The notes below the pieces were generated by a model. The model saw nothing but the letters and a program-made list of their open reading frames with translations. It was not told the DNA's origin and did no database searches. Below are positions 1 through 55,535 of a stretch of DNA of 55,535 nucleotides, piece after piece. The translations under genes and the position numbers were made by a program. Numbering within the stretch: the first letter of the stretch is position 1; each line of letters begins with the position of its first letter. The stretch is from a virus (Duplodnaviria > Caudoviricetes), in IMG/VR virus record IMGVR_UViG_3300030677_000007, positions 1-55,535 of that record. The stretch is one strand, 5' to 3'.

Positions 1-143
1 CGCCATCCTTGGACGTGGTGCCGACGAACTTGAGCCTCATGGTGATCACCTTTCGCTCCTCCCGGCCGATTACCGGGCTGCTGCGCACGGTAGCGCCGGG
101 GCGCCGAGATACAGAAGACCGCCCCCGCCCGGCACTTCGCCAG
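1..143. repeat. Terminal direct repeat, left copy (circular overlap)
   Basis: Matches 55393-55535 except at positions 127 (g vs c) and 136 (t vs a). Confidence 0.95.
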
Positions 144-154
144 GCGGGGGCGGT
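118..154. terminator. Hairpin terminator after the last late gene
   Basis: accgcccccgcc...ggcgggggcggt inverted repeat ~20 nt beyond the stop at 174. Confidence 0.65.
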
Positions 155-173
155 GAGGGCTCGGTCCTTCTTC

Positions 174-3113
174 TCAGGACAGGCCGGCGAACCAGCCGTT
201 ACTGGAACCGGACAACGTGCCGAGGCTGGCCGGCATTGCCGTGGTCTGCCCCGTAGCGGCCGTCGCGAAGCGGGCACTCCCCGCGGTGAGCTTGTAGTTC
301 GCCGCAGACTGCGAGACACCCCGGAGGAATGTGGGCAGCGTGGTGCCGTTCGCGAACCAGCCGATGAGGTAATCCCCGGGCAGCAAGTTGTACGGGCCTC
401 CGAGCAGCGGCATCGTCTTCGCGCCGCTGGAGGCCCAGTTGGTGGACTGGTCGGCGGTGGATGCGACAAGCGCCCCGGCGCTGGTGTAGAGCCCAGCGAA
501 GCACTCGCCGGCGGTGAGGGACGCCCCGGCCGCCGTGGCGAACAGCTCGATGTTCGTGGCCGAAGCGGCGACGGGGACGTGGACTCGGGCGACGTTGACG
601 GTCCCTGCCGCTGCGAGGATCGTGCCGCTCGCGCAGGTAGCAGGGTCCACGGTCCAGGTGATGAGGCCGTGGTCCTCCGGAGCCCAGTAGGTCCGCGGAT
701 GGCCGTGATCCCACGGAGCCGCGAGCGGGCCGGAGCCCGGGCTGCCAGGTGTGGCCGCCTTCTTGGGGATGTCGGTGGTGTCGATCGTGGCGGCCACGCT
801 GGAGTTCGTGGTGGCCCACCTCAGCACCTCACCGACGGGCATCACAGGGATGCCGCGCGAGACGATCCCGGAGACGATGGATTGCAGGTCCGATTGCAGG
901 ATCTGCGTGGCCGCGGTCGGCGTCGTGGTGACGACCTCGTGGAACGCGAGGATCAGCCAGCTCCCGTTCGCCTTGCACAGGTCGAGGTCGCCGCCCGCTT
1001 GGGTGAGCTGGGTGGGCAGGTACGACCCGGCGAAGGAGCTGATCCCGCTGATCCGCCGGGTCCGCCACGGGTCGGACATCGGGAACGTCTCTTTGGTCTT
1101 GTTGACCGTGGTGACGGCGTGCGCAAAGTACTTCTGGAGAATCGAGGTGGTGTTGACCCCATCGGACGTGAGGCCGTACGCACCCTTCGGGTAGGCCAGT
1201 AGGTCGGCCCCTCGAAAGCCGTTCGCGACTGCGTAGGCCTTCAGGGCACGGGCGTCCGCGTCAAGCTGCGCCGCCGTGACCCCGGTGAACGTCGCAGCGT
1301 GCACTGCGTCCTGGTCCGCGTGGACCGCCAGCTCCCAGCCACTGTCGTTCTGGAGCTGGGTGAGCTGGGCCTGTGTGAGATGCCCGGGCGTCCCGATGAG
1401 GCTGGCGATCGTGTATGTCGTCGCCGCGAACCCAGCGGCGTCCAGCACCTCCCTGCCGAGCGTGATCGCGTCCTCGTAGGAGTCGTCCCAGGTGAGCGTG
1501 ACCATTCCGTGTGGGAACGTCAGCGTCCCGTCGGGGATGAGCTCCACGCCCTGGAGGTGAACCGTAGCCGCGTTGGCGGAGCCGCCGCCGATGTCGGTGA
1601 TACGGAAACGGACGGCTGCGAGGCCGGTCCGGGCGCCGGCGCCGTTCTGGGCGGCGTCGTGGAACGACAGGCTCTGGGTGACCCAGTCGCCCGAGGTGTA
1701 GTAGTTGCTGCCGCTGGCGCCGCCCTGCATGGTCCAGGTCCAGCCGTTGCTCCAGCTGGTGTCGGTGCAGATGTCGATCTCGAACGACAGCAGGGTGTTG
1801 ATGTTGGCGATCTGGGCGGTGATGCGCGGCACCATGCCGGTGGAGCTGGCCGAGGTGACCGCGCCGTAGACGTAGTAGGTGGCACCGTCGCCGGGGGTGA
1901 CCAGCGTCGCGCACTGCGTGCCGCGGACGCAGGGGGTCGTGGTGTCGTTCGCGGTGAAGGTGGCACCCGATGCGACGAATCCGTGGCCCGGCTGGAACTC
2001 GGTCAAGATCGCGGACGGCTGCGGCTCGCGGGGCATCCGGTAGGTCGGGTGGTAGATGATGCTGGTGTCGAGGCTCAATGCAGCCAGGTATGTTGCTGCG
2101 GCCGAGGCCTCTGCGGTGGCGATGGCGCCGGCCGCGGCCCCGGCCGCGTCGTAGGCTCCGTTCGCCCGGGTCACCTCAGCGGCGACCTGGGTTCCGGTGT
2201 AGGCCTCCGCCGTAGTCACCGCGCCGGCGGCGGCCCCCGCCGCGTCGTAGGCCGAGTTCGCACGGCTGACCTCGGCCGTGATCTTGGTGTTGGTGTACGT
2301 CTCAGAAGTGCTCTGTGCGGCAGCCGCCGCGCCTGACGCGTCGTAGGCCGAGTTCGCTCGCGTCACCTCGGCGCTGACCTCGGCGGCGCTGTACGCCTCC
2401 GCCGCTGTCTGGGCCGCCGCTGCCGCTCCAGCAGCGTCGTAGGCCGCGTTCGCCCGGGCCACCTCGCCGCTGATCTGGCCGCTGGTGTACGTCTCCGCTG
2501 CTGTCTGTGCTGCGGTCGCCGCCCCGGTGGCGTCGTAGGCCGCGTTCGCGCGTGTCACCTCCGCCGCGACCTGCTGCCCGGCGTACGTCTCCGCAATGCT
2601 CTGCGCGCTGGCCGCCGCCCCTGCCGCGTCGAACGCGGTCGCCGCCGCCGTCGCGGCCGTTCCCAGCCCGAGGTTCTCTCGGGCCAGCGGCGGCGACTCC
2701 AAGTCGTCGAGGTTGTTCGCCACCAGCAGCGCCAGGCCGCCGCCGCCACTGCCGCTGCCGGAGGACGAGCCCACCGGTGCCAGCGCCGCGAGGTCGGCTG
2801 TCGGGCTCGCCGCCGGCAGCGTGATGCTGAACGGCTGCCGGGGCACCGTCCCGTCCCGCCACGACTCCACCACCGTGTACGTCCAGCCTGACGGCGTCAC
2901 CCCGGCCGCATCCGTCGCCAGCAGGTGGATGGTGAACTGCCCAGTGGCCTCGTCCGGAGTGGCGACGATCGGCCCCAGGATGGTGATGCCCGAGCCAGCA
3001 GCGGCCACTGCGGACGGCTCGGGGGTGAACGTGACGGTGCCCAGGCAGGCGCTGCCGTCGGCGTGGCTGTACTGGGCGAAGAGGGCGACGGTCTGTAGAC
3101 CGGTCAGCGCCAC
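174..3113 (-). CDS. Tail fibre/appendage protein with Ala-rich repeats and a CE4 (NodB-like) polysaccharide deacetylase domain
   Basis: GTG start after AGGAGG. Actinophage minor-tail N-terminus (GTVTFTP...GWTYTVVE). CE4 motifs TLTWDD, ELAVH, LAYPKG, LAFH at ~820-1505. Confidence 0.75.
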   Translation of the reverse strand: MALTGLQTVALFAQYSHADGSACLGTVTFTPEPSAVAAAGSGITILGPIVATPDEATGQFTIHLLATDAAGVTPSGWTYTVVESWRDGTVPRQPFSITLPAASPTADLAALAPVGSSSGSGSGGGGLALLVANNLDDLESPPLARENLGLGTAATAAATAFDAAGAAASAQSIAETYAGQQVAAEVTRANAAYDATGAATAAQTAAETYTSGQISGEVARANAAYDAAGAAAAAQTAAEAYSAAEVSAEVTRANSAYDASGAAAAAQSTSETYTNTKITAEVSRANSAYDAAGAAAGAVTTAEAYTGTQVAAEVTRANGAYDAAGAAAGAIATAEASAAATYLAALSLDTSIIYHPTYRMPREPQPSAILTEFQPGHGFVASGATFTANDTTTPCVRGTQCATLVTPGDGATYYVYGAVTSASSTGMVPRITAQIANINTLLSFEIDICTDTSWSNGWTWTMQGGASGSNYYTSGDWVTQSLSFHDAAQNGAGARTGLAAVRFRITDIGGGSANAATVHLQGVELIPDGTLTFPHGMVTLTWDDSYEDAITLGREVLDAAGFAATTYTIASLIGTPGHLTQAQLTQLQNDSGWELAVHADQDAVHAATFTGVTAAQLDADARALKAYAVANGFRGADLLAYPKGAYGLTSDGVNTTSILQKYFAHAVTTVNKTKETFPMSDPWRTRRISGISSFAGSYLPTQLTQAGGDLDLCKANGSWLILAFHEVVTTTPTAATQILQSDLQSIVSGIVSRGIPVMPVGEVLRWATTNSSVAATIDTTDIPKKAATPGSPGSGPLAAPWDHGHPRTYWAPEDHGLITWTVDPATCASGTILAAAGTVNVARVHVPVAASATNIELFATAAGASLTAGECFAGLYTSAGALVASTADQSTNWASSGAKTMPLLGGPYNLLPGDYLIGWFANGTTLPTFLRGVSQSAANYKLTAGSARFATAATGQTTAMPASLGTLSGSSNGWFAGLS
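2090..2640 (-). repeat. About six 96-bp (32-aa) coding tandem repeats
   Basis: gcgtcg(t/a)a recurs at 2146, 2242, 2338, 2434, 2530, 2626; unit YDAAGAAAAAQTAAEAYxxxxVxAEVTRANxA. Confidence 0.9.
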
Positions 3114-3146
3114 GAAGGGCCTCCTACGGTGAGGGGAAACGGAAAG

Positions 3147-3177
3147 GCCCCCGCCCGGCGGAAAGCCGGACGGGGGC
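3147..3177 (-). terminator. Putative intrinsic terminator after the lysis cassette
   Basis: gcccccg-ccgg...ccgg-cgggggc stem followed by tttc on the minus strand. Confidence 0.5.
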
Positions 3178-3184
3178 AAGGTGT

Positions 3185-3511
3185 TCAGTGGTGCAGGTAG
3201 ACGGCACCGATCTCGCTGGCCGTGACGAGCGCAGTGATGCCACCGGCGGTCATCCACACCTTTCGCTCGACCGCCTTCAGCCGGTCGGCGACTCCGGCCA
3301 GTGGCCCCAGCCGCTTGTCGACGACGTCCAGGCGCTCGTCATGGCGAGCCAGGGCGGCACGGTGCTCCGCGTGCTGCCGGTCGGACTGCTCGGACCGCAG
3401 GACCAGGAGCGCCAGCGAGCCGTTGATCTCCGCCAGCCCCCTGCCGAGCTCGCCGCGCAGCCGTTCCAGCTCCAGCGCCGTGGCGTGGTCCGGCTGCGGC
3501 GGTGCGGTCAC
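3185..3511 (-). CDS. Lysis-cassette membrane protein (coiled coil plus C-terminal TM helix)
   Basis: GTG overlaps the upstream stop; ends KVWMTAGGITALVTA. Confidence 0.6.
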   Translation of the reverse strand: MTAPPQPDHATALELERLRGELGRGLAEINGSLALLVLRSEQSDRQHAEHRAALARHDERLDVVDKRLGPLAGVADRLKAVERKVWMTAGGITALVTASEIGAVYLHH

Positions 3512-3858
3512 TCCCCGGCCGCCGGGGGCGCGACGGGGCTCACGCTCCCGCTGGTCGACACGGGCGCCGCGGGCTCGGCCACGACGGTCGCGGCCGCGGT
3601 CGGTGCCGGGGCTCCGGCGATCAGGTGGAGCTTCGCGGCGAGCGCCGCCCACGGGACGACCGGGGCCCACTGCCGGTACGCAGTCTCCACTGCGCCGACG
3701 GCCGCGCCGATCAGCGCGTCCCGCCCCAGGTGCGCGGTCCCCAGCGCGGCCAGCTGCGCGCCGGTGGTGACCAGCAGCAGGCGCCCGAACCGCGCGGCCT
3801 GCTGCGCGGCGTGCGCGTCGGCCAGCTCGGCCCGCAGCGCGGTGATGATGTTGCTCAT
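3508..3858 (-). CDS. Putative holin
   Basis: Small hydrophobic protein right after the endolysin; GGGAGG RBS. Confidence 0.55.
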   Translation of the reverse strand: MSNIITALRAELADAHAAQQAARFGRLLLVTTGAQLAALGTAHLGRDALIGAAVGAVETAYRQWAPVVPWAALAAKLHLIAGAPAPTAAATVVAEPAAPVSTSGSVSPVAPPAAGE

Positions 3859-3881
3859 GGTGTCCTCCCAGACATGACGAA

Positions 3882-3901
3882 GGCCCGCACCGTGGCGGGC
3901 C
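3882..3901 (-). terminator. Late-operon hairpin, loop CACGGT
   Basis: ggcccgc/gcgggcc stem upstream of the holin RBS. Confidence 0.55.
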
Positions 3902-3925
3902 GGATGGGGTGGAGCCGGGGATGGA

Positions 3926-4846
3926 TCAGGTGGTGGGCGGCTCGGACGCCACCAGGGTGTGACCGAGCGCGGCATACGCCGCGGCCGCGCCGGCCTCCGC
4001 TGCGGCGGTGATCTCCGCGGTCGTGATGCCGCCGCCCTTGGACAGGGCTGCCAGCACCGCGCCCTGTGCGGCCACCTGCGCCGCGAGCCCGGCCACCTGC
4101 CGGGTGGTCGCGTCGTAGTGGCCGTCCAGGTAGTTCAGGTAGGCGGACACCGGGATCTGGGCGGCGTTGCCCTTGGCGTCCTTGCGGAACGAGCTGGTGA
4201 CCGTCGCGGCGAGCAGCGTGCGGGCGGTGAGCTCGGCGTCGGCCTGGGTGAGCGGCATCTCGTCCTCCGGAGTGATGTGAATGAGCAGGTCGGCCAGCGT
4301 GCCGTGGAACACCGAGGCGTCACAGAGGCCGATGCCCGGGACCGTGCGGGCGTCCGTGTACTGCCACAGCTCGTGCGGCAGCCCGGGCTCGATCGGCCCG
4401 TACGCGGCGAGCCAGACCCGCGGGTACCCGGCGGCGGCCAGGCCGTGGGCCTCGTAGAAGGCGAGGCCGGAATACAGCTCGACCGCTTCGGCATGCTGAA
4501 GCCGAGCAGCCACGGTGGTGTACCAGGCCCGCGCCCGGGCGGCCTGGTCCCCGGCGCCGACCTCCAGGTCGCAGACCGGCCACTCGCCCGGGCGCAGAGA
4601 CCCGACCAGGTCGCAGAACTCCCCGGCCTGGACCGCCGCGTCGCGGTCGGCGACGACGTACTGGTACAGCCCCAGCGCCTGGATCCCGGCAGCGTGCGCC
4701 TGGTCCCGGTTGCGCGGCCACTGCGCGTCGGCCCGGGCGCCGTTGTGCGCCCGCACGATCGCCGCCGGGTAGCCGCCCGCGACCAGGCGCCGCCAGTCGA
4801 CGGTGCCCTGGAACTCGCTGACGTCCGGGATGATGAGGTCACTCAC
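3926..4846 (-). CDS. Endolysin, GH25 muramidase
   Basis: DVSEFQG N-terminal motif, CDLE catalytic motif, VWLAAY, LWQYT. Confidence 0.9.
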   Translation of the reverse strand: MSDLIIPDVSEFQGTVDWRRLVAGGYPAAIVRAHNGARADAQWPRNRDQAHAAGIQALGLYQYVVADRDAAVQAGEFCDLVGSLRPGEWPVCDLEVGAGDQAARARAWYTTVAARLQHAEAVELYSGLAFYEAHGLAAAGYPRVWLAAYGPIEPGLPHELWQYTDARTVPGIGLCDASVFHGTLADLLIHITPEDEMPLTQADAELTARTLLAATVTSSFRKDAKGNAAQIPVSAYLNYLDGHYDATTRQVAGLAAQVAAQGAVLAALSKGGGITTAEITAAAEAGAAAAYAALGHTLVASEPPTT

Positions 4847-5187
4847 TGGCCAAGCCCCCTTGCTGCCCTGCTGGCGGTCGATGCGGCCTCCGCCGGGCGC
4901 CCGCCAGTTCGTGCCTCGCGCAGCAGCTTGAGTTCCTCCAGCACCGCGTCGTGGGTCTCGCGGGCCTGCCGCTCCGCCGCCCGGCCGAGCACGCCCTGGC
5001 CGACGGCCAGCAGCGGCAGCGCCACCAGCTGCACGCAGTTGGACCAGTACAGCAGCGTGGTCAGCGCGGACGGGAACAGCAGCGGGAGGAGCCCGTAGAC
5101 GAGCAGCAGGTAGAAGGCCCACATCGTCCCGAACAGCCGGGTGGCGTGGACCGCGACCCATTCGTTGAACCTACGGACCCGGCTCAC
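4843..5187 (-). CDS. DUF1003-like membrane protein
   Basis: FGTMWAF...QLVALPLLAVGQ...ERQARE pattern; two TM segments. Confidence 0.6.
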   Translation of the reverse strand: MSRVRRFNEWVAVHATRLFGTMWAFYLLLVYGLLPLLFPSALTTLLYWSNCVQLVALPLLAVGQGVLGRAAERQARETHDAVLEELKLLREARTGGRPAEAASTASRAARGLGQ

Positions 5188-5657
5188 CGGCCCACCTCGC
5201 GAGCGGGAATGAAGTGGGCAGGGGCCTCAGTGTCGTCCCGCCGGTCCCGGACGGCCTGCCACAGGGGCTCCGGCAGCACGTGGATGCCGTACCTGGTCCT
5301 GTGGTGGGTCGTGCACAGCACCTCCAGGTTCCCCGGCGACTCCACCCAGCGCTGGAAGTCATCGTCGTCCTCGAAGTGCAGCCCCAGCCGACGGGCGACC
5401 TTGTCCCGGTCGGTGCTGGGGATCTGGCTGAACTCGACATGGCTGTGGTGCAGCTCGGGCCGGCCGTCGCAGAGGTCATCGTCGATGACGCACTTCCACA
5501 GGCCCTGCCGCTTCAGCCGGGCCTTGGCCTGCTCGAACAGGTGGTAGTGCGGATCGTCGTCGCGGTCGAGGTGCGACTCCACGTGGAAGGACAGGTGCAG
5601 GGTCAGCAGCTGGTCGTGCGCGGCGACCAGGCGGTGGGCATGCTCGGGCGGGGGCAT
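5184..5657 (-). CDS. His-rich protein with HNH-like motif
   Basis: C...C..ELHH and NLEVLCTTHH; GGAGG RBS. Confidence 0.5.
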   Translation of the reverse strand: MPPPEHAHRLVAAHDQLLTLHLSFHVESHLDRDDDPHYHLFEQAKARLKRQGLWKCVIDDDLCDGRPELHHSHVEFSQIPSTDRDKVARRLGLHFEDDDDFQRWVESPGNLEVLCTTHHRTRYGIHVLPEPLWQAVRDRRDDTEAPAHFIPAREVGR

Positions 5658-5677
5658 GGGGGCCTCCAGACATGGAA

Positions 5678-5701
5678 AATCCCCGCACGGTGGCGGGGAT
5701 T
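5678..5701 (-). terminator. Late-operon terminator hairpin, loop CACCGT
   Basis: aatccccgc/gcggggatt stem with T run on the minus strand. Confidence 0.7.
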
Positions 5702-5721
5702 GGGGTTGCTGCGGGGAGAGG

Positions 5722-5979
5722 TCAGGTGAACGAGGGAGGCGTGCTGGTGGTGTCCGTGGTGTAGGAGGTGTCCGTGATGACCTCCTTGGAGACGGTCGCC
5801 GAGGCCGTTGTGCCGGCAGGCCACGGGAGGCCGTTGAACGCCTCTGTGAGGGCGAACGCCATGGCGTCAGACATGCCTCCGCGCGAGACCAGGGTGAAGC
5901 TGGCCATGTTCATGGTCCCGTTCGTCTCCTGGTTGTTGAAGCTGAAGTTGTAGTTCGTGAACGTGTCGGTGGTGCTCAT
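5722..5979 (-). CDS. Hypothetical Thr-rich protein, possibly virion-associated
   Basis: ATG after GGAG; lies in the tail operon. Confidence 0.6.
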   Translation of the reverse strand: MSTTDTFTNYNFSFNNQETNGTMNMASFTLVSRGGMSDAMAFALTEAFNGLPWPAGTTASATVSKEVITDTSYTTDTTSTPPSFT

Positions 5980-6029
5980 GACGGCATCTCCAATGCGAGT
6001 TGGTGTGGACCGGCTGGCTCCGGTGGGCG

Positions 6030-6308
6030 CTACCAGCCGGTGGGTAGCGCGGGCCCTGCTGGCAGCGGCACGGTGGGCGGCGGGGCAGGTGCGCAGCCGC
6101 ACTGAGGCAGCGTGAGAGCGTTCGGACCCGGGCAGGTGGGTTGGTGGATCATCGCGGCGAGGTCGAGCGTAACGGCATGTGCCGCGCAGGCATACACAGC
6201 GTCGGTCCAGGTTTCCTCAACGGCGTGCTGTCGTTGCCACTGCACCACCGGTGCGGCCACGCACCCTGTGTGGCCACACGCCAGCGTGCTCGGTACAGGC
6301 ATGGTCAC
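6030..6308 (-). CDS. Small Cys/His-rich hypothetical protein
   Basis: GGAGGA RBS; CxxxxC, CxxH, CxC motifs. Confidence 0.6.
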   Translation of the reverse strand: MTMPVPSTLACGHTGCVAAPVVQWQRQHAVEETWTDAVYACAAHAVTLDLAAMIHQPTCPGPNALTLPQCGCAPAPPPTVPLPAGPALPTGW

Positions 6309-6321
6309 GAGTCCTCCAGGG

Positions 6322-6861
6322 TCAGACGTGGACGAGCCACGCGGTCAGAGACGAGCACTGCCCACTGACAGATGAGGTGGACAGGCCAGCGCCGCTCGTC
6401 TGGTAGCCGTATGCCTCGATGTAGTCGGTGCTGCCGTTGAGGTAGACCAGCCCGGCGGCACTGACCGTTGTGTACAGACCGGAGGCCGCGGCCGCGCTGC
6501 CGAAGGCGCCTGTCACGGTGGTGGTCCCGTTCTTCAGAATCGAAGCTGAGCGGGCTCCGGTCGCGTTGGTGGCAAAATCCAGGGTCGCCATCACCCAGTA
6601 CCAGCCCGCGATCTGGCCGGTGTATCTGCTCGTGTTGGTCGTGGTGGAGTGGCCCGCGTAGGAGTCGACAGTCGCGCTATCCATCGTGATCGGGACACTT
6701 GTGCCGCTGAGCAGCGACTGAACCGTGGCCTGGTAGAGCGAGGCGATCGGCGGCCCGAGCAAGAAGGTGAGGCCGTTGTAGAGCTGGGCGTTGAGCAGCG
6801 CGGCGTTGCCGGTGTCGCCGACCTGCCACTGGTACGGGATCGGGGCTGCGAGTCCCGTCAT
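6322..6861 (-). CDS. Minor tail protein with C1q/TNF-like beta domain (possible receptor binding)
   Basis: SRYTGQIAGWYWV...LVYLNGSTDYIEAY pattern; GGAGG RBS. Confidence 0.65.
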   Translation of the reverse strand: MTGLAAPIPYQWQVGDTGNAALLNAQLYNGLTFLLGPPIASLYQATVQSLLSGTSVPITMDSATVDSYAGHSTTTNTSRYTGQIAGWYWVMATLDFATNATGARSASILKNGTTTVTGAFGSAAAASGLYTTVSAAGLVYLNGSTDYIEAYGYQTSGAGLSTSSVSGQCSSLTAWLVHV

Positions 6862-6945
6862 CGGCGCCTCCGGGCGGCTCTCGGGCAGCACGGCGACCGC
6901 CGCACCCGGGTGGGCGGGCGGTCACGGCACTGCGACGGGCGGGGG

Positions 6946-9900
6946 TCAGTAGGTGACGCGGGGGCTGGTGGTGCTGAGCGTCGCCCCGGCGTCGAGCGAC
7001 GCGGGGAAGTTGCTCGCGGGGAGCGCCGGCAGGGTGTAGGCCGAGCCCAGCGGCTGGCACACCACCGACCCGGCCGCGTGGGTGCTGGCGAGATTCGCGG
7101 TCAGGGTGACGGCGACGCTGGTGTATCCGGCGACCGTCGTCGCCACGCTCTTGACCGTGGCGGACTCGGCCAGCGCCGTGCCCTGGCCGACGGTCAGGAC
7201 CGTCCCCGCCGGGAGCACCGCCGCCGCCGGGTTCAGCGAGCTCCCCGTCAGCGGCCCCAGTGTGATCACCGGCTGCCCCGCTGTCGCCTGCACCTGGAGC
7301 GTGCTGTGCAGGCTGCTGACAACCCACCAGTTCATGAACGGAGTCGCCGAGGACAGCTGAAGCGACGCCTTCAGGTTGCCCTGGTCATCGCCGTTCCAGG
7401 TCAGCTGCTCCAGGAACTGCTGGGCCACGATCGACGGGGCGGGCGCCGGTGGCCGCCGGGTGACCTGAACCCGGCTGCCGAACCCGAGCGCGAGCACCTG
7501 TGACCACAGGGCAGGGTTGCTGGCCGGGTCGATCGTCAGCTGGGCCAAGCGGGTCAGCGGCTGGCCGTACTGCTGCGCGAGGTACTGCGCCGCGTACTGC
7601 GGGACCGTCTGGTCCTGCACGTTGATCGTCCGCTCCAGCGTCCGCGGCGCGTACGCCACCGACGACACCGGGTTGGGCGCCAGGGCCGTCGGATACTGCG
7701 GGGAGCCCGGCGGTCCGGAGTTCGCCACCGACACCTGGTTGTAGATGTGCGTGGTGTCGTAGCCCGTCGCCACGTCGGTGAGGTACGGGATCTCTCCCGC
7801 CGCCTGGGCCTCGCCCAGGAGCACTGCGGGCGCGGTCTGGTAGTACCGCCAGGACCGGGCGGCGAGCTGCACCGTACCGCTGGCATCGGCGTAGACCTGG
7901 CCGTTCTCCGAGTCCCCCACCAGCTGGAGCGCGGACATGGCGTCCAGGCCCGCCAGGTCGGCGCCGCCCATCGCCGTGACCGCGTCCATCGTGCCCAGAG
8001 GACCGCCGTACCCGGACAGGGTCAGGATCCGCTGGGCCCGCGCCGCCGAGGTCTCCCCGGCCCAGCCGGTCGCGAAGCCGGACGCCAGGTCACCGAAGCT
8101 GGGGACCTGGTTCGTGGGGATCTCGCAGGCGTAGGCCAGGTCCCCGCTGAAGGCGAGCGAGTACTGGTTGAGCGGGCCAACGACGTACATCCCGATCGTG
8201 TCCGAGATGATCCCGGACGGCGAGCAGTTGTTGGTCGAGGTCCCGAAGTACCCGTTGCCGTCGACGTTGCCGTCCAGGCGCATACCGCCAGGGCTGAGGA
8301 TGATGGCGGCCATGTGCCAGTTCCCATCGCACACATACACCGGGATCGAGAAGGTGATGTTCTGGTTGGCCGTGTTCGACACGGTCACGTTGACGTGCCC
8401 GCTGGAGTCGATGACCAGTCCAGCGTGCGATCCGGTCGGGCCGGTGCGGTCCGAGGCCATCCACAGCGTCATGCCGGAGCCCGAGGCTGGGACGGTCGTG
8501 GTCCGGAAGCAGATGATCCGCGTCCAGCCCCCCGACGGGGGCCCGTTGGGCGTCCCCAGGTTGATGAACGTCCCCGCCTGCTGAGTCGTCGTCGGGGTCG
8601 GGTTGGCCAGCGTGACGACCGGCCCAGTCCCCCCTTCGAAGCCGGTGCCACTGACGCCGTTCCCCGACGTCAAACTCCCTGCCCCTGCACTGGAATTGAG
8701 GATGTTCGCACGGCCATGCTTCCCAGTCAGGTCACGGAAGCCGGAGGTGCCCACCGGCTCGTCGAGTGGGTACAGCCGGTCGGGCCCCAGCGCCAGCAGC
8801 TGCGCCTCAACATTCGGCTGAAGCGTGAAGTCCGCGAGCGAGGCGAGGACATCTACGCAGGTAAGGTCGACGGTTCCGTACGTGCCCGACATGTCCCACT
8901 GCTGCGGCCAGCGTTCGACATACCCGGCCCACAGCGGGTACACCACCCCGGGTGCGACCCAGGGCGACGCGGCCGCCGCACGCTCGAATTGCCACCCCGT
9001 CAGGTATCCGGTCAGCGCCGCAGCAACCGCACCCGTGTTGGAGACCGCGGGCCGCGCCCACACGGCCCCCGCCGGAGCCACCCCGCTCACCACCGCCGGC
9101 ACCCAGGCGCCGGACACCACCGAGACGGCAGTGCCAGTGCTGGTCGAGAGCAGGGCTCCCGACTGGGAATACCAGTAGATCAGCGGGGTCACGCTGACGG
9201 CCGCCGTCGCCATCAGGTATAGCGACGACGTCCAGGACTGCCCGGCCGTGACGGGGGACGCGTTGAAGTCGGAGGTCGCCCAGCCGTTGTTGTAGCCGAG
9301 GCCGAAGACCGCTGCGCCAGCGGCGCTCACCGGCACGCCCCACGTCAGGGCGGTCGTCAGCCCCACAGGAGCCGCCGGGCTGACCGTGGTGAAGCCAAAG
9401 GTGCCGCCAGTGGCGTTCACGTTGAGGGTGTCCAGCCCCGCGGCCATCCCCTGGGGCAGCACGTTCCGGGTCACCGGCCACGTCGCGGTGAGTCGGCACG
9501 GCACCATCGGCACGACGTTCGGCGCGTACGGCGACGCCGTGTTGTCGGGGTCGAGCGCCCCGTCCAGGTTCCACAGCGACAGCGTGAGCTCGCCCGACTC
9601 GACCTCGTCCAGCTCGTATTGTCGCCCGGACTGCTGAGCTGACCACGGGCCCCGGAGCCTGGCCGTCAGGTCCGTCCAGTACGGCGTCACCGCGTTCGAG
9701 GCGTTGCTGTTGAAGGCGACGGAGTACCGAATCTGTGGCCAGGACGGCATCAGGCCGCTGGCGCCCATCGCGGTGTTGACGTGCTCGATCGATGCCGACT
9801 GCCCGGCAACCGTCGCCGACCCGGCGCTGAAGGACGCAGCGACGGCACGCGGAGACCAGGTGTACGGGATCGATGCGAGCTGCGTCCATGCCTGGCCGTC

Positions 9901-10329
9901 CGGGCTGGCGTAGAACAGCCACGACCCGGCCGCCTCAGCCAGCGCCCACCAGGCGTGCGTGACGGGGCTGTACGTTGGCAGCGTCACGGTGGTGGCGACA
10001 CCGGCGGTCACGACCACGGCCTGCCACAGCGTCCCCGGCTGGCAGAGGAAGTACGCGGAGTCGGAGGCGTCGGCAGCCACCTTCATCAGCGTCTGCACGA
10101 CCTGGCCACCGGTGCCGCCGGGCGCCGGGGTGACCCGCGCCGAAAGCACCTGGCCAGTCGCCTCGTACGGACCCGCGGCGCCCAGGACCGGGAACGCGGT
10201 CGTGGCCGGCACCGTCACCCGCCCCGGCGCCGCGAGGGTCACCCCGGCCGACGTCGCGCTCCACACCGCGGTGTTCAGCACCCCAGCCATGAAGGCATCG
10301 ACGAGTGAGCCGAGAAGTGGGTTGTTCAT
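6946..10329 (-). CDS. Large tail/baseplate protein with carbohydrate-binding and LamG-like domains
   Basis: 1127 aa directly after the tape measure; YPLDEP..., CDGNWHMAA, GYVERWPQ motifs. Confidence 0.75.
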   Translation of the reverse strand: MNNPLLGSLVDAFMAGVLNTAVWSATSAGVTLAAPGRVTVPATTAFPVLGAAGPYEATGQVLSARVTPAPGGTGGQVVQTLMKVAADASDSAYFLCQPGTLWQAVVVTAGVATTVTLPTYSPVTHAWWALAEAAGSWLFYASPDGQAWTQLASIPYTWSPRAVAASFSAGSATVAGQSASIEHVNTAMGASGLMPSWPQIRYSVAFNSNASNAVTPYWTDLTARLRGPWSAQQSGRQYELDEVESGELTLSLWNLDGALDPDNTASPYAPNVVPMVPCRLTATWPVTRNVLPQGMAAGLDTLNVNATGGTFGFTTVSPAAPVGLTTALTWGVPVSAAGAAVFGLGYNNGWATSDFNASPVTAGQSWTSSLYLMATAAVSVTPLIYWYSQSGALLSTSTGTAVSVVSGAWVPAVVSGVAPAGAVWARPAVSNTGAVAAALTGYLTGWQFERAAAASPWVAPGVVYPLWAGYVERWPQQWDMSGTYGTVDLTCVDVLASLADFTLQPNVEAQLLALGPDRLYPLDEPVGTSGFRDLTGKHGRANILNSSAGAGSLTSGNGVSGTGFEGGTGPVVTLANPTPTTTQQAGTFINLGTPNGPPSGGWTRIICFRTTTVPASGSGMTLWMASDRTGPTGSHAGLVIDSSGHVNVTVSNTANQNITFSIPVYVCDGNWHMAAIILSPGGMRLDGNVDGNGYFGTSTNNCSPSGIISDTIGMYVVGPLNQYSLAFSGDLAYACEIPTNQVPSFGDLASGFATGWAGETSAARAQRILTLSGYGGPLGTMDAVTAMGGADLAGLDAMSALQLVGDSENGQVYADASGTVQLAARSWRYYQTAPAVLLGEAQAAGEIPYLTDVATGYDTTHIYNQVSVANSGPPGSPQYPTALAPNPVSSVAYAPRTLERTINVQDQTVPQYAAQYLAQQYGQPLTRLAQLTIDPASNPALWSQVLALGFGSRVQVTRRPPAPAPSIVAQQFLEQLTWNGDDQGNLKASLQLSSATPFMNWWVVSSLHSTLQVQATAGQPVITLGPLTGSSLNPAAAVLPAGTVLTVGQGTALAESATVKSVATTVAGYTSVAVTLTANLASTHAAGSVVCQPLGSAYTLPALPASNFPASLDAGATLSTTSPRVTY

Positions 10330-10341
10330 CTCGACCTCCCG

Positions 10342-13146
10342 TCAGCTGGCTGCATAGACCAGGCCGGTCGTGGGGTTCCGCCTGCCGTACCGCAGGGCCT
10401 GCGTCTGCATGATCTTGAAGAGTTGCTTGCCGTCGACCTGCACGACGATCGGCTGGAGCTGACCACCGCCGCCCTGCCCGGCACCGGCTCCGTTGCTGCC
10501 GGCTGCCAGTGCCCCGTACGAGCCGGGGCTCCCACCGATCGTCAGGCCAGCAGCGGCGGCCAGACTGTGGGTGGCCATCCCCACCTTCCGCGTCGAGCCC
10601 TTGATGCCGTCCGCGACCATGCTGCCGATCTTCGCCCCGGCCACGTCCGGCGAGCCCGAGCCGCTCAGCGGTCCCTTCTTGGCCGGGCTGAACGGGAGGT
10701 AGGAGCGGATCTCCGAGGCGATCGACTTCATCGCGCCGCCCGCGCCGCCGAGCATCGAAGTGATGCCGCTGATCAGGCCCTTGATCAGATTTTTGCCCGC
10801 ATCGAGCAGGAGCGTGCCGAAGCCGGAGGTCGCGCTCAGGATCAGGTGGACCAGGTCCCCTAGGCCTTGCGTTGCGAGCTTCTTGACGTCCGTCCAGGCG
10901 CGGCTCCAGTGGCCGGTGATCAGATCGAGCACGATCCCGATCGTGTTGAGGGTCAGGTGCATGCCGAGACTGATCACGCCGGAGATGATCGTCCAGGCGA
11001 GTTTGACCGTGTCGCGCACAATTCCCCAGGCCAGCCGCCAGGTTGAGACCAGGTTGACGAGCAGTGGGTGCAGGTAGACGTCCCAGGCGATGGTCGCTGA
11101 CGTGGAGATGGCCAGCCAAATTTTCGCCCAGACGGCGGACAGTTCGGATGCGTGGGCCGACCACCAAGCGGTCAGGTCCGCCAGCCTGGCCTGGATCCAC
11201 TTGATCACGTTGTTGTCCAGCCAGCGCGCCAGTGCCTGGACCCCGTGGACCATTGAGGACCAGGCGGCGAGGAAGTCGGCCTTGTGGGCAGTGACCCAGC
11301 CGATCAGGGCGCTGATCGCGGCCTGCGCCAGGTGCAGGGCTCCCACCAGCACTGTGCGTAGGAAGCTGGCGACGTCGGTCACCGCTTCGCGGAAGGGCTT
11401 GAAGTGGGTGTAGGCGTAGATCGCGGCTGCGGCCACGGCGGTGATCCCCAGGACCACCGGGTTGACCTCAATCGCCGTCAGCGCCCCGGCGACGCTCCAG
11501 AGCGCGGCAACGAGCACGCCGCCGAGGATTGCGGCCAGGCCCTGGACGGCGCTCTGGTGGGAGGTCAGCCAGCTCAGGCCGCTGCGGGCCACTCCGAGCA
11601 CCTTGGACAGGACCGGCAGCATCTCCTGACCCAGCTTGACGCCAAGAGATTCCAGACCGCTCTCAAGTTCATGCGTCTCCTGGCTGACGGTCTGTTGAGT
11701 GGCCTGCCATGCGGAGCCGAATCCCTTTGCGCCTTTCTCTAGTTCCGGGTATTTCGACATCATGCGGTCGTACTGTCCCATAAGCACGGCCAGACCGGCG
11801 CCTGCCTTCTTCCCGAACATATCCGTAATTACCTGACCCTCCTGGGTCGCGGTAATTCCGGCCGCCTTGAAGTGGTTCTGTAGGTCCGTCAAGGCCAGCT
11901 TCAGGCCGCCCTTTTGCATGTCTTCCGACAGAGTGCTACTGGTCATCCCGAACTTCTGCAACCACACCGCAGCGGTATTGACTGGAGCAGCCAATGCCTG
12001 CACAGACATTCGCAGGTCGGTGCCCGCTTTTGCACCCCGGATATTATTATCTCCGAATGTCGCGAGCGCAGCGCCTACGTCATTCAGAGAAAGGCCGTAG
12101 CCTTTTACCACCGCGAGCATTCCAGTACCCATGGCGTCAGCCAGGTCCTGCATTTGCATATCGCCCGAACCGACAATTGCATTCAGTGCGCCCATTGCTT
12201 GGCCGTAATTCTGGACGCCGGGAATTCCGCTCGCGATAGCGGCATCGAGTGCATTCTGAACGTCGACCAGATCTGCGTGACCGACTGCCGCGCCCTCGGC
12301 GCCGGTCTTCAGGATGTCCAGCGCCCTCGCGCCGGTGATTCCCGTGGAGGCGAAGGAGCTTTCGACGTGGTACAGCGCCTCCGCCAGGCTGTCCGGACTG
12401 TCGCCGACCTGCCCCGCCAGCCGCAGAACCCCGTCGCCGAGGCCCTTCAACTGGCCCTTGGCCACCCCCGCCTGGGTGTTGAGACTCGTGATCTCCGAGT
12501 TGAACGCCGTCGCGCCCTTGATGGCCTCGAACACGCCGACGCCAGCCGCCGCGAGCCCGAGCACGTACGTCTGTAGGGCACCCGCCGTCTCCCCCAGGGC
12601 GGCTGACGACTCACCGGCCGAAGCGGTCGCCGCCCCGCCGGCCTCCGTTGCTGCCGCTGCACCCTCAACGCTGGCGGCGCGCACCTCCGTTGCCGAGGCC
12701 GTGGCGGCGCCTGCGGCTGACGCGAACCCAGCGTCCAGGCCACCGAGGGACTCCGTGGCGGTGGCCATGCTGACCTTGACCGCCTCCGCCATCTCCTCCG
12801 CTGCCCCGGAGATGGCGCCGAAGGAAGGCGTGGCCGCCTCGGCCGTGCCGGTCGCAGCCTTGGCGAGCGCCCGGAGCGCGGACGCGACGCCGCGGACTGT
12901 GGTCTTGACCGTGGTCAGCGGGTCGACGATGCCTGCGGCGAGCTCGACGGCCGCATCCAAGATCACCTTGAAGCTGTCGGCTGCGACCCGGGCGCTCTCG
13001 TCCAGCGCAGTCGCCATCTGCCGCGCCGTGGCCGTGATCCGGCCGGAGGTCTCCTCACTCAGGTCGGCCGCTGCGGTGAACGACTCGGTGAAGGGATCAG
13101 TGAGGCCTCGGAGGGTGACGTAGAGGTCGCCGACTTCGCTCGACAT
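10342..13146 (-). CDS. Tape measure protein
   Basis: VGDLYVTL start, Ala-rich helical core (AGTDLR motif), W-repeat region, LPFSPAKKGPLSG, IVVQVDGK end. Confidence 0.92.
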   Translation of the reverse strand: MSSEVGDLYVTLRGLTDPFTESFTAAADLSEETSGRITATARQMATALDESARVAADSFKVILDAAVELAAGIVDPLTTVKTTVRGVASALRALAKAATGTAEAATPSFGAISGAAEEMAEAVKVSMATATESLGGLDAGFASAAGAATASATEVRAASVEGAAAATEAGGAATASAGESSAALGETAGALQTYVLGLAAAGVGVFEAIKGATAFNSEITSLNTQAGVAKGQLKGLGDGVLRLAGQVGDSPDSLAEALYHVESSFASTGITGARALDILKTGAEGAAVGHADLVDVQNALDAAIASGIPGVQNYGQAMGALNAIVGSGDMQMQDLADAMGTGMLAVVKGYGLSLNDVGAALATFGDNNIRGAKAGTDLRMSVQALAAPVNTAAVWLQKFGMTSSTLSEDMQKGGLKLALTDLQNHFKAAGITATQEGQVITDMFGKKAGAGLAVLMGQYDRMMSKYPELEKGAKGFGSAWQATQQTVSQETHELESGLESLGVKLGQEMLPVLSKVLGVARSGLSWLTSHQSAVQGLAAILGGVLVAALWSVAGALTAIEVNPVVLGITAVAAAAIYAYTHFKPFREAVTDVASFLRTVLVGALHLAQAAISALIGWVTAHKADFLAAWSSMVHGVQALARWLDNNVIKWIQARLADLTAWWSAHASELSAVWAKIWLAISTSATIAWDVYLHPLLVNLVSTWRLAWGIVRDTVKLAWTIISGVISLGMHLTLNTIGIVLDLITGHWSRAWTDVKKLATQGLGDLVHLILSATSGFGTLLLDAGKNLIKGLISGITSMLGGAGGAMKSIASEIRSYLPFSPAKKGPLSGSGSPDVAGAKIGSMVADGIKGSTRKVGMATHSLAAAAGLTIGGSPGSYGALAAGSNGAGAGQGGGGQLQPIVVQVDGKQLFKIMQTQALRYGRRNPTTGLVYAAS

Positions 13147-13282
13147 AGCGCCCCCCATCGGCAGTTGTGGAGATCCGGTGCGGGAGGCGGTGCTATCGGG
13201 CTACGGTCTGCGTGCGGCCGCCACCGGGGCAGCCCACAAGGGGGTCCTCGTGAGCGGGCGCAGGGGTGCAGGGGCGCACCCG

Positions 13283-13759
13283 ATGACCACAGGTCAGAAG
13301 GTCGGCGTCGGGTTCGCAGTGTTCTGCGTCGTCGCAGTCGTGTATGCGCTCATCGCGCCGAAGGCGGCCACCACCACGACCGCCTCACCACCTACTGCGG
13401 CGGCGGGCAGCAGCGCGCCAGCAGCGAAGCCGACGACTGCCCCACGACCGACAGCGGCGAAGGCGCAGGCGTCGCCGGAACCGACGTTCGTCTACCCCGG
13501 CGACGCTCAGTGCGCCATCACCTACCGCGACCGTGGCGACGGCACCATGAGCTGGACCGCTACCGTCACCGTGGCAGGTGAACTGATCACGCACGCGGGC
13601 GACTCAGCAGGCAATCTCTACCCCCACGACACCCAAGTCGGCGTCGGCCAGAGCTCGTTCGCGGCTCCGGTGCCGCTCTCCTCGATCACCGACGTCGGGG
13701 GCAATCTCACCGGCAGCGACGGTACGTCGTACGGCTGCTCCGTTGCCCCCGCGAAGTAG
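13283..13759 (+). CDS. Membrane-anchored extracellular protein on the opposite strand in the tail operon (moron)
   Basis: N-terminal TM helix, T/A/P linker, beta-rich domain with two Cys. Confidence 0.7.
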   Translation: MTTGQKVGVGFAVFCVVAVVYALIAPKAATTTTASPPTAAAGSSAPAAKPTTAPRPTAAKAQASPEPTFVYPGDAQCAITYRDRGDGTMSWTATVTVAGELITHAGDSAGNLYPHDTQVGVGQSSFAAPVPLSSITDVGGNLTGSDGTSYGCSVAPAK

Positions 13760-13760
13760 C

Positions 13761-14225
13761 TCAGCCCCAGGAGATGTCGTTGAAGACGTCCAGTACAGCC
13801 ACGCTGACGGCAGCCTCCCCGATGGCGTCAGCGGCTGGCTTAAGCCAGGGGTAGGTGATGCCGTGGTCGCCGGTCTCCAGGTAGTAGCCGTACCTGCTGG
13901 AGTCGACCCGGGATCGCCACCGGGACGAGTACTCCGGGTAGTGCCCCCGGCGCGGGCCGACCTTCGTCGCCCAGCCCTCGATCGACCGCTCGACCGGGTT
14001 GTGGCCGATCGACTCCACGAGGGTGCCTGAGATCTGCGCTGGGCCCTCGCCCGGCCGGGCCGGGGTCGGGGTGCCGTAGTCGTGCTGCCCGTTGCTGGCG
14101 TTGGCCCGGGCTTGGCGCTCGATCGCCTCCGCAACCGATTCCAAGCCCTCGGCCATCCGGAGCGCGCCCTGCTCGGCGACCCGCGCGAGGATCGCCCGCA
14201 GCACGCCAGCCTCCAGCTCGGCCAT
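13761..14225 (-). CDS. HK97 gp10-like tail completion protein
   Basis: P..SGTL..SI, YGYYLE.G, YPWLKPA motifs. Confidence 0.65.
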   Translation of the reverse strand: MAELEAGVLRAILARVAEQGALRMAEGLESVAEAIERQARANASNGQHDYGTPTPARPGEGPAQISGTLVESIGHNPVERSIEGWATKVGPRRGHYPEYSSRWRSRVDSSRYGYYLETGDHGITYPWLKPAADAIGEAAVSVAVLDVFNDISWG

Positions 14226-14228
14226 GAC

Positions 14229-14477
14229 CTACCCCCTCGCTCGCTCCTCCGCTGCCGCCCGCGCCTCCCGCTTCGCCGCCAGCAGGTCCCAACAGACTCT
14301 GCGCACATACGGCGGCGTAGCCAGCATCTGCTCCCAGGACCACTTGAAGGTGAGCATCAGCTCGACCCACTGCACCTCAACGGGGACCGGGCCAGATCCC
14401 CATGTGCCGCCGTAGATGCTTTCCGCAGGCCACAGCACATCGTTGAGGTAGCTGGAGTCGAGCTCTACTGAGGGTTT
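14229..14477 (-). CDS. Tail chaperone 'T' extension, reached by -1 frameshift
   Basis: Open -1 frame from the slippery site A AAC CCT; KWSWEQMLATP motif. Confidence 0.7.
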   Translation of the reverse strand, partial: KPSVELDSSYLNDVLWPAESIYGGTWGSGPVPVEVQWVELMLTFKWSWEQMLATPPYVRRVCWDLLAAKREARAAAEERARG

Positions 14478-15022
14478 TGGAGCTCCCGGAAGGCGGCGCC
14501 GATCGCACCGATGACGCCCAGCGGCGCGTAGGAGAGGCCCTCCACGGTCGGCGTCGCCGGCAGCAGGGGCGGCACGTCGGCCTCCGACCTCGCGTCCCAG
14601 ATGCACCAACGGCGAAGCACCTTGAGCATCGTGGTCTTGATGACCTCAGCGTCAGCTGCTGTCGGTTCCCCGTCGTCGCCTACGGAGATGCCTCGCAGGC
14701 CTCTGCTGATCTCGTCGATCGTCTCCGAGGCCATCAGGCCCGGGTTCCGCATCTCGATCCACGGCTCCGGCAGACCCTGGAGGTGGAACTGCGGCAGCTT
14801 GATGGTCGTGATGCGCTGCGCGTAGCCGCCCTCCGGGACCTGCACCGACGGAGCGACGGACTGGACGGCCTGGATCTGCGGCAGGGGCTGCGGCTGGGCC
14901 TGGGGGTGCGGCATGTACGGCTGCTCATAGACCGGCTGCCCAGCGGCGGGCGCGAGGAAGGCGGTCGGCACCGGCTGCGCGGCCGCGGCCGCGGCCGGCT
15001 GCGGGTAGTCGGGTGTACTCAT
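14465..15022 (-). CDS. Tail assembly chaperone 'G'
   Basis: Follows the major tail gene; ends ..ELQNPQ over the slippery site. Confidence 0.75.
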   Translation of the reverse strand: MSTPDYPQPAAAAAAQPVPTAFLAPAAGQPVYEQPYMPHPQAQPQPLPQIQAVQSVAPSVQVPEGGYAQRITTIKLPQFHLQGLPEPWIEMRNPGLMASETIDEISRGLRGISVGDDGEPTAADAEVIKTTMLKVLRRWCIWDARSEADVPPLLPATPTVEGLSYAPLGVIGAIGAAFRELQNPQ

Positions 15023-15060
15023 CTTGCTGCTCCAGGGTGTGAGGGGTGAGGGGGTTGGTG

Positions 15061-15124
15061 TCCCGGCGTGCTGGGGGCGCTCCCCGCGCCCTCACACGTC
15101 AGCGCCACAGCCGGCACGCCGGGA
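15061..15124. terminator. Long stem-loop after the major tail gene
   Basis: tcccggcgtgc...gcacgccggga. Confidence 0.45.
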
Positions 15125-15140
15125 GAATGTGGGACCGCCG

Positions 15141-16310
15141 TCAGTAGGCGGTGGTCTGCCAGTTGGCGACGACAGCCTGGACCACGCCGCCGTCGACCGT
15201 GTTGGCCACGCCGGATACGGAGAAATCCGCGTTCGAGTACGGGCCGGACAGGTCCCGCTTTCCCTTGAAGACCGCGGACTTGCTGCTGGTCAGCGTCAGG
15301 GACTGGCCGCCCCGGCTGATCGGCTGCTGCAACGCCATCACCAGCGGCAACTGGGTGTTACCGGTGAACAGGCCCAGGTCGAGGCTGTTCTCGTAGATGG
15401 CCTTCAGGGTCCCGTCGTACTCCAAGGCCCCCGCGAAGACCTCGCGCGGGCCCTGCGTGCCATCCGAGCTCGCAATGGCCTCGACCGCGCGCTTGAACGT
15501 CGCGTCGTAGGTCAGGCCCCTGGTGGACGCCGCGCCGCCGATGGTCTGCGTCCACGACCAGCCGAGCCACGGATCGTAGGCGGTGTACGCGCCGGTGGCC
15601 GCGGTCTGCGGGACGGACGGAGCTCCGGTGGCCTTCAGTGAGAGGCTGACCGACGCCTTGGGGTCGATCTTGAGCCCGACCTCGGAGAACCGCACGTAGG
15701 AGCAGCTCACTGTCGAGACGGTGTCGAAGTACGTCAGCGAGTAGGTCGGCAGAGCGATTGCGGGGTTCTGCTTGAAGGTGTGGATGGTGGGTGTCTGGAC
15801 CACGGCGGAGACGGCGTGGCCGTACGCCAGGCCCACGCTCGCGCCCGCCACTGTGGTGACCGTGTGGACATAGGGGCCCGTACCGGTGGGCGCGCCGACC
15901 GTGACGGCGTACTCCTGGAGCGCGCCCGTGTCCAGGCGGATGATCGTGCCAGCCGCCAGGGAGACAGGCAGCGAGACCACAGTGGCGCCGACCGCGGTCA
16001 GCACGGACAGCGTGGTCGACGTCCCCGCCGTCACCACGTCCGGGCCGATCGTCGCGCAAAAGAAGTGCGGCGCCAGGTCCGGGTAGGCCATCAGATCGAT
16101 CGACCAGTCCGAGGACGACGGCCCCTGATAGGACCCGTGCAGCACGGAGTCGTCCGCGCGTACCGACTCGTCCCGCAGCTGCGCGATGACGTCCTCGAAA
16201 CCGCTGCTGCCGGTGTACGGCAGGCCGATGTTGGGCGCGACGTAGGTCCCCGGCGAGCCGGACGACTCCTTGCCCATGGCCAGCGTCCCCAGGCGTGCGA
16301 GCTTCGCCAT
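15141..16310 (-). CDS. Major tail (tube) protein
   Basis: MAKLARLGTLAMGKES..GTYVAP start, position, C-terminal ..NWQTTAY. Confidence 0.8.
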   Translation of the reverse strand: MAKLARLGTLAMGKESSGSPGTYVAPNIGLPYTGSSGFEDVIAQLRDESVRADDSVLHGSYQGPSSSDWSIDLMAYPDLAPHFFCATIGPDVVTAGTSTTLSVLTAVGATVVSLPVSLAAGTIIRLDTGALQEYAVTVGAPTGTGPYVHTVTTVAGASVGLAYGHAVSAVVQTPTIHTFKQNPAIALPTYSLTYFDTVSTVSCSYVRFSEVGLKIDPKASVSLSLKATGAPSVPQTAATGAYTAYDPWLGWSWTQTIGGAASTRGLTYDATFKRAVEAIASSDGTQGPREVFAGALEYDGTLKAIYENSLDLGLFTGNTQLPLVMALQQPISRGGQSLTLTSSKSAVFKGKRDLSGPYSNADFSVSGVANTVDGGVVQAVVANWQTTAY

Positions 16311-16483
16311 CAGCCGGTCTCCTCTCCGGCCTTGGCCGCTGTCTTGCGTGTGGGCTTCGGCTCGGCCTCGACCGGCTCGAACCCGACAATCGGCTCGGGC
16401 CAGTCGACGGTGTCGCCGGGCTGGACGGTGGCCGGGATGGCCATCACGTCCAGCGGATGGTCCCCGCTGTTCCGCTGGAGCAC
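16310..16483 (-). CDS. 57-aa hypothetical protein (not in ORF track)
   Basis: GGGGAGG RBS, GTG start, VLQRNSGD...GEETG, TGATG coupling to the major tail gene. Confidence 0.65.
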   Translation of the reverse strand: MLQRNSGDHPLDVMAIPATVQPGDTVDWPEPIVGFEPVEAEPKPTRKTAAKAGEETG

Positions 16484-16497
16484 AGCGGCCTCCCCTT

Positions 16498-16995
16498 CTA
16501 CGCGATGTACTCGCTGTCGTCGGCGGTGTAGGTGATCGTCGCCGTGAGCAGGCCGGCGGCGATGCCCGTGATCGGGTCGCCGAGGTTTGTGTCGAACGCG
16601 GCCCCGTTCGGGGTCTCACCCACCGCCTGGAATCTGTTGCCGTGCGTCTTGTCGGTGACGAAGCCCTCCAGGCGGCCGATGACCGCTGCGAGGGCGATGT
16701 CCAGGGCGCGCTGCTCGCTCTCCGTGATGCCCGGGCCCGTGAAGCCCTGCCCGATCGGCCACGTTGCAGTCACCTGGAGGTAGTGCGTCGCCAGCCGTCG
16801 CTGCTGCGCGAATCGGACCGTCGGGTAGCGGCGCCGGATCACGTACAGCTGGGTCTGCCTCATGTTCGGTGTTCGGGGTGCGTACGCCTGGATCACGTCC
16901 CACGGGCCGCCGGCGCCGCGAAGCAGCGTCGGTAGCCCGTCGCCGGTCGTCAGAAGCCACGCGGCCTCGCGGTCGGGTGCATCAGCGAGGCTCAA
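16498..16995 (-). CDS. Putative tail terminator/connector protein
   Basis: TTG start overlapping the upstream stop, AGGAGG RBS, position before the major tail gene. Confidence 0.55.
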   Translation of the reverse strand: MSLADAPDREAAWLLTTGDGLPTLLRGAGGPWDVIQAYAPRTPNMRQTQLYVIRRRYPTVRFAQQRRLATHYLQVTATWPIGQGFTGPGITESEQRALDIALAAVIGRLEGFVTDKTHGNRFQAVGETPNGAAFDTNLGDPITGIAAGLLTATITYTADDSEYIA

Positions 16996-17651
16996 CGCCC
17001 CCTCCTTCTGCGTCTGGTGATCCTCTTGGCACGGTCGGCGCGCGCGGCGATCCGGCCTCCGGCTCGGGCGCGGCGCGGCCTGGGGCCGCCCTGCTTTCCG
17101 TGATGGCGGACGATCTGCCAGTGGTGGTGTCGGTGGCCGGCCCGGGTCCAGTGGTGTCGGCGGTGCCCGCGCCGGTCGGGGTGGCGGTGGCCCTGGCGGC
17201 TGCGCCGCGCCTTCCGGTAGCCGGACCGCAGATGCCGCGGGGTGGGCAGCCGCCGCGACCGGTGCCGCGCCGTCGACCCGTGTCGGCGTGCCTTGAGCGC
17301 GGCGGAGATCTTCGCCCGGGTGGCCGCTGACAGCGCGTGGCCCTTGTGCCGGTGGTGCCGTCCCTTGAGAGCCGCGGAGATCTTCGCCCGCTCGGCAGCC
17401 GTGAGCTTGTGGCCCTTGTGATGCTTGCCCTTCAGCGCGGCGGAGATCTTCGCCCGCTCCGCAGGAGTCGGCTTGTGGCCCTTGCGGTGCTTCCCTTTCA
17501 GGGCTGCCGAGATCTTCGCCCGGGCGGCGGCCGACAGCTTGTGACCTTTGTGGTGCTTGCCCTTCTCGCGCTCGCTGATCTTCTTCCGGGCGGCGGAGGA
17601 GAGGTGGCGCTTGACCGTGTGCTTGGCGGCGGTGTGGACGCCCCAGGTCAC
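16992..17651 (-). CDS. Very basic protein with five NUMOD3-like repeats and an Arg/His-rich tail
   Basis: xSAAARAKISAALKGKHHKGHK x5; 4-nt overlaps with both neighbours. Confidence 0.75.
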   Translation of the reverse strand: MTWGVHTAAKHTVKRHLSSAARKKISEREKGKHHKGHKLSAAARAKISAALKGKHRKGHKPTPAERAKISAALKGKHHKGHKLTAAERAKISAALKGRHHRHKGHALSAATRAKISAALKARRHGSTARHRSRRLPTPRHLRSGYRKARRSRQGHRHPDRRGHRRHHWTRAGHRHHHWQIVRHHGKQGGPRPRRARAGGRIAARADRAKRITRRRRRGR

Positions 17652-18319
17652 CGGTAGCCCTCCAGGATCGCCGTGGCGTCGGCGGCCAGGATGTCCGGGT
17701 CGTGGCCGTGCTGCTGACCGGTGGGGTCCAGCTCACGGGCGATCAACGAAGCCGTCATGAGCTTGCTCGCCCGGGAGAGGTCGGCCGGCGCCGGGCGGTA
17801 CCCGCCGCCGTAGGTGTAGGTGACGAAGCTGCCGACTGGCAGGAAGGTCCCGATCGGGTACCAGATGTGGCCGGTGTCGGGATCCGGTCCGCGCACGTTC
17901 GCGAGGTTCACCAGCTGGTCGCCGCCGTAGGAGCGGGAGATGAGGATCGACTCCAGGGAGTAGGTCCACATGTCCGCGTACTTTACGGCGTACTGGGACA
18001 GCCAGCCGTGGCGGACGAGCGACGTCGTGCCCATGGAGTAGGCGTAGGACAGGCCCAGCGTCCCGGCGAGGTCGAGCGGGACGCTGCCGGCGTCGATGTA
18101 CTCGTCCGGGTCGATGCCGGTCGAGCGCTCCGTCTCGACCAGGCCAGTGAAAGGCGCTAGGCGACGGCCGGCGCCCTCCGACCCCTCACAGATGCGGGTG
18201 GCCTCGGACAGGACATCGGACTGGGCCTGTGGGTCGGTGTAGCCGCGCACCAGGTCGGCGAACGCACCCTCGGTTAGCTGCGCCCAGGTGCACAGCGGCG
18301 TGGGGGTATCCGTCGCCAT
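17648..18319 (-). CDS. Head-tail adaptor (gp6/gp15-like)
   Basis: Position after capsid; TYTYGGGY..PADL and ..ILEGYR motifs. Confidence 0.7.
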   Translation of the reverse strand: MATDTPTPLCTWAQLTEGAFADLVRGYTDPQAQSDVLSEATRICEGSEGAGRRLAPFTGLVETERSTGIDPDEYIDAGSVPLDLAGTLGLSYAYSMGTTSLVRHGWLSQYAVKYADMWTYSLESILISRSYGGDQLVNLANVRGPDPDTGHIWYPIGTFLPVGSFVTYTYGGGYRPAPADLSRASKLMTASLIARELDPTGQQHGHDPDILAADATAILEGYR

Positions 18320-18322
18320 CGG

Positions 18323-18559
18323 CTACTCCCCGCCGTCCCCGCCGCCGTCGGCGGTGCCCTCCCCGGTGTCCGCCGGGTCGGGGTCGCCCTGCTTGTGGAC
18401 CTTCGCGCCGCGCGGGAGTTCCGGCTCGGCCTCGAACTCGTCCGGCTGGATGCTCACCAGCTCGTGCGCGTGCTCGGGGCTCATCTCGACCCACATCCCG
18501 GCCTTCGGCCAGACGTAGCCGTGACTCGTGCCGCCCGGCCGCCTCTTCTTGACGTACAT
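18323..18559 (-). CDS. Small hypothetical head-associated protein
   Basis: GGAGG RBS; lies between capsid and adaptor. Confidence 0.65.
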   Translation of the reverse strand: MYVKKRRPGGTSHGYVWPKAGMWVEMSPEHAHELVSIQPDEFEAEPELPRGAKVHKQGDPDPADTGEGTADGGGDGGE

Positions 18560-18631
18560 CGCTGCCTCCAGGGCATCGTGGGTGCCTGGTCGTCCCGTGG
18601 AGTAGGCGAGACGACCAGGTAGGTGGGGGTG

Positions 18632-20005
18632 CTACAGCGTCGGGGCGACGCGGGTGAGTCGACCGATCCACTCCGGGCCGCGGACCGCCAGGCAGGTGTC
18701 GGAGACGACCGCGAACGGCAGCGAGTCCGCGCTCGCGGTGGTCGGGTAGACGTCCTTCGGCTGGATGTCTCGCACGTACGGCCGCAGCACGTTGTCGCGG
18801 TCGCGGGAGGTCAGGTAGATGTCCTCCTGGCCCGTGCTGCGGGGCTTCAGGCCCGCGTTGGTGCCGATGTAGCTGGTCGGGCCCTGCGCGGGGACCTGCA
18901 CGCCGTTCTGCGGGACCAGGTAGGAGCCCGTGTCCACGATCGAGGTCGTGAGGATCGGCGTGATCTGGTCAGCCGCGAGCCCGACCGTCGCGTCTACCGC
19001 GCCCAGCAGCGTCTCCGCGCCTGAGGTGGTCGACCGGTAGAGCATGTAGTGCTGCGCGGTCGAGCTCTGGAACCCGGTCGGCGGGGTGAACGCCAAGGTG
19101 ATGGTGCTGGTGCTGCCGGTGGTGGTGACGGTCACCTCGGCGGAGGCGGCGGCCTCGCCCTGGCGGGACATGACGGGGGCGAGCTTGTAGTAGTAGGTGC
19201 CGGCCGCCAGGGTGCCGCCGGTGGTGGCCGGGGTGCCGGTGACGGTGCCCATGCTGTTGCCCTTGGTGCCCAGGTAGGACGAGCGCACGATCGGGATGTT
19301 GCGGTACGACGGCACGATCAGGCCCGGGACTACCTCGACGGTGTTCACGAACCGCTGCTGGTTGGTCAGCAGCGAGGACAGAGCACCCTCGGACGTCGAG
19401 CTCATGTTGAGCATCCAGTCCGGGTTGGTGACCTGCGCCGCGGTGTAGGACTCGACCATGTCGATGAGCTGGTTCAGCAGGCTGATGGAGATGTTCGACC
19501 CGGCGGCGTCCAGCGCGTTCTGACCCGCACTGCCGCTGGTGGTGAACTGGGCGATCAGCGAAGCGAGGCCGTCGAACTGCGGGTAGGGGCCGAACTGGGT
19601 GGCCCCGGCGTTGCCGGCCACGAGCATCTGCTCGGTGTCCCAGCGCAGGCCCTTGATCGCGCCCATGATTTCGCGGGCTCGCAGGTCACCGATGACGTCG
19701 GCGGTGACCTCTTCGGCGTAGCCGGTGACCGCGCCCACGACCTGGAGGTTCTTGATCGTGAACGAGCTCTGGAAGTAGTTGCCGACCGAGACCGCGCGGG
19801 CGCCGCCGTCGGTGACCGCGCCGCCGGAAGCCAGCTGGTTGCGGGTGTTGTAGTAGTACGTGGTCGTGTTGATCTTCTGCGACGGCAGGCACTCGATCAG
19901 GGGCGAGTACCGCTGGAGCAGTTCGAACAGGTTCGGGTCGATGACCTTGCTGACCAGCGCGCCAGCGCCGGCAGCGGTCAGGGCCTCGCGGAGTTCCGCA
20001 GACAT
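18632..20005 (-). CDS. Major capsid protein with inserted Ig/FN3-like domain
   Basis: Position after scaffold; FDGL motif; insert LAAGTYYYKL...YMLYRSTTSG. Confidence 0.85.
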   Translation of the reverse strand: MSAELREALTAAGAGALVSKVIDPNLFELLQRYSPLIECLPSQKINTTTYYYNTRNQLASGGAVTDGGARAVSVGNYFQSSFTIKNLQVVGAVTGYAEEVTADVIGDLRAREIMGAIKGLRWDTEQMLVAGNAGATQFGPYPQFDGLASLIAQFTTSGSAGQNALDAAGSNISISLLNQLIDMVESYTAAQVTNPDWMLNMSSTSEGALSSLLTNQQRFVNTVEVVPGLIVPSYRNIPIVRSSYLGTKGNSMGTVTGTPATTGGTLAAGTYYYKLAPVMSRQGEAAASAEVTVTTTGSTSTITLAFTPPTGFQSSTAQHYMLYRSTTSGAETLLGAVDATVGLAADQITPILTTSIVDTGSYLVPQNGVQVPAQGPTSYIGTNAGLKPRSTGQEDIYLTSRDRDNVLRPYVRDIQPKDVYPTTASADSLPFAVVSDTCLAVRGPEWIGRLTRVAPTL

Positions 20006-20019
20006 GGGGGTGCCTCCAG

Positions 20020-20110
20020 GGCAGGAATGGGTGGAAATGCGAAAGCCCCGCTCGGTGGCGGGGCTTGGCGACCATTCCTGCCGGTGTCGGCACCGCAGCC
20101 TGTGCTGCGG
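20020..20110 (-). promoter_or_regulatory. Structured leader of the capsid gene
   Basis: Inner stem 20043-20066 (loop CACCGA) enclosed by an 11-bp outer stem (20020-20030/20072-20082); another hairpin near 20094-20110. Confidence 0.55.
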
Positions 20111-20136
20111 CGGTCAGGTGGATCAGTGGGCTGGGG

Positions 20137-21735
20137 TCAGTCGTCGTCCAGGCTGTAGCGGCCGTTGGAGACCCAGTTCAGGAGTGCCTCGTTGCGGGCG
20201 CGGCGCTCGTCCTCGGGGGTTGCCTCGGCTGCGGCGCCGTCCTGCTCGCTGACGGCCCGGCCGCCCGGCTTCTCGGTCCGCATGCCGCGGCGCTTCGGGC
20301 CGGTCTGGCGGACCTCCTCGCGGAGTTCGTCGAGGATCTCGCCGCGCTTGGACTCGATGCCCTCGGCGACCAGGCGGGCGATCCGCTGGTCCTCGGTCTC
20401 GACAACCGGCGCGACCGGTGCCGCCTCCGCGACCGGCGTGCGGCCGGTCAGGAGCTGCTGGAACTGCTCGGCGGTCAGGGTGATGGACGGCGCGGGGGCG
20501 GCGGGTGCCTGCTCCGCGACAGCCGGGGACTTGGGCTCGCTCACGGCGGGCACCTCCTGTGTGGTCGGGCGGGCCCCGGCCGCAGGCGCGGGCGGGGACG
20601 GTGGCTGGGGCGCGGCTGCTTCGGTGACCGGCGCCGACGGCGCGGCCTCCATCTGGTTGTCGTTCGGCCGCTGACCGGCCGCCTCCATCGAGCTGTCGGT
20701 GTCGGCGGTGGGAGCACCGGGCACGTCGATGTCGGCATCCAGGTCCGGGTCCATGGCCTTGAGTGCCAGGCAGGCGGCTCCCATGGCGGCCTTCGCGATG
20801 ACCTCCAGCTCGGCGGGCTCGATGCCGTCGTACGCCGAGATGGACACCGAGATCGGGCCGTTGCGGGCGGAGATGGAGAACCCCGCGCCGCTGTCGCCCA
20901 TGCACTCGGTGACCTGGTCGTACGTGGCGTCCTCGGCCAGTGGCACCGCAGGGGTTGCGTCGGTCACGTCCACTCCGAACTCCTTGGCCGCGGACCGGAT
21001 GCGGCCCCGGGTTCGCTTCAACTGTTGTGCGGTGTAAGGGCGAGCTGTCTCGGCCTCATGGACCGCCCTCCACGCCGCGCGGATTCGCCGCGCGGTGTTG
21101 AGCGGGTAGCGCTTGACCTTGTCTGACAGGTATCCGACGTCGGCGTACGGCACGTCGCCGAACGGGGTCCGGGTGGTCTCCACGAGGACCTGGTCGACGG
21201 ACTCGAAGATGAGCCCGTCCCGGCGGGCGGCTTCGGTCGGGTCCTGGTCTTCGACAGCGGTGCTGGACTCGATACGGGCGTCGGTGACGCCCGGCCGGTC
21301 GGTGTAGTCCAGGCCGATGATCTCCAGGTCGTCAGCTGTCTCCGCGACGGTCCCGTCCGGCATCCGCACCCGGCGGGCCGGGCCGACCCAGCGGCCCCGG
21401 ATGCTGACGCCATCCAGGTACGCGGGCTCGTCGTCGTCGGTCGCCGTCAGGGCTGCGATATCGCGGCCCTTGGCGGTGTCGGCGACGTCTGCGGCGAACC
21501 GCACGGTGCCGTCGCGCTCCTGAACGAGCTTCGTGATGCGCCCGACCAGGTGGGTCGGGTTGCCTGCGCCGTCGTGGTGGGTGAACATCGTCAGCGGCCG
21601 GGCGCCGGGATCGGCCAGGCGCGCGGAGGCGCGCTCGAATGCCCGGCCGATGTTCTCGGCGGTGTAGAGGCGGCCGTTCTTGCTCACCCCGGGCGCCAGG
21701 GCGACGCCCCGGACGGTCGCGATGCGACGGGCCAT
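20137..21735 (-). CDS. Prohead protease/scaffold fusion with DUF6582-like domain
   Basis: SKNGRLY, TH..H, GVSIRG, GLDY...PGV protease motifs; YADVGY..KRYPL..IRAAW domain; Pro/Ala-rich scaffold tail. Confidence 0.8.
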   Translation of the reverse strand: MARRIATVRGVALAPGVSKNGRLYTAENIGRAFERASARLADPGARPLTMFTHHDGAGNPTHLVGRITKLVQERDGTVRFAADVADTAKGRDIAALTATDDDEPAYLDGVSIRGRWVGPARRVRMPDGTVAETADDLEIIGLDYTDRPGVTDARIESSTAVEDQDPTEAARRDGLIFESVDQVLVETTRTPFGDVPYADVGYLSDKVKRYPLNTARRIRAAWRAVHEAETARPYTAQQLKRTRGRIRSAAKEFGVDVTDATPAVPLAEDATYDQVTECMGDSGAGFSISARNGPISVSISAYDGIEPAELEVIAKAAMGAACLALKAMDPDLDADIDVPGAPTADTDSSMEAAGQRPNDNQMEAAPSAPVTEAAAPQPPSPPAPAAGARPTTQEVPAVSEPKSPAVAEQAPAAPAPSITLTAEQFQQLLTGRTPVAEAAPVAPVVETEDQRIARLVAEGIESKRGEILDELREEVRQTGPKRRGMRTEKPGGRAVSEQDGAAAEATPEDERRARNEALLNWVSNGRYSLDDD

Positions 21736-22550
21736 CAGTCCTCCGATCCGGGCTGCGCGGGTTGAGTCGAGCAGCGGCAGTTGGGGTGCAGCGGCGGTAC
21801 CGGCACGTCGCTGGCGAAGTAGGGGTTGCCGTCCTCGGCGTCCGCGCAGGTAGTGCACACGCTGCTGTCGCCGGCGGTGACGAAGTCGAACTGGACGACG
21901 TCGCGGGCGGTGTAGGCCGCGCGCATTCCGGTGTTGAAGGCCAGGCCGATGGCGGTTGACAGGACGAGGGTCCAGGCGAGGGCCGCGCGCACTGCGCCAG
22001 CGACCAGCTCGGCCAGGGCACTCGGAGCGTCGCCTGCGGTCACGGCCGCCAGGAGCTGGCGCGCGATGGTGGCGGCCAGGGCCTTGAGCGCGGCGGCGGC
22101 GACGTCGTACGCGGACGCGGTGGCCTGCGCGGCGTCGTCGCCCTGGTCGTCGCCGTCGTCGAGGGCGCCTTCGTCGTCATCGACTACCGCGTGTCCCGCC
22201 CGCTGCCCAGTGGCCCGGGCCCGGCGGAGTGCTGCCGCGAGCGCGGCAATCAGACCGGGCCAGGACCGGTGTCGGGTGAGCGTGGTGAGGCGGGCCAGGA
22301 CCGCAGCTGCGGTGACCTGGTGCAGGTGCCGGCGGCGAGCGGCGGCCGCCGCCGGGTCGCCGCCCACGGTGCCGCTGTTCTGCTGCACCGTGGTGATCAC
22401 GTCGTCCAGGTCCAGGCCCCGGGCGACGTCCTGCCACGCGGTGATGACGGACCGGTCGGCGGCCGCCTCCAGACGCTGACGCTGCTGGTAGACCGCGGCC
22501 CAGACGCCCGTCAGCTCGCCGAGCTTCAGCGTCGGCGGCCGGGCGCTCAC
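21735..22550 (-). CDS. Minor head morphogenesis protein (Mu gpF/SPP1 gp7-like)
   Basis: CxxC and PPLHPNCRC motif. Confidence 0.85.
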   Translation of the reverse strand: MSARPPTLKLGELTGVWAAVYQQRQRLEAAADRSVITAWQDVARGLDLDDVITTVQQNSGTVGGDPAAAAARRRHLHQVTAAAVLARLTTLTRHRSWPGLIAALAAALRRARATGQRAGHAVVDDDEGALDDGDDQGDDAAQATASAYDVAAAALKALAATIARQLLAAVTAGDAPSALAELVAGAVRAALAWTLVLSTAIGLAFNTGMRAAYTARDVVQFDFVTAGDSSVCTTCADAEDGNPYFASDVPVPPLHPNCRCSTQPAQPGSED

Positions 22551-22810
22551 TCCCGAGGCGGCCACGACCATGTGCCGTCCTCGTCACCCTCGTAGCGGGA
22601 CGGGGCCCAGTAGGTGGCCTGCCCGTCAATCAGCACCTGGAGGTTCACCATCCCGGGCCCCGGGGTGGTCCAGACACGGACGATGACGGCCGCGCACACG
22701 TCGCCGACGGCTGCGGGGTTGCGGTGTGCGGTCGGGAGCGCCTGGATGCTCGCCACGTCGTACTCGGCGAGGCGGTAGTGGACGATCTGGCCGAGCGCCG
22801 GAATGGGCAT
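22547..22810 (-). CDS. Small hypothetical phage protein
   Basis: GAGGAG RBS; GQIVHY...NLQV..DG...WSWP. Confidence 0.75.
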   Translation of the reverse strand: MPIPALGQIVHYRLAEYDVASIQALPTAHRNPAAVGDVCAAVIVRVWTTPGPGMVNLQVLIDGQATYWAPSRYEGDEDGTWSWPPRE

Positions 22811-22819
22811 GAGGGCTCC

Positions 22820-22984
22820 TCAGAAGATCGTTTTGGAGACCAGCGCCCAGGCCCCGGCGGCGGTCAGCGCGCCGTCGGGTGCCCGGTCCAGGCCTTCGCG
22901 GGGCGGCTCGGGCACGTCGCTGGCGGGCCCGGGCGGGTCAGGCGGCTGTGGCGAGGGCTCGTCGGAGTCGGTCCCGGAAGACAT
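22820..22984 (-). CDS. 54-aa hypothetical protein overlapping the portal 3' end (not in ORF track)
   Basis: GGAGGGGG RBS, ATG, MSSGTDSDEP...AWALVSKTIF; fills the gap to the next RBS. Confidence 0.5.
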   Translation of the reverse strand: MSSGTDSDEPSPQPPDPPGPASDVPEPPREGLDRAPDGALTAAGAWALVSKTIF

Positions 22985-24539
22985 CGGCGTCGTCCCCCTC
23001 CGCCTCGTAGTACTGCCAGTCGTATGCGGACTCCTGCGGCGGCCCGGACGGCGCAGGGGCCTGGCCCGGCACGGTCAGCTGCACGCCGCCCTGCGCGGCC
23101 GCAGCGGCCAGCGCGGGCGGTACCGGCTGCGGCGGTGGCGTCGGGGCCATGTCCAGGCCTTCGACCTGCGCCCCGGCTTGCAGGCCGGACGCAGCGGCCT
23201 TGGCCAGGATCGCCTTGGACATCACCGCCAGGTCGGCGACCAGGACCATGTTCTGGCGGTCGATGATCGCGGCGTCGTCGCCGCCCTTCACCGGGGGCTC
23301 GCCGATGTCCGCCCGGCCCCGGTTGATCGTCCAGGTTCCGTTGCGGATGCGGGTGTCGCGGATGCCCTCGATCACCTGGCTGTCGCGCATGTCGACCTCG
23401 CGGAGCTTCAGCGTCCAGCCCTTGATGCCGAACCCCTGGTCCGTCAGGGCGTAGTTCAACTTCTCCAGGATCAGGCCGCCGACGGGGCCGCAGGTGTTCG
23501 TCAGGAACGTCCGCCGCTGGCTGTCGCCGGTGCCGCCGCCGAGGTTGCCGCTCTCGATGACTCCGGCCTCGGCCGGTGGCACGCCGTAGGTCGACAGGAT
23601 CTCGTCCCGGGCCTCGCTCTTCGCCGCGCTGAGGTCCGGCAGCTTCGACGGCTGGAGCTCCACCACCGTGGCGCCGCCCTGGGTGATGATGGGCTCGCCC
23701 TTGTTCTTCGGGCCCAGGATCCTGACCCGAAACTGCTGCAACCAGCGCTTGATCGCCGAGTCGCTCATCGACTCGGGCATGTCGATGTGCAGCGTGGGCG
23801 GGTCGCCCTTACGCATCGTCTCCTTCAGCAGCCCGGCCGCGTACAGCCAGGTGGTGATGGGCAGCAGCGCCTTCTCTGTCGGACCCATACCGTGCAGGCC
23901 GCTGCGCGGGGTGTCGTTGGTGACGTGGATGATCTCGTGCGGATCGAAGTACGCCTTCTGGCCGTCCTCGGTGATCTGCACGTACTGCGTCACCACGCCG
24001 TGCGGGTCGGAGATCACGCGCATGCTCGCGGCGTCCAGGCTGTACAGGGCGATGGGCTCGCCTAGGAACCACACGACCTCCAGGTACGCGTCGGCCGCGA
24101 CCTCCAGGTCAGTGACCATGCCGCGCACGAGCTGCTGGATGTCCTCGGTGGGGTTGACGTAGTCCAGGAGCCGCTGGAGCCGCTGCACCTCCGGCGGCCG
24201 GGCGGGCTCCTCCTGGTCGCCCTCACCGGCGTCCGACGCCCAGTCCAGGTACAGGCCCCCGGCGGTCACGGTGCGGGCGATGGCGTCCACGCACGTCGAG
24301 GACCAGGTGCAGGTGGCGTACACCTGGTAGAGCTGCTGGAGCTGCTCGCGGCGGTCGCCGCCGAGGTCCCCTCCGCCCTGGTTGTTCTCGGTGGTTCCGC
24401 CACGGGGAATGCCGTATTCGTAGCCGCGCCGGGCGACCTGCGTGGCGGTCGGCCGGCCGTTGCCCACGGGCACGGTGACCGGTTCGGCCTCGCCGAAGGG
24501 CTTGGCGAATCGCTTCACGGCATCGATCACTGCGCCCAC
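22938..24539 (-). CDS. Portal protein (HK97-like)
   Basis: Follows terL; EIIH...G.GP, ILSTYGVPP, TINRGRADIG motifs. Confidence 0.92.
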   Translation of the reverse strand: MGAVIDAVKRFAKPFGEAEPVTVPVGNGRPTATQVARRGYEYGIPRGGTTENNQGGGDLGGDRREQLQQLYQVYATCTWSSTCVDAIARTVTAGGLYLDWASDAGEGDQEEPARPPEVQRLQRLLDYVNPTEDIQQLVRGMVTDLEVAADAYLEVVWFLGEPIALYSLDAASMRVISDPHGVVTQYVQITEDGQKAYFDPHEIIHVTNDTPRSGLHGMGPTEKALLPITTWLYAAGLLKETMRKGDPPTLHIDMPESMSDSAIKRWLQQFRVRILGPKNKGEPIITQGGATVVELQPSKLPDLSAAKSEARDEILSTYGVPPAEAGVIESGNLGGGTGDSQRRTFLTNTCGPVGGLILEKLNYALTDQGFGIKGWTLKLREVDMRDSQVIEGIRDTRIRNGTWTINRGRADIGEPPVKGGDDAAIIDRQNMVLVADLAVMSKAILAKAAASGLQAGAQVEGLDMAPTPPPQPVPPALAAAAAQGGVQLTVPGQAPAPSGPPQESAYDWQYYEAEGDDADVFRDRLRRALATAA

Positions 24540-26107
24540 GGAGACACCGCCACCTTCCCCCGCTGCTCGTCGGGATCGTCGTCGGATGTGTCCGGGTCTG
24601 GCGCGACTGCGTAGCGGCCGCCGAACGGCTGCTTGAGCTCGTCCTGGTGGGCGTGCGGCGCGGTCTCGTCGTGGATCGGGAACTTCGGGCCGCCGCCCAG
24701 ATTGATGAGCGCGTACCGCAGGGCGTCGGCCGCGTGGTCCGAGGCCGTCGAGTCGACGTCCTCCGGGTCACCGGTGGTAGCGAACGGCAACGCCGGGAGT
24801 TCTCGGGTCAGGTTCTCGCAGGTCCGGAAGACGTGCAGGCGCGGGCACTCGTCCCAGCCGAGCGCGCGGTGGTGCGCGCAGGCGGGGGCGTCACCGAGGT
24901 AGGAGCGCAGGCGCTGCCACCCAGCGACCCGGCCTCCCTTGCCGGCCTCGGTGAGGTGCACGCCGTGCTCGGCGTAGATCGAGGCGATCGGCCGGGCCGA
25001 GCCGCGGGTGGCCCACATCGCGTCGTCGGCCCACCGCGGTGCCACGTGCTCACCGGGGGCCTCGGCGGCGAGGATCCGGCGGGCCTGGTCCTCTTCGCCG
25101 ACCTTCGTCCTGTACGCCTCGCGGTAGACCCACGCGCGGCCGTCCTCGTCGACAGCGATCCACAGCGCGGCCCACGGTGCGGCGAAGCCCCAGTCGACGC
25201 CCATGACCCGGCGCCAGGTCGGCGGCAGGGTGATGGGGTCGAGGGTGTGCCGGTCGTGGGACCACTCGCCGAAGGCCTGGCCAAGGAAGCTGTCCCAGTC
25301 GCCGTCGAGGAACGCCCGGCGCAGTTGCTCGGGCAGGTTCCGCAGGTCGTCAGCGTACTCGGGGTTGACGTGTGGGTTGTCCGCCAGCTTGCTCGGGATG
25401 AAGCGGACGGTGCGGCCGCGCCGGTCGGTGATGACCCGTGCGCCGTACCCGGTCGAGTCGATGTACCTCGCCTTGACCGTGCCGTGCCCGGCGCCGCCCG
25501 GGTTGGTGCCGGAGCGGATCCCGAGGACCGGCCGGTCGGCCCGGCCGGACCGCAACCGCGACTCCAGGAATCCGCAGACCTCCGGGCCCGTCAGCGTGCG
25601 CTCGTCGAACAGGATCAGCTGGTACTGGCCGCCCTGGCGGCGGGTGGCGTCCTTGATGGTCTCGGCGTACCGGAACATCATCAGGCTGCCGTTGCCGAAC
25701 CTCAGCTCGTATTCGGTGCCGTTCCAGCTCGCGCCCAAGGCCTTCGCGTAGCCGACCTCTGCCAGCTCCGCGAGCAGCGACTCCTTCAGCTCGCCGTAGG
25801 TTCGCCGGAACGCGCCGACGCGGATCCCCGGGTGCCGCACACAGGCTCGGATGCCCTCCATCAGCAGGGCCTTGGTCTTGCCTCCGCCGGCCGCGCCGCC
25901 GTACAGGACGTCGAACTCGGTCGCCGAGTGAAAGTCGAGCTGGCGGGCGGTGGGCACGTAGCCGAGCAGGCCGAAGACATCGATCCGGCGGAGCCGTTCG
26001 GTCTCCAGCGCGCGGAGCTCACGCTTCGCCTTCCGGATCCGCAGCAGCGTCTGCCGCTTCGCTTCGAGCAGCGGCGAGTTGCTGCTCGACCTCGATGAGC
26101 GCGGCAT
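24527..26107 (-). CDS. terL: Terminase large subunit
   Basis: Walker A GGAAGGGKT, Walker B LILFDE, TNPGG, nuclease GVDWG and DHAADALRY; exact start uncertain. Confidence 0.95.
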   Translation of the reverse strand: MPRSSRSSSNSPLLEAKRQTLLRIRKAKRELRALETERLRRIDVFGLLGYVPTARQLDFHSATEFDVLYGGAAGGGKTKALLMEGIRACVRHPGIRVGAFRRTYGELKESLLAELAEVGYAKALGASWNGTEYELRFGNGSLMMFRYAETIKDATRRQGGQYQLILFDERTLTGPEVCGFLESRLRSGRADRPVLGIRSGTNPGGAGHGTVKARYIDSTGYGARVITDRRGRTVRFIPSKLADNPHVNPEYADDLRNLPEQLRRAFLDGDWDSFLGQAFGEWSHDRHTLDPITLPPTWRRVMGVDWGFAAPWAALWIAVDEDGRAWVYREAYRTKVGEEDQARRILAAEAPGEHVAPRWADDAMWATRGSARPIASIYAEHGVHLTEAGKGGRVAGWQRLRSYLGDAPACAHHRALGWDECPRLHVFRTCENLTRELPALPFATTGDPEDVDSTASDHAADALRYALINLGGGPKFPIHDETAPHAHQDELKQPFGGRYAVAPDPDTSDDDPDEQRGKVAVSPWAQ

Positions 26108-26471
26108 CCAGGGCCTCCAGCGTCAGCTCGTGCCGCTGGGGTGCGTCCAGGCCGAGGAGTCGTGCCCGCCGGTCCATCAGCCGGAGCGCGGTGTCGATGG
26201 ACTTGGTGTCGGCGTCGAGCACCTTCGGCCACAGGGCGTTCTGCATGGCGTCGAGCCGGTCGAGCTCCAGCTGCCGGTGGGCCTCAAGCGGGATGGCCAG
26301 CTTGGTGACGGCCTTCTCCAGCGCCCGGCGGACGTCGGTGTAGGCCGAAGCCTTGGAGTCGTAGCCGAGGGCCTGGGCGATGGCCGCCCAGGACTTTCCG
26401 GCGATCCGGAGCTGAACAGCGGCCCGGCGGCGCCCGGCGACCTGGGTCTGCTTCGCCTTGCTGGCGGGCAC
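26019..26471 (-). CDS. terS: Terminase small subunit
   Basis: N-terminal HTH, ELDRLD...RARLLGLDAP; precedes terL. Confidence 0.8.
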   Translation of the reverse strand: MPASKAKQTQVAGRRRAAVQLRIAGKSWAAIAQALGYDSKASAYTDVRRALEKAVTKLAIPLEAHRQLELDRLDAMQNALWPKVLDADTKSIDTALRLMDRRARLLGLDAPQRHELTLEALDAALIEVEQQLAAARSEAADAAADPEGEA

Positions 26472-26483
26472 CGGGCACCTCCC

Positions 26484-26951
26484 CTACCCGCGCGGGCTGG
26501 CCGCGCTGCTGTCCATCTCGCCGACCACCTCGATGTATGACGGCCGCTGCCCTCGGTCGACCGCCCGGAGGAACGCGAGCCGTGTCTCCGCGGGAACGCC
26601 AGGGTCGAAGCCGAAGATGATGCCGCCCGGCTGCGACGCGTCGTCACCGATGCTCTGCTTCAGGTAGTCCCGGGTCACGCTGCCCATGGCCCAGCGGGCG
26701 GCACGGATCTGCGCCTTCACGTCGGATAGGTCGGCAGGCGGCTCGGCCATGGGGACGTCCGCGTCCTGGTCCTCGTCGTCCAGGCGCTCGATCGACAGCA
26801 GGACGTCGGACCGGACGCCGTAGACCAGGCCAACGTCGCCGAGGAACAGAGCGAAGTCACCGACGGTGCGGATGCACTCGACGTCGTGGACGGTGTGCTC
26901 GATTTCGTGGCCGGCCGGGGCGGTGTTGAGTCGGAGCAGGTACGAGGGCAT
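26484..26951 (-). CDS. Hypothetical protein
   Basis: TGATG coupling with the upstream ORF. Confidence 0.6.
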   Translation of the reverse strand: MPSYLLRLNTAPAGHEIEHTVHDVECIRTVGDFALFLGDVGLVYGVRSDVLLSIERLDDEDQDADVPMAEPPADLSDVKAQIRAARWAMGSVTRDYLKQSIGDDASQPGGIIFGFDPGVPAETRLAFLRAVDRGQRPSYIEVVGEMDSSAASPRG

Positions 26952-27139
26952 CAGGACTCCGCTGGGGGTGAGGGTGGGGGTGGGGGTGTGAAGCCGAAGG
27001 GCTGCGGCTCGGGGTCCGGTCCCGGGTAGCTGTTGAGCAGCTGCTGGGCGATGGCTTCGGCCTCGCGGAGAAGCTTCCGGCTCGATCCCTTGGCCTGGAT
27101 GGTGACGTGGTTCTCGCCGCGCGAGACCTGGATCCGCAT
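26951..27139 (-). CDS. Small hypothetical protein
   Basis: Coupled to the downstream ORF. Confidence 0.55.
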   Translation of the reverse strand: MRIQVSRGENHVTIQAKGSSRKLLREAEAIAQQLLNSYPGPDPEPQPFGFTPPPPPSPPAES

Positions 27140-27147
27140 GGGGGTGC

Positions 27148-27375
27148 TCAGGAGTCGGCGTGGTGGTCGACGGCCGCCCGGACCGCGCTGTCCTTGGCCT
27201 CCAGGAGCCTGCGCAGGCTGACGGTGAGCTCGGTGCTGTCGGGGAGCTCGGTGAGGAGCTTCGCGGCCAGGTCGTGGAACAGCTTGCCGACGGGCTGGAG
27301 GTGCACGGGGAGGTGGCCGAAGGCGAAGTGGCGGGCGACGGCGACGGTGCTGGGGTGGCGGTCGGTGAGGTCCAC
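27148..27375 (-). CDS. Small helical-hairpin protein, possibly Acb2/Tad1-related
   Basis: AAGGAG RBS; F.F.HLP.HLQ...LA...LP.S.EL...LRRLLEAKDSAVRAA. Confidence 0.65.
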   Translation of the reverse strand: MDLTDRHPSTVAVARHFAFGHLPVHLQPVGKLFHDLAAKLLTELPDSTELTVSLRRLLEAKDSAVRAAVDHHADS

Positions 27376-27391
27376 GGTGCTGCTCCTTGGG

Positions 27392-27904
27392 TCAGATGGA
27401 GGGGGTGGAGGCGAGGATGGCGCGGATGTGCGCGGGGACGTCGTCCAGCTCGGAGGCCGGGATGCCCAACTGTCGGGCGAGGTCGTAGAGCGTGGTCCGG
27501 CCGAGCCAGAAGCTGGCGCGGGCGTCCCGCTTCGCGTTGATGCGCTCCTGGCCGGACTGCGGGGACGGCGGCTGGACGGCCATCGGCCGGCGAGCGTGGA
27601 CAGCGCGGGCGACTGCGCCGTACGACGGCCGCCGGGGCGGGACGGGCCAGGCCCGGGCGGCGTCGCGGGAGTGGGCTCGGCGCTGGGCGCGAGTGAGCAT
27701 GAGGGTGCTCCTTGGTGAGGTGAGGGTGGGCCACTCTTCGCAGAGGCGGCACGGTTCGCCAGCGCCGCACCCGCACGCGCCATGCGTGCAGGGGACGGAC
27801 GAGGTGGCGGCGGCTTCGCAGCACAGCGGCCCCCACGGGCGGTTTGGGTGGTTCTCGCAGACGTGGCCTGTGTCGGCGCAGGCGGGACAGGCCGACATGG
27901 TCAC
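27392..27904 (-). CDS. Cys-rich Zn-finger ORF fused in frame to a basic ORF with its own internal start (27700)
   Basis: CPAC..G.VCENHP...CGCGAGEPC..C; internal AAGGAG-N7-ATG. Confidence 0.55.
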   Translation of the reverse strand: MTMSACPACADTGHVCENHPNRPWGPLCCEAAATSSVPCTHGACGCGAGEPCRLCEEWPTLTSPRSTLMLTRAQRRAHSRDAARAWPVPPRRPSYGAVARAVHARRPMAVQPPSPQSGQERINAKRDARASFWLGRTTLYDLARQLGIPASELDDVPAHIRAILASTPSI

Positions 27905-27918
27905 CCCCTGCGTTGTCG

Positions 27919-27990
27919 CTGGCTCGGCAGGATTCGAACCTGCGCGCCCCGAAACAGGTCGGGAGCTCTGCCGCTGAGCGTTACGAGCTG
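27919..27990 (-). pseudogene. Degenerate tRNA-like element, anticodon ambiguous (GTT or TGT)
   Basis: Intact T arm GCAGG-TTCGAAT-CCTGC and D arm GCTC/GAGC; only a 5-bp acceptor stem and a 6-nt anticodon loop CCTGTT. Confidence 0.65.
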
Positions 27991-27992
27991 CG

Positions 27993-28064
27993 TGGCGGGG
28001 GCCGGGTTCGAACCGGCGGCCTCCGGGACATGAGCCCGGCGCGCTACCTCTGCGCTACCCCGCA
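27993..28064 (-). tRNA. tRNA-Met(CAT), initiator-like
   Basis: Full cloverleaf; 1:72 mismatch; three G-C pairs closing the anticodon stem; loop CTCATGT; no encoded CCA. Confidence 0.88.
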
Positions 28065-28088
28065 CGACGGCTGGCCCTGGAACGCAGA

Positions 28089-28120
28089 ACAGCCCCGTCA
28101 CCTGGTGAGGTGCGGGGCTG
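28089..28120. terminator. Hairpin upstream of the tRNA pair
   Basis: cagccccg...cggggctg. Confidence 0.5.
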
Positions 28121-28197
28121 CTGATGCCGCAGGAGGCCGTACCCGTTTCCGGGCATGCCGCGTCGAGAAGCGACTCTAGAGCATCATCGGCCGAATG

Positions 28198-28467
28198 TCA
28201 CGAAACGATAACGGAGTCCTCGGTGTGCTCGATCTCGACCCAGATGCTCTCGCTGGCAGCCAGGTTGATCACGAGACTTCCACCATCGGGAATCTGGACA
28301 TCGCCAACGGTGAGGCGCACCGACTCATCGGCTTGCACCTCGATCGCCGCGATCTTGCCGAAGAACCAGCCACCACCACCCGGATAGCCGAAGATCGATC
28401 CGATGAGCGCAGGGGAAATCTGGGAAGCCGGAACGAACTCGGCGGCTTCAGACATGCGGTTGCCCAT
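28198..28467 (-). CDS. Hypothetical protein
   Basis: GAGAGGA RBS; lower GC; beta-rich. Confidence 0.5.
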   Translation of the reverse strand: MGNRMSEAAEFVPASQISPALIGSIFGYPGGGGWFFGKIAAIEVQADESVRLTVGDVQIPDGGSLVINLAASESIWVEIEHTEDSVIVS

Positions 28468-28535
28468 GGCGACGTCCTCTCAAGGAAGTGATCCAGGTCA
28501 CGCTACACCGGGTGCCGCGACCCACGCAGTCCGCG

Positions 28536-28601
28536 GGTAGTCGCCCGGTAGTTCAGGAGGTAGTTCCAGGGGTAGTTCATGGGCTGACCTGCACAACTAC
28601 C
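28536..28601. repeat. Phased 8-bp direct repeats (clt-like)
   Basis: GGTAGTCG 28536, GGTAGTTC 28547, 28559 and 28571; inverted AACTACC 28595. Confidence 0.75.
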
Positions 28602-29163
28602 CCGCCACGTCCCCGGGGACGTCCCCGGCCGGGGAGGGGGTCGGGAGGTCCGCCAGGTGCACGCCGATGCGCACCTGGCCGCGCACCTTGAGCGACGACC
28701 GGACGGGGATACCGCAACCCTCAACGAACTCCCGGAACTCGGACAGCGTCATCGTGGTGTCGGCCAGCCCTGCCCGCTGCCAGCCGAGATGGACACGGTC
28801 GAGGTGGACTCCGTTGCCGCCCGCGGCAAGGGTCCGGATGGTGTGGATGAGCGTGGCGCGTAGCTGCTCCCGGCTCGGCTCCGGCCGCTGGTCGACCTGC
28901 TCCTCCGCCTCGGCCCGGTCGTCCTCGGCGTCGGCCGCCCGGTAGGCGGCGATGAGCCACCAGCCGAGCACGGCCTCCGGGACGACCGGGAACGTCTCGG
29001 CCAGGCGCCAGCCCGCCCAGCCACAGAAGACCTGGACGGTGACCCGCCCGGCCCGCTGCCGCCATGCCTTCTCCTCCCAGGGCCAACGGGCGATCCGCCA
29101 CCCGATCTGGACGCTGCCCCGGGAGATCCGATCAGCGACGCGCTGGCGTCGGGTCACAGCCAC
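28597..29163 (-). CDS. Membrane-anchored protein with C-terminal wHTH-like domain resembling a TraB C-terminus; no ATPase domain
   Basis: Trp-rich hydrophobic N-half; GVHL...GIPVR..LKV.G..RIGVHLADL. Confidence 0.6.
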   Translation of the reverse strand: MAVTRRQRVADRISRGSVQIGWRIARWPWEEKAWRQRAGRVTVQVFCGWAGWRLAETFPVVPEAVLGWWLIAAYRAADAEDDRAEAEEQVDQRPEPSREQLRATLIHTIRTLAAGGNGVHLDRVHLGWQRAGLADTTMTLSEFREFVEGCGIPVRSSLKVRGQVRIGVHLADLPTPSPAGDVPGDVAG

Positions 29164-29687
29164 CCCATGACATGCGCACCGGCCGCGGTGACGATGGGCA
29201 GCAGAATCGCCGTGGCCAGGCCGGTCGCGGCAGCGGACGGCCCCAGGGTCATCCCCGCGATCAGGCCGAAGCCGAGGTCACGCTTCAGGGCCTTGGTCCC
29301 CTTGCGGAACGTGAGGACCACGATCGTCAGCAGGACCAGGACCACGACGGCGGCCCCGGCCTGGAGGTGTGCGAGCCCGGGGTGGGTGATGGTCGCGCTG
29401 CTCGCTCCGGTGAGGGTGTGGAGCGAGTCGTCGCCGAGTTGGTCGCTGCCGGTGCGGACCTTGGTGGCCGCGCCGCCGATGAGGCCGCCGACGCTGACGG
29501 CGACGACGATGCCGAGGGCCAGGGCGCCGACGAACGGCAGCAGTTGCTTCCAGTTCCGGCCGGCAGCTGCGGCGCTCTCCTTGAAGCCGCCCTTCCCGCC
29601 GCCGCCACCGCTCTTACGCCACCAGGGCCAGAGGATGATGACGCACAGGACGAGGCCGACGAGGGCCCCGCCGACGGTGATGCTCAC
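29154..29687 (-). CDS. Multi-TM membrane protein (spread-like operon)
   Basis: About four hydrophobic segments; translationally coupled. Confidence 0.7.
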   Translation of the reverse strand: MSITVGGALVGLVLCVIILWPWWRKSGGGGGKGGFKESAAAAGRNWKQLLPFVGALALGIVVAVSVGGLIGGAATKVRTGSDQLGDDSLHTLTGASSATITHPGLAHLQAGAAVVVLVLLTIVVLTFRKGTKALKRDLGFGLIAGMTLGPSAAATGLATAILLPIVTAAGAHVMGWL

Positions 29688-30124
29688 GTTGTGGCTCCGG
29701 TGAGGAGTTGGAGCAGCCCGAGGACTGCGTCGGGTGTGGTGATGATGCCGAGTGCGGCGGCCCAGAGCCAGACTCGGGTGAGCCAGCTGCCCCGGTAGCG
29801 GTCGAGGAGGACCACGATGCCGGTGCCGAGGACGGCCAGGCCGAACGCGGCGGCCGAGGACTGCTCGTGAGCGCAGGCGTGGAGGGCGGCGCGCCAGCAC
29901 TGGGTGAAGGAGTAGCTACTGCCGGGGACCGGGAAGAGCGCGAGGCCGAGGCAGGCTGCGTTGTAGCCGACGCGCCACGGGACACCTGACCAGACCTGTC
30001 CCGTATCGGGATCCGGCGCGGTGGCGGGTTCGACGTCCGGCTCCGGCGCGGGGGCGACCTCGGGGACGAGCAGGTGCACCGTCGGCGGGTAGGCCGGCGG
30101 CATAGGGATCACGGGCGTACTCAC
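29684..30124 (-). CDS. Membrane protein (spread-like operon)
   Basis: Pro-rich N-terminus then about three TM segments; GTGA coupling. Confidence 0.65.
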   Translation of the reverse strand: MSTPVIPMPPAYPPTVHLLVPEVAPAPEPDVEPATAPDPDTGQVWSGVPWRVGYNAACLGLALFPVPGSSYSFTQCWRAALHACAHEQSSAAAFGLAVLGTGIVVLLDRYRGSWLTRVWLWAAALGIITTPDAVLGLLQLLTGATT

Positions 30125-30312
30125 GGGCTCCCCCACTCCAGGTAGAAGATCCAGGCGAGCAGGCCGACAACGACCCAGGCAGTGACCGCGGCGTGGGCGA
30201 TCCGTGCTGCGCGCGTCGGACGCGCCGGTGAGTCGAGTCGGTAGGTGGCGATGGCGGAGATCATCGCGAGCAGTGCCAGGACGGCCGTCCAGGCCACGAT
30301 GGCGGCGTTCAC
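30121..30312 (-). CDS. Small two-TM protein
   Basis: GTGA overlaps on both sides. Confidence 0.65.
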   Translation of the reverse strand: MNAAIVAWTAVLALLAMISAIATYRLDSPARPTRAARIAHAAVTAWVVVGLLAWIFYLEWGSP

Positions 30313-31214
30313 GGGGTGGCTCCGGTGGTGGTCTCGGGGAACTCGGCGAGGGCCTTGCGGAGGGTGCCGGGTGAGATACCGAGCTGGCGCGCATGCTCGG
30401 TGACAGTCAGCTCGGCGGCCTGCTTGCGCGTCTGCCACCAGCTGGTGGCGGCCTGGCGGCGGGCCTCGCGGTGCTGCTCGATCCGGCGTAGTCGAGCAGC
30501 CTCCAGGGCGCTCACCCCCGGCTCGGGGCTGTCCGTTTCATCAGGATGCTCGCGATCAGGCATGCACACCGGCACCAGGAGCGGGACGCCATACCGGGCG
30601 AGCTTGAGCGGGAGCAGCAGCTCCACCGGCGCCCGCCTGCGCCAGCCGCGCCCGTACTGCGCGCGCAACTGGGTCCGGTAGACCAGCCGGTTCTGCTCCA
30701 GCTGCACGACCTGGTTGTAGGAGCGCAGCTCCCACAGCTTCATCCGCCGCCAGAGTCGGAAGGTGGGCACCGGCGAGAGCAGCCAGCGGACCAAGCGCAC
30801 GGACTCCATGCGCTTGCCGACGCTGATCGCAGCGAGCTCGCCGACCGCGTGCCGGGCGGCCTCGACCACGACTAGGAACAGCACGGGGATGATCGCGTGC
30901 ATCGCGACGGCGAGCGGGTCGGGCCACGCCGAGGCCGCGTTGAACACGATCGTGCTCACGGTGAGCAGCCAGGCAGTCTGCCGCAGCAGAGGGAACGGGA
31001 TGCGCAGCCAGGTCAGGACCAGGTCCAGGGCGAGCAGCACGGCGATGCCGATGTCCACCCCGGCTGGCAGGACGTAGGAGAAGAACCCGAAGCCCTTGCG
31101 GGCAGCCAGTTCCTGGACGGCGTTGTAGGAGCCGGTGAAGCCGATCAGGGCGATCAGCAGGGCGCCGGCGGCGACGCATCCGATCGCGGTGCGCTGGGTA
31201 CGGGTGAGGGTCAC
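30309..31214 (-). CDS. DUF2637/SpdB-like membrane protein with C-terminal HTH
   Basis: Four TM segments (GSY.AV.ELA, P.GVD), RWLLSP..TFRLWRRM.LW, HARQLGIS HTH. Confidence 0.8.
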   Translation of the reverse strand: MTLTRTQRTAIGCVAAGALLIALIGFTGSYNAVQELAARKGFGFFSYVLPAGVDIGIAVLLALDLVLTWLRIPFPLLRQTAWLLTVSTIVFNAASAWPDPLAVAMHAIIPVLFLVVVEAARHAVGELAAISVGKRMESVRLVRWLLSPVPTFRLWRRMKLWELRSYNQVVQLEQNRLVYRTQLRAQYGRGWRRRAPVELLLPLKLARYGVPLLVPVCMPDREHPDETDSPEPGVSALEAARLRRIEQHREARRQAATSWWQTRKQAAELTVTEHARQLGISPGTLRKALAEFPETTTGATP

Positions 31215-31392
31215 CGCCAGCTCCGCTCTTGGCGGCCGGCCACCGGGTGGGATCGGGGCGGAGCGGGGGCATGGTCAGTACGATCAGGCATGTCTTGCCT
31301 TCCAGGTGAACGCTGGTGGGCGGGACTGGCCCCGGCCATCGGTGTTCGAGCACCGGCCGGGGCCATCTTGGTTTGGCAGCGTGGGCCGCCTT

Positions 31393-31424
31393 CCCCGAGT
31401 GTATGGGCACCCATACACTCGGGG
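31393..31424. promoter_or_regulatory. Perfect palindromic operator between divergent genes
   Basis: CCCCGAGTGTATGGG-CA-CCCATACACTCGGGG (15-bp arms). Confidence 0.75.
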
Positions 31425-31455
31425 GAAGCGGCCTGCCCATGCGGAGGGAGCGGGC

Positions 31456-31749
31456 GTGGCTGAATCCGAGGAGGCCCGACAGGTGTTCGATGCGCTGGAT
31501 CGGCTGGAGGCGATCAAGGATCCCTTGGAGCGGGCGAGGGCCATCAGCGAGCACCTGGCGGACGCCCGGGTGCGAAACCCGAGGCTGACGCAGCAGCGGC
31601 GGGCGGTCGTCCAGGAGCTGCGGGCGCAGGGGTTGTCGCTCAGGAAGATCGCCGCGGCGGTGGGCACGTCACTCGGGACAGTGCAGGACATCCTGCGGGG
31701 TTACAGCAGCTCGTGGAGTGAGCGACCGAAGGCGCCCGACGGCGACTGA
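31456..31749 (+). CDS. Small HTH regulator, likely repressor of the spread-like operon
   Basis: GGAGGGAG RBS; GLSLRKIAAAVGTSLGTVQDIL. Confidence 0.8.
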   Translation: MAESEEARQVFDALDRLEAIKDPLERARAISEHLADARVRNPRLTQQRRAVVQELRAQGLSLRKIAAAVGTSLGTVQDILRGYSSSWSERPKAPDGD

Positions 31750-31790
31750 GACGCCGTCCAGGTGGTACGGAACCTTCCGTAGATGCACAC

Positions 31791-31806
31791 TCGAACACAT
31801 GTACGA
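31791..31806. promoter_or_regulatory. LexA (SOS) box
   Basis: TCGAAC-ACAT-GTACGA, one mismatch to actinobacterial TCGAAC-N4-GTTCGA; overlaps an ATG. Confidence 0.7.
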
Positions 31807-32212
31807 ACGGCAGCGCTTTCAGACTCCTCCGTGGCCGCCCGGCGTCCCCCGGCCAGGGGACGTCACCTGGCCCGACGGCGCTGTCCGGTGGCTGAGCGAC
31901 GCATTCCCGGGCGACGCGTGGCGACACCGGGTCCTGGCCGGCCACCCCTGGATGCTCACGATCACCCTGGCGGCGCAGCTGCGCGCCGACATCGAGGTGC
32001 TGCGTGAGGAGTACCGGATCACGGCCCGCTCCTGGGGCCGTCTACTGCCACCCGCCACGGCGAAGGCACTGCTGGACGCGACGGAGAAGGAAGGTCGGCG
32101 GCTCAAGGTCATGCTCGACTACGTGCTCGCCCTGGAGCATGCCCTGTCGCCGACCAAGCCGGAGCTCAAGCCGGAGCCGGTGCCGGGTGGGGATGTCAGC
32201 GCGGCGCCGTAG
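31799..32212 (+). CDS. Hypothetical protein, probably leaderless and SOS-regulated
   Basis: ATG inside the SOS box, no RBS; WP..VP.PG...W...A..WL.D motif. Confidence 0.65.
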   Translation: MYERQRFQTPPWPPGVPRPGDVTWPDGAVRWLSDAFPGDAWRHRVLAGHPWMLTITLAAQLRADIEVLREEYRITARSWGRLLPPATAKALLDATEKEGRRLKVMLDYVLALEHALSPTKPELKPEPVPGGDVSAAP

Positions 32213-32259
32213 CGGGCGCACCCAGGCCGCTTACCGTGGCGCCTGCGGGCAGAGCGCGA

Positions 32260-32299
32260 GAGTGGGGCCGGTCCCGATGCGCGGGAGGCCGGCCCCACT
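32260..32299. terminator. Bidirectional terminator
   Basis: agtggggccgg...ccggccccact between convergent genes. Confidence 0.7.
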
Positions 32300-32302
32300 T
32301 CA

Positions 32303-32464
32303 CTACAGGGCCGCGACGACTGCGCTCGCGAGCACGCCGGCCGCTGCCAGTGCACCGCTGCTGACGCCGAGCGACGCCGCCTGCTTGCGGATGGCGCCGT
32401 CCAGGAGCTGGTCCAGAACCACCAGCGCACCCAGGACGATGAAGCCCTTGGTCTTGTTTGACAT
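32303..32464 (-). CDS. 53-aa hydrophobic peptide (not in ORF track)
   Basis: GGGAGGTGAT RBS; MSNKTKGFIVLGALVVLDQLLDGAIRKQAASLGVSSGALAAAGVLASAVVAAL. Confidence 0.75.
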   Translation of the reverse strand: MSNKTKGFIVLGALVVLDQLLDGAIRKQAASLGVSSGALAAAGVLASAVVAAL

Positions 32465-32637
32465 GTGATCACCTCCCGTCCGATGTGGGGTTGTTGGGAC
32501 CCGTGTTGAGCGTATGGGGCACTGGGGCGATACGGGAAGGAATCAATTTCTATGCGCTCACCAGCGGTGTTATGGCTCTGCCATGACAGGCACCACCTAC
32601 CGTGATCCACATCGATCGGCAGCCCGCGATGGTTCGG

Positions 32638-32841
32638 TCAGACCCCGGGCAGCTGGTCCTGATCGATGTGCCAGCCGCGCGGGGGCGGTGGTGTCTGGTG
32701 CCGGCAGACTGGGCCGCGCCCGTACAGACGCGACTCGGCGTCTGTGAGGGCGCGGTGGCAGCGGTCGCACTCGACGTACCGGGGCTCAGCGGCGAGGGGC
32801 TGAGTGCCCGGGATCTGCGGCTGGATGGGCCTGCGGGTCAC
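32638..32841 (-). CDS. DUF6011-like Zn-finger protein
   Basis: CDRCHRALTDAESR..G.GPVC. Confidence 0.75.
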   Translation of the reverse strand: MTRRPIQPQIPGTQPLAAEPRYVECDRCHRALTDAESRLYGRGPVCRHQTPPPPRGWHIDQDQLPGV

Positions 32842-33449
32842 GACTGCACGCTGCCCTGTGCGACTCGGGCCCGCCGGGCCTGGGCAAGCTTCTTCTCCCG
32901 GTTGCAAGCCTGGCAGTACGCCCGGCCGTCCGGCGTCCGCCGGCCTTCGACGTCCTGGTCGTGGCCGTGCACACAGGCTGGCCGTGCCGGGTGCTTCCCG
33001 AGGATGGTCCGCAGCGCGTCACGGTCACGCAGCCGGGTCGTGAGGTCATCGACATGCTCGGGCGCGATGCACTGCCTATGCCCGCACTCGGCGAAGGCAC
33101 GCCCTTGGGCGTCACGGCCGGTCCGGATCCGGAAGGCGATCGCCGCCGGGCTGTACGACGTCTCCCGGTACCGCAAGACCGGCGTGCCGGACCGGCTGGC
33201 CCGCTCGCCCACCCAGTCCAGGTGGCCGCCGTCGACAGGGCGAGTGAGACTCCGCCACTTCTCCTCCAGCGTGAGCGGCTGGTTCTCGTAGACCGGGTTG
33301 GTCGGCAGTCCGGCCTCGTTGCGGATGCGGCGGACGTCGCGCCGGTCCATGTGCAGCTCGCGCGCGAGGGCTTGCGTGGTCCAGCCCTGGGCTGCCAGTT
33401 CGAGCAGCCGTGCGTGCTTGGCGGCGAGTTCGGATCGGCTGGGTGGCAT
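32838..33449 (-). CDS. HTH plus degenerate HNH/His-Me finger protein
   Basis: N-terminal HTH; CGHRQCIAPEH; CVHGH...CQAC. Confidence 0.65.
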   Translation of the reverse strand: MPPSRSELAAKHARLLELAAQGWTTQALARELHMDRRDVRRIRNEAGLPTNPVYENQPLTLEEKWRSLTRPVDGGHLDWVGERASRSGTPVLRYRETSYSPAAIAFRIRTGRDAQGRAFAECGHRQCIAPEHVDDLTTRLRDRDALRTILGKHPARPACVHGHDQDVEGRRTPDGRAYCQACNREKKLAQARRARVAQGSVQS

Positions 33450-33511
33450 CGACTGCTCCCTTACTGTTGGCTGGTTGGGGCCGCGCCGGGCTGGCGCGGC
33501 CCAGGGCGGGA

Positions 33512-33913
33512 TCAGGGGTGGTTGCGGTATTGGTCGCGCACGAGGTAGGTCGCGTAGTTCAGGGCTTCGTAGCGGCTCGTGAAGCCACCGAGCTGCCGAC
33601 GCTTGCGGCCCGTGCGCCAGACAGCGCGCCACTTGCCGTTCGGTGCGCGTTCGGCCCGAGGGGCGCTGGCGACGCCTTCGGACTGCCGCTCGGTGCCGGC
33701 CGCGCGGGCCGAGACCCAGTCGCGGGGCTGTTCGCTGACCGGGAGCGCGTCGATCGCGTGAACCAGGGCGAGGGCAGCGACGGCCAGGGCGTCGTCAGCG
33801 CGGGCTGCCCAGGCGTCGGCGTTCGGGTCGCCCTCCGGGGCGTACTCGGCCTGGGCACAGTCCAGGGCGGCGGCGATCAGGGCATCCTGCTCGACTGCCG
33901 GGTATGCGGGCAT
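33512..33913 (-). CDS. Hypothetical protein
   Basis: AGGAGG RBS; C-terminal GKWRA..GGFTSR.EA (AP2/arm-binding-like). Confidence 0.55.
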   Translation of the reverse strand: MPAYPAVEQDALIAAALDCAQAEYAPEGDPNADAWAARADDALAVAALALVHAIDALPVSEQPRDWVSARAAGTERQSEGVASAPRAERAPNGKWRAVWRTGRKRRQLGGFTSRYEALNYATYLVRDQYRNHP

Positions 33914-33952
33914 GCGGATCCTCCTGGGTTGGCGGGTTGATGGTTGGCGGGT

Positions 33953-34504
33953 TCAGCCGGGTAGGCAGCCGTTGGCGTGCAGGATCTGGCCGTTGGCGCG
34001 CGGGGTGCCGCAGTCCTTGCACCGGTCGGTGGCCGAGGGCTCCGGCCGCGCACCGACAGAGGCGGCGGTCAGCTGACGGAGCCGCTGGTACTTCTCCTCG
34101 GTGGTGTGGCCGTCCCAGCCGATGGCGAACGGATCGGCCCAGGAGACGTGATCGAACAGGTCGAGGTCGTCGGGGTTGATGTGCCAGCACATCTGGCCGG
34201 CGTCCGGCTCGACCATGAGGACGGGCCAGGTTGGGACGTCCGGGTCGCTGTAGGCGAGGTGAGCCTGATGGCGGGCGGCGAAGTCCGCGAGCAGGTAGGC
34301 GCATTCGCGGTAGGCCGCGCTTCGCTCTGCGTGTGCCTGCTCCAGCTCGGCACGGAGACGCTGCACCTCGACCTGGAGATCCAGTGCGATCTCGTGGAGG
34401 GCTTCCTCGTTGCCATCGTTGTACGTCGCCGTGGACCAGGTGCTCGTGCGCTCGCCGTACTGGGCGAGACGAACCTCGGCGGGGATGAGCTGCCTGTCGG
34501 TCAT
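33953..34504 (-). CDS. WDGH-motif protein
   Basis: GQMCWH...WDGHTTEEKYQRL. Confidence 0.7.
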   Translation of the reverse strand: MTDRQLIPAEVRLAQYGERTSTWSTATYNDGNEEALHEIALDLQVEVQRLRAELEQAHAERSAAYRECAYLLADFAARHQAHLAYSDPDVPTWPVLMVEPDAGQMCWHINPDDLDLFDHVSWADPFAIGWDGHTTEEKYQRLRQLTAASVGARPEPSATDRCKDCGTPRANGQILHANGCLPG

Positions 34505-34767
34505 TGCTGCTCTCCGATGGTGGGGAAGGTGAAGACGGCCGCATCGCTGGGCACGGGCAGTCCGTAGTGCTCGTCCTCGCGCGGGGGCCACAGGGAGACC
34601 GTCAGCGGGCCGGTCCAGGAGTGTGCGGTGCGGGTTTCGGCAGCCAGCTCGGCAGCGAACGCAGCCGGATCGGCCGGGGCGTGCTGGCGGGCACCGTAGG
34701 ACGCGCGCCACGTCTCGCCTGGGTAGGCGGGGCGCGGGTGCTCGATGGCATAAACGATCTCGGTCAA
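34501..34767 (-). CDS. Hypothetical protein
   Basis: GGAG RBS, TTG start, ATGA overlap. Confidence 0.6.
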   Translation of the reverse strand: MTEIVYAIEHPRPAYPGETWRASYGARQHAPADPAAFAAELAAETRTAHSWTGPLTVSLWPPREDEHYGLPVPSDAAVFTFPTIGEQQ

Positions 34768-34847
34768 GGGGTTTCTCCTAGGGGTGTTGTGAAGGGCGGC
34801 TGAGTGCCTGATGGGCTGCGCGAGCGAGTCGCGCAGCCGACCGGCGA

Positions 34848-35054
34848 TCAGACGTTGAGCGTCGAGACTCGGCGTTCGGCCCTCTCGGCGACCTGGCGAG
34901 CGAAGGCGCTACCGCCGGGGACCGCGCACATGCCGGTGAACTCGCCGGTGGCGGGGTCCACGGAGACCTGGAAGCCGTGGCCAGCGGCGAAGGCTTCGCT
35001 GGCGGCTTTGGCGTAGTGGGCGATGGTCTCGGGCTGGTACTGGAAGTTCGACAC
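34848..35054 (-). CDS. Small hypothetical protein
   Basis: GGAG RBS, GTG start. Confidence 0.6.
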   Translation of the reverse strand: MSNFQYQPETIAHYAKAASEAFAAGHGFQVSVDPATGEFTGMCAVPGGSAFARQVAERAERRVSTLNV

Positions 35055-35084
35055 GGGGGGCTCCAGGTGATGGGGGTGGGTGTT

Positions 35085-35441
35085 TCAGGCGGCGAGCAGG
35101 ATGGTGGCGGCGGCGCGGTGGTAGCAGACGTGCAGGCCGCGGAGGCCGGCCGCGCATGTGCAGGCTTCGGGGGCGGTGAGGTAGGTCCCCGTGCCGTCCG
35201 ACCGGACGACGCGGAAGACCCGGGGGCGGATGGCGACCAGGCCACCGAGCTCGATCAGCTCCATAGCCTTGGTGACCGTGGAGCCCTTGAACTGGCTGGC
35301 GGCCTTGGCCTTGGCGGCGGCGGTGACCTTGGCGCGGCAGGTGCGGCCGTAGCCACGGGCGATGCTTTCGGCGGAGCGGAGGGCGCGGTGGCAGCGGAGG
35401 CAACGGCGTTGCCCGGTGGTCTCGTTCAAGGTGCTGTGCAC
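35085..35441 (-). CDS. DUF6011-like plus SWIM Zn-finger protein
   Basis: CLRCHRALR..ES..RGYG..C and CTC...CYH. Confidence 0.75.
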   Translation of the reverse strand: MHSTLNETTGQRRCLRCHRALRSAESIARGYGRTCRAKVTAAAKAKAASQFKGSTVTKAMELIELGGLVAIRPRVFRVVRSDGTGTYLTAPEACTCAAGLRGLHVCYHRAAATILLAA

Positions 35442-35482
35442 GGCTGGCCTCTCACCTGCGCGGTCCGGCCGATCACCGTCCC

Positions 35483-35586
35483 TTGTAGCTACAAACCTAG
35501 GCGTTTCGTAGCTACGAATCAAGAGGTTCGCGCAAGATTTCGTAGCTACGAAATGACACCCGGACCGTTGCTGCTCGTAGCTACAG
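35483..35586. promoter_or_regulatory. Four GTAGCTAC palindromic operators
   Basis: Copies at 35485, 35508, 35542, 35577; two extend to TTCGTAGCTACGAA. Confidence 0.8.
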
Positions 35587-35603
35587 GCCGCTACCCTTCG
35601 GCC

Positions 35604-35831
35604 ATGGCTCCCGACGACTACGACCAGCCCCGCCAGTTCCGCGCACCCGACGACGAATGGATCCCCTTCGAGGCTGCGACCCGCGCGCAGCACCCGACGG
35701 GTCGCAGCCCGCGGGCGCCGGTCCTGCGGGAGTTCATCCGCTGGTACATGCGCCGGCCGGGAGCGAAGCTGCCGGAGCGCCCGCCCGCCGGACCGTGGTC
35801 GACGTCCAAGAGCGGCCCACCAGCCGAGTAG
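35604..35831 (+). CDS. Ribbon-helix-helix-like regulator
   Basis: RQFRAPDDEW...VLREFIRWY; divergent from the operator array. Confidence 0.7.
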   Translation: MAPDDYDQPRQFRAPDDEWIPFEAATRAQHPTGRSPRAPVLREFIRWYMRRPGAKLPERPPAGPWSTSKSGPPAE

Positions 35832-35889
35832 CCGCCCCGCCGCGCAGCCGATCGTCAATGCCGGCCGGCCCTTCCTGGTGGCTGCTGCT

Positions 35890-36210
35890 TCACCAGGTCC
35901 CGCCGATCCGGGCGGCCTCGTAGTCCTGCTGCGACACGCACACCGAGCCGGTGTGCTTCCCAGAGCGGAGGTGGAGCTCCCAGCAGTCGGGGTCGGTGAT
36001 CGTGACCGGGAACCAGCTGGTGATGGTGCTGTGGCAGGAGTAGCGCTTGCCGTAGCCCGAGCAGCGGCTGCCGTAGATCGGCTCCATCTGGATGTACTGG
36101 CTCTGGGGCCGGTATTCCTTGCTGGTGATGGTGCCGTGGGTGATGCCGCCGCAGGCCGTGAGGACGGCGGTAGCGGCGGCGGTGAGGGCTGCAGTGATCC
36201 GGCGGTTCAT
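35890..36210 (-). CDS. Putative lipoprotein
   Basis: MNRR-hydrophobic-LTAC lipobox; Cys pairs. Confidence 0.7.
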   Translation of the reverse strand: MNRRITAALTAAATAVLTACGGITHGTITSKEYRPQSQYIQMEPIYGSRCSGYGKRYSCHSTITSWFPVTITDPDCWELHLRSGKHTGSVCVSQQDYEAARIGGTW

Positions 36211-37028
36211 CGGTGGTGTCCGTTCTGGGTGGTGGGGGTGGCCCGGCGCTCGGCGGCGTCGAGGGCGGTGGCGAGCTGCGCGAGGTCGTGCCAGGCCCAG
36301 AAGCGCCGGCCGCGGTCGTCCAGGCCGACGGGAGCGGTGCAGCTCCTCCCGGTCGAGCAAGTCACCGTCGGCGGCTCGTCGACCGGGTGGTGAAGGCGGA
36401 GCTCGGCGCCGCACCAGGGGCATGGCCGGTCGGGGATGACGGTGGACAGGGTGCCGATGCCGAGGACGCTGAGGATCCGGCGGGCGGCGTGGTCGGCGAT
36501 GATGGCGACGTCGCGGGCGAGCTGGGGCGGGATGGGGCGGAACAGGCCGTCGCCCAGGTCGTCGTCGGCCAGGCGGCCGTCGATGTAGACGGCGCCCCAG
36601 TGGACGCCGCGGGCCCAGGAGGCGTTGTAGTGCCAGCGGCGCGGGTCGGTGCGGTCGAGGTCAGCGGCGGCGCGTAGGCCAGCGGCGAGCTGGGCGCCGC
36701 CCTTGGTGCCGTCGTGGATGCGCGGAGGCTGGATCGGAGGCCGTTGGCAGGCGGCGGCGACCTGGTCGGCCAGGGCGAGGATCTCGGTGGTGAGGTCGTC
36801 GACGGCCTGGGCGGCGTCGAGGTTGAGGGGCGCTGGGGAGTCGCCGAGCGCGTCGCTGGAGCGCTCAGCTCGTTCAACCGCGGCTTCCGCGTCGCGGCGG
36901 GCCCACATCTCGGTGGTGAGTCGCTGCGGCGGCCACACGGGCTGCGGGTCGGTGTCGATGGCGGCCAAGAGGTCTCCCCAGTACTGGCGGATGAGGGCGA
37001 GGTTGCGGCGGGTCTCGGCGGTGGTCAC
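36207..37028 (-). CDS. Hypothetical Zn-binding protein (possible transcriptional regulator)
   Basis: GGGAG RBS; CPWC and CxxxxxC near the C-terminus. Confidence 0.65.
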   Translation of the reverse strand: MTTAETRRNLALIRQYWGDLLAAIDTDPQPVWPPQRLTTEMWARRDAEAAVERAERSSDALGDSPAPLNLDAAQAVDDLTTEILALADQVAAACQRPPIQPPRIHDGTKGGAQLAAGLRAAADLDRTDPRRWHYNASWARGVHWGAVYIDGRLADDDLGDGLFRPIPPQLARDVAIIADHAARRILSVLGIGTLSTVIPDRPCPWCGAELRLHHPVDEPPTVTCSTGRSCTAPVGLDDRGRRFWAWHDLAQLATALDAAERRATPTTQNGHHR

Positions 37029-37121
37029 GATGGTTCTCCCTGGTCAGGCGGGGGTACGGTGATCACAGCCGGGGGGCGCGCCGGATGCTCTGGCCGGGCG
37101 GGCGCGCCCTACAGGTGGAGG

Positions 37122-37277
37122 TCAGCGGCGGTGAGTCCAGCTGAGGCAGGCCGTCAGCACCGAGAAGACCAGCCACGCTGCAGCTGCCAGCAGGTAGTTC
37201 GGGTCACGGAGGGCGACCGCCATGCCGATCATGGCTCCGACGGCGTTGCCTTGGAGGAATCCGATGCTGTACCTCAC
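37122..37277 (-). CDS. 51-aa membrane peptide (not in ORF track)
   Basis: GTGA overlap; two hydrophobic segments. Confidence 0.55.
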   Translation of the reverse strand: MRYSIGFLQGNAVGAMIGMAVALRDPNYLLAAAAWLVFSVLTACLSWTHRR

Positions 37278-38527
37278 CGGCCACCGTCCAGGGCGGTCAC
37301 CGTGGCGTGATCCGGCAGCGATCCGGTGCGCACGTACGCGGGAGTGTGCTCGTCGCTGTCAGCCCAGCGGACGCGGCGCCTCCCCGAGGCGTCGAGCTGG
37401 TCGAGCAGTTCGGCCACGTACGTCACCCGGACGACTCCATCGCCGTACGCGGTCGGGTAGTCCACCGCTGGCAGCGTGCTGACCTGCTGATTTGCTGCCG
37501 AGTGGACGTGCCGCGGTACCGGGGGCCCGGGCTGGCCCAGCGGCCGGCAGACGGCGAGCTGCTGGCGAGTTTCCTGCAGGGTCTTTTCCAGGTCGGCGAT
37601 GTACCGGCGTGCCTGCCCCATCTGGAGCAGGTACTCGGCGAGAGACACAGAGGTGGGGGAGGCGCGGCGCCTGGTCTCGGCCAGGGCGCGGGTCAGGTCC
37701 GCGATCTGGGCCCGGTCTGTTGTGGCTGCTACTGCCTGGGCTTCCACGTACGCCATGGCGGTGTCGGCCCGGGCGGCCTGCCGCTGGGCCTCGGCGATGG
37801 TGCTCCGCCAGCGCCGCTCGAACTCGTCCCGGGCATCCCGGATGCTCTGCGTCTGGCGGCCGTGCGCGCCGATCAGCTGTGCCATACGGTCGCTGAGGCG
37901 CTGATGCTCGGGGGTGAGCTCCTTCACCCGGGCAGCGAGCGTGTCCCGCTCCTGGGTGACGTCTCGGAGTTGCTGCTCGGCGGCGGCGCGGAGCCGGAGC
38001 TCGGCCGCGTGCTGCTCCTCAACGCCGAGCAGGTGGGTGCTGCGCTTGTGCGCGTAGTCCGCGTTGGCCTGGGCCTTCCGGACCTCGCGGATGTGCTGGC
38101 TGCGGGAGATCAGGTCGGTCCGCCACTTGTGGCGGGTCTTGGACGCGGGCAGCAGCGCGTGCCAGTCGTCGAGTTGCTGCTCTCGGACGAACCCGCTGCG
38201 GAGTCGCTTCCCGGACCAGCTGTAGATGCTGGACTCGGCGTCTGTGAACTCGCGCAGCACGTCGTCGAGGGCGGTGGCGAGCAGGTTCGCGCGGCGGTCC
38301 TGGCGCTGGGCCTCCTTGATGAGGCTGGCCTTCACCGCCTGGTCGTGCTCCTGCTGCTTCAGCGCCCGGGTCATGACCTCCCGGTCGGTGGCCAGCTGCT
38401 CCTGGAGGGCGCGGTTCTGGGTGGTGAGACGGTCGAGGGAGCTGTCGAGCGACAGGGCCTCCGAGGGGGACACGGGGCGTCCCGCGGCGACGTTGGCGGT
38501 GAGGAAGGCGCGGAGGTTGCGGTTCAC
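37274..38527 (-). CDS. Coiled-coil hypothetical protein
   Basis: Long heptad-rich ORF coupled to neighbours. Confidence 0.7.
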   Translation of the reverse strand: MNRNLRAFLTANVAAGRPVSPSEALSLDSSLDRLTTQNRALQEQLATDREVMTRALKQQEHDQAVKASLIKEAQRQDRRANLLATALDDVLREFTDAESSIYSWSGKRLRSGFVREQQLDDWHALLPASKTRHKWRTDLISRSQHIREVRKAQANADYAHKRSTHLLGVEEQHAAELRLRAAAEQQLRDVTQERDTLAARVKELTPEHQRLSDRMAQLIGAHGRQTQSIRDARDEFERRWRSTIAEAQRQAARADTAMAYVEAQAVAATTDRAQIADLTRALAETRRRASPTSVSLAEYLLQMGQARRYIADLEKTLQETRQQLAVCRPLGQPGPPVPRHVHSAANQQVSTLPAVDYPTAYGDGVVRVTYVAELLDQLDASGRRRVRWADSDEHTPAYVRTGSLPDHATVTALDGGR

Positions 38528-38808
38528 TGCGGCGGCTCCGGGGTGTTGGCGTCGAGGTCGGTCAGGAGGTCGGCAGGGGTGGTGCCCAGTGCTGCGGCGA
38601 GGGCCATGAGCTGGTCGACGGTCACGCCTCGGCGGGCGCCGCCGGTCTCGATCTCGCTGATGGCAGACCGGTAGAGCGGGTGGCTGGTGGTGTTGGTGGC
38701 GTCGGCGAGTTGCTGACCGCTGAGGTGCTGCTCGGTGCGGAGGCGGCGGATGTTGCGGCCGACGATGCGGGCGTAGTGGAGCTGGTCGTCGGTGCGGGTG
38801 TGGCTCAT
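38524..38808 (-). CDS. XRE-family HTH protein
   Basis: NIRRLR..LSGQQLA...ISEIETG. Confidence 0.85.
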   Translation of the reverse strand: MSHTRTDDQLHYARIVGRNIRRLRTEQHLSGQQLADATNTTSHPLYRSAISEIETGGARRGVTVDQLMALAAALGTTPADLLTDLDANTPEPPQ

Positions 38809-39113
38809 GCCGCTGCTCCCCGAATACGGATGGCGGGGTGGGCGCAGGTGGTGCAGGTCAGGCAGACGGTGTGCCGGAGCTCGTGCTCGCGGCGGGCCTG
38901 GGCGACGGCGCCGGCGTGGCGGCGCTGGGCACGCCGGACCTCGTCGGCCAGGAGGACCAGGGCCAGCGCGACGATGTCGGTGTCGCCGCCGACGGCCAGG
39001 TCGACGCGGATGGTGGCGAGGACGTCGCGGACGGCGGCGCGTCCGGGCGGGGCTATGACGGTGAGGTCGACGTCGGCCAGGTGCTGGGCGAGTTGCTGGG
39101 CAATGGTGGTCAT
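38805..39113 (-). CDS. Hypothetical protein
   Basis: ATGA overlaps on both sides. Confidence 0.6.
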   Translation of the reverse strand: MTTIAQQLAQHLADVDLTVIAPPGRAAVRDVLATIRVDLAVGGDTDIVALALVLLADEVRRAQRRHAGAVAQARREHELRHTVCLTCTTCAHPAIRIRGAAA

Positions 39114-39592
39114 GCTGCTGCTCCGGTGGTTGCTGGCTGGCTGGTGAGCATGAGGTGGCCGTGTTGGTAGCCGAGGGCGATGGCGTGCTCGCGGTTGTCT
39201 GCACCAAGGGCGACAAAAAGGGACTTTGTGTAGTTGGTGACGGTCGTCTGGGCGAGGCCCAGGCGATGGCCGATATCTGCGTTGCTGAGGCCGTCGGCCA
39301 GCCCGGCCAGTACAGCCAGGTGCCGCGCGTCGAGGGGTTGGTGGATGCGCGGTTCGACCTTCAGGTGCGCGAGGGCCCCTGTTCGGTAGCCGGTGGCAAC
39401 GACGTGGGCGCGGCTGCCGGGGCAGTCCAGGCGGGCGGCCATGCGCCGCAGGTGGGTCTTGACGGTGTGGACGCTGAGGTGCAGATCGGCGGCGATCTGG
39501 AGGTTGCTGCGGCCGCGGGCTATTCCGGCCAGGATGCGGCGTTCCTGGCTGGTGAGCGGGGTTCCTGGGGCGGGGAGTGACGGGGCGCTCAT
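39110..39592 (-). CDS. Tandem LuxR-type HTH protein
   Basis: Two G.SN..I...L.L...TV motifs. Confidence 0.85.
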   Translation of the reverse strand: MSAPSLPAPGTPLTSQERRILAGIARGRSNLQIAADLHLSVHTVKTHLRRMAARLDCPGSRAHVVATGYRTGALAHLKVEPRIHQPLDARHLAVLAGLADGLSNADIGHRLGLAQTTVTNYTKSLFVALGADNREHAIALGYQHGHLMLTSQPATTGAAA

Positions 39593-39685
39593 GTGGGGTC
39601 CTGGTTGTAGGTGGGGCTGGAGCGAGCTGTGCGGGCCTGGCGGGGTGCGGCTGGGGTCCGGGGGTGCTGGGGGCTGCGGGGCCCG

Positions 39686-39919
39686 TCAGGGGGTCTCCGG
39701 GGCGGCCGGGTTGGCGGGTTGATGGTTGGCGCGTTCAGCCGCTGCGGCGGTGCGTTCGGCGTGGATGGTGGCGATCTGGATTCGGATGCACTCGCTCCTG
39801 ATCGCCACGTCGTCCATCGCCTCGACCCGGGCCCGGAACGCTGCGGTGTTCTGCCGGGCCTGCTCGGCGGCCCGTGCTCTGTCGGCCGCGGTGAGGGCGG
39901 CCAGGAACCGGCGCCACAT
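39686..39919 (-). CDS. Hypothetical protein
   Basis: Coupled to the upstream ORF. Confidence 0.5.
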   Translation of the reverse strand: MWRRFLAALTAADRARAAEQARQNTAAFRARVEAMDDVAIRSECIRIQIATIHAERTAAAAERANHQPANPAAPETP

Positions 39920-40239
39920 CACCGGGTACCTCGGGCCCGGCGGCGGGCGGCGAGGGAGGACACGCCGTCCGGGAGCCGGTGCTCGGGCAGTTGCTGCGGG
40001 CCGTACAGGCAGGTCGCGACGTGCGGGGTGAACCGGTGCTCGTAGGACTCCTGGGGGAGCTCGGCGGTGGGACGGCGGGAACGCCAGACCTGGTGGCCGT
40101 CGAGGTAGGCGACGGTGTTGCCGGTGGGGTCCGGCTCCGGGTTGACGGCGAGGCGCCGGCGGGCGACGGTGACGGTCCAGCGGATCTGCTGACGACACTG
40201 GACGCATAGGCCGAGGCCGTGGGTGGGAAGCGGCATCAC
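39919..40239 (-). CDS. Hypothetical Zn-binding protein
   Basis: CxxC...I.W...P.P.GN...PH.ATC. Confidence 0.65.
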   Translation of the reverse strand: MMPLPTHGLGLCVQCRQQIRWTVTVARRRLAVNPEPDPTGNTVAYLDGHQVWRSRRPTAELPQESYEHRFTPHVATCLYGPQQLPEHRLPDGVSSLAARRRARGTR

Positions 40240-40943
40240 TGGCCGTCCTGGGCGATCGGAGTGGTGGTCGGCGAGGGCTCGGCCAGGGCCTGGCGGGATG
40301 CCTCGCGGCGCTGCGCGATGCCCTGCTCGTACTCGGCCCGCGACATCGGGGGCAGCCCGGCGGCAGTCCGCTGGGCGTCAGTCAGGCGCCAGGGGTGGAC
40401 CTCCCTGCTGATGCCTCCGCGGCGACTACGGCACATGCGGCCCTTGAGGGCGCTGCACCGCTGGCAAGGCACGCCGAGGGTGTTCACGCCGATGGCAGGC
40501 TGCTCGCCGGGCACGGTCGCGCCGACGGCCTCGGTCAGCGCGAGCAGTCGCGGGGATGGGACGGAATGGCCGGAGTCCAGGGCGGCGCGGACCGGCCGGA
40601 CCGGCAGCTGGCCGGACGCGGCGGCGGCAGTGAGCGAGCGCAGGTTCTCGGCAGACTGAGCGCCGGTCTCGCCCGGGTCCCCGTCGTAAATCGCATGAGC
40701 GGCTGCGACGCGCTGTTCGCGGGCCTTCGCGCGGAGGTGTCGGACGTGATGGGGCATGATCCAACGGCGTTCCGCGAGGTCACCGGGTGCGCCGTAGTAG
40801 GTGGCGACGGCGTCCAGGGCGTCCTGGTCGAAATCGACGTCGGCCAGGGCGTCAGCCCACGCTTTCGCGGCGGGCTCGCTGATCTGCCGGTTGTCGAGCA
40901 TGGCGGCGTGGGTGATGAGGACCGTGGCCTCGGATGGGGTCAT
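40236..40943 (-). CDS. Replication accessory protein (helicase loader/inhibitor-like) with Zn finger
   Basis: Follows Rep; D.R.....AW...L, IMP.H, CQRC.A..G..C. Confidence 0.6.
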   Translation of the reverse strand: MTPSEATVLITHAAMLDNRQISEPAAKAWADALADVDFDQDALDAVATYYGAPGDLAERRWIMPHHVRHLRAKAREQRVAAAHAIYDGDPGETGAQSAENLRSLTAAAASGQLPVRPVRAALDSGHSVPSPRLLALTEAVGATVPGEQPAIGVNTLGVPCQRCSALKGRMCRSRRGGISREVHPWRLTDAQRTAAGLPPMSRAEYEQGIAQRREASRQALAEPSPTTTPIAQDGQ

Positions 40944-42088
40944 GCGTGCCTCTCCTGGGCTTCTTCGGCTGCGAGTCGGGCGGCGAGGGCCATGCCGTCG
41001 GCGAGGCGTCGGTCAGCGGTCGTGGCGGGCCGGCCGCCGGGCAGGGCGGTCAGGAATGCTCCCTGGACGGGCTGCTGGAGCTGCCCGAGGGCGGTGGTGA
41101 TGGTGCCTCCGGAGATCGCCCGGCCCTCGTTGGCGAGGTGATCCAGGGCGCGGGCGACCATGTCGCGGTCCAGGCCGTTGGCCAGCGCGGTGCGGACGAT
41201 CCCTCGGATTGCGATGAACGACTGGGCTGTTCGAGCCTTGTGGTGCTCCCAGAACGCGCCGGCGAGGTCGTCGGCGACCTGGTGCTTGCCGGTGGCCCGC
41301 TCCGGTGTTGGGCCGGGCGGCGAAGCCGCATCGGCGACCGCCACCACGGCGAGCTGCTGCTGTTCGTCCTCGGGGCTGCCCGGCGTCTTATAGGTAGGGG
41401 AAGGGGATGGGGTAGGGGAAGTGCGCACGCGCGCGGGCGCATGCGCACGCGTAGGAAGGGTTCCCGAAGGGTTCCCGGAAGGGTTCTGCGGGGGATCGGC
41501 CATGGGTCCGGCAGGGGTATCAGTGGTCTGGGAAGGGTTCCCGGGGGGTTCCGGGAAGGGTGCTGTGGGGGTCTCAAAGGGGAAATCAGTGGCGCTGGGA
41601 ACCCTGAGGACGGCCCGCAACTGCTCGACGTGGGCCTGGATCTGGGCCCGAACCGAGGGGCCGCCCTTGGCCGACGGCTCGTCGGATAGCTCGGTCAGGG
41701 GCAGTCGCTCCGCCTCGATCAGGAGGGCTCGGCGCAGCTTCACCGACGACAGCTCAGCCGACGCGGACACGGCTGCCGCCATAATGTTGGGCTGCCGGTA
41801 GATTCCGTCGCCCTTCAGCATCGTCCGGATCAGCAGTTCCTCGGTCTCCTCGTCCAGGACGATGAACCGGGCGTCCTCCAGGACCGCGAGCTGCGCCTCC
41901 AGGTCGGCCACGGTCAGCCCAGCGGCGCGGCGCGCCCAGCGCTTCAGCGTGAGCGGCAGCAGGCCGGCGCGAGAGAGGTTGGCCTGCGAGAGGAGGAACA
42001 GGTAGAGCCGCTGTGGGAGCGGGTGCAGCCGCAGGAACTGCTCGTCCTCCCAGATGCTGGTGAGGATCAGTGCGTGAGCGCGGGCCAT
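40940..42088 (-). CDS. RepA-like replication initiator
   Basis: SIWEDEQF..L....QRLY.FLLSQ..LS.AG actinophage Rep N-terminus; internal iterons. Confidence 0.8.
   Translation of the reverse strand: MARAHALILTSIWEDEQFLRLHPLPQRLYLFLLSQANLSRAGLLPLTLKRWARRAAGLTVADLEAQLAVLEDARFIVLDEETEELLIRTMLKGDGIYRQPNIMAAAVSASAELSSVKLRRALLIEAERLPLTELSDEPSAKGGPSVRAQIQAHVEQLRAVLRVPSATDFPFETPTAPFPEPPGNPSQTTDTPAGPMADPPQNPSGNPSGTLPTRAHAPARVRTSPTPSPSPTYKTPGSPEDEQQQLAVVAVADAASPPGPTPERATGKHQVADDLAGAFWEHHKARTAQSFIAIRGIVRTALANGLDRDMVARALDHLANEGRAISGGTITTALGQLQQPVQGAFLTALPGGRPATTADRRLADGMALAARLAAEEAQERHA
41387..41604. repeat. Putative origin of replication (iterons inside rep)
   Basis: GAAGGGTTC at 41455, 41466, 41478, 41532; variants at 41543 and 41555; purine-rich strand-biased flank. 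Confidence 0.7.
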
Positions 42089-42185
42089 AGGTGGTGCTCC
42101 TGTGCATGAGAGGGTCAGCGGCCGGGGAGGGCGCGGGGCTGCCGTGCGGCACGCGGGGGTGGCCTGGCGGTGACGGTGGGAGCGC

Positions 42186-42374
42186 TCAACGGGTCCTCGA
42201 CTTCGGTGGCTCGGGAGGCGGTGTGGCGGTCTCGATCGGGTGTTCCTCGGCGCAGGTCTTGTGGGTCGCCCGGCCGTAGTCGTCCCGGATGTGCGTGGGC
42301 CACCCGGGACAGAAGCGGCAGCGGGCGGCGCGCGGGGCCCAGTGGCCCCGGCGCCAGTCCAGGAGCACCGTCAC
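42186..42374 (-). CDS. Small Zn-binding hypothetical protein
   Basis: CRFC...HKTC. Confidence 0.55.
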   Translation of the reverse strand: MTVLLDWRRGHWAPRAARCRFCPGWPTHIRDDYGRATHKTCAEEHPIETATPPPEPPKSRTR

Positions 42375-43288
42375 GGCGGCACTGGTGGTTCCGTGCGGGC
42401 CGGGGTCTGGCCTCGGACGCCCGGCGGCAGATCGACGCCAGCGCGGCGGTGGGCTGCGCTGATGGAGTCCCAGTCCAGGCCCAGGCGCTCAGCAATCGCT
42501 GCCCGGTCGGCACCGAGCAAGGCCAGCTCCTCGGTGTCGTCGATGACGTCCTGTGACCGGTCGCCACGGCGGGCGTAGACCGGGACCGTGCGGCGCGGGT
42601 TCGGCTTCTCGTCGGTCTCGATGTCCGTCCACGCGGTCGGCACAGCCCAGCCCTGCCTCCGGGCGTAGCTGATCCCCCGCTGCGCGACCCACCGATCGAC
42701 CCCGTGGCGGGTCGGGTCCTGGTCGTGCAGGTCGTCGTAGACGTCGGTGACGGCCAAGTGGGTCGATGCCCAGACGATGTCCTTGCCGAGGATCCGCGAC
42801 ATCGAGTCGACGCTGAGACCGGCACGGCGGCTCAGTTCCACTCCTGGCCAGCCGATCGCCCGGAGCCCTTGCAGTCGCCGCTGGGTCGAGCGGGACGGGA
42901 GGAATGCCTTCGGTTCCAGCGCGGTTGGGGCGGCGCGCACTGCCAAGATCTTCGCGGCCGTGGTCGGCCGGATGCGCTGGCGGTCGTGGCGAATCTGGTG
43001 GATCTCCCACAGCAAGAGCCCTGCCAGTCGGGCGATCTGCCTGTACGCGATGCCGCTTTCGTGGACGGCCTCGATGTGGGCCCGGGCCGGTGCGGCGTCG
43101 ACATAGGGTTGCCAGGTGCCGTATCCGATCATGCGGGCGCGGTGCCGTGCCCACGCCGCCTCAAGGTCGCAGCAGGGCAGACAGTTGCAGTTCTTCGAAT
43201 GACCGGGGACCGCGGTGGGCAGCGGGGTGTGCGTGCGGATCAGCTGCCGGGCCGGGGCCTGGCGCTCGTCACGCACAGCGGTTGTCAC
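42371..43288 (-). CDS. Multi-HTH DNA-binding protein
   Basis: CxCxxC, VDAAPARAH, RRLQGL.AIGW motifs. Confidence 0.7.
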   Translation of the reverse strand: MTTAVRDERQAPARQLIRTHTPLPTAVPGHSKNCNCLPCCDLEAAWARHRARMIGYGTWQPYVDAAPARAHIEAVHESGIAYRQIARLAGLLLWEIHQIRHDRQRIRPTTAAKILAVRAAPTALEPKAFLPSRSTQRRLQGLRAIGWPGVELSRRAGLSVDSMSRILGKDIVWASTHLAVTDVYDDLHDQDPTRHGVDRWVAQRGISYARRQGWAVPTAWTDIETDEKPNPRRTVPVYARRGDRSQDVIDDTEELALLGADRAAIAERLGLDWDSISAAHRRAGVDLPPGVRGQTPARTEPPVPP

Positions 43289-43719
43289 GAAGCCCTCGAC
43301 CAGGAGGGCCGGTCCGCGGCCCGCGTGGCCTGTGTCCCGTGGCCGGAGCGGGCGGCGCTCTCCCACAGAGGCATGACCAGCGGCATCGGAATCTCCGTCG
43401 TCTCCGACGCCCCACCGGGGTGATCGAGCTGGCGCCGGAGGTCACGGATCACCTCGGTGGCCTCGACGCCGCGCCGTTGCTCGACCGCCAACGACTGCTC
43501 GGCGGCAGTGGCGCGGGCCACTGCCTCATCGCGCTGCTGGACGAGCTGGCCCATGAGGGTGTCGGCGTGGCCGCGCAGGGTCCGCTCTTCGGCGAGCTGC
43601 CGGGCGGTGTCCGTCACCGCTGATACGGCGGCGGCCAGGGCGTCGGTGAGCTGCTGCCACGCGGCAGGGGTGCGGCGGTGTGTGCCGGCCGGGCGGCTGC
43701 GGAACAGTACGGTGCTCAT
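43285..43719 (-). CDS. Hypothetical coiled-coil protein
   Basis: Coupled to neighbours. Confidence 0.6.
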   Translation of the reverse strand: MSTVLFRSRPAGTHRRTPAAWQQLTDALAAAVSAVTDTARQLAEERTLRGHADTLMGQLVQQRDEAVARATAAEQSLAVEQRRGVEATEVIRDLRRQLDHPGGASETTEIPMPLVMPLWESAARSGHGTQATRAADRPSWSRAS

Positions 43720-43970
43720 CGGGCGCCCTGCGCGGTGGCCGGAGTGGTGCTCGGGCGGAGGCGGTTGAGCTGCTCGTTGAGGTTCCTGGAGGTTTGCAGT
43801 CGGGCCTCCAGCTCGGTGATCTCACCCCTGAGCTCACGGTTCTGGACGGCAAAGCGGTCCTTGAAGAACACGGCGGTGCCGAGGTCGTCCTTGGCGTCGG
43901 TGAGCTGGGTCTCGAGCGTGGCGATGCGGGCGTCGCGCGCCCGGATGGTGCGGGTCTTCTTGCCGAACAT
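43716..43970 (-). CDS. Hypothetical coiled-coil protein
   Basis: GGGGAG RBS. Confidence 0.6.
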   Translation of the reverse strand: MFGKKTRTIRARDARIATLETQLTDAKDDLGTAVFFKDRFAVQNRELRGEITELEARLQTSRNLNEQLNRLRPSTTPATAQGAR

Positions 43971-44012
43971 CGGGGTCTCCCCATGCTGATGCTGAGCTGT
44001 GAGTTGTGGGGT

Positions 44013-44037
44013 GGGGCCGCCCACGTGGGGCGGCCCC
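44013..44037 (-). terminator. Hairpin after the recombination genes
   Basis: ggggccgccc...gggcggcccc. Confidence 0.55.
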
Positions 44038-44047
44038 GGGGCGGCTC

Positions 44048-44605
44048 TCAGGCCGCGTCGTCGGGCTGCATCGGCGGAGTCAGTAGCTCCGGCGCGATAT
44101 CCGGGCTCAGCAGGCCCTCGCGGTATGCGGCGGCGATGGCGTCCTCGCCGTCGGCGGTGAACGTGAGGCGGTGCCCGCGCTGGCGCTGCTGCGGGATCTC
44201 GATGCCGGGGATGATCTCCCCGGTCTCGGGATCGATCGGCTTGCCCGACTTCTGTATGGCCTTGAACAGGGCGTTCTGCCATGCCGGGCTGACCTCGCGG
44301 ATGAACCGGGCGGTGTGCACGGTCGGGTACGTGTCGCGGACCCAGTTCAACCACGCCGCCTCATCGATGACGCGCGGAGCCGGATCCGGATCGGTCAGGA
44401 CGACCCTGGCGACGATCTGGCCGTCGGGCATCACGGCGCCGAAGGCGGAGACGCCTCGTTGCGCCTCGTCATCCATCGCGGCCTGGACGCGGCCACGCGC
44501 AGCCTCATAGAGGCCCTTGACCGCAGTCACATGCAGCTGCACCGCAGCGAGCCGGGCCTTCAACGCGGCCTCGGCCAGGGCCAGTTCGGCCAGCGATTCA
44601 CTCAT
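44048..44605 (-). CDS. Recombination-module protein (weakly Gam/gp157-like)
   Basis: Coupled to the Sak4-like gene; DPETGEIIPGIE motif. Confidence 0.55.
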   Translation of the reverse strand: MSESLAELALAEAALKARLAAVQLHVTAVKGLYEAARGRVQAAMDDEAQRGVSAFGAVMPDGQIVARVVLTDPDPAPRVIDEAAWLNWVRDTYPTVHTARFIREVSPAWQNALFKAIQKSGKPIDPETGEIIPGIEIPQQRQRGHRLTFTADGEDAIAAAYREGLLSPDIAPELLTPPMQPDDAA

Positions 44606-45894
44606 GCGACGGCGCTCCGTCGCATGTTGGTCGCCATCTCCTGAAACGCGGCGACGCTGCCGTGGTCGATGGGCATGTTGTAGGCGCCCTTGAACGCCTC
44701 CGCCAGGTCGGCGGCCGGCAGCCCGATGTCGGTGGCGGCGTGCTCCATCGCGGCCTTCGCCTTGTCCCAGCCAAGCTGCGAGATCTGGTCGAGCGTGTCC
44801 TGGTCGGCCCCGGACGCGCTGGCGAGATTCCACACGTGCTCGACCGCATCCGCGTCAGGTGCGCTGACCGCGTCGGCCACGTAGTCTTGCGTCGGCTGAG
44901 CAGTGACCGGCTGTGCAACAGGCCGCGCGCCGTACGGGCCCGGCTGGGGCCGCTCCGCTGGACGTGTCGGCGACGGCGGCGCGGGAACAGCGGCGAGCTT
45001 CAGAGCAGACCCGTACTCCTTGATGAGCTCGCCCAGGGCGATCGACTCCTTGGAGACGGGATGCTCAACGAACTCCCCGTGCAACCGTCGCTGTCCGGTG
45101 CGGGCGAAGAGGTCCAGCGCGGCCGCGTAGGTCAGGTCGGGGGTGGTGAGCTCGTCCAGGAACGTCTTGACCAGGTCGATGCCGTGGCCGAGCTGTTCCA
45201 GGATGACCTGGCCCAGTTCCTCGCCCGGGTGGTGGACACTCAGGCCCTCCAGCGGCGCGTACCTCGTCTTGGTGACGGTGCCAGTGCCCTCGACCATGTC
45301 GAGGATCAGACCGAGTTCGTACTCGGTACCCTCACGCTGGACTGCCTTCACGCCGAGCTTCTTGACCTGCTTGCCCTTCGGGCCGTCCTCGATGACGTAG
45401 TCGCCCTTGGTCCGCATCGTCACGATCAGGTGCCCGGGGTAGGTCAACAACGCATCCAACATGTCCTGCTCGATCGGGTTCCCCGTGCGCCAGCCGCCGA
45501 AGGAACCGCCCGCCCCCGGGGCCGATCCGGCCCGGTCCACGATCTCCAGCAGACCGCCGCGCCCGTTCCAGAAGTGCGACCAGGAGTCAACGATCAGGAC
45601 CGCGAGTCGGGCCTCCCGGGCGGCGCGCACCGCCTGGATGAGGTTGCGAGGGTCGTGGGTGTCCATCGGCATGTGGCCGAAGACGTGACCCCCGAGGTCC
45701 GGCCGACCGGGGACCGGGGCGTAGGTGAGCGCGGAGCCGCGCTCAGTGTCGACCAACCCGATCTGAGCGCCCTGGGCCAGGCTCTCGGCGATGCGCAGGG
45801 CGGTGAGCGTCTTCCCGGATCCGGCCGGGCCCTGGAGCCCGATCCGGGCCCGGGCCTGCTCCCGAGTCGCGGGAGCGAATGCGAAGGTGGTCAT
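44602..45894 (-). CDS. Sak4/AAA_24-like recombination ATPase
   Basis: Walker A GPAGSGKT, DTERGS, IVDSWSH.W, TMR.K, QR.G.EYE. Confidence 0.85.
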   Translation of the reverse strand: MTTFAFAPATREQARARIGLQGPAGSGKTLTALRIAESLAQGAQIGLVDTERGSALTYAPVPGRPDLGGHVFGHMPMDTHDPRNLIQAVRAAREARLAVLIVDSWSHFWNGRGGLLEIVDRAGSAPGAGGSFGGWRTGNPIEQDMLDALLTYPGHLIVTMRTKGDYVIEDGPKGKQVKKLGVKAVQREGTEYELGLILDMVEGTGTVTKTRYAPLEGLSVHHPGEELGQVILEQLGHGIDLVKTFLDELTTPDLTYAAALDLFARTGQRRLHGEFVEHPVSKESIALGELIKEYGSALKLAAVPAPPSPTRPAERPQPGPYGARPVAQPVTAQPTQDYVADAVSAPDADAVEHVWNLASASGADQDTLDQISQLGWDKAKAAMEHAATDIGLPAADLAEAFKGAYNMPIDHGSVAAFQEMATNMRRSAVA

Positions 45895-46274
45895 GCTGCT
45901 GTCCCCTTGAGGCGGGCGGTCAGGGTCTGGTTGGCGGCCGTGACGAGCTCGGCGCCGAGCGCCATGGCCTCCCGGCGGCGGAGGTCGACCTGGACGTGCT
46001 CGGTGATCGCGGCCTCGGTCAGCTCTTCGCGGTACTGATCGACCACGTGGCTGGCGTTGGACACCATCCACTCGGGCACGTCGCGACGCTCCTGGTCGCT
46101 CTGCAACCCTGCGAGGTGGGCCCGGGCGGCGGCGAGGTCGAGCAGCAACTGCCCGACGGTCTCGGGGTCGTCGCCGTAGGCGTCGGCCAGCATGTCCAGG
46201 ACCGCAGGCACGACGCCGTCGGCGCGCATGTGAACGGCCAGGCCGTCAGCGCTGATCCGCGCGGTGATCGTCAC
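45891..46274 (-). CDS. Hypothetical protein
   Basis: Coupled on both sides. Confidence 0.65.
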   Translation of the reverse strand: MTITARISADGLAVHMRADGVVPAVLDMLADAYGDDPETVGQLLLDLAAARAHLAGLQSDQERRDVPEWMVSNASHVVDQYREELTEAAITEHVQVDLRRREAMALGAELVTAANQTLTARLKGTAA

Positions 46275-46789
46275 GCCGCCACCGCCCGGCTGTACGTGGC
46301 CGCCCAGGCGCGGGCCGCAGCCTCGTCGCCGAAGAAGGCGAGCTTGCGGACGCCGCCCTGGTCGTACCCAACGTGCCAGCCAGCGCCCCGGTTCTCGCAG
46401 ATCGCGATGTTCGTGATCGGCAGTCGCACGATGGTCCAGACGTGCACCGGTACGCCGTCGATCACGCCGTCCACGGTGTGATGGAACTTCTCGTTGTCGT
46501 TGTCGTCCCGAGAGACCGTCACGGGCACGTCGAGGCGCCCGCTCCACAGCTGAACGCTTTCTGCATCCCCACGCTTGGTCCACAGGCGCAGGTTCGGCAT
46601 CGGGCTGAACCCGGCCACACCCACCTTGACGTCGTACAGCTGCCAGGCGGGGTCGGCTTCAGCGGCCAGGCGCCGGCCGAGCGCGATCGCCGCCGTGGCC
46701 TGTGCCAGGAAGTCCTCCAGGTACGGCAAGGACCGGTGAGCTGGGGCTGAAAGCTGGGGGTTCGTGCAGGTAGGCTCGGTGATCGTCAC
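46271..46789 (-). CDS. Hypothetical protein
   Basis: GAGGAG RBS. Confidence 0.65.
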   Translation of the reverse strand: MTITEPTCTNPQLSAPAHRSLPYLEDFLAQATAAIALGRRLAAEADPAWQLYDVKVGVAGFSPMPNLRLWTKRGDAESVQLWSGRLDVPVTVSRDDNDNEKFHHTVDGVIDGVPVHVWTIVRLPITNIAICENRGAGWHVGYDQGGVRKLAFFGDEAAARAWAATYSRAVAA

Positions 46790-46866
46790 GGCCTACTCCT
46801 CTCGCAGGTCAGGGGTGGGTACGGGCATGGGTCGCTCCGGTGGCATCCGGGGCGGCCCGCACTGCG

Positions 46867-47148
46867 TCAGGCCGCCGGGCGCGCCTGGGCGGGCAAGTGC
46901 GGCCGACGGGTCCGGGCTGCTGGGGCGAGTGCGGGGTTGCTTCGCGAGTCCGCGGCCTTGCATGCCTTGAGGTAGTCGTCCAGCGCGGTGATCTCGTAGA
47001 CCACGCGTCCGGCGTGCTTGAAGCTCGCCGGGCCCACGCGGCGGTGGCGCCACTTGTGCAGGGTGCTGTCCTCGACACCGAGCCGCTTGGCGGCTTCGGG
47101 GAGCCAGACACAGCCTGCTGGTGCGCGGCCGCGCATGATGGCGGTCAC
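46867..47148 (-). CDS. Excisionase-like (AlpA/HTH_17) protein
   Basis: EAAKRLGV..STL..WR....GP...K..GRV.Y. Confidence 0.8.
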   Translation of the reverse strand: MTAIMRGRAPAGCVWLPEAAKRLGVEDSTLHKWRHRRVGPASFKHAGRVVYEITALDDYLKACKAADSRSNPALAPAARTRRPHLPAQARPAA

Positions 47149-47432
47149 ATCTCCTCCTGGGGGTCGTCAGTACGATGGGCGGAATCGTCAGCATTCGGAG
47201 ACGGCGGAGGCGCAAAAAGGACCAGTACGGCGACGCCGAGGGCCTCCGCGATGCGGTGGGCGTGCTGCATGTCCGCATCGACTCGCTGGCCGGAGAGCAG
47301 GTGTCCGATCGTCGTAGGCGAGCAACCGACGGCTTCGGCCAGCGTTCGCACGCTGTATGAGGTGCCCCGGCCGGGGTGCTGCATGATGCGGCGCATGAGA
47401 TCGCGGTCGCGCAAGGTGTAGCGGATGATCAC
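47145..47432 (-). CDS. Cro-like XRE HTH regulator
   Basis: SVRTLAEAVGCS..TIGHL; first gene of the early operon. Confidence 0.8.
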   Translation of the reverse strand: MIIRYTLRDRDLMRRIMQHPGRGTSYSVRTLAEAVGCSPTTIGHLLSGQRVDADMQHAHRIAEALGVAVLVLFAPPPSPNADDSAHRTDDPQEEM

Positions 47433-47447
47433 TGTCTCTCCATGTGC

Positions 47448-47620
47448 GACGTTCCGTCTCGCTGTGCTGACGAAGATAGCCAACTTGAGACGTGTCGTCT
47501 AGGAATCCTGACGAAATGATGTGGATGTTGTGTGGGTGTACCGTGGCGATGGCGTCGATCTGTAGACATTCCGTCTGCTGATTGAGACGCTATGCGGCGA
47601 CTGACCTGCGACGATCCGTC
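47448..47620. promoter_or_regulatory. Immunity switch with four GAC-N5-GTC operators
   Basis: GACGTTCCGTC 47448, GACGTGTCGTC 47489, GACATTCCGTC 47565, GACGATCCGTC 47610. Confidence 0.65.
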
Positions 47621-47673
47621 GCCAGGCGGGCATATGCCTGATACAGGTGATGTGCACGAGACAGGAGATTCCG

Positions 47674-48078
47674 ATGGCACCAGCAGGCGAACAGCCGCGC
47701 GATGCCCTCTCAGCGCTCCTCCGCGAGGCCAACGCCGCCGGCGACTCCTACATGGACCTCTCGAAGAGGGCCATCGACCCGGAGACCGGCCAGAGGCTGG
47801 GCAAGCCGTGGATTAACAACCTGGCACTCGACAAGCAGACGTCCGCGCCGAAGCCTTGGCAGTTGCGCGCCATCGCAGCATGCTTGGCCAAGCCGCTGAC
47901 CTTCGTTCAGAGCGCAGCCGCACGCCAGTACCTCGACTTCGAGGTGAAGGCCCTCTCCGGCTACAGCGACGACGTGCGTGTGGTCGTCAGCCACCTGGCC
48001 GGGATGACCGAGACCGAGGTTCGGCAGTACCGGGCGATGGTCGAGGCCTCTGAGCGCATCAAGCACGAACAGCAGTAG
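47674..48078 (+). CDS. Putative immunity repressor (XRE-like)
   Basis: AGGAG RBS; divergent from cro and upstream of int; SY..LS.RAID..TG. Confidence 0.7.
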   Translation: MAPAGEQPRDALSALLREANAAGDSYMDLSKRAIDPETGQRLGKPWINNLALDKQTSAPKPWQLRAIAACLAKPLTFVQSAAARQYLDFEVKALSGYSDDVRVVVSHLAGMTETEVRQYRAMVEASERIKHEQQ

Positions 48079-48102
48079 CCGACGGCTACCGGAGGGGGAA
48101 TC

Positions 48103-48360
48103 GTGATCAGGAAGGTCTACAAACTGGACCCGGAGCTGGGCCCCGATGTGCCGATGGAGGCACGCGAGACTCGGGGCCAGATCGTGTATCACTGCTCGCC
48201 AGCGCACTTCACAGAAGAGGCGGTCATCAACCTGACCCTCGTCGAGCAGAAGTTGCTGGAGGGCGGGCACTGGTTCCAGCTGTGGGGCGGCGAGATCGTC
48301 TCGATGGAGTCTCCCGACATCCCACCTGCCGATCCAGGGCAAGAATCTGACGCCGCGTAG
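48103..48360 (+). CDS. Small hypothetical protein between repressor and integrase
   Basis: GGAGGGGG RBS. Confidence 0.7.
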   Translation: MIRKVYKLDPELGPDVPMEARETRGQIVYHCSPAHFTEEAVINLTLVEQKLLEGGHWFQLWGGEIVSMESPDIPPADPGQESDAA

Positions 48361-48389
48361 CGGCGGCCCGGACCAGGGGGGAGGCGGAG

Positions 48390-49643
48390 ATGCCCGGCTA
48401 TATCGAGGACCGCTGGATGTTCAAGCGGGTCAACAAAGAGACCGGCAAGCGAGAGCGCAAGGACCGGTACGGGCAAGGTCTGCGCTATCGCGTGTGCGGC
48501 ATTCCCGGCGTCAAGGATGAATCATTTGCGGTACTAGCCGACGCAAAGAACTGGTTGGCGAGCGCGCAGACGGATGTCCGGCGTGGTGTCTTCATCGACC
48601 CGGAGCTCGGCCAGCAGCTGCTGCGCGACTACTTCGAAGAGGTCTACTGGCCCGGAGTCGTCGTGTCCTTGGGCACGAGCCGCACGATGCTTGGCAAGAT
48701 CCGCAACCACATTCTTCCCCACCTGGGCCACTTGCCGCTCGCTGAGATCCAGGAGGAGCACATCCGCACCTGGGTCGCGACAGTCCGGCGCACCCAGGCC
48801 GTCAGCACTACTCGCGTGATCTACGACTACCTGTCGGCGATCCTCAACGCTGCGCACACATCAGGACGCAAGACGTCCAACCCGTGCTCAATCCGGGGCA
48901 TCAGGCCGAGGAAGCCCGGTAAGAAAGCGCGGGCTTTCCAGGCCGTACAGGTGAGTTCCCTGCGAGAAGAACTGCGACCCCGGGACCGAATCGTCCTGGA
49001 TCTGGGAATCGGGGCGGGCCTGCGCCAGGGCGAGGTACTCGGGTTCGCGCCGGAGGACATCGATGAGGCAGCGGGAATGCTCCACATCCGCCGGCAGGTG
49101 CAGCGCGACGGAGGCCGCGCCTACCTGAAGTTGCCGAAGGGCGACAAGGAGAGGGACGTGCCTCTGTCGGACGGGCTGCTGGCACGCTTGCGGGCGTACA
49201 TGGAGCAGTTCGAGCCGGTGGAGATGACCCTGCCGTGGATCGGCCCCGGCGGCCCTGGCGGCCCAGATGAGAAGGTGACGACCCGGCTGTTGGTCACGAC
49301 GCGCTACCGCAATGCGGTGGACGGCAGCAGCTGGGATCTCGACTCTTGGAAGCCGGCGCTCGGGCGCGCCGGCATCATCCGCGACCAGGGCCACGGCGTG
49401 CGCCGGGCGACGGCATCCCACCGAGGCAGCTGGCCCGGTACCCGCGAGTTCGGGTTCCACATTGCGAGGCACACCTACGCCTCTGTGCAGCTCCAGGCGG
49501 GCGAGAGCATCGTGGACTTGTCGGGCTGGCTGGGGCACGACGACCCCGGCTTTACGCTGCGGACGTACACTCACTTCATGCCCGGCGCGGGCGCCAAGGG
49601 CCGCACAGCGATGGACGCGTGGATGGCAACAGCGGCCGCGTAA
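48390..49643 (+). CDS. int: Tyrosine integrase
   Basis: GLRQGE, K, HIARH, LGH, catalytic Y in TLRTYTH. Confidence 0.95.
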   Translation: MPGYIEDRWMFKRVNKETGKRERKDRYGQGLRYRVCGIPGVKDESFAVLADAKNWLASAQTDVRRGVFIDPELGQQLLRDYFEEVYWPGVVVSLGTSRTMLGKIRNHILPHLGHLPLAEIQEEHIRTWVATVRRTQAVSTTRVIYDYLSAILNAAHTSGRKTSNPCSIRGIRPRKPGKKARAFQAVQVSSLREELRPRDRIVLDLGIGAGLRQGEVLGFAPEDIDEAAGMLHIRRQVQRDGGRAYLKLPKGDKERDVPLSDGLLARLRAYMEQFEPVEMTLPWIGPGGPGGPDEKVTTRLLVTTRYRNAVDGSSWDLDSWKPALGRAGIIRDQGHGVRRATASHRGSWPGTREFGFHIARHTYASVQLQAGESIVDLSGWLGHDDPGFTLRTYTHFMPGAGAKGRTAMDAWMATAAA

Positions 49644-50053
49644 AAGATCTCTACTAGAACTCTACGGGGCCCGATTCGAGCCCTGAGGGCGTCCGCTCGA
49701 TCGCGGCGCCGGACCGCCCCGGAGATCGGCTGGGATCCCGGGGCGGTCGGTGTTTACGCAGGTGAAAGGGCAGTCGGCGGCGGGTGGGTCAGCTGCGGGT
49801 GGCGAGGGCGCGGAGGAAGAAGGTGAGGTTGGCGGGGCGTTCGGCGAGGCGGCGCATGAAGTAGCCGTACTACCTACCGCCACCCGGGGCGTATCCCCAG
49901 GTCGAGGTCCATCAGGCCCTCCGCAGTGGCCATGACGTGCTTAGACGTCCCGTGACGCCTTGAGACGACCTAGGACCAACTTGAGACAGTTGGCCCCCTA
50001 CCAGGGCCCTACGGAAAGTGGATCACTACGAATACTCCCCGAGATCTACCCAC
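49644..50053. other. attP region
   Basis: Non-coding DNA after int containing a host-gene 3' fragment, CTAC-containing arm-like repeats on both sides and 10-bp phased GAC repeats. Confidence 0.75.
49789..49870 (-). pseudogene. 3' fragment of a proline dehydrogenase gene (attP replacement sequence)
   Basis: Translates YGYFMRRLAERPANLTFFLRALATRS*; preceded in frame by TAG. Confidence 0.88.
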
Positions 50054-50079
50054 TTGACCTGGGTAAACACCATCATACG

Positions 50080-50123
50080 GAAGGCCCCGCTCTCCGGTAC
50101 CTTCGCCGGGGAGCGGGGCCTTC
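50080..50123. terminator. Strong hairpin terminator
   Basis: gaaggccccgctc-ccgg...ccgg-gagcggggccttc. Confidence 0.8.
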
Positions 50124-50133
50124 AGCCCGTCGA

Positions 50134-50412
50134 TCAAGCAGTCAGAGCCACGGCCGGAGGCCCCGGCACATACGGGCGCCCCGTCCGCAGAGCATCGTGC
50201 TCACGCTCACCCTCCATGAGGCTCGTACACGCCCCGCAGGCACGAACGGGGTGCGGGCCGGGGAGATCGGATGGCCGGATGCTCCCCACCACGGCAGTGG
50301 GTACGCTGCGGCGGGCACAGCGGAAGCAGCTCCCGTCCACCCATTGGTAGAGCGCGAGGATCTCAGCGGGTGTGAGGGTAGGAGCTGATGGTTCTCCGGG
50401 CAACGCGCGCAT
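50134..50412 (-). CDS. Small Zn-ribbon hypothetical protein
   Basis: GAGGAG RBS; CFRC and CGAC. Confidence 0.65.
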   Translation of the reverse strand: MRALPGEPSAPTLTPAEILALYQWVDGSCFRCARRSVPTAVVGSIRPSDLPGPHPVRACGACTSLMEGEREHDALRTGRPYVPGPPAVALTA

Positions 50413-50609
50413 CTCCTCTTTGGTTCGCCTGCTACGGCCGCCCAAGAACGGCTCGGCCTCCGAACGAGGCAGGCTGAGGAGCAGAACCGGATCAGGCGAT
50501 GGTGACGCGATCCGACCGTCCCTCTACTGCCTCCGAGAGAAACTGGCGAGACGAGGGCCAACTGGGTCGCCGCACCGGCCCCGGCCCCCCGTCGCTCGCC
50601 GCAGTGCCC

Positions 50610-50816
50610 TCACCCGGTCCAGATCGAGTCGTCCGGAGCAGCCGCTCCGCCCGACGGGCTCGGGGACGCGCTCGGCACAACGCTGTCGACGGTCCAGATG
50701 GAGTCGGACCGCGGGTGCGCGGGTCCGGCCGGCCGGGGCGCGAGGACCGCAATGGCGGCGACCGCAAGCACGGCCAGGGCCACCGCCGGATGGCGAAGAG
50801 CTCGGGACAACGGCAA
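50610..50816 (-). CDS. Secreted pro-peptide with duplicated DSIWT motif
   Basis: AAGGAG RBS and TTG start; basic n-region plus hydrophobic h-region; DSIWT at 50691-50705 and 50616-50630. Confidence 0.8.
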   Translation of the reverse strand: MPLSRALRHPAVALAVLAVAAIAVLAPRPAGPAHPRSDSIWTVDSVVPSASPSPSGGAAAPDDSIWTG

Positions 50817-51002
50817 CTTGACTCCTTATTTCGCAGCGCAACTTCGCGAGCACAGCTGACTACCACAGTGATATGGCCGGGGCCTCGCACGTTGCGGCAT
50901 CGATTCCGTGCGATCTACAGTCAAGCACTGATAGAACTCGGTCAAGGCGTAGTGGCCGTGGGTTCCCGCCAGGGGGTTTTCCACCATGCAGAGAGATGAG
51001 CT

Positions 51003-52013
51003 ATGTCCGAATCGTCGGATTCGCAAAACGGCAGGCGCCTCGTATCCAGCAACGCTATCGAGGCGTACAGGATCATCGTTTCCGGTGGGGACGCCTCCGG
51101 CCAGCCGGAGGCCGTAGCCGAGCTCCGAGCCGCGGGGCTGGTGGTGCCCATGCCCGGCTCCACGGATCGACTCCTCGCCGTTGATCCACACGAGGCGCTG
51201 CCCCGGCGCCGAGAGGAGTTGCACCGCGCCGCACGTGCGCTGATGGACGACGCGGACGCCATCGTCCCCCTCCAGCGTGAGCTGACGGCTGCGTTCCGCA
51301 TCGCGCGAACCGACCTGTGGAGCCAGGGCATCGAGCGCCCACGGGACCTCGCAGAGGCCAATGTGCGGATCGCCGCAATCCTCTCCAACGCCGTCCAGGA
51401 TCTGCTCACCATGCAGCCCGGGCATCGCCAAGAAAGCACCCTGGAGGCGTCTGCCGACCGTGATTTCGACGCCCTGGAGAGGGGCATCAAGATGCGGACT
51501 CTCTACATGGATAGCGAGCGCGAATATCCGTACATTCAAAAATGGGTGGCCGAGGCAAATCAGCGTGGCGCTGAAATTCGTACCATGCCGCGCACCTTCA
51601 TGAGGGCCATCATTATTGACCAGCGTATTGCCGTCATTACCGACCGCACGAGGACATCCGGTCCCGGCGCTGTCCCTGGTGCCGCCGTCATCGTCCACGA
51701 CGTTGGCGTCGTCGGCGAACTCGTGAGCCAGTTCGAGCGGGAGTGGGCACAAGCGCGCCCATGGGACGGCCAGTCAAATTCGCAGGTCAACCGCCTTGGT
51801 GAGCTCTCGCAGGTTCAGCAGGACGTGCTACTGGGACTCGTGAGCGGGGCCACCCAGAAGAGCCTCGGGGCCCGACTGGGGATGAGCGTCCGCCAAATCG
51901 AACGTGCTATCGATGAAATCAAGCGAGTCATCGATCCATCCGGCGGCCCGGTCTCCGCTGCCCAGATGGGGTACTGGTGCGCCCGCATGCAAGCGCTGGA
52001 CGAGGTCAGGTAG
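51003..52013 (+). CDS. TrmB-like/PLD-fold sensor plus LuxR-type HTH regulator
   Basis: L...GLV..DP N-terminus; RGI.MRTLY, GAEIRT, R.IIID...A, F...W..A.P middle domain; C-terminal LS..Q..VL..L..G.T...G.RLGMS.R HTH. Confidence 0.85.
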   Translation: MSESSDSQNGRRLVSSNAIEAYRIIVSGGDASGQPEAVAELRAAGLVVPMPGSTDRLLAVDPHEALPRRREELHRAARALMDDADAIVPLQRELTAAFRIARTDLWSQGIERPRDLAEANVRIAAILSNAVQDLLTMQPGHRQESTLEASADRDFDALERGIKMRTLYMDSEREYPYIQKWVAEANQRGAEIRTMPRTFMRAIIIDQRIAVITDRTRTSGPGAVPGAAVIVHDVGVVGELVSQFEREWAQARPWDGQSNSQVNRLGELSQVQQDVLLGLVSGATQKSLGARLGMSVRQIERAIDEIKRVIDPSGGPVSAAQMGYWCARMQALDEVR

Positions 52014-52095
52014 GGGCAATCCCATTGATCTGCCATGAACGCGACAGAACGAAACTCCGGCATATGCATTTCACGCACGCAAGCGGAGTCAGATC

Positions 52096-52107
52096 TGCTA
52101 CGTAGCA
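52096..52107. promoter_or_regulatory. 12-bp palindrome upstream of GntR
   Basis: TGCTACGTAGCA in an AT-richer intergenic region. Confidence 0.4.
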
Positions 52108-52168
52108 ACGTCAGCCATATTCCCTAGCCTCGGCCCTATCACTGGCATGATCACCGACTGGGGCACGG

Positions 52169-52825
52169 ATGAGCGACGCGCAGTATCAGCGCATCGCCGC
52201 AACCCTCCGGCAGCAGATCGCCGACGGCTCACTCCCACCGGGGGCTCCCCTTCCGTCTTGGCGCGCCTTGGCCGTCGAGCACGGTACCGGCCAGGGAGCA
52301 GTCCGCCTGGCGATCCAGCTCCTGCGGACCGAAGGCCTCGTAGAGGGGCGGCAGCGCGCCCGCCTGACGGTGGCCCACCCTGTACCCGTGCATACCCTCA
52401 CGCACCCCGACGCCCCATGGCCCCACGGCCAGGGCGACAGCGAGACAATCACCACCGCCGCCACAGCCGACATCGCCGACCGGCTGCACCTGCGGACAGG
52501 TACCCGCGTCCGGCGCCGCCGCACCGAATACCTCGACTCCGCAGGACGCCCGTCACACCTCGTCACCGTCTGGCGCCACCGCAGATCACCCGTGGACGCC
52601 ACGGCCATGACCGTCGAGATCAGCAGCCGCCAGCTCACCCCAGACGAGGCACTCGCGCTCGGACTGGCCCGCGAGACCTCAGCGCTGCACCTCATCCGCA
52701 CCCACCTCGCCTCCGACGGCCGGCCACTCGACACCGCCGACCTCGTACTGCCAGCCGACCGATGGCGGATCCGCCTCGGAACCGACTCGCTGATCGCATC
52801 AGCTCACCCTTCCCCGTCCGACTGA
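52169..52825 (+). CDS. GntR-family regulator with degenerate UTRA-like domain
   Basis: YQRIA..LR.QI..G.L.PG..LPS...L. Confidence 0.85.
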   Translation: MSDAQYQRIAATLRQQIADGSLPPGAPLPSWRALAVEHGTGQGAVRLAIQLLRTEGLVEGRQRARLTVAHPVPVHTLTHPDAPWPHGQGDSETITTAATADIADRLHLRTGTRVRRRRTEYLDSAGRPSHLVTVWRHRRSPVDATAMTVEISSRQLTPDEALALGLARETSALHLIRTHLASDGRPLDTADLVLPADRWRIRLGTDSLIASAHPSPSD

Positions 52826-53166
52826 GCTCCCCGGGCCTGGGCGGCGGCCAGCTCTTCGGCGACCTCCCGCAGGCGGCTGGCATAGCCGGTGAGCATGTCG
52901 GCGAAGGCGTGGACGTCGGACGGCTGGTCCATGGTCACGTGCGCCACCATCTGCGTCGAGGCGCAGGCTTCGCTGTCCTCGGGGCCGGCGTAAGGGGACC
53001 AGTTGATGGTGGTCTCGAAGTCGACGTCGAGTTGCTTCCACTTCGCGGCCAAGGTGACCGGCCGGGACTCGTGGAACCGGTCGGCGACGGCTACGTCGTC
53101 CCAGGGGTGGTTCCCCGTGCACCAGTCCGGGCAGCGGCGCAGCGGATTGGTGTTGGTGTCGGTCAT
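52804..53166 (-). CDS. DUF6907-like protein
   Basis: CPDWC...H.......H motif; AAGGA RBS. Confidence 0.7.
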   Translation of the reverse strand: MTDTNTNPLRRCPDWCTGNHPWDDVAVADRFHESRPVTLAAKWKQLDVDFETTINWSPYAGPEDSEACASTQMVAHVTMDQPSDVHAFADMLTGYASRLREVAEELAAAQARGAQSDGEG

Positions 53167-53525
53167 AGTGAGTAGGTCCTTGGCGTCTCGGCGTACGGAG
53201 TGACGGGCGGGTTCTTCTCGCACGGCGGGCAGATGACCACGGTCCAGCCGGGCCCGCTGGACTGATCGATATGTTCGACCAGTCGGCCAACCGTCTCGCG
53301 CCCGCAGTGGCGGCAGTGCCCGAAGGCCCGTTTCTCCGCGATGCTGCTCGCCGCGGTGCCGGCCGCCGCGGCCATCGCCTCGGCCTCCTCCATGAACCGC
53401 TTCCAGCAGTCCGGATGGGTCACCCCGACCAGCGGCGACACCCGATTGCCCGGCTCCAGGCGCGCGACCGGACTGCCCGCCGGGTTCATGCAGTAGTCGC
53501 AGATGTGCTCCCTCGGACCGTTCAC
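53163..53525 (-). CDS. Zn-binding hypothetical protein
   Basis: CDYC, HPDC, CRHC, SGPG...CPPC. Confidence 0.65.
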   Translation of the reverse strand: MNGPREHICDYCMNPAGSPVARLEPGNRVSPLVGVTHPDCWKRFMEEAEAMAAAAGTAASSIAEKRAFGHCRHCGRETVGRLVEHIDQSSGPGWTVVICPPCEKNPPVTPYAETPRTYSL

Positions 53526-53761
53526 GATCCCTCCCCGGTGAGGTCGTCGATGATCGCCAGGGCGTTGAAGAGGCTGGCCCGCAGCGCCCCGGCCGCCTGG
53601 GCGACCTCGAACGGAGAAGCGCCCGCCAGGTCCAGCTCATGGGCCCGCTGCAAGTCGTTCTTGGCCACCCGCACACGGAAGTCCTGCTCCGGCGATAAGC
53701 ACCGCACGGGGTCAGCAGGGTCGGTCAGCAGCAGGGTCAAGGAATCCACAGAATCTGCCAT
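53522..53761 (-). CDS. Small hypothetical protein
   Basis: GTGA coupling to the next gene. Confidence 0.55.
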   Translation of the reverse strand: MADSVDSLTLLLTDPADPVRCLSPEQDFRVRVAKNDLQRAHELDLAGASPFEVAQAAGALRASLFNALAIIDDLTGEGS

Positions 53762-53847
53762 ACCCAGCACGGTAGAGAAGGGCGTTGCTGCAACGCTCCG
53801 AAGTTGCTTCGGATTGCTTGCGCACGGCGCCGGGTTTCCCGGGATGT

Positions 53848-54690
53848 CTACGCAAGGTCCAGAGCGGAGCGCGCCCGGGCGATGAGGCGGTGTGCCTGAG
53901 CGCCGTAGAAGGCGGAGTCGTTCAGCGTGTCCCAGATCTTGGTGAACAGCTCAACGTCAGTGGCGTCGTCGAGCCACATCTCGGCGTTCCATGTCTCGGA
54001 GATCACGAGCCGGTCGTCGTAGATCCAGAAGCCATCACCGGGGGCGATCTTGAGGGGTGCCTCGAAGGGGATGATGCCGAGTGAGACAGTGTCCATTCCG
54101 AGTAGCCCGGTCAGCCGATCCAGCTGCCCAACCAGGACCTCCGGGCGGCAGATGAGCACGCGGAGCGCTCCCTCCCAGATCAGGACGTGGAACTGCCGTC
54201 CCGGTTCGTACAGGGCTTCTTGGCGTCTCATCCGGGCACTCACGGCCGGTTCGATGTCCCTTGGCGTGCCGCGTAGTTCCACGTATCGAGTGAGAACGGC
54301 GCGAGCGTACTCGGCTGTCTGGAAGATGCCAGGGATCACCCCGAACTCGGCGCCGCGCATCACCCGTGTCTGCGAAAGCTCGACGATTCCGGCTTCCTGC
54401 CGGGCCCGGTGACCACTCGCCAGCTGCCTACGCCAGGAGCGGTAGCGCGTCTCGAAGCCTCGCAGGCGCCCCTTCAGTTCAGCTGCCGACTCTGGGTTAC
54501 CCACACCACGTGCCCAGGCGTCGAGGTCCGCCAGGCTGGGAGTCTGCTTGCCGTTCTCCAGCTTGCTCACCTTCGAAGGCAGCCAGCCCAGGCTCCCCGC
54601 CAGCTGCCGCCCGGTCAGGCCGGCCTCGGTGCGCAGCTCGCGCAGCCGCGCACCGAGGGTCATTCGGGCCTGTTGGAAGTCTGTGCTCAC
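53848..54690 (-). CDS. XRE HTH plus DUF5753 (Scr1-type) regulator
   Basis: LG.RLRELR..AGLTG, SK.ENG.Q, IPG.FQT.EYA, R..RQ..L, E..L. Confidence 0.9.
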   Translation of the reverse strand: MSTDFQQARMTLGARLRELRTEAGLTGRQLAGSLGWLPSKVSKLENGKQTPSLADLDAWARGVGNPESAAELKGRLRGFETRYRSWRRQLASGHRARQEAGIVELSQTRVMRGAEFGVIPGIFQTAEYARAVLTRYVELRGTPRDIEPAVSARMRRQEALYEPGRQFHVLIWEGALRVLICRPEVLVGQLDRLTGLLGMDTVSLGIIPFEAPLKIAPGDGFWIYDDRLVISETWNAEMWLDDATDVELFTKIWDTLNDSAFYGAQAHRLIARARSALDLA

Positions 54691-55220
54691 TTCACAGACG
54701 GTACCTCCGCCAGGAAGTCCCGGGCTGGGATCGCGAAGTGCAGCGCGGCATCCCGGATCTGGCAGCCCCGCAGCACCTCGGCTGGCTTGTCACTCAGCGT
54801 CATTCCGAGGGAGCGGTCACCATCGAACTGGAAGACCCCGATGGTGCGGGAATCGAACAGCCAGAAGTCGAACTCTGGCAATCCGCAGCGAAGTGCTTCA
54901 GCGCGGAGCAGGTATCGGATGTCCTCACCTGCGTCGATGCTGTCGGTGACATCAGCGAGCAGGAACCTCTGGTAGTCGGTCAGTGGTTCGTCCGCAAGGC
55001 GCACCCGGCCCACGGTCTTCCCCTGCAAGGCGAGGTGCCGCATAAGCACCAGCCACGGTCGGCCTGGGTCGGACACGTCCTCGCCGCGTAGGAATGCCCG
55101 GAGCGCTTCGCTCTCGGCCGCGACGCCGTAGGCGCGCCGTGTCTCCCATCGCCATGCTGTGTGCTGGAATCCGTCGCGGAAGAACTCCGTGATGGCCGGG
55201 CCGCTGATGAGGTCGGCCAC
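54687..55220 (-). CDS. DUF6879-like protein
   Basis: AWRWE.R..Y, RVR...P.TDYQ, AGEDIRY, DFWLFD. Confidence 0.85.
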   Translation of the reverse strand: MADLISGPAITEFFRDGFQHTAWRWETRRAYGVAAESEALRAFLRGEDVSDPGRPWLVLMRHLALQGKTVGRVRLADEPLTDYQRFLLADVTDSIDAGEDIRYLLRAEALRCGLPEFDFWLFDSRTIGVFQFDGDRSLGMTLSDKPAEVLRGCQIRDAALHFAIPARDFLAEVPSVK

Positions 55221-55225
55221 GCCGC

Positions 55226-55432
55226 CTACTCCTTGGGCGCGAAGCGCACCAGCAGGGACTTCGGGATGACGACGAAGGTCTCCCCGGCACGCACGTCCTT
55301 GAGCTGCGCCAGCGCCTCGGGGTCGTCGAGGATGTCACCCTGGACAACCATCCGCTCGGTGTCGTCCTCGATCTCGTACAGGGTCGGGCAGTCGCCATCC
55401 TTGGACGTGGTGCCGACGAACTTGAGCCTCAT
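55226..55432 (-). CDS. Small conserved partner of the DUF6879/DUF5753 pair
   Basis: GAAAGGTGAT RBS; F.G..S..G.CPTLY...VVQG...GE..V.IP. Confidence 0.8.
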   Translation of the reverse strand: MRLKFVGTTSKDGDCPTLYEIEDDTERMVVQGDILDDPEALAQLKDVRAGETFVVIPKSLLVRFAPKE

Positions 55433-55535
55433 GGTGATCACCTTTCGCTCCTCCCGGCCGATTACCGGGCTGCTGCGCACGGTAGCGCCGGGGCGCCGAG
55501 ATACAGAAGACCGCCCCCCCCCGGCACATCGCCAG
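55393..55535. repeat. Terminal direct repeat, right copy
   Basis: Matches 1-143 with two mismatches in the last 20 nt. Confidence 0.95.

What the first reader, a model, noticed from the sequence alone, without database searches (positions are those of the whole stretch)
50610..52013. Candidate peptide communication system: secreted DSIWT x2 pro-peptide divergent from a TrmB/PLD-LuxR regulator
Seen: a 68-aa ORF with a strong RBS, a Sec-type signal sequence and two DSIWT copies separated by a low-complexity S/P/G/A linker. The copies differ at a synonymous site (GAC TCC vs GAC TCG ATC TGG ACC), consistent with selection on the peptide. It sits head-to-head with a regulator that has a TrmB/PLD-like ligand-type middle domain and a LuxR-type HTH, and the pair lies beside attP. 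Known: Bacillus phage arbitrium (AimP/AimR) uses a secreted pro-peptide and an intracellular receptor to steer lysis-lysogeny, but that receptor is an RRNPP/TPR protein. Inference: this may be an analogous system built on an unrelated fold, where a short D-x-x-W peptide is matured, re-imported and sensed by 51003-52013.
Basis: partly seen in the sequence, partly recalled or inferred. Interest (0 to 1): 0.9.

Follow-up and report, generated by a model that had tools for sequence, protein, structure and literature searches.

The report
Phage-borne secreted-peptide and receptor signalling pair
A temperate phage of Streptomyces-like bacteria carries a small secreted peptide gene back-to-back with a regulator gene, and the same pairing recurs in many related bacteria, plasmids and phages, which suggests an undescribed peptide signalling system outside the bacterial group where such systems are known.

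Summary
ORF 50610-50816(-) encodes 68 aa with an AAGGAG ribosome-binding site, a signal-like N-terminus and two DSIWT copies, the second one residue from the C-terminus. It lies 186 nt head-to-head with a 336-aa regulator that has a TrmB-like N-terminus, a PLD-like middle domain and a LuxR HTH.

Among all 65 regulator homologues (E<=1e-25) found in 301 Streptomycetaceae genomes, 30 have an opposite-strand ORF nearby with 2-4 identical D-x-x-W repeats ending at the C-terminus. A looser rule that accepts single-copy forms gives 47, and four more lie about 2 kb away (51 of 65). About 1,200-1,500 control ORFs gave no unrelated hit.

The pair also occurs in a related prophage (G085), in cultured Streptomyces phage Chymera (DPGWG x2, beside integrase), in 4 of 6 further viral contigs and in 3 of 4 plasmids inspected. 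Between two related phages the motif codons show only synonymous changes, while the rest of the ORF diverges.

Best reading: a Phr/arbitrium-like pro-peptide and receptor cassette on a non-homologous receptor fold. Export, processing, import, binding and any lysis-lysogeny role are inferred, not shown. No description was found in ten literature searches.

The parts
49796..49872 (.). attP core, which looks like the 3' end of a host protein-coding gene read on the minus strand
   Evidence: It is 87% identical over 75-77 nt to the 83-nt perfect direct repeat (attL/attR) at G085 6661749-6661831 and 6718319-6718401, which brackets the related prophage. No tRNA was found there.
50134..50445 (-). small ORF (103 aa) with two CxxC pairs, between attP and the peptide gene
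   Evidence: It is 56% identical at protein level to the syntenic ORF in the G085 prophage. It has no Pfam or PHROG hit. GC3 is only 0.71. Whether it belongs to the module is open.
50610..50816 (-). pro-peptide gene (68 aa, TTG start)
   Evidence: Homologous ORFs with the same two DSIWT copies are found in G085 and in metagenome loci L094/L095.
50822..50827 (-). ribosome-binding site AAGGAG, 5 nt before the TTG start
   Evidence: Read from the sequence.
50739..50816 (-). signal-like N-terminus (aa 1-26, ending in AVLA)
   Evidence: Judged by a crude rule only: K/R plus a hydrophobic run of at least 11 residues. It was met by 30 of 30 strict-rule peptides against 48 of 684 control ORFs. No SignalP was available.
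50691..50705 (-). DSIWT copy 1 (GAC TCC ATC TGG ACC)
50616..50630 (-). DSIWT copy 2 (GAC TCG ATC TGG ACC), followed by Gly and the stop codon
50902..50922 (.). 21-nt block in the divergent intergenic region, invariant in 4 of 4 related loci; candidate operator or promoter element
   Evidence: Alignment of the window, G085, L094 and L093. It occurs once in the window at up to 3 mismatches, with 0 expected by chance.
50955..50986 (.). second conserved intergenic block (TTyCCGCCAGG.GGTTTTCC.CCA) just upstream of the regulator start
51003..52013 (+). regulator (336 aa): degenerate winged-helix (aa 16-59), long helix (62-105), PLD-like domain without an HKD motif (about 116-250), LuxR/GerE-type HTH (about 264-335)
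   Evidence: There are 1,708 cluster representatives at E<=1e-3.
52169..52825 (+). GntR/UTRA regulator gene 155 nt downstream on the same strand; possible output gene
   Evidence: Pfam GntR E 8e-14 and UTRA E 1e-7. It is 72% identical and syntenic in G085. In other loci an approximately 81-aa XRE gene sits in this position.

Best explanation
The pair is a two-gene peptide signalling cassette that works like the Rap-Phr and arbitrium (AimR-AimP) systems of Bacillota but is built from unrelated parts.

Shown:
- A real, conserved small gene encodes an N-terminal signal-like segment followed by one to four copies of a five-residue D-x-x-W-x unit. The last copy always sits at the C-terminus.
- This gene is physically coupled, on the opposite strand, to a cytoplasmic TrmB-like/PLD-like/LuxR-HTH regulator.
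- The short motif is under purifying selection while the rest of the precursor drifts.
- Motif and regulator diversify together.
- The cassette travels on phages, plasmids and chromosomes without any linked modifying enzyme, exporter or importer.

Inferred:
- The precursor is exported by Sec and cut by signal peptidase. In many relatives this cut leaves the first Asp at the new N-terminus.
- Host extracellular proteases release peptides of about 5-7 residues (here DSIWT or DSIWTG).
- These accumulate with the density of producers and are taken up by a host oligopeptide permease.
- They bind the catalytically dead PLD-like domain of the regulator and change its DNA binding at the conserved blocks of the 186-nt divergent promoter region. 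This changes expression of the peptide gene, of the regulator itself and of the downstream GntR-type gene.

In this temperate phage the cassette lies directly beside attP and integrase, at a prophage end, as it does in Streptomyces phage Chymera and viral contig L097. It would let the phage or prophage sense how many kin-infected or lysogenic cells are nearby. Whether the output is the lysis-lysogeny choice, prophage induction or a host trait cannot be decided from sequence. I put the lysis-lysogeny or induction reading at about 0.3.
For: (1) Recurrence. Of all 65 regulator matches at E<=1e-25 in 301 Streptomycetaceae genomes, 30 have an ORF of at most 140 aa within 1 kb that carries the same D..W 4-mer at least twice, with the last copy within 3 aa of the C-terminus. 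All 30 are on the opposite strand: 22 upstream-divergent and 8 downstream-convergent. All 30 pass the crude signal test, which the rule did not require; 48 of 684 control ORFs pass it.

A looser rule (signal-like N-terminus plus C-terminal D..W followed by 0-3 residues, within 1.2 kb) gives 47 of 65. Four orthologous loci have such an ORF 1.7-2 kb away, giving 51 of 65.

Controls: 1,510 ORFs gave 3 hits, all true instances. 1,235 ORFs gave 5 hits, which were the window ORF plus those four loci. The 14 best matches (L018-L031) are all positive.

(2) Selection. Comparing the window with the G085 prophage ORF, the 14 motif codons are 11 identical, 3 synonymous and 0 non-synonymous. The other 54 aligned codons are 13 identical, 11 synonymous and 30 non-synonymous (Fisher p = 1.2e-4). 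A third variant whose regulator is 80% identical keeps both DSIWT copies.

(3) Co-diversification. Pairs with the same five-residue core have a median regulator identity of 0.79 (28 pairs), against 0.31 for different cores (1,298 pairs). Peptide presence is clustered on the regulator tree: 11 changes against about 22 in shuffles, with 0 of 500 shuffles as low. Orthologous regulators at 74-80% identity already carry different cores (DINWG/DMNWG/DLHWS/DSAWT/DSNWT), a pattern like pherotypes.

(4) Boundaries of the mature peptide. In 24 of 38 multi-copy precursors the first copy directly follows a small-x-small triplet. Among 57 precursors, 39 have exactly one residue after W at the C-terminus, 14 have two, 3 have none and 1 has three.

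(5) Mobility as a self-contained pair. It occurs in the G085 prophage. It occurs in phage Chymera, where gp30 has DPGWG twice and gp29 is the regulator, next to integrase and followed by an XRE gene. It occurs in 4 of 6 further IMG/VR contigs. 69 plasmid records carry the regulator, and 3 of the 4 inspected carry the peptide.

(6) The receptor is cytoplasmic and ligand-type. It has no hydrophobic run of 15 or more residues and no HKD motif. Its fold is TrmB-like. Its invariant residues, P139, R142, G161, G189, R193 and D206, all lie in the middle domain.
Against: There is no expression, secretion, processing, uptake or binding evidence of any kind.

The signal peptide is judged by a crude rule, not by a trained predictor.

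14 of the 65 homologous regulators have no detectable partner ORF within the DNA held. Members of the family can therefore work without an adjacent peptide, or the rule misses other motifs.

The TrmB family is known for sugar ligands. I know of no precedent for peptide binding (recalled, not tested).

The same core recurs with regulators only 28-32% identical, so the code is not strictly one-to-one.

In the window precursor, 11 residues separate the likely signal-peptidase site from copy 1, unlike many relatives.

A site next to attP is also the classic place for lysogenic-conversion cargo, so the position alone does not argue for a lysis-lysogeny role.

The detection rules require D and W, so the motif's invariance at those two positions is partly built in.
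Confidence: 0.65

Rival explanations
1. The small protein is a secreted product with a non-signalling role, such as an antimicrobial or RiPP-like precursor, a surface-active or cell-wall-binding peptide, or a superinfection-exclusion factor. The divergent regulator merely controls its expression in response to some other small-molecule ligand.
For: Divergent regulator-target pairs are common (general knowledge). The TrmB-type domain is known for small-molecule sugar ligands (recalled). Trp-containing repeated cores occur in multi-core RiPP precursors (recalled). 14 of 65 regulators lack the peptide.
Against: No modifying enzyme, dedicated exporter or immunity gene recurs next to the pair. Neighbour clustering found only grpE/dnaJ/hspR, a PF05014-like ORF, a paralogous regulator and a small XRE gene. 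The cassette moves as two genes on phages and plasmids. The five-residue core changes together with the regulator, which a mere target gene need not do.
Confidence: 0.15
2. The peptide is a signal, but it is sensed at the cell surface by a host membrane receptor encoded elsewhere. The adjacent regulator is only its transcription factor or a downstream component.
For: Many Gram-positive peptide signals act through histidine kinases (general knowledge). Nothing here shows import.
Against: A phage or plasmid that carries only the peptide and a cytoplasmic regulator would depend on a matching host receptor, while its peptide core diversifies rapidly with the linked regulator. No kinase recurs in the neighbourhoods examined.
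Confidence: 0.1
3. The ORF is a chance open frame in GC-rich DNA and the DSIWT duplication is accidental.
For: Five ORFs of 68-166 aa overlap this stretch in other frames. The ORF matches no protein family.
Against: It has the highest GC3 of the overlapping frames and a strong RBS. Its motifs are conserved with synonymous-only changes. It recurs beside homologous regulators with no unrelated control hits. PGAP annotates the plasmid counterparts as CDS, and the Chymera record annotates its counterpart as a CDS too.
Confidence: 0.01

Closest known systems
Arbitrium (AimR-AimP-AimX) of Bacillus SPbeta-group phages
   Same: It is phage-borne. It has a small Sec-type pro-peptide whose C-terminal end carries the short conserved unit, an adjacent cytoplasmic DNA-binding receptor, rapid diversification of peptide with receptor, and a further regulatory gene just downstream. 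The arbitrium features are taken from the abstracts listed and from recall.
   Different: The receptor is not a TPR/RRNPP protein; it has a TrmB-like/PLD-like fold plus a LuxR HTH. The peptide gene is divergent or convergent to the receptor gene rather than co-directional downstream. The unit is D-x-x-W-x and is often present in 2-4 copies. The hosts are Actinomycetota. No aimX-like element was identified. The effect on lysogeny is untested.
Rap-Phr and other RRNPP cassettes (NprR-NprX, PlcR-PapR, Rgg-SHP) of Bacillota
   Same: It is a two-gene cassette of pro-peptide plus intracellular receptor. It is found on chromosomes, plasmids and phages, the mature peptide lies at the C-terminal end, and it shows pherotype-like diversification (PMC10075063: abstract and introduction passages read).
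   Different: There is no homology to RRNPP receptors and no TPR. According to that paper's introduction, signals in Actinomycetota are typically small molecules. The gene orientation differs from the RRNPP rule.
TrmB / TrmBL2 family of archaeal regulators
   Same: It shares the N-terminal winged-helix, the long dimerisation helix and a PLD-like effector-type domain without catalytic residues.
   Different: The C-terminal sugar-binding beta-barrel sub-domain of TrmB is replaced by a LuxR/GerE HTH. The winged helix is shortened. The candidate ligand is a peptide rather than a sugar.
LuxR-family 'solo' regulators of Streptomyces and the gamma-butyrolactone systems
   Same: It has a C-terminal GerE/LuxR HTH. 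In public plasmid records the family is annotated only as 'LuxR C-terminal-related transcriptional regulator', 'helix-turn-helix transcriptional regulator' or 'hypothetical protein'.
   Different: It has no autoinducer-binding or receiver domain. The linked signal gene encodes a ribosomal peptide, not a butyrolactone or AHL synthase.

Membership tests
RRNPP (including AimR) | Receptor carries tetratricopeptide repeats that bind the peptide | tested here: not met
   There are no TPR hits in Pfam for the window protein or for 39 family members. The model's best structural matches are TrmBL2, TrmB and PLD-fold proteins.
RRNPP (including AimR) | Small pro-peptide gene directly adjacent to the receptor gene | tested here: met
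   The genes are 186 nt apart in the window. 47 of 65 homologous loci have one within 1.2 kb. The orientation is opposite-strand in all 30 strict cases.
RRNPP (including AimR) | Pro-peptide exported (Sec signal) and matured to a short C-terminal peptide | tested here: inconclusive
   A crude signal rule is met, and the conserved unit is at the C-terminus in 57 of 57 precursors, which the rule itself requires. There is no secretion or mass-spectrometry data.
RRNPP (including AimR) | Peptide imported by an oligopeptide permease and bound by the receptor | not testable with these tools
   This needs binding assays and genetics.
TrmB family | N-terminal winged helix, coiled-coil helix and PLD-like effector-domain core | tested here: met
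   The profile matches TrmBL2 5bpd over positions 34-252 (E 6.5e-7). Foldseek gives 5bpd E 3.7e-11, 3qph E 1.8e-7 and 2f5t E 1.7e-5.
TrmB family | C-terminal sugar-binding beta-barrel sub-domain (TrmB proper) | tested here: not met
   Residues 264-335 are helical and match NarL/GerE HTH domains.
LuxR/GerE HTH superfamily | C-terminal four-helix HTH | tested here: met
   The profile matches NarL 1je8 at E 3.1e-9. 27 of 39 family members hit PF00196 at E<=0.01. The window protein alone does not reach Pfam's cut-off.
Phospholipase D superfamily enzymes | HxK(x)4D catalytic motif | tested here: not met
   No such motif is present in the window protein. No invariant His or Lys is found in the 39-sequence alignment.

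The most novel reading that the evidence does not exclude
Streptomycetaceae and their phages and plasmids possess their own, independently evolved class of peptide quorum sensing. Sec-exported precursors carry one to four copies of a D-x-x-W-x pentapeptide, which is read inside the cell by a TrmB-like/PLD-like/LuxR receptor. In temperate actinophages (this one, Chymera, L097) the cassette beside integrase would be a second, non-homologous invention of arbitrium-type phage-phage communication. The conserved chromosomal copy next to the dnaK operon would be a host peptide signal in a group thought to signal with small molecules.
Probability: 0.45. Interest if true: 0.95.

Novelty: new variant of a known kind. 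Interest (0 to 1): 0.88.

Why it matters
Peptide quorum sensing with an intracellular receptor is treated as a hallmark of Bacillota. The introduction of the RRNPP_detector paper (PMC10075063) describes Actinomycetota as signalling typically through small molecules. A 2026 review of phage communication does not contain the words Streptomyces, Actinobacteria, Actinomycetota or TrmB (PMC13389391).

If this cassette is what it looks like, four things follow:
- It adds a new receptor fold to peptide sensing.
- It gives antibiotic-producing Streptomyces a family of diversifying peptide 'languages', found in 55 of 301 sampled genomes at a strict threshold and on at least 69 plasmids.
- It provides a second, independent case of phage-encoded peptide communication.
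- It is directly testable, because a cultured phage (Chymera, isolated on the laboratory strain S. venezuelae ATCC 10712) carries the cassette, with a predicted pentapeptide delimited by the signal-peptidase site on one copy and the stop codon on the other.

Tried and rejected
Co-folding. Complex prediction was run on the regulator (alignment A1) with pro-peptide residues 27-68. It returned 'no answer' (scores 0.04 and 0.02) and is not used for or against binding.

Expression. The look-up of sequencing runs listed 24 peat-metagenome DNA holders and no RNA holder. Read laying on 4 of these 24 runs (X4, X6, X8, X12) showed identical contigs in all four. In X4 and X6 it also showed a co-occurring form of the regulator gene about 80% identical. 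It gave no informative variation over the peptide ORF.

Curated families. There is no Pfam or NCBIfam family for the peptide and no PHROG for the regulator. BFVD held no viral structure with the whole architecture.

Searching genomes with the peptide itself gave only E>=0.03 hits. One of them (L012) later proved to be a true instance.

Regulators without a partner:
- The 5 weaker genome-contig loci L005-L009 have no partner ORF by either rule.
- Plasmid locus L092 and viral loci L101 and L102 have none either.
- 14 of the 65 main loci remain negative: L036, L037, L041, L047, L064, L066, L071, L072, L077, L078, L079, L080, L086, L087. L041 is probably cut short by its 1.5-kb flank, because its close relative L042 is positive.

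No second copy of the conserved 21-nt intergenic block exists in the window at up to 3 mismatches, so no link to the repressor/Cro region near 47.1-48.1 kb could be drawn. The simple promoter scan found nothing in 50400-52300. Rfam found nothing in 47000-55535.

S. coelicolor genes. SCO2686, SCO3665 and SCO3666 are LuxR-family proteins of 338, 327 and 394 aa (table passage of PMC3282765). SCO2686 and SCO3664 are called actinorhodin down-modulators (passages of PMC6585502). By size and by position near hspR they may be family members, but I could not obtain their sequences, so this is an untested lead.

Literature. Ten searches found no description of the motif strings, of a TrmB-LuxR peptide receptor, or of peptide communication in Streptomyces phages. 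Subscription-only papers are not covered.

The plasmid hits were 67 Streptomyces and 2 Kitasatospora out of 69.
Full report
WHAT IS THERE.
The window is a GC-rich (about 70%) IMG/VR virus record. It encodes a tape-measure protein, large terminase, portal, major head protein and a tail-fibre-like protein. Its two ends overlap: 143 nt at 99%, with the first 126 nt exact. The record is therefore a circular assembly of about 55.4 kb rather than a fragment.

A tyrosine integrase lies at 48390-49643. Next to it are an excisionase-like gene and an XRE-type gene.

A Streptomycetaceae genome (handle G085) carries a related prophage. Its portal is 94% identical, its integrase 73% and its regulator 77%. 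The prophage is bracketed by an 83-nt perfect direct repeat 56.6 kb apart, and this repeat matches window 49796-49872. This places attP between the integrase and the finding. The module therefore sits at one end of the integrated prophage, about 740 nt from attP.

THE OBSERVATION.
- The 68-aa ORF 50610-50816(-) is listed.
- AAGGAG lies 5 nt before its TTG start.
- The N-terminus is signal-like.
- There are two DSIWT copies whose Ser codons differ (TCC and TCG).
- The frame's GC3 is 0.83, against 0.67-0.70 for the four overlapping frames.
- The regulator gene starts 186 nt away on the other strand.

A profile of 39 relatives matches TrmBL2 over positions 34-252 and NarL/GerE HTH domains over 259-322. 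The AlphaFold model (pLDDT 90.5) is most similar to TrmBL2, TrmB and PLD-fold nucleases. There is no HKD motif and no long hydrophobic segment. The protein is thus a cytoplasmic regulator with a catalytically dead, ligand-type middle domain.

The regulator belongs to a large family: 1,708 cluster representatives at E<=1e-3 and 511 at E<=1e-10. In a sample of 301 Streptomycetaceae genomes, 55 have a match at E<=1e-25, giving 65 matches in all. I fetched all 65 and scanned their surroundings.

Strict rule: an ORF of at most 140 aa, within 1 kb of the regulator, with the same D..W four-mer at least twice and the last copy within three residues of the C-terminus.
- 30 of 65 loci are positive.
- All 30 ORFs are on the strand opposite the regulator: 22 upstream-divergent as in the window, and 8 downstream-convergent.
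- All 30 have a signal-like N-terminus, although the rule did not ask for one. The baseline among control ORFs is 48 of 684.

Looser rule: a signal-like N-terminus and a C-terminal D..W followed by 0-3 residues, within 1.2 kb.
- 47 of 65 loci are positive, which adds the single-copy forms.
- Four orthologous loci have such an ORF 1.7-2 kb away, making 51 of 65.

Controls were ORFs of the same size range elsewhere in the loci, in the whole window and in unrelated loci.
- 1,510 control ORFs gave 3 hits under the strict rule.
- 1,235 control ORFs gave 5 hits under the looser rule.
- Every one of these hits turned out to be a true instance: the window ORF, the G085 ORF, a locus overlapping L076, and the four distant orthologues.
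- No unrelated ORF met either rule.

Fourteen loci stay negative. The five weaker loci from the genome-contig scan (L005-L009) are negative too.

ANATOMY OF THE PRECURSORS (57 collected).
| Feature | Counts |
|---|---|
| Copies of the unit | one in 19, two in 29, three in 6, four in 3 |
| Position 2 | Ser 30, Thr 14 |
| Position 5 | Gly 31, Thr 9, Asn 9 |
| Residues after Trp at the C-terminus | one in 39, two in 14, none in 3, three in 1 |

Position 3 is variable. In 24 of 38 multi-copy precursors the first copy directly follows a small-x-small triplet, the usual signal-peptidase context. In those precursors the N-terminus of the unit is set by signal peptidase on copy 1, and its C-terminus is set by the stop codon on the last copy. 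This delimits a peptide of about five residues. In the window precursor, 11 residues lie between the likely cleavage site (after AVLA) and copy 1, so further proteolysis would be needed there.

SELECTION AND CO-VARIATION.
Between the window and the G085 prophage the regulators are 77% identical. The 14 motif codons (DSIWTVDS and DSIWTG) show 3 synonymous and 0 non-synonymous differences. The remaining 54 aligned codons show 11 synonymous and 30 non-synonymous differences (Fisher p = 1.2e-4). A metagenomic variant whose regulator is 80% identical again keeps both DSIWT copies, with a slightly different tail.

Across the family, pairs sharing the five-residue core have a median regulator identity of 0.79, against 0.31 for pairs with different cores. 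Presence of a peptide is clustered on the regulator tree. Relatedness inflates both measures, so I treat them as descriptive.

More telling, orthologous regulators at one chromosomal site that are 74-80% identical already carry different cores. This looks like pherotype divergence. Against a strict code, the same core also occurs with regulators only 28-32% identical.

WHERE ELSE IT OCCURS.
- Cultured phage. Streptomyces phage Chymera (KU958700, host S. venezuelae ATCC 10712) has the gene order: immunity repressor, integrase, gp31, gp30, gp29, gp28. Here gp29 is a 26%-identical regulator, gp30 is a 59-aa signal-peptide protein with DPGWG directly after an AQA site and again at the C-terminus, and gp28 is an XRE protein. 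Its integrase is only 23% identical to the window's, so this is not a recent shared block.
- Viral contigs. Six further IMG/VR contigs carry the regulator, and four of them carry the peptide. One of these, L097, also has an integrase fragment upstream and the XRE gene downstream.
- Plasmids. 69 plasmid records (67 Streptomyces, 2 Kitasatospora) match the regulator at E<=1e-10. Of the 4 inspected, 3 have an annotated 'hypothetical protein' with DSAWG x2, DTTWG x3 or DTTWG x2.
- Chromosomes. One clade of 21 loci lies next to grpE-dnaJ-hspR. There the peptide gene is convergent, followed by a PF05014-like ORF and a second, paralogous regulator. In about ten loci nearer to the phage type, an XRE gene of about 81 aa follows the regulator.

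No protease, transporter or modifying enzyme recurs in the neighbourhoods.

HOW IT MOST LIKELY WORKS.
Shown: a conserved, selected, signal-bearing precursor gene is coupled to a cytoplasmic ligand-type regulator, and the two move together as a two-gene unit.

Inferred by analogy with Rap-Phr and arbitrium:
- Sec export and signal-peptidase cleavage.
- Release of D-x-x-W-x peptides by host proteases.
- Uptake by an oligopeptide permease.
- Binding in the PLD-like domain. All six invariant residues, including R142 and R193, lie there.
- Altered binding to the divergent promoter region.

In that promoter region, two blocks (50902-50922 and 50955-50986) are invariant or nearly so among four related loci, while their surroundings diverge. 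The downstream GntR-type gene (XRE in other loci) is the obvious candidate output.

The phage could use the cassette for the lysis-lysogeny choice, for induction, or to change host behaviour. Sequence cannot tell which. I give the whole signalling reading 0.65 and the lysis-lysogeny or induction role about 0.3.

COMPARISON AND NOVELTY.
The pair works like an RRNPP or arbitrium cassette but fails the defining membership feature. Its receptor has no TPR and has a different fold.

It is a member of the TrmB-like fold class and of the LuxR/GerE HTH superfamily. However, no member of either is, to my knowledge, linked to a peptide ligand (recalled).

Neither Pfam nor NCBIfam has a family for the peptide. 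Public records call the regulator only 'LuxR C-terminal-related', 'helix-turn-helix' or 'hypothetical'.

Ten full-text searches found no description. The library lacks most subscription journals, so prior publication cannot be excluded.

I rate it a new variant of a known kind: a known logic, with new non-homologous parts and a new phylum.

LIMITS.
- No expression, secretion or binding data exist.
- The co-fold gave no verdict (not used as evidence).
- The signal peptide is judged only crudely.
- The detection rules fix D and W.

Noticed in passing
window 1-143 and 55393-55535: The record's ends overlap (143 nt at 99%, with the first 126 nt exact), so it is a circular assembly of about 55.39 kb. 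IMG/VR labels it 'linear', and CheckV estimates 62% completeness. The related prophage in G085 is 56.6 kb between its att repeats, which suggests that the window is complete.
   Followed up: partly
window 49796-49872; G085 6661749-6661831 and 6718319-6718401: The attachment core is not a tRNA. Read on the minus strand, it looks like the 3' end of a protein-coding gene, so the phage probably integrates into, and restores, the end of a host gene. That gene was not identified.
   Followed up: partly
loci L034-L084 (21 loci, e.g. L075 1-5894): In many Streptomyces genomes a regulator of this family lies immediately after grpE-dnaJ-hspR. A convergent signal-peptide gene ending in D-x-x-W-x follows, then a PF05014-like ORF of about 250 aa, then a second paralogous regulator. 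The peptide core differs between species (DSAWT, DSNWT, DINWG, DMNWG, DLHWS). S. coelicolor SCO3664-SCO3666 may be this locus, but this was not verified.
   Followed up: partly
window 53848-55220 (-): The phage carries an HTH_31/DUF5753 gene followed by a DUF6879 gene. This pair is also present, at 37-39% identity and in the same order, in the G085 prophage. Its function is unknown.
   Followed up: no
window 2105-2584: Five tandem copies of a 96-nt unit (69-76% identical to the reference copy) lie inside the tail-fibre-like ORF 174-3257(-).
   Followed up: no
window 17282-17565: Four copies of a unit of about 66-72 nt (70-80% identical) lie inside ORF 16498-17736(-).
   Followed up: no
window 33926-33959 and 39708-39741: A 34-nt direct repeat (97% identical) occurs 5.8 kb apart in the early or replication region. 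Its meaning is unknown.
   Followed up: no
window 27992-28064 (-): A tRNA-Met (CAT) gene is encoded by the phage, between the packaging genes and the leftward early region.
   Followed up: no
runs X4 and X6 laid on window 50400-52100: Two of the four peat metagenome runs laid contain both the window's exact form and a form of the regulator gene about 80% identical. The intergenic sequence of that second form equals that of L094, which also encodes DSIWT twice. Related phages with the same peptide core may therefore co-occur.
   Followed up: partly
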